A stretch of 18,503 nt of DNA from Coleofasciculus chthonoplastes F2-STO-03 (lineage in GTDB: Bacteria; Cyanobacteriota; Cyanobacteriia; Cyanobacteriales; Coleofasciculaceae). The translations under genes and the position numbers were made by a program. How positions within the stretch are numbered: position 1 is the stretch's first letter; each line of letters opens with the position of its first letter. The stretch spans positions 1 through 18,503 of the forward strand of contig JAVJWO010000169.1 of the NCBI GenBank assembly GCA_040222015.1, given 5' to 3'. The notes under the pieces are model-generated. The model ran no database searches and was not told the DNA's origin. It worked only from the letters and a program-made list of their open reading frames with translations. Below are positions 1 through 18,503 of this stretch, one piece after another.

Positions 1-10
1 ATCCAATTAA

Positions 11-246
11 GTAAAGTTTGCCTCGACAATGTTAGACGGGCTTTTTAAGGATTCAGCACTACAGCTATAAACCTGTTCACTGATTGCTTAACTGAATCCG
101 ATAGAGCATGATGCTGGCGTTCACATCAAGGTGTCATGACCCGTCTAACGTAGACTGCGGTGAGTCTTGGTCTGCACGTTCCGACTATGTACAGATATGC
201 CTAGATCTGCATAGTTCTGTATAGGTTTTTCGGAACGGTTTGTACC
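11..246 (-). ncRNA. HEARO/omegaRNA-like scaffold of an IS200/IS605 (IscB/IsrB, RRXRR-type) element
   Basis: The minus strand reads GACCAAGACT..AGTCTACGTTAGACGGGTCATGACACC..GATG..GCCAGCATC..GCTCTATCG..CAGTTAAGCA..AGTGCTG..AAAAAGCCCGTCTAACATTGTCGAGGCAAACTTTAC, the ordered motif series typical upstream of cyanobacterial iscB/RRXRR genes. Visible stems: 31-40/140-149 (10 bp perfect), 49-56/92-99 (8 bp perfect), 109-113/124-128, 152-156/163-167, and a long 5' hairpin at 177-237. The 5' boundary is uncertain (237-246). Confidence 0.8.
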
Positions 247-257
247 AAAATGTTATC

Positions 258-275
258 GGTAAAACCCGCCCCTAC
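258..275 (-). repeat. Single arm of a GTAG-type REP palindrome (GTAGGGGCGGGTTTTACC)
   Basis: Its reverse complement is identical (18/18) to 17172-17189, the left arm of a complete hairpin. No partner arm is visible here. Confidence 0.8.
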
Positions 276-350
276 AACCCTGCGTCTCTATCCCTTACAG
301 TTATCACCATCTCCACCATCTCTCCCAGCTTCCCGACTCACTGACGCAGG

Positions 351-1214
351 CTAAGCAATTCGCTGGAGAAATTCTTTGGTTAACTCGGTAAACGCTTTAG
401 CACCCGTGGAAGCGGGTTCAGTGAGAACCACGGGTTGAAACTCATCAACGGCTTTAGCGATGGCGACATTGGTGGGGATTTCGGTGATAAAGACTTTATC
501 GTCACCAAAATCAGAACGGACTCGCTTCTTTACTTTTGCCGCCATCGTCGTTGCATGACCCAGGGAAGAAAAGACAATACCCAGTAAATTGAGTGTAGCG
601 CGATCGCTCTGCTTTAATCTTCTGATGCGACCTTCCAAAATCCCCATACCTACAACCGATAGGGGTTCAGGCTTGGCGGGAATCAGATAAAAGTCACTGG
701 CAATTATACCACTGCGCGTCAGCAAATTATCTCCTGGCGGAAAATCCAGCAGAATCCAGTCATAATTAGAGACAATCGGTTGAATAATCCGCTTCACTAA
801 CGCATCTTCCAGATGATTCCAGCCTTTTTCAAAGTCTTGCTGATTGCTATGGGCTTGTGTATAAATCTGGGTAGCTAATAAGAAATCGTTGTACAGTTCG
901 ATATTACCAGGGATCAAGTCCAATCCTTTGACCTGACAAATGTTGGGGACAATCACCTCGTTAACAAGCAGAGACGACAACGAATGGGATTGAAAGGCTT
1001 GATTAACTAATTGTTGTAGCGTGCGTTTTTGTTTGCGGCATTTCGTAAACTGTACCGGAGGGATTAGGCTGAGAGTCGCGTTAATCTGGGTATCGAGATC
1101 AACGATTAAAACTCGCATCCCATGTTCCTTAGCCAGACTTGTCCCCAAGTTGACGGTGAGTGTGGTTTTGCCCACACCCCCTTTCATATTGACGATTGAA
1201 ATAACGTTGCCCAT
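351..1214 (-). CDS. parA: ParA/Soj-family ATPase (no adjacent parB)
   Basis: Deviant Walker A NMKGGVGKTT, A' motif LIVDLDTQINAT, Walker B WILLDFPP, ASDFYLIP and C-terminal IPTNVAIAKA; 287 aa. Confidence 0.92.
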   Translation of the reverse strand: MGNVISIVNMKGGVGKTTLTVNLGTSLAKEHGMRVLIVDLDTQINATLSLIPPVQFTKCRKQKRTLQQLVNQAFQSHSLSSLLVNEVIVPNICQVKGLDLIPGNIELYNDFLLATQIYTQAHSNQQDFEKGWNHLEDALVKRIIQPIVSNYDWILLDFPPGDNLLTRSGIIASDFYLIPAKPEPLSVVGMGILEGRIRRLKQSDRATLNLLGIVFSSLGHATTMAAKVKKRVRSDFGDDKVFITEIPTNVAIAKAVDEFQPVVLTEPASTGAKAFTELTKEFLQRIA

Positions 1215-1297
1215 TCATAGTTGTATTGACAATAGTTCTATCATAGTCTGCTCTGCCTTATACCGTGGAGATGGGAGACATTAGTTGGGGTGAGTTT

Positions 1298-1326
1298 AGT
1301 CGCATCTGGGTCAAAACGAAATGCTA
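1298..1326 (+). repeat. Direct repeat copy 1 (AGTCGCATCTGGGTCAAAACGAAATGCTA)
   Basis: 25/29 identical to 2596-2624; both copies are also preceded by GTTT, with a one-base offset. Confidence 0.75.
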
Positions 1327-1374
1327 TAGTTTAGACCGTGATCATTTCAACTTTTGTTGCACTGCCATATAGGT

Positions 1375-1637
1375 ATGAGTAAACCTCAAGTCATGTCCGT
1401 GCAAAATATAAGAGTGAAACTCTCCCTTACACCAAAAAATATACAGGTAAGGACTAGGGGATAAAATACCAATACCATTAAATCAATTTTTTATCGACAA
1501 GAAACAGAAACACTTGAAGATTGGTTAAAAGAGTATCTATTCCTTATCAAAACGTTGAACAACTAGAAGCTGCTTTTGGGAATGACATTAATGACCCTCG
1601 TTTTATTCCTTACATTCAATTACGAATAAAAAAATAA
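1375..1637 (+). pseudogene. Possible degraded ORF of unknown function
   Basis: ATG at 1375 and an in-frame TAA at 1462-1464; the frame continues NTIKSIFYRQETETLEDWLK, and a frameshift at an A-run gives RVSIPYQNVEQLEAAFGNDINDPRFIPYIQLRIKK-stop. It reads like protein but I recognise no family. Confidence 0.25.
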
Positions 1638-1675
1638 ACAATTAACTTTGCTTGTTTCTACCGACTTAATTTTTC

Positions 1676-2506
1676 CTATTTAGCAACTTTTTCAAAGATT
1701 AACAACTCATAGGTGATCAAATTAAGTTGACTAAAAAACTCTAGTCCTCTCACGGCAATCCAGTCGTTTAAAGAACGTATAATAGTGGGAGCAATGGCAC
1801 GATAAGTTGGCTGGACATTTTTAGTTATGTTTTTTCTTTCTGTGAGGATATAGCCAGTTTGATTGGCTATGTCTTGGTAATCTTTTAATCCAATAAATTC
1901 GACTTGACTGGTCGCCTTTTTGCCGTAAGATTGAGTGATAATTTGACTCAATATTTTGGTTTCTACAAACTGCCACAGTTTAACAATAGGTTCAGCAATT
2001 AAAAAATCAACGACAATTAATTTACCTCCATCTTTTAATCTTTGATTAACTTGAGTAAAGAATTTTTGGCGTGAAGGAAAAGCAAAAATACATTCTAACG
2101 CCCAAGCACAATCAAGCGTCGGTAATGTTTCAGGAAGGGAACAAGCATCTCCTTCAAGAAAACAGAGGTGATTACCATGAAGTGATTGATGTTTAACTTT
2201 AGCCTGTTGAACTTGTTCGGCATCAATGTTAATGCCAATTAATTCAAGGTCATGATAAAGTTTATTCGCTAACCCAATTGTGCCACCCCAACCACACCCA
2301 GCATCAAGAACTGTATTTCGGGGTTGTAAATCAGCGACTTCCAGAACCAAGAGAGAAAGTTGTTCCGACGCCTGTGCAAAATCAACCAAATTACCAACAG
2401 CATCTTGGGGATTCTGCCAATACCCCCAGTGAATATGTTCGCCAAAAGCAGTTTTAATCTCAGGATTTTTTTCAAACTCTTGGACAAGATTATCAAAGAA
2501 ACCCAT
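1676..2506 (-). CDS. Class I SAM-dependent methyltransferase (sterol/tocopherol/natural-product O-methyltransferase-like)
   Basis: FGEHIHWGYW pre-motif, motif I VLDAGCGWGG, GINID, EGDACSLP, ALECIFAF and LKDGGKLIVVDF; visibly AT-rich. Confidence 0.9.
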   Translation of the reverse strand: MGFFDNLVQEFEKNPEIKTAFGEHIHWGYWQNPQDAVGNLVDFAQASEQLSLLVLEVADLQPRNTVLDAGCGWGGTIGLANKLYHDLELIGINIDAEQVQQAKVKHQSLHGNHLCFLEGDACSLPETLPTLDCAWALECIFAFPSRQKFFTQVNQRLKDGGKLIVVDFLIAEPIVKLWQFVETKILSQIITQSYGKKATSQVEFIGLKDYQDIANQTGYILTERKNITKNVQPTYRAIAPTIIRSLNDWIAVRGLEFFSQLNLITYELLIFEKVAK

Positions 2507-2595
2507 AACTTGAATGTCATTCGCCTCATTAATAATACTCTATATCCGGACAACGTAGCAATCCGTTCATTGCATGACTCAGCCGAGGCTGTTTG

Positions 2596-2624
2596 AGTCA
2601 CATTTGGGTCAAAACAAAATGATA
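2596..2624 (+). repeat. Direct repeat copy 2 (AGTCACATTTGGGTCAAAACAAAATGATA)
   Basis: 25/29 identical to 1298-1326; overlaps a TGACTCA..TGAGTCA hairpin at 2575-2600. Confidence 0.75.
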
Positions 2625-2688
2625 ATCCTGAACCCCTCACCCCTCCCCCACACAAAACTTTCGCACTCCCTCTGCCTACCTCTGCGTT

Positions 2689-2793
2689 ATATGATGTCCG
2701 GACCCATCACCCCTAATAAAAATGTAGGGACCTGGTAACTAAGCCCCTACTCCCCCCTCACCGTAATTATGGGTATTCAACCGGACATGATAT
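2689..2793. mobile_element. MITE-like element (~105 bp) with an internal REP hairpin
   Basis: Terminal inverted repeats ATATGATGTCCGG (2689-2701) and CCGGACATGATAT (2781-2793) are 12/13 complementary. A GTAGGG..CCCTAC hairpin lies inside at 2724-2750, and CCTCTGCYTACCTCTGCGTT repeats lie on both flanks. Confidence 0.65.
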
Positions 2794-2819
2794 TAAAACC
2801 TCTGCTTACCTCTGCGTTT

Positions 2820-5411
2820 TCACAATTCAATCCTTTGGGCAAATAAACTCTGCAACCGCTGCAAATTTGCCCCAACTTTATAAAGTAAATCTCCTTTCCC
2901 CAAAAGATAAGCCGCTTCCGATTGTCTCCCGCCTAAAATAATCTCGGAATCCGCTTCACTAGCTGTCCGCAACGCCACTCTTCCTGGTAAATTTGACCGG
3001 ATAATCGGAGTAACCACTCTCGCTTCTGGGCGTTGCGTGGCAATAATTAAATGGATACCCGCCGCTCTCGTCTTTGAACCCAACCGTGTGATACTCAATT
3101 CTAAAGCATTGCGGATATCTTTTTCGGTCATAAAGTCAGCATATTCGTCAAAGATGCAGACAAGACGGGGTAAGGGTGGGTTATTCTGTTGATTATAAGC
3201 GTCGAGATGAGAACATCCCGCTTGCTCAAATCGCTGATAACGCCGTTCCATTTCTGTGACTAAACTTTCCATCAACGCGATCGCATTGTCGCTATCCTTG
3301 ACGATAGGGGAGTATAACCAGGGGATTTGCTCGAATTCGGGAAAGGTGACACGCTTAGGATCAACCAGGGCGATTTTAAGCTGCTGAGGGGAATGGCGAT
3401 AGAGTAACGATAACAGGAGCGATCGCAAAAATTCACTCTTTCCGCTTCCCGTTGTTCCCCCCACCAGAAAGTGACAGGTATTCGCATCGGATAAGTCGGC
3501 TTCCACGAGTTTCCCCTCTAAATCCACGCCAATGGCAATTTTTACGGGAGCATGGGCTGATGGTGTCCGGGATGTGATATAATTCTCAAGCCGCGCCACT
3601 TGTCGATCTGGACGTGGTAAATCAACACTGACATAGCCAGGTTGCGGCGCAATCAGGGGAGGATGAGTAATCCCAAGTTGTACCTGTAAATCAGCCGATA
3701 ATCTCAGCAACCTGTTAACCGTTACCCCCAGACTCGGTTTCAGTTTCACCCGGATAAACGCTGGACCAACAGCTGTTCCCACACAAGTCACGTCTATCTT
3801 AAAGGATTGTAACGTCTCGATTAACTGTTGCGCGATCGCATCATTGTTCGTAGTAAGCGCTTTAGCGCCATCAGTCTTTGTCGTAGACACTTCAGCGCCA
3901 TCAGAAGTCCCCTCCTCTTCCCCTTTCCTGGGCTGTGTATCTGTACTCGTGACTTCAAAGTAGGTTTGACAGGTTTCCTGTTGAGGACAGATATCACACA
4001 AGTGAGTATTCGACGTGAGCGGTGGCGGATTTGAATGAGTCTGTTGCCAACTCACCCAGTCCTGCATTTGCTGTAACTTATGGGGAATCAACTCATGAAC
4101 CGCCGTTTGCAACTGTTCCCAAGAATAGGCATACTCCTTAAATTCTGGGAGAACACAATACACCGCTGAATCAACCAGCACTCCTTTAGTTTTATTGAGC
4201 ATATAACCATAGAGTGCCACTTGAGCTAATTGCGCTGATGGGTCAACCGGTTCGTAGGTTTTATAATCAATTAAACAGAGACGATTGCGTTCAAAATTAA
4301 ACACTAAACTATCAAATCGCCCTGTCACCTCCTGGGATGTACCATTAGGTAGATTAAAGTGATAACTAAGCTTATTTTCTTCTAAAATAAAGGTTTGATG
4401 AATAACCATTTGATGCAAACAATAGCGGCGATTTACCACTAATAATTCGACCCAACGCTGAATTAGAGCGGTTAAGCCTTGCCACAGCTTTGGCAATACC
4501 GTCGCCATTTCGGGATGGGATTCGATGTAGGGAAAAAATACCTGTTGATAAAATATTTCCTGCATTCCCATGGCGACAGCTTCGCGATTTAATTGCTCAG
4601 CGGACGGTTCTAATAAGTCGGAAACGTGGGAATTTGCTTGAGCGAGTTTGATAAATTGTTCGGCTAAGGTGTGAAACGCTGTACCAATTCCGATAGATTG
4701 ACCGGGTGGAATAAATAAAGTGTTCCCATCAAAATGTTGTTTTAAATAGAATAAACGTGGACATTCAAACGCCACGCGCACTTTAGTTGCACTGAAGGGA
4801 GGATGTTCGGCTGTTTCGGGTTGTGGCTTGGGTGTGATCACGACTGGGGGTGGAGTAGGGGGCTGTGTTAATTGTAATAAATGGCGATGGACATGCGCTA
4901 AATAAACTGTGTCCATTTTGGCATAGTGCAGTTGTTTGGCGGTGAGGGGGCGCTGTCCCCAATCACTGTTTTGTTCGGTTTTATCAACGTTGGTGAAGTG
5001 ACAGAGTTCAACAGCGAGGGTTTTGAGTTGTTTGTTGGAGACTTGCAGGGGATTTTGGCGGGAATTTCTGGTGAGTTTCCGGACGAGTTTGAAGGTACAG
5101 GTGATATTTTGGGCTTGTTGGCTCCCGCCGAGAAATCTTAGATCAAAGCTGGCGTTGTGAAATACTTTCTCTATGTTGGGGTTAACCATAATCTGAGTGA
5201 CGAAATCCCTGACGATATCGGGGTTATCGAGGACATCGAAGATATAGGCGCGATCGCCGGTTCTGTCTGTGGGATCTGCTAATATTTGAATCAGGGAGAG
5301 TCTGGGGTTTGATGTTTGCCAGTCGGCGACTTCTGTGTCTAGCCAGAGGATTGAATAAGTGGCGAGTTGGGATATAGTTTGGCGGATTTCATTGGGGGTG
5401 GTGAGGTACAT
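2820..5411 (-). CDS. Fusion protein: RNase D-like DEDDy 3'-5' exonuclease + PD-(D/E)XK (RecB/AddB/Cas4-like) nuclease + FtsK/SpoIIIE ATPase
   Basis: Exonuclease: WLDTE, FHNASFDL, SDWGQRPL..YAKMD. Nuclease: FSATKV..ECPRLFYL, GRFD, LIDYKT, QVALY, CDICPQQETC. FtsK: alpha domain VGPAFIRVKLKP, Walker A GTTGSGKS, VDPKR, Walker B CIFDEYAD, RAAGIHLIIATQRP and LLGKGDLL. Confidence 0.92.
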   Translation of the reverse strand: MYLTTPNEIRQTISQLATYSILWLDTEVADWQTSNPRLSLIQILADPTDRTGDRAYIFDVLDNPDIVRDFVTQIMVNPNIEKVFHNASFDLRFLGGSQQAQNITCTFKLVRKLTRNSRQNPLQVSNKQLKTLAVELCHFTNVDKTEQNSDWGQRPLTAKQLHYAKMDTVYLAHVHRHLLQLTQPPTPPPVVITPKPQPETAEHPPFSATKVRVAFECPRLFYLKQHFDGNTLFIPPGQSIGIGTAFHTLAEQFIKLAQANSHVSDLLEPSAEQLNREAVAMGMQEIFYQQVFFPYIESHPEMATVLPKLWQGLTALIQRWVELLVVNRRYCLHQMVIHQTFILEENKLSYHFNLPNGTSQEVTGRFDSLVFNFERNRLCLIDYKTYEPVDPSAQLAQVALYGYMLNKTKGVLVDSAVYCVLPEFKEYAYSWEQLQTAVHELIPHKLQQMQDWVSWQQTHSNPPPLTSNTHLCDICPQQETCQTYFEVTSTDTQPRKGEEEGTSDGAEVSTTKTDGAKALTTNNDAIAQQLIETLQSFKIDVTCVGTAVGPAFIRVKLKPSLGVTVNRLLRLSADLQVQLGITHPPLIAPQPGYVSVDLPRPDRQVARLENYITSRTPSAHAPVKIAIGVDLEGKLVEADLSDANTCHFLVGGTTGSGKSEFLRSLLLSLLYRHSPQQLKIALVDPKRVTFPEFEQIPWLYSPIVKDSDNAIALMESLVTEMERRYQRFEQAGCSHLDAYNQQNNPPLPRLVCIFDEYADFMTEKDIRNALELSITRLGSKTRAAGIHLIIATQRPEARVVTPIIRSNLPGRVALRTASEADSEIILGGRQSEAAYLLGKGDLLYKVGANLQRLQSLFAQRIEL

Positions 5412-5424
5412 GGGAGGATTTTTT

Positions 5425-5469
5425 TAAACGCAGAGTAACGCAGAGGTAGGCGCAGAGGGCGCAGAGGGG
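5425..5469. repeat. CGCAGAG/CTCTGCG-family short repeats
   Basis: AAACGCAGAGTAACGCAGAGGTAGGCGCAGAGGGCGCAGAGGGG; its reverse complement resembles 2668-2688 and 2799-2819. Confidence 0.75.
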
Positions 5470-5550
5470 TAAGTGAGGTTTATTGTTGCTCGTTTTGGGT
5501 TAGAAATGTTGACGTTGCTGACGACGAGTTTTGAGTCAGGATTATTTAAG

Positions 5551-7527
5551 TTAGGGGGATGTGTTGTTTTTGGTTGGGGGTTTCCAGCAGACGGATTGAT
5601 CTTGGGGTTTGGCGTCAGGGGGGATGAGGGTGATTTGGTTTTCTTGACAGAGTGTCTGAATTTGCTGATTGATTTGGGATTCATCGATATGGGAGAAGTC
5701 TTGCATGGTTAAATCAACGAGTTTTTGCCGTCCAATCATGAATTGGGTTTTGACGAGGTTTAAGAGGAAGTCTTTGATTTTTATTAAATCGGGTTCAGGC
5801 TTAATAATGGGTTTAGATACAATTCCTATGTCTTGTAACAATGGACAATTCTGTAAAACGTGAGAGTCTCGAATCAATTTTTCTAACGTAGGGAGATCGA
5901 GGGTTTGTTGGTGAATGACTAATTCCCCAGCACCGGCGGAGTTGACTAAAAGCTGATAGGTTCTCAGATAATGGATAGAGTCGAGATGGGGGGTAAGATG
6001 ACGAGGCGGTGAGCCGTTGAAGAGTTTTTTGAATAGTTTATATCCTTTATTCTTGGCTTGACCCAGTTTTTCGGCTCGAACCAGAATCAGAGTATCACAA
6101 CAGTTTTTTTTCAGGTCTTTTTCGCAGGCGTTCATCGCTGCATTGAAGCTTGTCATGTTGGGTTCTTCGTTCCAGAAAATTCCTAGTCGTTCAGTTTTAT
6201 CGGGATGCTGATAACTGAAGGAATAACTACTATACTTAGCATGATTTAAAAGATGAGGGTCAGTGTTGATCTGCAAGGCGTTCATTGCCTGTTGCAACAT
6301 TTGTGTCAGATCAACCGATGAAAATTGACGAATTCGCTCGACTTTTTGTTGGGTTTTGTGGAATTCTTTAAGCCAAATTAATTTAAAAGTGGCAACGGCA
6401 TCTTCTATTGGTGGTTTATGACCTAATTTATGTTCAATAAATAATTCTCCGCCAAGTCCTAATACATTTCGCAAATTGGCTCTACCCCCAGGAAATTTTT
6501 GCTCCAATGCTTGTTTCTGGAGAGGATAAAGGGGAGAGTCGGGTTTAGGAGTCGCTTGATCATGCAGGGAATAGAGTCGGGTTATCCAGAGGGCTTCAGC
6601 TTGTTCAAGGTTTATTGATTTTAGACGAACTTGTTTTTCAATTCCGGCTAAATCGGATTGTTCGAGACGTTCTTTACTCACCTTCCATTGATTCGTTACA
6701 ATGCTGATAATAACCAGAATATTTTTAAGATATTGATTGTGGAACGTTCTATTAAGATTAAATAAGGATTGTAAGTTGGGAATTCCATCAGCAAACTTCG
6801 GTGTCATTTCCGCTTGATCGAAGCAGAGAACAATGGGTTTTGTCGATGCTGAAATTCTGCCAAAGTTGCCGATTATTCCCCGCGCGGCTTCTTCATTATC
6901 GATAGGCTGATTAACCCCTAATGCATTGAGGTCATCTCGATCTAAATTTTCTCCTCGCAACCAGTCACAAGCCAAAAAATATAAATCCGGATTCGTGAGA
7001 CCATACAATACACCAAAGAAATCTCTTGCCTGATAAATACCCGAGGGATAAGTGCTTCTAAAATTGCGAATAAAAAGTCCTCGTTCCCCCAGGATTCTCT
7101 TCATCATGCTGCGATCTTTAAACGCTGATAGTCCTTTCAACCAAAGAATTAATTGAGAACTTTCTTGTCCTTCAGGCTTTTGCATCAGACTATCTACCAT
7201 TTGGCGCAACGTATGTCGCCAAATATGCTGATTATCTGCCCAGGGATCAATATAGATAAAAAAAGCGTCAGGGTTAAGCTTTTTTTTAAGACGTCCTAAT
7301 AAATAACTTTTCCCTGAACCCGAGTCTCCATCCAGTAATATCGTCCGTGTCCGCTGATCTCTGGCGACTAATCGGAGAACCTCAGTCACCTGAGTAATTG
7401 CTTCTTGGTGAATTGAATCAACTGTGGCGGCGACTTGTTGATCTTCTCGCCAAAAGTTTCCGGTTTTAAAGGTTACCGGATCAAAAGGGTTGACTTCTTG
7501 TTTTATAATTTCATCAATGTTTGCCAT
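5551..7527 (-). CDS. Large P-loop (AAA+/STAND-like) ATPase, possibly RcaG-like
   Basis: N-terminal NPFD, Walker A LDGDSGSGKS and Walker B IVLCFDQAE, followed by an alpha/beta domain (LGIFWNEEPN..LILVRAE) and a probable C-terminal winged helix. It starts 58 nt after the RcaD-like gene. The RcaG link rests on gene position only. Confidence 0.8.
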   Translation of the reverse strand: MANIDEIIKQEVNPFDPVTFKTGNFWREDQQVAATVDSIHQEAITQVTEVLRLVARDQRTRTILLDGDSGSGKSYLLGRLKKKLNPDAFFIYIDPWADNQHIWRHTLRQMVDSLMQKPEGQESSQLILWLKGLSAFKDRSMMKRILGERGLFIRNFRSTYPSGIYQARDFFGVLYGLTNPDLYFLACDWLRGENLDRDDLNALGVNQPIDNEEAARGIIGNFGRISASTKPIVLCFDQAEMTPKFADGIPNLQSLFNLNRTFHNQYLKNILVIISIVTNQWKVSKERLEQSDLAGIEKQVRLKSINLEQAEALWITRLYSLHDQATPKPDSPLYPLQKQALEQKFPGGRANLRNVLGLGGELFIEHKLGHKPPIEDAVATFKLIWLKEFHKTQQKVERIRQFSSVDLTQMLQQAMNALQINTDPHLLNHAKYSSYSFSYQHPDKTERLGIFWNEEPNMTSFNAAMNACEKDLKKNCCDTLILVRAEKLGQAKNKGYKLFKKLFNGSPPRHLTPHLDSIHYLRTYQLLVNSAGAGELVIHQQTLDLPTLEKLIRDSHVLQNCPLLQDIGIVSKPIIKPEPDLIKIKDFLLNLVKTQFMIGRQKLVDLTMQDFSHIDESQINQQIQTLCQENQITLIPPDAKPQDQSVCWKPPTKNNTSP

Positions 7528-7585
7528 GATTATCTTTAGAAGTGATTACAAACAGAATTGGCGGGTATGGTGAAAAATGAGTCCG

Positions 7586-8449
7586 CTAGTTGACAATAAT
7601 AAAAAATAAAGATCCGCCAATTTCTTGAGGAATCCCAGCTTGAAGTTGTTCTGAGGTATAGTGCATCGCCTCAACTAATGAACTCAACTCAATTTTGTCT
7701 TCCCGTTGCAAACGATAGAGGGCTTGATCTAAGTCATCCCTAGATAAGGGAGGTTGTAATTTCTGACGCAGATGAAAAATGGGTAAATAATTGTCGGTTC
7801 CTAGTTTTTTATCTAACTGCTGAATCAGTTGTAAAATTTCTGTATCTGTTGGTTTCTGGGTCAGTACAGGTTCTGAACTCAACGAAGGTTGGGGTTGGGT
7901 GACAGTTACAGGCGGATTCACTTGACTCGGAAGTGATTTTCGCAAAAACAGCAGATAATTCCCCAGCAGTTCTAAACTAATCACTGGATTTGTGCCTTTT
8001 TTCGGGATATAATCCTCTCGTAGCTGATCGAGTCCGCGCTGAGTCATCCACACTTCAGCCTTTTGGCGTTTCAGTTGTTTTTCGACTTCAATGAATCCCC
8101 GTTCATGGAAGCGTTGTAAAATAGCATCGCGTTCGGCTGACTTCAACGACTTGATATCGATTTTGCTGGGTTTAACTTTTCCCGATGCTTTACCGATACT
8201 GTTGAGTACCCTAAGTTCACTGGGAGAGAGGGGAACTTGATCCGGTTCCACATTCAACAGAGCGCGACCGGGTGGTAAAATTTTAACCGATGCGATTTCA
8301 CGGGAGAAATCGAGCCAACCACGCGCTTCTAAATCGCGGACAAGTTTGTTTTTGCCTTTGATACTATTGAATGGTTTTGCCGACAGTGGAGAACGGTAGT
8401 CCGGACATCCTAGCAGTTTCAGGAGAAATTTTAGCTCCTTGGTTTCCAT
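7586..8449 (-). CDS. rcaD: RcaD-like multi-winged-helix DNA-binding protein
   Basis: The N-terminus METKELKFLLKLLG..DFSREIASVKILPPG resembles proteins I recall annotated as transcription factor RcaD. It is basic, with wHTH-like segments (LEARGWLDF, FHERGFIEV..WMTQRG, NYLPIFHLRQKLQPPLSRDDLDQALYRLQREDKIEL). The ATG at 8449 is preferred; 8467 is the alternative. Confidence 0.7.
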   Translation of the reverse strand: METKELKFLLKLLGCPDYRSPLSAKPFNSIKGKNKLVRDLEARGWLDFSREIASVKILPPGRALLNVEPDQVPLSPSELRVLNSIGKASGKVKPSKIDIKSLKSAERDAILQRFHERGFIEVEKQLKRQKAEVWMTQRGLDQLREDYIPKKGTNPVISLELLGNYLLFLRKSLPSQVNPPVTVTQPQPSLSSEPVLTQKPTDTEILQLIQQLDKKLGTDNYLPIFHLRQKLQPPLSRDDLDQALYRLQREDKIELSSLVEAMHYTSEQLQAGIPQEIGGSLFFIIVN

Positions 8450-8476
8450 GGAAATGCCTAACCTCATCTATCGTTA

Positions 8477-8506
8477 ATTCTACTTTAGCTTGAGGGGTGA
8501 TCGCAA
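8477..8506 (-). promoter_or_regulatory. Putative sigma70-type promoter for the three-gene unit
   Basis: The minus strand has TTGCGA (8501-8506), an 18-nt spacer and TAGAAT (8477-8482), about 28 nt upstream of the preferred ATG. Confidence 0.35.
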
Positions 8507-8605
8507 CGGCAAGGGTATCAATGTCTTCAATCGTGGCTATATATATGCCTTGGGATGCCCGTGTTCAGGATAGTCAGTTTTACCCATCCTAGCTTCCTAA
8601 ATTAG

Positions 8606-8657
8606 GTTTGTAGTCAGCACGAAGCGTGCTAACCGCGCTGAAGCGCTTACTACAAAC
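8606..8657. repeat. GTAG-type REP element with two internal hairpins
   Basis: GTTTGTAGT (8606-8614) and ACTACAAAC (8649-8657) form a perfect inverted pair enclosing AGCACG-AAG-CGTGCT and GCGCT-GA-AGCGC. Confidence 0.8.
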
Positions 8658-8708
8658 GCCTAAGTCAATGATATTCAGGAGACCAGAAAATGGGAAAGAG
8701 CAGTCTAC

Positions 8709-9626
8709 TCAGGGTTTTCTTAAACATTCTGTTCCTGGAATGTGACCAAATATTTGTTGAGAATACTCTAGTAACTCCTGATTATCAAATAACCTTCGGT
8801 AGGACGGATCATCAGCGAAGTACTTCCATCGGCTACAAACATCCATATTCATCGCTTTTCCGTGATATTCACGTCCTTCAAAGGAACTACCATCACCTCT
8901 ACGACTGACTGTATTGATGCCAGTATCCGAAAACTCTAGGTTGAGCTGAGACGCAATTTCTCGGCGATAATCTATGTCAGCAAACCACTGATTATAATTA
9001 ATACAAACTTTTTTGTTTTTCAATGAATTTGTTTCCCCTAAATATTCTTTGGCATAGTCAAGCCACACATCTATATCTGTTTTGTTTTTATCATTGACAC
9101 CTCTATAGTCTCTTTTGATTCGACTCGCCAGCAGATTAAATGGATCTCGCAAAATTAAAACATCATACTTGTATTGACTCTTGCCAAAATAAAGATCATG
9201 CTTGAACTCAAATAAAGGATTGGTGATTTGCGCCAGACTATAATCTTCGTAGCTATGGATTAAACAATCTTTTTTTTCAAAAAAACCTTTGGCTTCTTGT
9301 CGCCACCACTCAATGTCTTTGGTTTTGTCCTTTCGGAGTAAATCTTCGTATTTTTCCCGATAAGGATTTCTATTAACTCGGATATTGTTCAGGTGTCTAA
9401 CCTTTCCAGTTTCTTGCTTTTCTATCCAATGAATAATGGCATGATTGCCACTGCGTCTTAATCCCACAACCCGCATCTCTTTATGATTAATAACTTGCGA
9501 CAGAATATGCCGTTGTGAAATGGCTCGACCTACATCTTCAACGCTATGATAGAATTGACGATTGGCTTTTTGTAGTAATGTCGATGATTCTTGCACAAGC
9601 TGAAGGAAAATTGATTTTTGAGACAT
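8709..9626 (-). CDS. Sulfotransferase-like P-loop protein
   Basis: 5'-PSB-like RVVGLRRSGNHAI, 3'-PB-like LILRDPFNLLAS and INYNQWF..REIASQLNL; last gene of the EPS run. The start could be 9626 or 9665. Confidence 0.65.
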   Translation of the reverse strand: MSQKSIFLQLVQESSTLLQKANRQFYHSVEDVGRAISQRHILSQVINHKEMRVVGLRRSGNHAIIHWIEKQETGKVRHLNNIRVNRNPYREKYEDLLRKDKTKDIEWWRQEAKGFFEKKDCLIHSYEDYSLAQITNPLFEFKHDLYFGKSQYKYDVLILRDPFNLLASRIKRDYRGVNDKNKTDIDVWLDYAKEYLGETNSLKNKKVCINYNQWFADIDYRREIASQLNLEFSDTGINTVSRRGDGSSFEGREYHGKAMNMDVCSRWKYFADDPSYRRLFDNQELLEYSQQIFGHIPGTECLRKP

Positions 9627-9706
9627 GGTTATTACTATCAATCGTCTAGCGACACTTAAAATCATAGCCTAATGTTTTTTTTATCGCACAGTGCGCCCAA
9701 AAACGT

Positions 9707-10693
9707 TTAACCCGCTTCTCGCACCTGATCGGTATAATCTTTGGGACGCATTTGACGAAATAGTTGCAACGCCGCTTGCCGCAAACTTAGGGGTAAATAA
9801 GATAAAATGACTCCCAATTGGGCTTTCCGAGAACTGCCAATAATCTCCGCCACCTCTTGCAACATTATTCGTCCCTGAATTGTATCCCCATTTTCAATTA
9901 ACCGTAACCCCAACGCTTCTTTTGTCCATGCCAATTTTTGTATCCTTAGTTTCTCTAATTCCTGATCTGGAAATCGATAACTATCAATACAAAAAACCTT
10001 AGCCTTCAAAAAATGCAGATTCTGCCTTAAACTCGTCTGTCCCCCGTGAAACCGATACTCCATTAAATACTCTGGCAAAAAATACCCCTGCTTAAGCGCG
10101 ATCGCTAATCGTACCAGTAAATCAAAATCCTCACAACCATCGGCTTCTGGGCGCATATAGTCCACATCCTGCAAACAGGCGCGACGAAACAAGGTTGAAC
10201 CCACCTGCAAACTTTGATATTGAAACGTTTGCCGCATTAAATCAGGAATTATACCGGGCTTCAGCTTATCTTTTCCCCACTTCGCTGCATTCTCTTTCGT
10301 CGCTGACTCATCGCGATTGCCGTGTTTATTAATAACCCAGTGATTTGTACAGACAAAATCCACTGTTGGTTCCGCCTCTAATACTGCCACCGTTTTTTCT
10401 AGGAATTCTGGTGTCAGGGCATCATCGTCATCAAATTTGATAAAATAGTCTCCCTGTGCGGCATCAAATCCAGAACGCATATTTTTACTGCGCCCTATAT
10501 TATTTTCATGGCGAACATAGCGAATCCTGGAATCATCCCACTGACTGACAACTGTCGGTGTATCATCAGTTGAACCATCGTCGCAAATAATTAACTCAAA
10601 ATCTTTATAGGTTTGACTCAGAACACTATTAACCGAATTGACCAGATAGTTGGCACGGTTGTAAGTGGGAATACAAACACTAACATTAGACAT
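9707..10693 (-). CDS. Glycosyltransferase family 2
   Basis: VSVCIPTYNRA, ELIICDDGSTDDT, FIKFDDDD (DxD) and CEDFDL. Confidence 0.93.
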   Translation of the reverse strand: MSNVSVCIPTYNRANYLVNSVNSVLSQTYKDFELIICDDGSTDDTPTVVSQWDDSRIRYVRHENNIGRSKNMRSGFDAAQGDYFIKFDDDDALTPEFLEKTVAVLEAEPTVDFVCTNHWVINKHGNRDESATKENAAKWGKDKLKPGIIPDLMRQTFQYQSLQVGSTLFRRACLQDVDYMRPEADGCEDFDLLVRLAIALKQGYFLPEYLMEYRFHGGQTSLRQNLHFLKAKVFCIDSYRFPDQELEKLRIQKLAWTKEALGLRLIENGDTIQGRIMLQEVAEIIGSSRKAQLGVILSYLPLSLRQAALQLFRQMRPKDYTDQVREAG

Positions 10694-10706
10694 AATAGAT
10701 TCGGTA

Positions 10707-10736
10707 AGGGAATAGGGACTAGGCTACAGGGAATAG
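10707..10736. repeat. Degenerate heptamer STRR (AGGGAAT-like, about 4 units)
   Basis: AGGGAAT AGGGACT AGGCTAC AGGGAAT AG. Confidence 0.55.
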
Positions 10737-10825
10737 CTTGAGCAGAGGTATCTGAGTTTTGCCCGGTTACAAATCACTCTTTTATCCTTTGTAACATGGC
10801 TAACCTGATGCCAAACCATTTCTTG

Positions 10826-11818
10826 CTATTCATTTAAATAAATACTATTGAGGACATCAACAATTCTGCGCCGAAAAAAACTATCATTCTGTTTATACCA
10901 ATCACGAGCATTATCACCTAATCTTTTTTTTGTCATGTAATCCATTCCTAAAACGTCGTTTATCTTTTGTTCTAATGCCTGGGAATCAACGTAATAGTTG
11001 TTCCCCAAACACTGGGGATTTGTCAGACAATAATCCACTAAAATCCCTCTATCTGCTGTGATCAACTCATTCATCGGTGGTGCATTGGTCGTAATTACTA
11101 CTGAACGACAGCTCATCGCTTCGGCAATCAAATGACCAAAACCTTCTGCTTCTGAAGGACACAGGTGAATACCATGACTGTTCTGATATTCCCTTAATAC
11201 TGTATCATCCAGATAATGAGTAATATACTCAATATTAGTTGTACTCATTGAGTCAGGCTCTTGCCAATTCCGCCGGATAGTTAGGGGGGGCCACTCTGGA
11301 TGATGCCGCCATAGGTTGATAATTGTATTTGTGCCTTTCTGAGCGCTTTTACCTGCCAGATGGAAAAACTTATCACAATCTTTGCTGGATTGAGGGTTGA
11401 ATTGGTCAAGACTGGTAAAGCCAATAAATTTAGTTTGGCAGCCTAATTTGTCAAAAATGGATTGGGCGAATTTAGTTTTACAAAGGATGTAGTCAAACTG
11501 ATTTAAAAAAGGACGCCACTCGTCTCGGAACCATTCCTGATTTGGGATTAAACAGTTGAGGCGAGCATAAGGAAACCAAGAGGGGATAACATACTCTAAA
11601 AACAGGTTAATATCATAGGGGGGATTTTTGTTGTTCAATTCGCTAGTAAACCGCTCGACATAGGTTGATAGACGCTGAATTTTATGGTTAAGTGTAGATT
11701 TGCCCACTTCAAAAACAGTAACTTTGAAATTATAGTTTTGCAAGACTTCAGTGAGAATACGTGCGTCCCGACTTAAACCAAAGTCATTATCTACCATTAT
11801 TATATTGACACGCTTCAT
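10826..11818 (-). CDS. GT-B fold glycosyltransferase (GT4-like)
   Basis: LCPSEAEGFGHLIAEAMSC (EX7E motif), VITTNAPPMNE and LGDNARDW. The ATG at 11818 is preferred over the TTG at 11824. Confidence 0.85.
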   Translation of the reverse strand: MKRVNIIMVDNDFGLSRDARILTEVLQNYNFKVTVFEVGKSTLNHKIQRLSTYVERFTSELNNKNPPYDINLFLEYVIPSWFPYARLNCLIPNQEWFRDEWRPFLNQFDYILCKTKFAQSIFDKLGCQTKFIGFTSLDQFNPQSSKDCDKFFHLAGKSAQKGTNTIINLWRHHPEWPPLTIRRNWQEPDSMSTTNIEYITHYLDDTVLREYQNSHGIHLCPSEAEGFGHLIAEAMSCRSVVITTNAPPMNELITADRGILVDYCLTNPQCLGNNYYVDSQALEQKINDVLGMDYMTKKRLGDNARDWYKQNDSFFRRRIVDVLNSIYLNE

Positions 11819-11893
11819 AGTCAATTCAGTAAGTTAAATAATCGATTGATATAGATTAGAATCGCTTTTAAAATAAAGGATAAAAATTAACTT

Positions 11894-12076
11894 TTATGCT
11901 TTTGAACATTTGATTAAGCTTGTTTTTTGTTCTTTTAACCAGTTTGGAGAGGTCAGTATTTTGGGTTTTTGCTGAAGATCTTGCCGAAAACGGTACTCTA
12001 AAAATATATCCTGATACGGAATTCTTACATTTTTACCTTGACTCAGACGCGCAAAATATTGATAAGAATAGTTCAT
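11894..12076 (-). pseudogene. Stranded 3' fragment paralogous to the C-terminus of 14999..16012
   Basis: MNYSYQYFARLSQGKNVRIPYQDIFLEYRFRQDLQQKPKILTSP aligns without gaps to MNYSSKDFAKLCKGEDVDIRYKDIFLYYRFMKQPDQKPKQIKSP (24/44 identical). Homology stops immediately upstream of the Met. Confidence 0.85.
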
Positions 12077-12240
12077 AATCCCTGAACTATAGTCGCATAA
12101 TAATTAACTAAAACATTCCAATTCGGTGTAATCAATTGATTTATCCGGGGCATTTGTTTTCAATGTCACTGAACAACAGCTCATAGCTTCGCCGAGCCAA
12201 TGCCGAACAGTTTATCTACAGAACAATTTTAAAATATATT

Positions 12241-13470
12241 CTAGCCCAAAATTTTCGTAATTAGATCAAAGTTAGTGGCGGCTTCCTCTTTTATTTGAGG
12301 CAACACTTTGGTGAGCTGGTTAGCTACTTCTGTTCGTCTACTCCAAGCTTGACGGAGCGTCGTGCAGGCAACATCAGGATCTAAAAACTGTTGGATAGGA
12401 ATAAGCAATCCGTTGTTCATTGACTCAGTTCCTAAAAGTCTTGTCATAATCCCTCTAGCCTTGACTGAATAACCAACCACAAGAGTACAAACGCCGCTGG
12501 AGAGTCCTGCCATAGCAGCATGCATACGTTCAGAAATGACTAGGTTACAAGCACCGATCAAGCCTTTAAATTCTGACGCTGTGTGATCTGCGCTCGCTAA
12601 TCGAACACGCGGGTCGAAGTTAAGGTCTCTAAGTAAATTAGTTGCCAAGGTTAAATCATTATTCGTAGGTTTAAATTCTTGGACGTGTGGTATAATCAAC
12701 ACTTGAGCATCAAGTTCATTGAGGATTGTCCTGATTACCTCACACCAACTCTTCAAATGCTCTTTTGCATTGCAGCGAGCATAGCGGCAGATCCCCTGGC
12801 TAGGAGAAATCGCCACAATTGGTTGATCTGACGTAATGCCGTAGAAATTTAGAATTCTAGCTACCTCTTCAGATGATGGAGGTTGAAGGAGAAATGCTGG
12901 ATCGGCAGTCTGTTTCACTAAGTCTGATGAAATACCAAGCTGTCTAGTTACGTAGTCGTAAGAAAGAGGTTCTCTAACAGTAATAAGCTGTGAACGCCGA
13001 GCTATCTGTACCCATGCTTTTGCTTGTTGGTCAGTTTTGAACGGACCAATGGATTGAGCCAAAAACACAACTGGTGTATTAGCTTTAAATGCCACTTCCA
13101 ATGGTGGCGTTTGGTAATGGAATCCACCATAATCGGAGCTAAAAAGATCGCCCCCAGAAGCAATCACAACAGAGGCATCGAGAATTAGTTGTTTAACAGT
13201 CTGATATTTGGGTAAAAGCTTTGGATAAAGTTGCGATAGCTGAGCTTGCAACTTGCGTAGGCGCGTTCGATAACCAGTCATCAGGTCATTTGTATCCACC
13301 AAGTTGATGTTGTAATTTTGCAATCGATTTTGATCGTAGGCGGGTGTTTCAGTCAGAATTTTGATTGAAAGGTCAGGCTGGCGATGGCATAGCTGTTCAA
13401 TTGTTGGCACAACAATTGCTTCAACTCCTCGATTACTCAGCCCGGTTATACCTGTGATAATTGCTTCCAT
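12241..13470 (-). CDS. Polysaccharide pyruvyltransferase family (WcaK-like)
   Basis: NRGVEAI, SGGDLFSSDY, AQSIGPF, ITVREPLS, TADPAFLL, ERMHAAMAGL and GYSVKA. Confidence 0.92.
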   Translation of the reverse strand: MEAIITGITGLSNRGVEAIVVPTIEQLCHRQPDLSIKILTETPAYDQNRLQNYNINLVDTNDLMTGYRTRLRKLQAQLSQLYPKLLPKYQTVKQLILDASVVIASGGDLFSSDYGGFHYQTPPLEVAFKANTPVVFLAQSIGPFKTDQQAKAWVQIARRSQLITVREPLSYDYVTRQLGISSDLVKQTADPAFLLQPPSSEEVARILNFYGITSDQPIVAISPSQGICRYARCNAKEHLKSWCEVIRTILNELDAQVLIIPHVQEFKPTNNDLTLATNLLRDLNFDPRVRLASADHTASEFKGLIGACNLVISERMHAAMAGLSSGVCTLVVGYSVKARGIMTRLLGTESMNNGLLIPIQQFLDPDVACTTLRQAWSRRTEVANQLTKVLPQIKEEAATNFDLITKILG

Positions 13471-13518
13471 TTATTTCAATGCGATAAATGTATTATTCGA
13501 TAGTTTAGTTGCTTGGTT

Positions 13519-14970
13519 TCATCTACCCAGCATCTGTTTTACCAATTGCTTTAAACGCTGTGCTATTTGCATCCATCTGGATGGTTTGTACAACATTCGA
13601 TATTGCTTAATTAGTGGTTCCATTTTCTTAATAAATAAATGAAAATCACCTACATCAACCGCCTGTTTGAAGGCAATATGACTTTGTTTAGCTAACACGA
13701 CACGCATTACCTGTTGTTTATTGAACAAGGGTTTGAACAAATTTACTCTAGCTTGAATTCGCTTTGGAGGATGCCATTCACCTTGATGAGCCGTTAAATG
13801 TAAACGATAAGCTAACCCCTCACGTCGATGACGGAATCCCGATTCCTGGGAACGAACCACTTCGTCAGCATCGATTTGATCGAGTTTTAACTTGCCCATC
13901 GCTATACCTTGTTCCAATAACTCACGGATTTTGGAGTGGCGGACAATTACTACGTTTGTACCTTGGCTGTCCTGGATATATTGAGGCAGCCAAGCATCAC
14001 CAACACTAACATCTGCGGCTTCAGCAACTACATCATCACAATAGTCACAGGCTTTGTACTTGAAAAATCCTAACCCCCAGTCTTTACCGTAAAGTTTATC
14101 AACTGGACTAGTATCAGTAACCATTTGACCATCTCTTAGTCCTACTACCTCAATTCCATACTTATTAGCATTTCTACCGGGTATCTTTTTACGGAAGTCG
14201 AACTCTACAATGTTACCCGGTTCAATGCCACACTGCCATGCAAACATATCAGCAAACCGCCTGCTCTTGAGATGACCACAAACTAGCCCGACACAAAACT
14301 TGATCCGTTCCGCTAATATAGCATCCTGACGCATCAGGAGACGAACCGCTTTGAGAAAACAAGGTATCCCGACAATGACATAGCGTCCCGGTTGTTCTCG
14401 GACTTGCCGAATAACTTCAGACATTTCAATGGGATAGTAGCGAGACTTGGCCCCCTGCTTCACCTGTTCGATTGTCGTGGATATTTGGTAGTGGAATAGC
14501 CTAGAATCATCCTCACAAGGGTGACGAGGCTGAACGTGAATCACTCGATCAACTAAACCTTCCAGCATCAGGTTAGTCACAATCCAAGTACCCATTCCAC
14601 CTGAACTGCCGCGATCGCGAAAATTTCCCTCAGACACGAAACCTGCATAGGTAGCTTGATAATAGCCGATTTTGTTGTGGTATGGACAGTCTTTGCCAAA
14701 CAGTTCCTGACCTATCTGATCTTCGTTTTGTGCGCGACTTGAGAATGGGCATACAGCCTCCACTGAAAGCTCAAAGGACGACTGTTCAGCTAATGGATTA
14801 ATAGTAGCAGTGAACTTGCCGTACTCGTCCATCTGCATCTGGATTGGAGATTCGCTGACTGCAGCGCATGCACCGCAGCCTATGCAATAGCCGCCCTTGA
14901 CTACAGTCTTAAAGAGATTTCCTAGCTGTGAGTTTTCATTAAGGACAGTGATGTTTGCCGAGCTACTCAT
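13519..14970 (-). CDS. FrhB/FdhB-family (F420 hydrogenase beta-subunit-like) Fe-S flavoprotein
   Basis: N-terminal CIGCGAC..VCPF, SSGGMGT, KSRYYP, VGIPC, GLVCGH, ACDYCDD and DVSVGDAW. ATG at 14970. Confidence 0.9.
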   Translation of the reverse strand: MSSSANITVLNENSQLGNLFKTVVKGGYCIGCGACAAVSESPIQMQMDEYGKFTATINPLAEQSSFELSVEAVCPFSSRAQNEDQIGQELFGKDCPYHNKIGYYQATYAGFVSEGNFRDRGSSGGMGTWIVTNLMLEGLVDRVIHVQPRHPCEDDSRLFHYQISTTIEQVKQGAKSRYYPIEMSEVIRQVREQPGRYVIVGIPCFLKAVRLLMRQDAILAERIKFCVGLVCGHLKSRRFADMFAWQCGIEPGNIVEFDFRKKIPGRNANKYGIEVVGLRDGQMVTDTSPVDKLYGKDWGLGFFKYKACDYCDDVVAEAADVSVGDAWLPQYIQDSQGTNVVIVRHSKIRELLEQGIAMGKLKLDQIDADEVVRSQESGFRHRREGLAYRLHLTAHQGEWHPPKRIQARVNLFKPLFNKQQVMRVVLAKQSHIAFKQAVDVGDFHLFIKKMEPLIKQYRMLYKPSRWMQIAQRLKQLVKQMLGR

Positions 14971-14998
14971 AATCAATAATTAATAATAATACACCCAA

Positions 14999-16012
14999 TC
15001 AACTAACAGATATTTTCTTAACTTTTTGCACAAAATTTTGCAAATGTCGGTTAGTCTTTACGAATAAGCTGGGTGATTTTATTTGCTTAGGTTTCTGATC
15101 GGGTTGTTTCATGAAGCGATAATATAAAAATATATCTTTGTAACGAATATCAACATCTTCTCCTTTACATAACTTGGCGAAATCCTTAGACGAGTAGTTC
15201 ATGTAGTGAATGCGATGAATCGGTTTTAATCCCTGCTCGTTATAGAGAACCTGATCAATATTCACGAAGGGATCGGCATCCGCGCAGTTACCTGTGCGAT
15301 CTTGCCCGTTGGGGCTGAGCGTGAAGTTATATAACGGGCGATCGCACCGAAGCGTCATATAATTAAACAAAAATGCATCATCCCACCAACGAGATAGCCA
15401 AGCTATTTCTTCCCGTTCAATAAGCTGCTCTTTCAAAAGTGATAGTTCTCGTTCATCAAAAATTCCTTGCTTTGAACCAAAAAAGCTAGAACAATGCAGT
15501 TTGGGTCGGATCTGTTCTTCTTTATAAATGCCACTTCCTTCAATCAGAGGAATATCCAGTGCTGCCGAATCTATCGATTTCTTGTGTTCCCAATCATCAA
15601 ACACAAAGTCATAGGCGTCTAACTTTTCCAACACATCCTCCACCGACTTCATGGCTAGACTATCAGCATCGTAAAAGACAAACCTTTCAAACTGCCCATC
15701 AAAAGCCGCGAACCTTCTATAATGACCTTTGCCCCAGGGGGGGCGAGTAATCGCCTTCTTTTTGGCGGCTGGATAAGCTGCCCAAACCTGTGTGGCAAAG
15801 TCTTCCCAACGTTGAATCGATTCGCGATTATCAAACAGTGTGACATTGGCTCTGGAATCAACTTCCGGCTTTACTCGTTCGAGTCGTTCGTCATAGGGAA
15901 TCACACAAACTGGAATATCAGGACTAACATTCACCTCAATGCTGTTGAGTAAGGCAACGAGTTGGTCATAAACTGCATCATTAGCTAGGGTATAAATACC
16001 AAAGGATGACAT
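14999..16012 (-). CDS. Npun_R2821/Npun_R2822-like protein (GT-A-like, cyanobacterial EPS loci)
   Basis: N-terminus GIYTLANDAVYDQLVALLNSIE..CVIPYD, FVFYDADSL (DxD), GNCA..DPF and IHRIHYM. The family name is from recall. Confidence 0.7.
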   Translation of the reverse strand: MSSFGIYTLANDAVYDQLVALLNSIEVNVSPDIPVCVIPYDERLERVKPEVDSRANVTLFDNRESIQRWEDFATQVWAAYPAAKKKAITRPPWGKGHYRRFAAFDGQFERFVFYDADSLAMKSVEDVLEKLDAYDFVFDDWEHKKSIDSAALDIPLIEGSGIYKEEQIRPKLHCSSFFGSKQGIFDERELSLLKEQLIEREEIAWLSRWWDDAFLFNYMTLRCDRPLYNFTLSPNGQDRTGNCADADPFVNIDQVLYNEQGLKPIHRIHYMNYSSKDFAKLCKGEDVDIRYKDIFLYYRFMKQPDQKPKQIKSPSLFVKTNRHLQNFVQKVKKISVS

Positions 16013-16167
16013 AGAGAAAAGTCCTCACTGTAGCAGTTTTCCAATAGCTTAACCCATTTTTGGGAAGCGTGGTTGAAGTCGAATACGCTTGGAAGTAGTC
16101 CCGGCGGTGCTAGGAACCGAGTCTGAGTCGATACTGGTATAGTTGGACACTAATTCTTGATAAAAGT

Positions 16168-17148
16168 ATGAACCCCGATCGCACTCCCGATAGTCAACCC
16201 CATCCCTCCTTTGTCCCGAAGGTATCCGTCGTTGTCCCCATCTACAACGGTGCAGCCGACATACCCGACTTAATCCAGTGTCTCTTCTCACAAACGTACC
16301 CCAAGGATCAGGTAGAATACCTCCTCGTAGACAATAATAGCCGCGATCGCACCCCTGATATCCTGCACCAAGCGGCTCAAGACGCCGAAGCTCAAGGCAT
16401 CACCCTTCACCCCCTCACTGAAAACCAGATTCAAAGTTCCTACGCCGCTCGCAATACAGGCATCAAAGCCTCCACTGGTGAAATTCTAGCCTTCACTGAT
16501 GCCGATTGTCGCCCCCTTCCCCAGTGGTTAAGTCTCTTAGTTCAGCCCTTTGTCAATCCCAAAGTCGGATTAGTTGTGGGTGAAATTTCCGCTTTACCCG
16601 GTAAAACCTTGCTCGAAAAACACGCCGAACGCCAAGGAACATTAAGCCAAAAAAACACCCTGGATCACCCATTTTATCCCTACGGTCAAACCGCCAACTT
16701 AGCCATTCGTCGTCAAGCCTTACAAGAAGTCGGCTTATTCCGTCCCTACATGACAACTGGAGGAGATGCGGATATTTGTTGGCGAATTCAGCGTCAGACT
16801 CAATGGCAACTAGACTTTGCTGAAACAGCCATTATCCAACACCGTCACCGTACTAACCTAAAGGAATTCCGTAGCCAATGGCAACGCTATGGACGTTCAA
16901 ATAAATACTTACACGAACTGCACGGCGTTGAGTTGCAACCGAAATTAACCTCAAAAAAATCTTTATATTTAATCAGTCGTTGGCTGCTCAAAGAATTGCC
17001 ACTAACCAGCGGACAAGTTATTGCCGGAAAAGCCTCTTTTGGGGATGTGCTAAAAACTCCAATTAATCTGTACGGCGCTTGGTATCGCGACCTCGGGCAA
17101 CAACAAACTCAACTCGATGAAAAAGCGAATAAAATTGATTGGCTGTAA
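16168..17148 (+). CDS. Glycosyltransferase family 2
   Basis: VSVVVPIYNG, LVDNNSRDRT, YAARNTG, AFTDADC, ANLAIRR, GGDADICWR and QWQRYG. Confidence 0.93.
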   Translation: MNPDRTPDSQPHPSFVPKVSVVVPIYNGAADIPDLIQCLFSQTYPKDQVEYLLVDNNSRDRTPDILHQAAQDAEAQGITLHPLTENQIQSSYAARNTGIKASTGEILAFTDADCRPLPQWLSLLVQPFVNPKVGLVVGEISALPGKTLLEKHAERQGTLSQKNTLDHPFYPYGQTANLAIRRQALQEVGLFRPYMTTGGDADICWRIQRQTQWQLDFAETAIIQHRHRTNLKEFRSQWQRYGRSNKYLHELHGVELQPKLTSKKSLYLISRWLLKELPLTSGQVIAGKASFGDVLKTPINLYGAWYRDLGQQQTQLDEKANKIDWL

Positions 17149-17171
17149 ATAATTTTTTAATTTTGAAGGGT

Positions 17172-17230
17172 GTAGGGGCGGGTTTTACCATTATCGTTAC
17201 TTGTCACCCAGATGTCACTAAACCCGCCCC
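17172..17230. repeat. Complete GTAG-type REP hairpin
   Basis: GTAGGGGCGGGTTTTACC, a spacer of about 30 nt, then AAACCCGCCCC, located just after a stop codon. Confidence 0.85.
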
Positions 17231-17328
17231 CTCTGAATGACAGCGTAACGCCGATTTGCCGATTCGTTTGATTCTTGTGTTATAACAGAGCTGGTTAGAC
17301 TCCCTAGCGACAACTCACCCCGACAGTT

Positions 17329-18261
17329 ATGCCAACGCCTCAGATTGCTGCGATTATCTGTACTCACAACCGAGATGCGTATCTAGGCGCTGCCATTGAT
17401 AGCCTATTAGCCCAAGATTGTGATAATTTTATAGTCGTAGTGGTCGATAACGCCTCTAGCGATCGCACTCGTGAGATTGTTGAAGCCCGTATCTCTCACC
17501 CTCAGCTAAAATACGTTTACGAACCCGTTATCGGTCTTTCCGTAGCACGCAATACGGGCGCAAAGGAAACCACTGCTCCTATTCTCGCCTATTTAGATGA
17601 TGATGCCGTCGCCAGTCCCCAATGGCTGAGAGTTCTCCTAGAGGCTTATCACCAAAATGAAAAATTGGCAGTAGCTGGCGGTAAAGTCACCCTAATCTGG
17701 CCCCCCGGCGTCGAACCCCCCAGCTGGATATCCCCAGAACTCGCTGGCAATCTAGGACTGTATGATCTCGGAGATAGCGTCGTTTATATCAAAGAACCTG
17801 GTTTAACACCCAGAGGCTTAAACTACTCCATCCGGCGTACCTTCTTAGAACAAATTGGCGGTTTTGATCCTAATCTAGGACGTCAAGGTAAAAAATTACT
17901 CTCCAACGAAGAATTATACGTGACCGAACTCGCCCTCAAACAAAGCTGGCAAGTAGCCTATCTCCCCGATGCCGTCGCCGCCCATAACGTCGCCCCAGAA
18001 CGCCTCAAAGCCAGCTGGTTTTTACAGCGTAGCTGGTGGCAAGGGATTAGCGAATGTTATCGCGAAGAAGTGGCAGGTCGAACTGGGGTACGTCAGTTAG
18101 GACGAGGAGGAGAACGCATCGCCCGGGGACTCTACAAATCTGCGAAACATTTGACTGACCCAGCCAAACGGTTCGATAATCTAGTTTACGCTTATGGGCA
18201 GATTGGTTATCTAAGTGCCGCCATTCAAGCTATGCTAATCAAACCCAAGGATGAAGTCTGA
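17329..18261 (+). CDS. Glycosyltransferase family 2
   Basis: [47 protein letters not shown] and RSWWQG. Confidence 0.93.
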
Positions 18262-18267
18262 ATGATG

Positions 18268-18384
18268 AGGGAACTGGGGAAGATGGGGGAGATGGGGGAG
18301 CAGAGGGAGATGGGGGAGCAGAGGGAGATGGGGGAGCAGGGGAAGCAGGGGGAGCAGGGGAAGCAGGGGGAGCAGGGGGAGCAG
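18268..18384. repeat. G-rich nonamer tandem repeat (GGGGAGCAG/GGGGAGATG, about 13 units)
   Basis: A 9-nt periodicity is directly visible after the GT2 stop codon. Confidence 0.9.
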
Positions 18385-18503
18385 AATTACCAATGAACAA
18401 TGAACAATCAGCAAATGACGAATGACAAATGACGAATGACGAATGACAAATGACGAATGACAAATGACCAATGACAAATGACCAATGACAAATGACCAAT
18501 GAC
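18385..18503. repeat. Heptamer STRR (AATGACA/AATGACG/AATGACC), runs off the window
   Basis: A 7-nt periodicity is directly visible and is typical of cyanobacterial STRRs. Confidence 0.92.

Follow-up and report, generated by a model that had tools for sequence, protein, structure and literature searches.

The closest described relatives of the element analysed here are the ISC2 transposons and the IscB elements of the IS200/IS605 kind. In the survey by Kapitonov, Makarova and Koonin (2016; PMC4810608), ISC elements are described as inserting without target duplication, some of them 5′ of the target and some inside repeats. The parts of that survey devoted to ISC2 portray short, non-autonomous, IscB-only elements that insert beside a short motif (GT|GG, GT|GA or N|ATGA, with one CC|CG family tabulated) and usually start with GTCA. 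Their ends were defined from copies inside repeats and from empty orthologous sites, and cyanobacteria are among the hosts (PMC4810608). In the account of the ISGst IscB element by Meers et al. (bioRxiv 10.1101/2023.03.14.532601), a HEARO-like RNA is found upstream of iscB, with the canonical right end as its limit. The guide derives from the flank, and one transposon-adjacent motif (TAM), described there as AT-rich, is recognised by TnpA and the nuclease alike. Two further comparisons concern the repeat at this locus. ISPpu9 of Pseudomonas putida KT2440 is an insertion sequence that occupies repetitive extragenic palindromes (REPs); all seven of its copies are so placed in the study that describes it (PMC8450116). 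REP/RAYT systems, as characterised in PMC2817692, PMC3116915 and PMC3733652, are palindromic repeats that occur in many copies, are tagged with GTAG and are accompanied by one RAYT-like gene with copies around it; GTAG is given as the defining tag of such palindromes in PMC3733652.

We analysed a window of 18,503 nucleotides from Coleofasciculus chthonoplastes F2-STO-03, which is the whole of contig C169, one of 219 in the assembly. Very probably, the window begins within a ~1.57-kb non-autonomous IS200/IS605 (ISC) IscB/omegaRNA element that landed by chance in the loop of one REP, and whose guide would consist of the ~16 adjoining loop bases. Most likely, the element is an ordinary member of the ISC2/IS605 group whose head domain is undescribed and whose target lies on the CCC side. 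It shares with ISC2 the short, non-autonomous, IscB-only build (RRXRR and HNH domains, as seen in the copies of relatives), the lack of target duplication and the short motif, and it is inserted 5′ of this motif in the IscB sense, like the N|ATGA class. Its ends were likewise defined from a copy inside a repeat and from empty orthologous sites. In contrast to the motifs of ISC2, the present element has N|CCC, in which two bases (CC) are ambiguous, and it starts with CCGTTCCG instead of GTCA; the IscB body of the window copy is unassembled. With the ISGst element it has in common an omegaRNA predicted to lie upstream of iscB and to be bounded by the canonical right end, a guide predicted to come from the flank, and non-autonomy. 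Under the donor-joint homing model of that study, the motif beside the opposite end would be used by TnpA and by the nuclease alike. Unlike the AT-rich TAMs of that system, the bordering motif and candidate TAM is here CCC/GGG, and the first domain of the omegaRNA differs from the HEARO consensus. REP-specific insertion sequences such as ISPpu9 have most or all of their copies in REPs, whereas only one of the 19 copies of the present subfamily, and two of the 35 HEARO matches of the genome, lie in or near one. To our knowledge, ISPpu9 is also not an IS200/IS605 element.

Ends and empty sites of the element

At positions 258–275 the window reads ggtaaaacccgcccctac on the plus strand, which is the exact reverse complement (18 of 18 bases) of 17172–17189 (gtaggggcgggttttacc). 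On the minus strand, GTAGGGGCGGGTTTTACC (275–258) is followed by GATAACATTTTGGTACAAA down to 239, and then by CCGTTCCGAAAAACC... from 238 down. The closing AAACCCGCCCC arm is absent from the minus strand of the window, where 23 loop bases (261–239) pass directly into the element head. An earlier note on this DNA had reported both the arm identity and the locally missing closing arm, and both were confirmed. With 1016 exact occurrences of the arm word GGGGCGGGTTT and 687 hairpins in the genome, the arm match is not due to chance. The coordinates of the features are given in Table 1.

Table 1. Features of the interrupted REP, the element head and related sequences (window positions, unless a contig is named)
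Feature	Position	Strand	Sequence or basis
Element head	1..238	-	Start CCGTTCCG... (window 238) to contig edge; holds the entire omegaRNA scaffold
HEARO / IscB omegaRNA scaffold	11..178	-	Rfam RF02033; model positions 1–52 replaced by 4 bases in the alignment
Subfamily-specific omegaRNA 5′ hairpin domain, 61 bases	177..237	-	MFE fold of window 258–1
Predicted 16-base guide	239..254	-	AACATTTTGGTACAAA (RNA sense), all in REP loop; placed as in the IscB elements of Meers et al.
REP loop, 5′ part, cut by the insertion	239..261	-	TACCGATAACATTTTGGTACAAA; aligns with intact subfamily members and with the orthologous REP of six congeners
Left REP arm with GTAG tag	262..275	-	GTAGGGGCGGGTTT
ParA/MinD-like ATPase gene	351..1214	-	ORF list; named from a Walker-A-like N-terminus, KGGVGKTT, read by eye
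Intact REP, different loop subfamily of the same family	17172..17231	+	GTAGGGGCGGGTTT, 32-base loop, AAACCCGCCCCC; comparison copy of the earlier note
Truncated head fragments without nuclease gene	C63:36667-36824, C33:42274-42405, C72:20150-20226, C216:78306-78349, C124:8499-8549		

The head of the element recurs on contig C16 (C16:1-241, 99.2% identity). Copies or fragments on five further contigs (C2, C98, C72, C216 and C124) begin with the same bases, CCGTTCCG, in unrelated flanks and after A or G, so that this start is common to seven copies or fragments of the genome, with a differing base before it. Twelve further copies, in genomes G003, G005, G008, G016, G023 and G065, have the same start; the base before the head varies here too, with A, G, C and T all found. 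A 1980-base contig from metagenome run X3 showed 0 differences from window 1–238 and diverged after 238. Because the first bases are shared and the flanks are unrelated, the element boundary lies at window 238/239, and 239–275 is flank. The end of the Rfam match, 178, falls short of this boundary. The last base of the ...ACAAAC quoted in the earlier note already belongs to the element; the flank ends ...GGTACAAA.

The loop subfamily of the window half-repeat has ~106 intact members (loose pattern) of the form GTAGGGGCGGGTTT-TACCGATAAC...ACAAACCGATAACTTGACT-AAACCCGCCC. Among 116 pattern matches in total there were ten orphan right halves of this subfamily, one of which lies on contig C148, with 141 bases between it and the contig end. 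Taken as reverse complement, C148 1–141 was 100% identical to C146 1–141. This 141-base tail codes for the C-terminus of an IscB-like protein (...HRKDGYSYAF; DYCTPIHRKDGYSYAF); past the stop come another 48 bases, the last of which are TTCTTTACCC. Past the tail, C148 reads ATAACTTGACTAAACCCGCCCTTCTGG, with a flank, ATAACTTGACTAAACCCGCCC, that supplies the missing loop part and arm, and C146 continues in unrelated DNA. One element is thus represented in the assembly by two heads (C169, C16) and two tails (C148, C146), and the second REP arm, which the earlier note had proposed to look for at the far end, stands on C148 directly beyond the last 141 element bases.

In six congeners (G001–G005 and G007), the orthologue of the ParA-like gene is followed by an intact REP, ...GGTACAAACCCATAACTTGACTAAACCCGCCC..., and then by the same sequence as on C148. 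These empty sites read ...GGTACAAA-CCC-ATAACTTGACTAAACCCGCCC; in G002, the compared stretch of the flanks agrees with the window and with C148 except towards its far end, where changes fall in the next repeat. The intact REP found at this site in related strains, together with the half-loop and arm on C148, bears out the earlier note's proposal that the element is inserted inside a REP hairpin. At the second site (C16/C146), six genomes read ...GACAGAAG-CCC-CCTGTCG, which joins the C16 flank to the C146 flank. This near-identical copy lies in non-repeat DNA, likewise just 5′ of CCC.

At both sites the element stands immediately 5′ (RNA sense) of CCC, and the join is exact, with zero target-site duplication (six genomes per locus). 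The cut position carries a two-base CC ambiguity at both. This was settled in favour of CCGTTCCG...TTCTTTA, because the CC is kept in all 19 heads whereas the preceding base is variable; a start at GTTCCG was rejected on the same grounds. CCC follows the tail in both copies of this genome and, as CCCC, directly after the ends of all three complete copies of relatives (G005, G003 and G016), and it appears as GGG before the tail on the plus strand of the X3 contig. The tails of the relatives differ in sequence from the own-genome tail and were located by reading the DNA past the ORF stop.

In RNA sense, the order is the REP arm and 23 loop bases (275–239), the head with the omegaRNA (238–1), the unassembled IscB body, the 141-base tail (C148), CCC, 11 loop bases and the closing arm. 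The interrupted loop has 37 bases, and the insertion is in its middle. The link from C169 through the element to C148 in this strain is predicted from synteny and the matching REP halves, not from a spanning read. Among the X1 contigs, one of 1340 bases runs 36 bases past the junction GGGT and one of 7341 bases begins at window 247. These contigs would fit an empty site in a strain that shares 99.5% identity with the window, but the letters beyond the junction are mixed, and the contigs were therefore not counted as evidence.

The ParA-like gene lies upstream of the omegaRNA in the same direction, with the REP ~75 bases past its stop codon, and its orthologues adjoin the empty site in congeners. 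A promoter and terminator scan found no site between this gene and the element. A ParA-like paralogue with 65% DNA identity (C148:13788-14338) follows just past the interrupted REP. The REP and the element are flanked by two tandem ParA-like genes, a layout that is kept in congeners.

OmegaRNA, nuclease gene and predicted guide

HEARO was the only Rfam family found in the window (94.5 bits against a gathering score of 83, E 1.5e-18), and the same match was recovered in the whole-genome search. This genome holds 35 HEARO matches, 26 of them over the gathering score, with several head types (GTCAGGAACCCCAC, GTCAACAACCCAC and the window type), which is an unusually rich IscB/IsrB-type set for one genome.

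The omegaRNA subfamily of the window carries one long 61-base hairpin in place of HEARO positions 1–52, in the window as in the 18 other heads. In a canonical copy of the same genome, these positions form an 8-bp stem around two small hairpins, from the first base of the element. In the MFE fold, the 5′ domain of the window copy consists of an 8-bp closing stem, CGUUCCGA/UCGGAACG (237–230 with 184–177), around a long imperfect hairpin. This head hairpin is strong and begins at the second base of the element, and the omegaRNA fold was more stable than that of shuffled sequences (z = -3.7). At the other end, a putative tail hairpin was read by eye, TGCATAGATATGCA in relatives and weaker in this genome. 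Going by the anatomy of the family, the DNA hairpin at 177–237 would be the subterminal hairpin to which TnpA binds at the canonical right end. Contigs from the RNA libraries of run X15 span window 3–238 and end at 238. This stop is a repeat boundary, where all copies diverge, so it says nothing about the RNA end, and the coverage is no proof of transcription.

The size of the element was read from the 1980-base X3 contig, in which the tail (record 115–255) and the head (1446–1683) both occur with 0 differences, giving 1569 bases; the two matches were taken as one record by equal length and depth. This copy occupies a third, unrelated site. The copies in G005 and G003, with heads 88–94% identical, encode a 424-aa protein that starts with MSNY and has RRXRR (227 bits) and HNH domains. 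In contigs of X1 and X15, the loose ends that precede window position 3 carry ATG TCA AAT TAC (RNA sense), which matches the MSNY start of the relatives' IscB. The start codon lies ~17 bases beyond window position 1, where the contig ends. The IscB body of this copy is absent from the assembly, in which only C16 overlaps the first 15–40 window bases and the smallest contig has 1522 bases; it was probably lost as a collapsed repeat under the contig size limit.

The copies on C63 and C33 were considered as gene-bearing and rejected, as both are truncated scaffolds followed by unrelated ORFs; that on C63 runs into a kinase-like ORF. The fragments on C72, C216 and C124 retain the first 43–76 bases only.

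The predicted guide was placed directly 5′ of the scaffold, and its length was taken as 16 bases, as given for IscB guides in the literature. The 16-base guide had one perfect match in the genome, its own occupied site. Two sites, both of them REPs, differed from it by one mismatch, and 12 sites, including five REPs, by two. The seven near-matching REPs (up to two mismatches) continue with CTA, CCG, CCA or TCG, and none with CCC. At the homologous position of the 59 loops of this REP subfamily (strict pattern), CCC stands in two, CCG in 27 and CTG in 19. The earlier note's idea of a REP-derived guide held in part: the bases in guide position do come from a REP, but from its variable loop rather than from the conserved arm, which falls outside a 16–20-base guide. 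Its suggestion that such a guide would match a multicopy repeat is not supported, given that the sole perfect match is the element's own site and that no near-matching REP carries CCC. The predicted guide would direct IscB only to the emptied site of this element. CCC, which borders the tail, is a candidate target/TAM for IscB. As the element's own sequence past the guide is CCG, self-avoidance would depend on the third base of the motif or on later positions.

We propose that a Y1 transposase encoded elsewhere in the genome would act in trans and insert the element into single-stranded DNA, 3′ of GGG on the canonical top (plus) strand (...GTTATGGG^TTTGTACC...), with the omegaRNA end as the canonical right end. 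The omegaRNA would begin in the flank, with ~16 loop bases. Excision would restore the REP, which would then be the sole perfect guide target beside CCC; IscB would cut this restored REP, and repair from a sister copy would bring the element back, as in the standard homing model. The genome holds 17 Y1_Tnp matches, 16 of them over the cut-off; none of the 17 lies inside the element, and none is tied to these ends.

The REP family and its RAYT-like gene

With arms allowed up to one mismatch and loops of 25–45 bases, 687 hairpins were counted, which make up 0.51% of the genome; exact arms number 1199 on both strands. The loops are mostly 34–40 bases long and the stems 10–14 bp. In 639 of the 687 hairpins, GTAG precedes the left arm or CTAC follows the right one. 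A 183-aa RAYT-like ORF (C18:49589-50140) matched NF047646, NCBIfam's REP-associated tyrosine transposase model, with 76.6 bits (E 1.7e-21) and PF01797 with 34.1 bits; it is among the weaker Y1_Tnp matches of the genome. Three REP hairpins lie on each side of it, six copies in all. The same set of three, in direct order, is present on both sides of this gene (C18:49259-50438, locus L053).

The RAYT-like gene on C18 is likely the keeper of the 687-copy GTAG-tagged family. High copy number, the GTAG tag and one RAYT-like gene set between copies are features of described REP/RAYT systems, and they make the name REP reasonable despite the unusually long loops on short stems; the RAYT candidate itself scores just under the NCBIfam cut-off of 80. 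In line with the earlier note, the repeat family looks like a REP/RAYT system.

Other repeats also meet these palindromes. A different repeat ending CTTAAGTTGACAC occurs in 119 places, for example on C26 and on C173 (reverse strand, 123 bases from the contig end). In 14 of its 119 copies a REP arm comes no more than 60 bases later, and often only ~10 loop bases lie between; the repeat, which is unrelated, may enter REP loops more often than the IscB element does. A small palindromic insert, GTAGGGTGCGTTAGCG..CGTAACGCACCAT, interrupts several REPs (e.g., on C40, C43, C45 and C176, and the neighbouring REP in locus L033 of G001) and appears to be a very small mobile repeat lodged within REP hairpins.

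Probable chance landing weighed against other readings

The 19 heads of this omegaRNA subfamily come from seven genomes, seven of them from the present one. A REP arm within 100 bases upstream was found for one of the 19, the window copy itself. Among the 35 HEARO matches of the genome, two had a REP arm within 160 bases, namely the window copy and one that lies beside, not inside, an intact REP. The sister copy on C16/C146 is in unique DNA. A preference of the element for REP loops, as put forward in the earlier note, is therefore not borne out, and the flanks of the other scaffold copies were random, a result that the earlier note itself had named as refuting its idea. Cross-talk with RAYT, also raised there, is suggested by none of the present results. 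REP hairpins hold 1.7% of the CCC/GGG sites of the genome, and REP loops 0.25%. If insertions were uniform over CCC/GGG sites, the probability of one REP hit in 19 would be 28% for any REP part and 4.6% for loops only; reckoned by bases, it is 9%. The 4.6% is the only figure that leans to loop attraction, which it mildly favours, being post hoc for a case picked for this very feature. We discount it for that reason and because insertions survive better in neutral intergenic DNA. The landing in a REP loop was most likely a chance hit on a CCC target, this REP copy being struck because it happened to carry that triplet.

Chance landing of a mobile element was weighed against three other readings. 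The element might prefer REP loops as safe harbours, perhaps as single-stranded DNA, with a REP guide leading to homing among REPs or to interference with RAYT. In favour of this are the mid-loop position, the 4.6% under the uniform null, the presence of a RAYT-like gene, the two and five REPs that the guide matches with one and two mismatches, respectively, and the action of IS200/IS605 transposases on single-stranded DNA, as stated in PMC6006769. However, 18 of the 19 copies are without a nearby arm, the sister copy in unique DNA is 99% identical, all seven near-matching REPs lack CCC, and only two of the 59 subfamily loops have it at the homologous position. Moreover, the conserved arm lies outside the guide and the 4.6% is post hoc, and we regard such a preference as quite improbable. 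Very improbable in our judgement is a bolder form of it, in which long single-stranded REP loops would be favoured pads for Y1-transposed IscB elements, and a mismatch-tolerant guide would break sister REPs, so that the element spreads by repair-mediated copying, as RNA-guided homing among paralogous repeats.

An inert relic, in which omegaRNA and IscB are no longer made or working here and the REP-derived bases have no guide function, would accord with the unassembled IscB body at this site, the truncated head relatives in the same genome (C63 and C33 without gene; C72, C216 and C124 with 43–76 bases) and the lack of a promoter-like site between the upstream gene and the element. We nevertheless consider it unlikely. 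Two copies of the genome are 99–100% identical at both ends, an identical head and tail stand 1569 bases apart at a third site (the metagenome contig), and the element is missing from the closest congeners, which together point to recent movement. The scaffold also scores over the Rfam threshold with a stable fold (z = -3.7), and RNA-library contigs cover it, although these are no proof of transcription. Finally, the REP arm could belong to the element, as its own terminal hairpin or within a fused REP–IS composite that moves as a unit. The arm is only 23 bases from the scaffold, and the ends of IS200/IS605 elements, like REPs, are hairpins on which Y1 HUH enzymes act. This reading is refuted, to the point of having next to no probability, by the 18 other copies, none of which carries the arm, and by the orthologous site of six congeners, where arm and loop are intact without the element. 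We thus hold with high confidence to an IscB/omegaRNA element that landed in one REP loop, most likely by chance, and would take its guide from it.

As it stands, the finding matters little, being a well-documented insertion by an RNA-guided transposon of a kind already known. What it provides is the exact ends, the length (1569 bases) and two empty sites of an undescribed ISC2-like subfamily with a variant first domain in its omegaRNA, together with CCC as its candidate target/TAM. If true, a REP preference or the cleavage of sister REPs would tie RNA-guided nucleases to REP/RAYT dynamics, but the present counts speak against it. The element also explains the assembly break at this point. REP right arms in tandem arrays, with a period of ~24 or 33 bases (e.g., CCCTAAACCCGCCCCTACGATTGT), were observed, for example, at C41:48579-48720 and at contig ends of C180, C187 and C204; as such arrays often lie at contig ends, they also break the assembly.

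Follow-up and report, generated by a model that had tools for sequence, protein, structure and literature searches.

Orc/CDC6-coupled 'HerA/FtsK capture systems' were predicted from genome comparison (Rakesh, Aravind and Krishnan, NAR 2024; PMC10853773), where they are described as combining an Orc/CDC6 ATPase, a restriction-endonuclease-fold (REase) protein, FtsK-alpha/FtsK and winged helix-turn-helix (wHTH) components, some subsets having a multi-wHTH protein and others an FtsK-fused 3'-5' exonuclease. A separate literature concerns rcaD and rcaG of Calothrix (Tolypothrix, Fremyella) PCC 7601 (Noubir et al., 2002, Mol Microbiol 43:749, as cited in PMC2799420 and PMC4752607). PMC2799420, with reference to Noubir et al. 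(2002), reports binding of RcaD to the cpc2 promoter, an effect of this protein on several phycobiliprotein operons in acclimation, and a proposed role for RcaG as an aid to RcaD binding; the same paper describes gel-shift binding of a Lyngbya RcaD homologue to a secondary-metabolite promoter region. The main text of PMC10853773 contains no occurrence of 'cyanobacteri' and names neither RcaD nor RcaG, and our literature search found no link between RcaD/RcaG and capture systems.

We analyzed an 18,503-nt stretch of DNA, the whole of which is hereafter called the window (contig JAVJWO010000169.1), with a three-gene cassette on its minus strand at 2820..8449 (Table 1). The rcaD homologue, whose likely start is M7 (8449) in an alignment with 22 homologues, is separated from rcaG by 58 nt (7528-7585), and the spacer before gene 3 holds one array of period 10 (5427-5445, 1.9 copies) and another of period 9 (5449-5468, 2.2 copies). 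The layout is thus the one given in the original prediction: three co-oriented genes, spaced 58 and 139 nt apart, with the second gap partly repeat. Of the single promoter it proposed, a consensus match upstream of rcaD is present and is 'plausible' at most, because promoter- and terminator-like sites were not enriched (17 seen, 11.2 ± 3.2 expected). Likewise as claimed, integrase, cas and DNA-methylase families were absent from the scanned large ORFs of the window, and the cassette itself has no modification gene. Directly downstream of the cassette lies a SAM methyltransferase of small-molecule type (1676-2506), which is missing in a relative of ~97% identity and accounts for the PADLOC mad2 hit.

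Table 1. Features of the rcaD-rcaG-gene 3 cassette and its flanks, with predicted domains; coordinates are those of the window.
Feature	Coordinates	Strand	Description
Gene 1, rcaD homologue	7586..8467	-	293-aa ORF
Gene 2, rcaG homologue	5551..7527	-	658 aa
RcaG domains			AAA+ core and lid ~41-368; alpha/beta insert ~377-570; C-terminal winged helix 580-648
Gene 3 (F), nuclease/FtsK fusion	2820..5411	-	863 aa
Gene 3 domain 1, DEDDy 3'-5' exonuclease	4872..5405	-	residues 3-180; Pfam DNA_pol_A_exo1, 2e-27
Gene 3 domain 2, Cas4/AddB-like four-cysteine PD-(D/E)XK nuclease	3966..4796	-	residues 206-482; Pfam PDDEXK_1, 7e-18
Gene 3 domain 3, FtsK alpha	3615..3869	-	residues 515-599; Pfam FtsK_alpha, 1e-10; variable low-complexity linker before
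Gene 3 domain 4, FtsK/SpoIIIE motor	2823..3566	-	residues 616-863; Pfam FtsK_SpoIIIE 616-795, 8e-42
Spacer, rcaG to gene 3, 139 nt	5412..5550	-	two short tandem arrays within 5427-5468
Promoter-like -35/-10 pair, 5' of rcaD	8506-8477	-	TTGCGA-18-TAGAAT; consensus match only
Terminator-like hairpin, 70 nt past gene 3 stop	2724..2750	-	consensus match only

By sequence, genes 1 and 2 are homologous to RcaD and RcaG, a pair introduced in 2002 as a DNA-binding protein with its ATPase. The gene 1 product is 59-72% identical to homologues that NCBI names 'transcription factor RcaD', and the order of rcaD followed by the ATPase gene is that of Calothrix. Pfam assigns it no family; it has three predicted winged-helix units (residues 9-71, 82-151 and 208-292) joined by a variable linker, its fold matches are to winged-helix proteins only, and a mean column identity of 72% over 23 sequences indicates that it is not fast-evolving. 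RcaG matches the AAA_16/KAP/AAA_22 P-loop families of Pfam weakly and has the predicted fold of a Cdc6/ORC-type AAA+ ATPase with a winged helix at its C-terminus; the Walker A residues G67, G70, G72 and K73 as well as D237 are invariant (40/40 sequences). Between the AAA+ core and the wHTH lies an insert of ~200 residues (377-570) with the order helix-strand-strand-strand-helix-strand, in which the alignment reveals no conserved acidic/lysine motif; its comparison with the gene 3 nuclease gave a probability of 0.3% (hhalign), and structure searches barely covered it. Neither protein matched DndF/G or SspF/G (PADLOC models, E <= 0.01).

Gene 3 joins two nuclease domains to an FtsK motor. The PDB relatives of its exonuclease domain are diDNase, RNase D and NanoRNase C, and D25, E27, D90, Y163 and D167 are each present in at least 95% of 21 same-order homologues. 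In the second nuclease all 24 aligned sequences share D367, K384, C217, C472, C475 and C481, with either D or E at position 382; one N-terminal and three C-terminal cysteines frame its core, as in Cas4/AddB-type iron-sulfur nucleases, and Cas4 models match it weakly (PADLOC, 1.2e-4; TIGR00372, 4.7e-4, below cut-off). The alpha and motor domains match P. aeruginosa and E. coli FtsK motor structures in the PDB at 3e-52, with invariant Walker A (651-659) and Walker B (D755, E756) motifs, and in PADLOC the motor scores best (9.5e-72) against the C-terminal end of an SspH model (positions 1358-1741 of 1766, ~380 in all). The Walker and nuclease motifs across the cassette, called intact on first inspection, are therefore also conserved in the homologue alignments. 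No gamma-domain family was found in gene 3 (Pfam, E <= 0.01), whose product stops 68 residues past the motor match, and the exonuclease begins so close to the N-terminus (residue 3) that the domain layout leaves no space for a membrane anchor. Across families, gene 3 products are 56-65% identical.

Taken together, these features fit the predicted Orc/CDC6-coupled HerA/FtsK capture-system kind. Both the systems in PMC10853773 and this cassette have an Orc/CDC6-clade AAA+ ATPase in which an insert precedes a C-terminal wHTH, a PD-(D/E)XK (REase-fold) nuclease predicted to be intact from its motif, an FtsK motor with FtsK-alpha, a separate multi-wHTH protein and a 3'-5' exonuclease-FtsK fusion, and the proposed logic is likewise to localize, pump and cut. 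In that paper, however, the multi-wHTH gene and fusion of the exonuclease mark different subsets, whereas this cassette has both; the wHTH partner is described there as 'rapidly evolving', whereas RcaD is well conserved; and the neighborhoods are described there as mobile, whereas here many chromosomal contexts are conserved, yet presence is patchy and one copy is on a plasmid. Where the published systems have their defining inactive-REase insert, RcaG has an alpha/beta insert whose REase identity is at most putative. The original prediction had presented the cassette as undescribed and without a named system, a view that gives way to the named rcaD/rcaG homologues and the architecture predicted in PMC10853773; its mechanistic sketch of a DNA-recognizing wHTH protein, a switch or loader ATPase and a nuclease-feeding FtsK ring agrees with our domain and fold results and with the inference in that paper. 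With its architecture already published as a prediction, the cassette is a discovery of limited scope.

Other described machines share parts of this plan. DndFGH and SspFGH follow the same three-gene logic, in which an ATPase and a multi-wHTH protein accompany a large effector with a HerA/FtsK motor at its end, but here the motor alone matches SspH, the SWI2/SNF2 or kinase parts of DndH are absent, and the window contains no Dnd/Ssp modification genes. As in HerA-NurA and AddAB/RecBCD, a motor would feed nucleases of both polarities, one of them a Cas4/AddB-like four-cysteine nuclease; unlike in those systems, genuine FtsK (alpha and beta) takes the place of HerA or an SF1 helicase, NurA is lacking, motor and nucleases form a single protein and many genomes lack the cassette. 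Cellular FtsK/SpoIIIE has the same alpha and motor domains, whereas in gene 3 nucleases replace the N-terminal membrane domain and the KOPS-reading gamma domain was not found.

The gene 3 fusion occurs in about a tenth of the cyanobacterial genomes sampled (38/401). It lies directly 3' of rcaG in 35 of these 38, across many families and with differing flanks, in keeping with the co-occurrence expected of a genuine three-gene unit. Upstream rcaD is present in 34 of the 35 rcaG-gene 3 loci, the remaining one being at a contig end, and among the loci first mapped rcaD was immediately 5' of rcaG in 40 of 41. A ParA-like gene follows the cassette in 17/32 loci and a GT2 gene precedes it, immediately or at a distance of one ORF, in 8/32, and this conserved chromosomal context looks vertical and not mobile. 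The adjoining ParA-like gene is universal in the order, and it is separable from the cassette since it persists without it. Across the 32 loci no relaxase, integrase or replication gene was a recurrent neighbor.

Dynamics like those of conflict systems appear in several forms in the genome comparison. The whole operon has decayed in one genome (G314) whose congener (G020) retains it, three genomes (G059, G044 and G032) keep just 3' remnants of gene 3 beside ParA, a further close-relative pair (G366 and G026) has the cassette decayed or deleted in one member, and one genus (g22) has it in one of eight genomes. Gene 3 is without the exonuclease domain in four genomes, has a swapped domain order in another (G002) and in G214 contains an inserted Ser/Thr kinase, with a separate nuclease. 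Tandem duplicates of rcaD-rcaG pairs occur in G364, G008, G092 and G194, one genome (G274) pairs the rcaD-rcaG core with a standalone PD-(D/E)XK protein, and the window's own genome has a paralogous RcaD-like/RcaG-like/DUF1802 trio adjoining a TIR gene. RcaG lineages are scattered, with families f1 and f2 not clustered (20 label changes against a minimum of 13). In several genomes the locus instead holds a gene pair of ParB_N/Rho_N and HSDR_N-ParA. The full set is also present on a 329-kb predicted conjugative plasmid (pPSE7367.01) beside IS21, the one plasmid record among 72,556 with RcaG, and phage records encode no relative.

PADLOC returned no system-level match in the window, in line with what the original prediction had anticipated for the cassette. 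The defence-island enrichment that it also raised was not seen among the 126 nearest-neighbor ORFs of the 32 loci, where PADLOC hits comprised five Uma2-like proteins, trivial P-loop or short-stretch matches, and single hits to a PtuB-like HNH protein, mad3, a Cas4-like protein and a pVip-like radical SAM protein.

We give a probability of roughly 0.5 to the reading that rcaD-rcaG-gene 3 is a DNA-targeted capture-and-degrade machine, most likely directed against invading or extrachromosomal DNA. RcaD, with its three winged helices, would bind DNA, the sole step with bench support, which comes from homologues only (PMC2799420). RcaG would bind ATP and assemble with RcaD on DNA, serving as a switch or ring loader by analogy with ORC/Cdc6, TnsC and BrxC. 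Gene 3, predicted to form a soluble FtsK hexamer free of membrane anchor and gamma domain, would then be recruited or loaded and pump double-stranded DNA, and the two nucleases on its N-terminal face, to judge from their intact catalytic motifs, may destroy the incoming DNA, the DEDDy domain presumably 3'-5' and the Cas4-like PD-(D/E)XK domain either 5'-3' or as an endonuclease. This reading is supported by the domains and motifs, the RcaG and RcaD folds, synteny, the conflict-like dynamics, the SspH-like motor score, the TIR-adjacent paralogous trio, the published prediction and DNA binding by homologues; it is weakened by the lack of a PADLOC system, a defence island or a phage relative, by the vertical-looking context, by an RcaG insert that is at most a putative REase domain, and by the conservation of RcaD and its published role in phycobiliprotein gene expression.

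If it is true, a chromatic-acclimation transcription factor and its ATPase, known for twenty years, form the half that targets a motor which destroys DNA, and the role published for them needs a second look. The cassette would also offer a compact, tractable test case of three to four genes for the 'HerA/FtsK capture' idea, which rests so far on genome comparison (PMC10853773), and would test an ORC/Cdc6-like ATPase as loader or trigger of an FtsK ring. Degradation of incoming plasmid DNA, if it occurs, could bear on the genetic tractability of filamentous cyanobacteria.

A self-directed role in genome maintenance, with RcaD and RcaG aiming the nuclease-tipped FtsK at the cell's own DNA, for example in end resection and repair (like HerA-NurA and AddAB), clearance of septum-trapped DNA or turnover of surplus chromosomes in polyploids, appears unlikely. 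It would suit the finding that gene 3 is the sole FtsK/SpoIIIE-family gene found in the window's genome, the lack of an FtsK-motor match to this query in most sampled cyanobacteria, the statement of a review that cyanobacteria for the most part lack canonical FtsK (PMC7766704), the moderate conservation of gene 3, and a conserved context beside an order-universal ParA-like gene, where no defence island was seen. However, just 38 of 401 genomes have the cassette, viable close relatives have decayed or deleted copies (G314, G059, G044 and G032; G366 versus G026), ParA is kept in its absence, and housekeeping genes do not usually show shuffled domains or lineages as scattered as those of RcaG. 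ParA-like neighbors, the locus swap for the ParB_N/Rho_N and HSDR_N-ParA pair, and the complete set beside IS21 on pPSE7367.01 would also be expected of a function in plasmids or mobile elements, whether segregation, incompatibility or processing of transferred DNA with a motor as in conjugative transfer; we consider this very unlikely, as that plasmid is the only one recorded with RcaG, relaxase, integrase and replication genes are not recurrent neighbors, and two nucleases with apparently intact motifs suit destruction better than transfer.

That RcaD and RcaG are a transcription factor and helper ATPase for light-harvesting genes, with gene 3 an unrelated neighbor, is highly improbable. Binding to the cpc2 promoter, operon effects and the Lyngbya gel shifts (PMC2799420) favor it, but gel shifts with promoter fragments are compatible with broad DNA binding, an ORC/Cdc6-type ATPase would be an unusual transcription cofactor, gene 3 follows rcaG in many families amid varied flanks, and the rcaD-rcaG core also occurs with other nuclease-type partners (the PD-(D/E)XK protein of G274 and DUF1802 here). 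Set beside the capture-and-degrade reading, a variant with another target seems clearly unlikely: RcaG would be an ORC/Cdc6-style loader that places the nuclease-tipped FtsK hexamer where phospho-regulated RcaD sits, and the target would be resident DNA and not phage, namely the plasmids or excess chromosome copies of a polyploid cell, with light or nutrient signaling as the switch. If true, this would explain how RcaD, whose binding to light-harvesting promoters is published as phosphorylation-dependent, comes to have a nuclease motor next door, and would account for the G214 motor protein with its built-in Ser/Thr kinase.

The three genes of the cassette, rcaD, rcaG and F (a nuclease/FtsK fusion), lie on the minus strand of the window with gaps of 58 nt between rcaD and rcaG and 139 nt between rcaG and F, confirming the co-oriented arrangement described in the original prediction. 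Alignment with 22 homologues places the probable start of rcaD at its seventh codon (8449), which equals the end coordinate of that prediction. The cassette is flanked by promoter-like and terminator-like sites, a class of site that is not enriched over shuffled sequence (17 observed vs 11.2 +/- 3.2 expected). Metatranscriptome contigs of 4.0-5.0 kb placed on the window span both the F-G and the G-D junctions in 4/4 RNA-labelled runs. We do not accept them as proof of co-transcription, since contigs cannot show a single transcript, such libraries may contain DNA, and the same contigs extend into the upstream GT2 glycosyltransferase gene.

Genes, signals and F domains of the cassette (window positions, unless given as residues of F)
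Feature	Position	Strand	Detail
Promoter-like pair upstream of rcaD	8506-8477	-	consensus match
rcaD ORF	8467..7586	-	293 aa
rcaG ORF	7527..5551	-	658 aa
Two short tandem arrays in rcaG-F gap	5427-5468		
F ORF	5411..2820	-	863 aa
3'-5' exonuclease	F residues 3-180		Pfam 2e-27
PD-(D/E)XK nuclease	F residues 206-482		Pfam 7e-18
FtsK-alpha	F residues 515-599		Pfam 1e-10
FtsK/SpoIIIE motor	F residues 616-795		Pfam 8e-42
Terminator-like hairpin after F	2750-2724	-	consensus match

The catalytic positions of F are well conserved. In the exonuclease, at least 95% of 21 homologues that share the domain order of F retain the DEDDy residues (D25, E27, D90, Y163, and D167), and D367, (D/E)382, K384, C217, C472, C475, C481 and the Walker A and B motifs are conserved in 24/24 sequences. 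The cysteine pattern is of the Cas4/AddB iron-sulfur nuclease type; Cas4 models match F only weakly. A standalone paralogue of the exonuclease is also present in the window's genome.

No Pfam family was found for the product of the first gene, and homologues 59-72% identical to it are named 'transcription factor RcaD' by NCBI. In Calothrix PCC 7601, as related in PMC2799420, RcaD binds the cpc2 promoter, and RcaG is a putative ATPase encoded downstream of rcaD and thought to aid this binding (Noubir et al., 2002); the same source describes how an RcaD homologue from Lyngbya, which also has an RcaG-like neighbour, bound a jamaicamide promoter fragment, and cites a study whose title calls RcaD a phosphoprotein (Sobczyk et al., 1994). 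RcaD is predicted to contain three winged-helix units, and an internal repeat test aligned unit 1 with unit 2 at an hhalign probability of only 31%. RcaG is a predicted Orc/CDC6-type AAA+ ATPase with a C-terminal wHTH and an insert at residues ~377-570. Aligned with the PD-(D/E)XK profile of F, this insert reached an hhalign probability of only 0.3%, an ESM Atlas feature search with residues 372-575 returned unnamed clusters only, and whole-model structure searches of RcaG were filled by matches to the AAA+ domain that barely covered the insert. Complex prediction for RcaG and RcaD from our own alignments gave a score of 0.50, which is no evidence either way, since one unrelated-partner control scored 0.49.

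This architecture corresponds to the 'HerA/FtsK capture systems' predicted by Rakesh, Aravind and Krishnan (2024; PMC10853773). As outlined there, such systems combine an Orc/CDC6 ATPase, whose C-terminal wHTH follows an inserted inactive REase, with an active REase, a HerA/FtsK domain and a wHTH; FtsK-alpha accompanies the HerA/FtsK domain in one set, and subsets include a DndG-like protein with several wHTHs or have a 3'-5' exonuclease joined to the motor. Apart from the inactive REase, where the searches with the RcaG insert point neither way, the cassette shows all of the features of the Orc/CDC6-coupled systems that could be tested, and it gives a mixed picture with respect to their mobile neighbourhood. 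The claim that the three genes form an undescribed system is not supported. The main text of PMC10853773 does not mention cyanobacteria, and our literature search found no paper linking RcaD or RcaG to capture systems. A PADLOC run gave no full-system match to the cassette, with domain-level matches only (the SspH C-terminus, 9.5e-72, and mad8), so the cassette is not a Dnd/Ssp system. As a check for defence-island enrichment, PADLOC was also applied to the 126 nearest ORFs (two per side at 32 loci) and found no complete known defence system.

Most likely, at a probability that we put at about 0.5, the cassette captures and degrades DNA in a targeted way, and this DNA is probably foreign. The published logic for capture systems, localising to invader DNA, pumping and cutting, agrees with the mechanism sketched originally, in which the wHTH protein recognises DNA, the ATPase acts as switch or loader and the FtsK ring feeds DNA to two nucleases. 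That sketch is reasonable, with bench support limited to DNA binding by RcaD homologues and its other steps drawn from domains, folds and gene order. The main rival, a role in maintaining the cell's own DNA, is considered less likely. F is the sole FtsK/SpoIIIE locus found in the 7.7-Mb genome, and the closest solved structure to its motor is the FtsK motor (2.6e-52); its N-terminus is a nuclease domain, not a membrane domain, and Pfam reported no gamma-domain family in F. Division genes are described as co-expressed with an 'ftsK' of N. punctiforme (Npun_R4092; PMC12691664), a gene that may or may not be an F orthologue and carries no weight here. The cassette is patchy, with a single carrier among the eight genomes of genus g22, and it decays: all three genes contain stops in one genome (G314) whose congener G020 has an intact set, and only a 3' remnant of F is left in three others (G059, G044, and G032).

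All three proteins were used as queries against one and the same sample of 401 cyanobacterial genomes. The F query matched 104 genomes in total; an orthologous FtsK module is present in 38, and many of the rest have the standalone exonuclease paralogue only. The three genes occur together in 35 of the 38, with F directly downstream of rcaG, so the proposed grouping does not fail for want of co-occurrence; 34 of these 35 loci have rcaD immediately before rcaG, and the remaining one is cut by a contig end. In the other three genomes (G071, G370, and G162) the rcaD-rcaG pair lies far from F. Clusters of D-G or D-G-G without F occur in five genomes (G158, G194, G178, G198, and G394), and as second clusters in four (G008, G092, G328, and G014). 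Most loci kept from species-representative genomes belong to named cyanobacteria (66/71, the other 5/71 being from unnamed bins). RcaG relatives were absent among the 50,697 phage records searched, and one full D-G-F set is carried by pPSE7367.01, a plasmid of Pseudanabaena PCC 7367 that is predicted to be conjugative, where it adjoins IS21.

ORFs were mapped in 41 and later 57 loci, and neighbours were tallied in 32 loci with F. A co-oriented ParA-like gene (~294 aa) follows F in 17/32 loci, and in 8/32 rcaD is preceded by a GT2 glycosyltransferase gene, either immediately or across one intervening ORF. We rejected as unproven a four-gene cassette that would include the ParA-like gene, and treat this gene as a conserved neighbour, since it is widespread in genomes lacking the cassette and stays intact beside the decayed cassette of G314: it occurs in 108/401 genomes, among them every genome of family f5 (45) and of family f6 (20), most of which have no cassette. 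The ParA-like gene of the window (351-1214) falls into a paralogue group (62-70% identity) that was seen in families f1 and f16 alone, and the order-wide ParA-like gene (~50-53% identity) of the same genome sits at one end of a different contig, C148 (locus L132, 7422-8360). In G095 these two ParA-like paralogues follow F in tandem, which leads us to propose that the window's contig, C169, and C148 probably abut. In the runs placed on the window, depth over positions 1-334 is very high and loose ends are numerous, as expected of a repeat at a contig edge.

In five genomes (G366, G160, G104, G166, and G083) the place of the cassette is taken by a convergent pair, a ParB_N and Rho_N protein of ~190-245 aa and a fusion of type I restriction HSDR_N with a ParA ATPase (~455-465 aa), which adjoins the universal ParA-like gene and may itself be a distinct cassette that replaces this one. 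G366 is of the same genus as cassette-bearing G026, and G083 of the same family as the window. Its occurrences, at sites that lack the cassette wholly or in part, are L048, L049, L050, L047, L007 and L131 (in G160, G366, G104, G166, G318, and G083). A distinct RcaG paralogue, 'G2' (36-42% identical), lies between GT2 and rcaD in G026 (L024). It also stands alone and intact (668-702 aa) in four genomes without rcaD and F (L047-L050), which suggests that it is retained for a separate function.

Two genes interrupt the conserved order GT2-rcaD-rcaG-F-ParA in the window: a methyltransferase gene of low GC (0.36-0.37; 1676-2506), which separates F from the ParA-like gene, and an ORF of 318 aa with no family match (8709-9665), which separates GT2 from rcaD. 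Contigs ~97% identical to the window skip both in 4/4 runs (joints 1321->2641 and 8653->9701), indicating strain-specific insertions. The methyltransferase, which matches small-molecule SAM methyltransferase families, was rejected as a modification partner on these grounds. Upstream of the cassette, 8709-18261 holds a run of polysaccharide-type genes, with three GT2 glycosyltransferases among further large ORFs; as far as seen, this run is unrelated to the cassette.

Elsewhere in the window's genome, contig C195 carries a paralogous trio (L003, 5211-10370) of an RcaD-like protein (249 aa; hhalign 84%, E 7.5e-6), an RcaG-like ATPase (671 aa, 25% identity) and a DUF1802 protein (480 aa), adjoined by a convergent TIR_2 gene with ThsB-like matches. 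This trio fits the remark in PMC10853773 that nuclease partners of other kinds accompany related Orc/Cdc6 genes. In G274, D-G is paired with a standalone PD-(D/E)XK protein.

The composition of F also varies. Its exonuclease domain is missing in four genomes, and in G002, of the same family as the window, the order is PD-(D/E)XK, exonuclease, FtsK in one 893-aa frame (L034, C32), an order probably shared by several Coleofasciculus-named homologues with only 40-46% query coverage in their best local alignment. Between its exonuclease and nuclease parts, the 1121-aa F of G214 (L005, C126, 9508-12873) has a Ser/Thr kinase domain (Pkinase 209-474), which PADLOC PD-T4-6 models match with E-values as low as 1e-60, an insertion of note given that RcaD is reported, by title, as a phosphoprotein. 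At this locus a separate PD-(D/E)XK gene also precedes rcaD, a DUF29 gene separates rcaG from F, and three Uma2 genes follow downstream. In a tree of 51 RcaG-family proteins, those of families f1 and f2 are scattered, and the family labels require 20 changes (minimum 13, shuffled mean 29.8), which suggests some vertical signal plus transfer or old paralogy.
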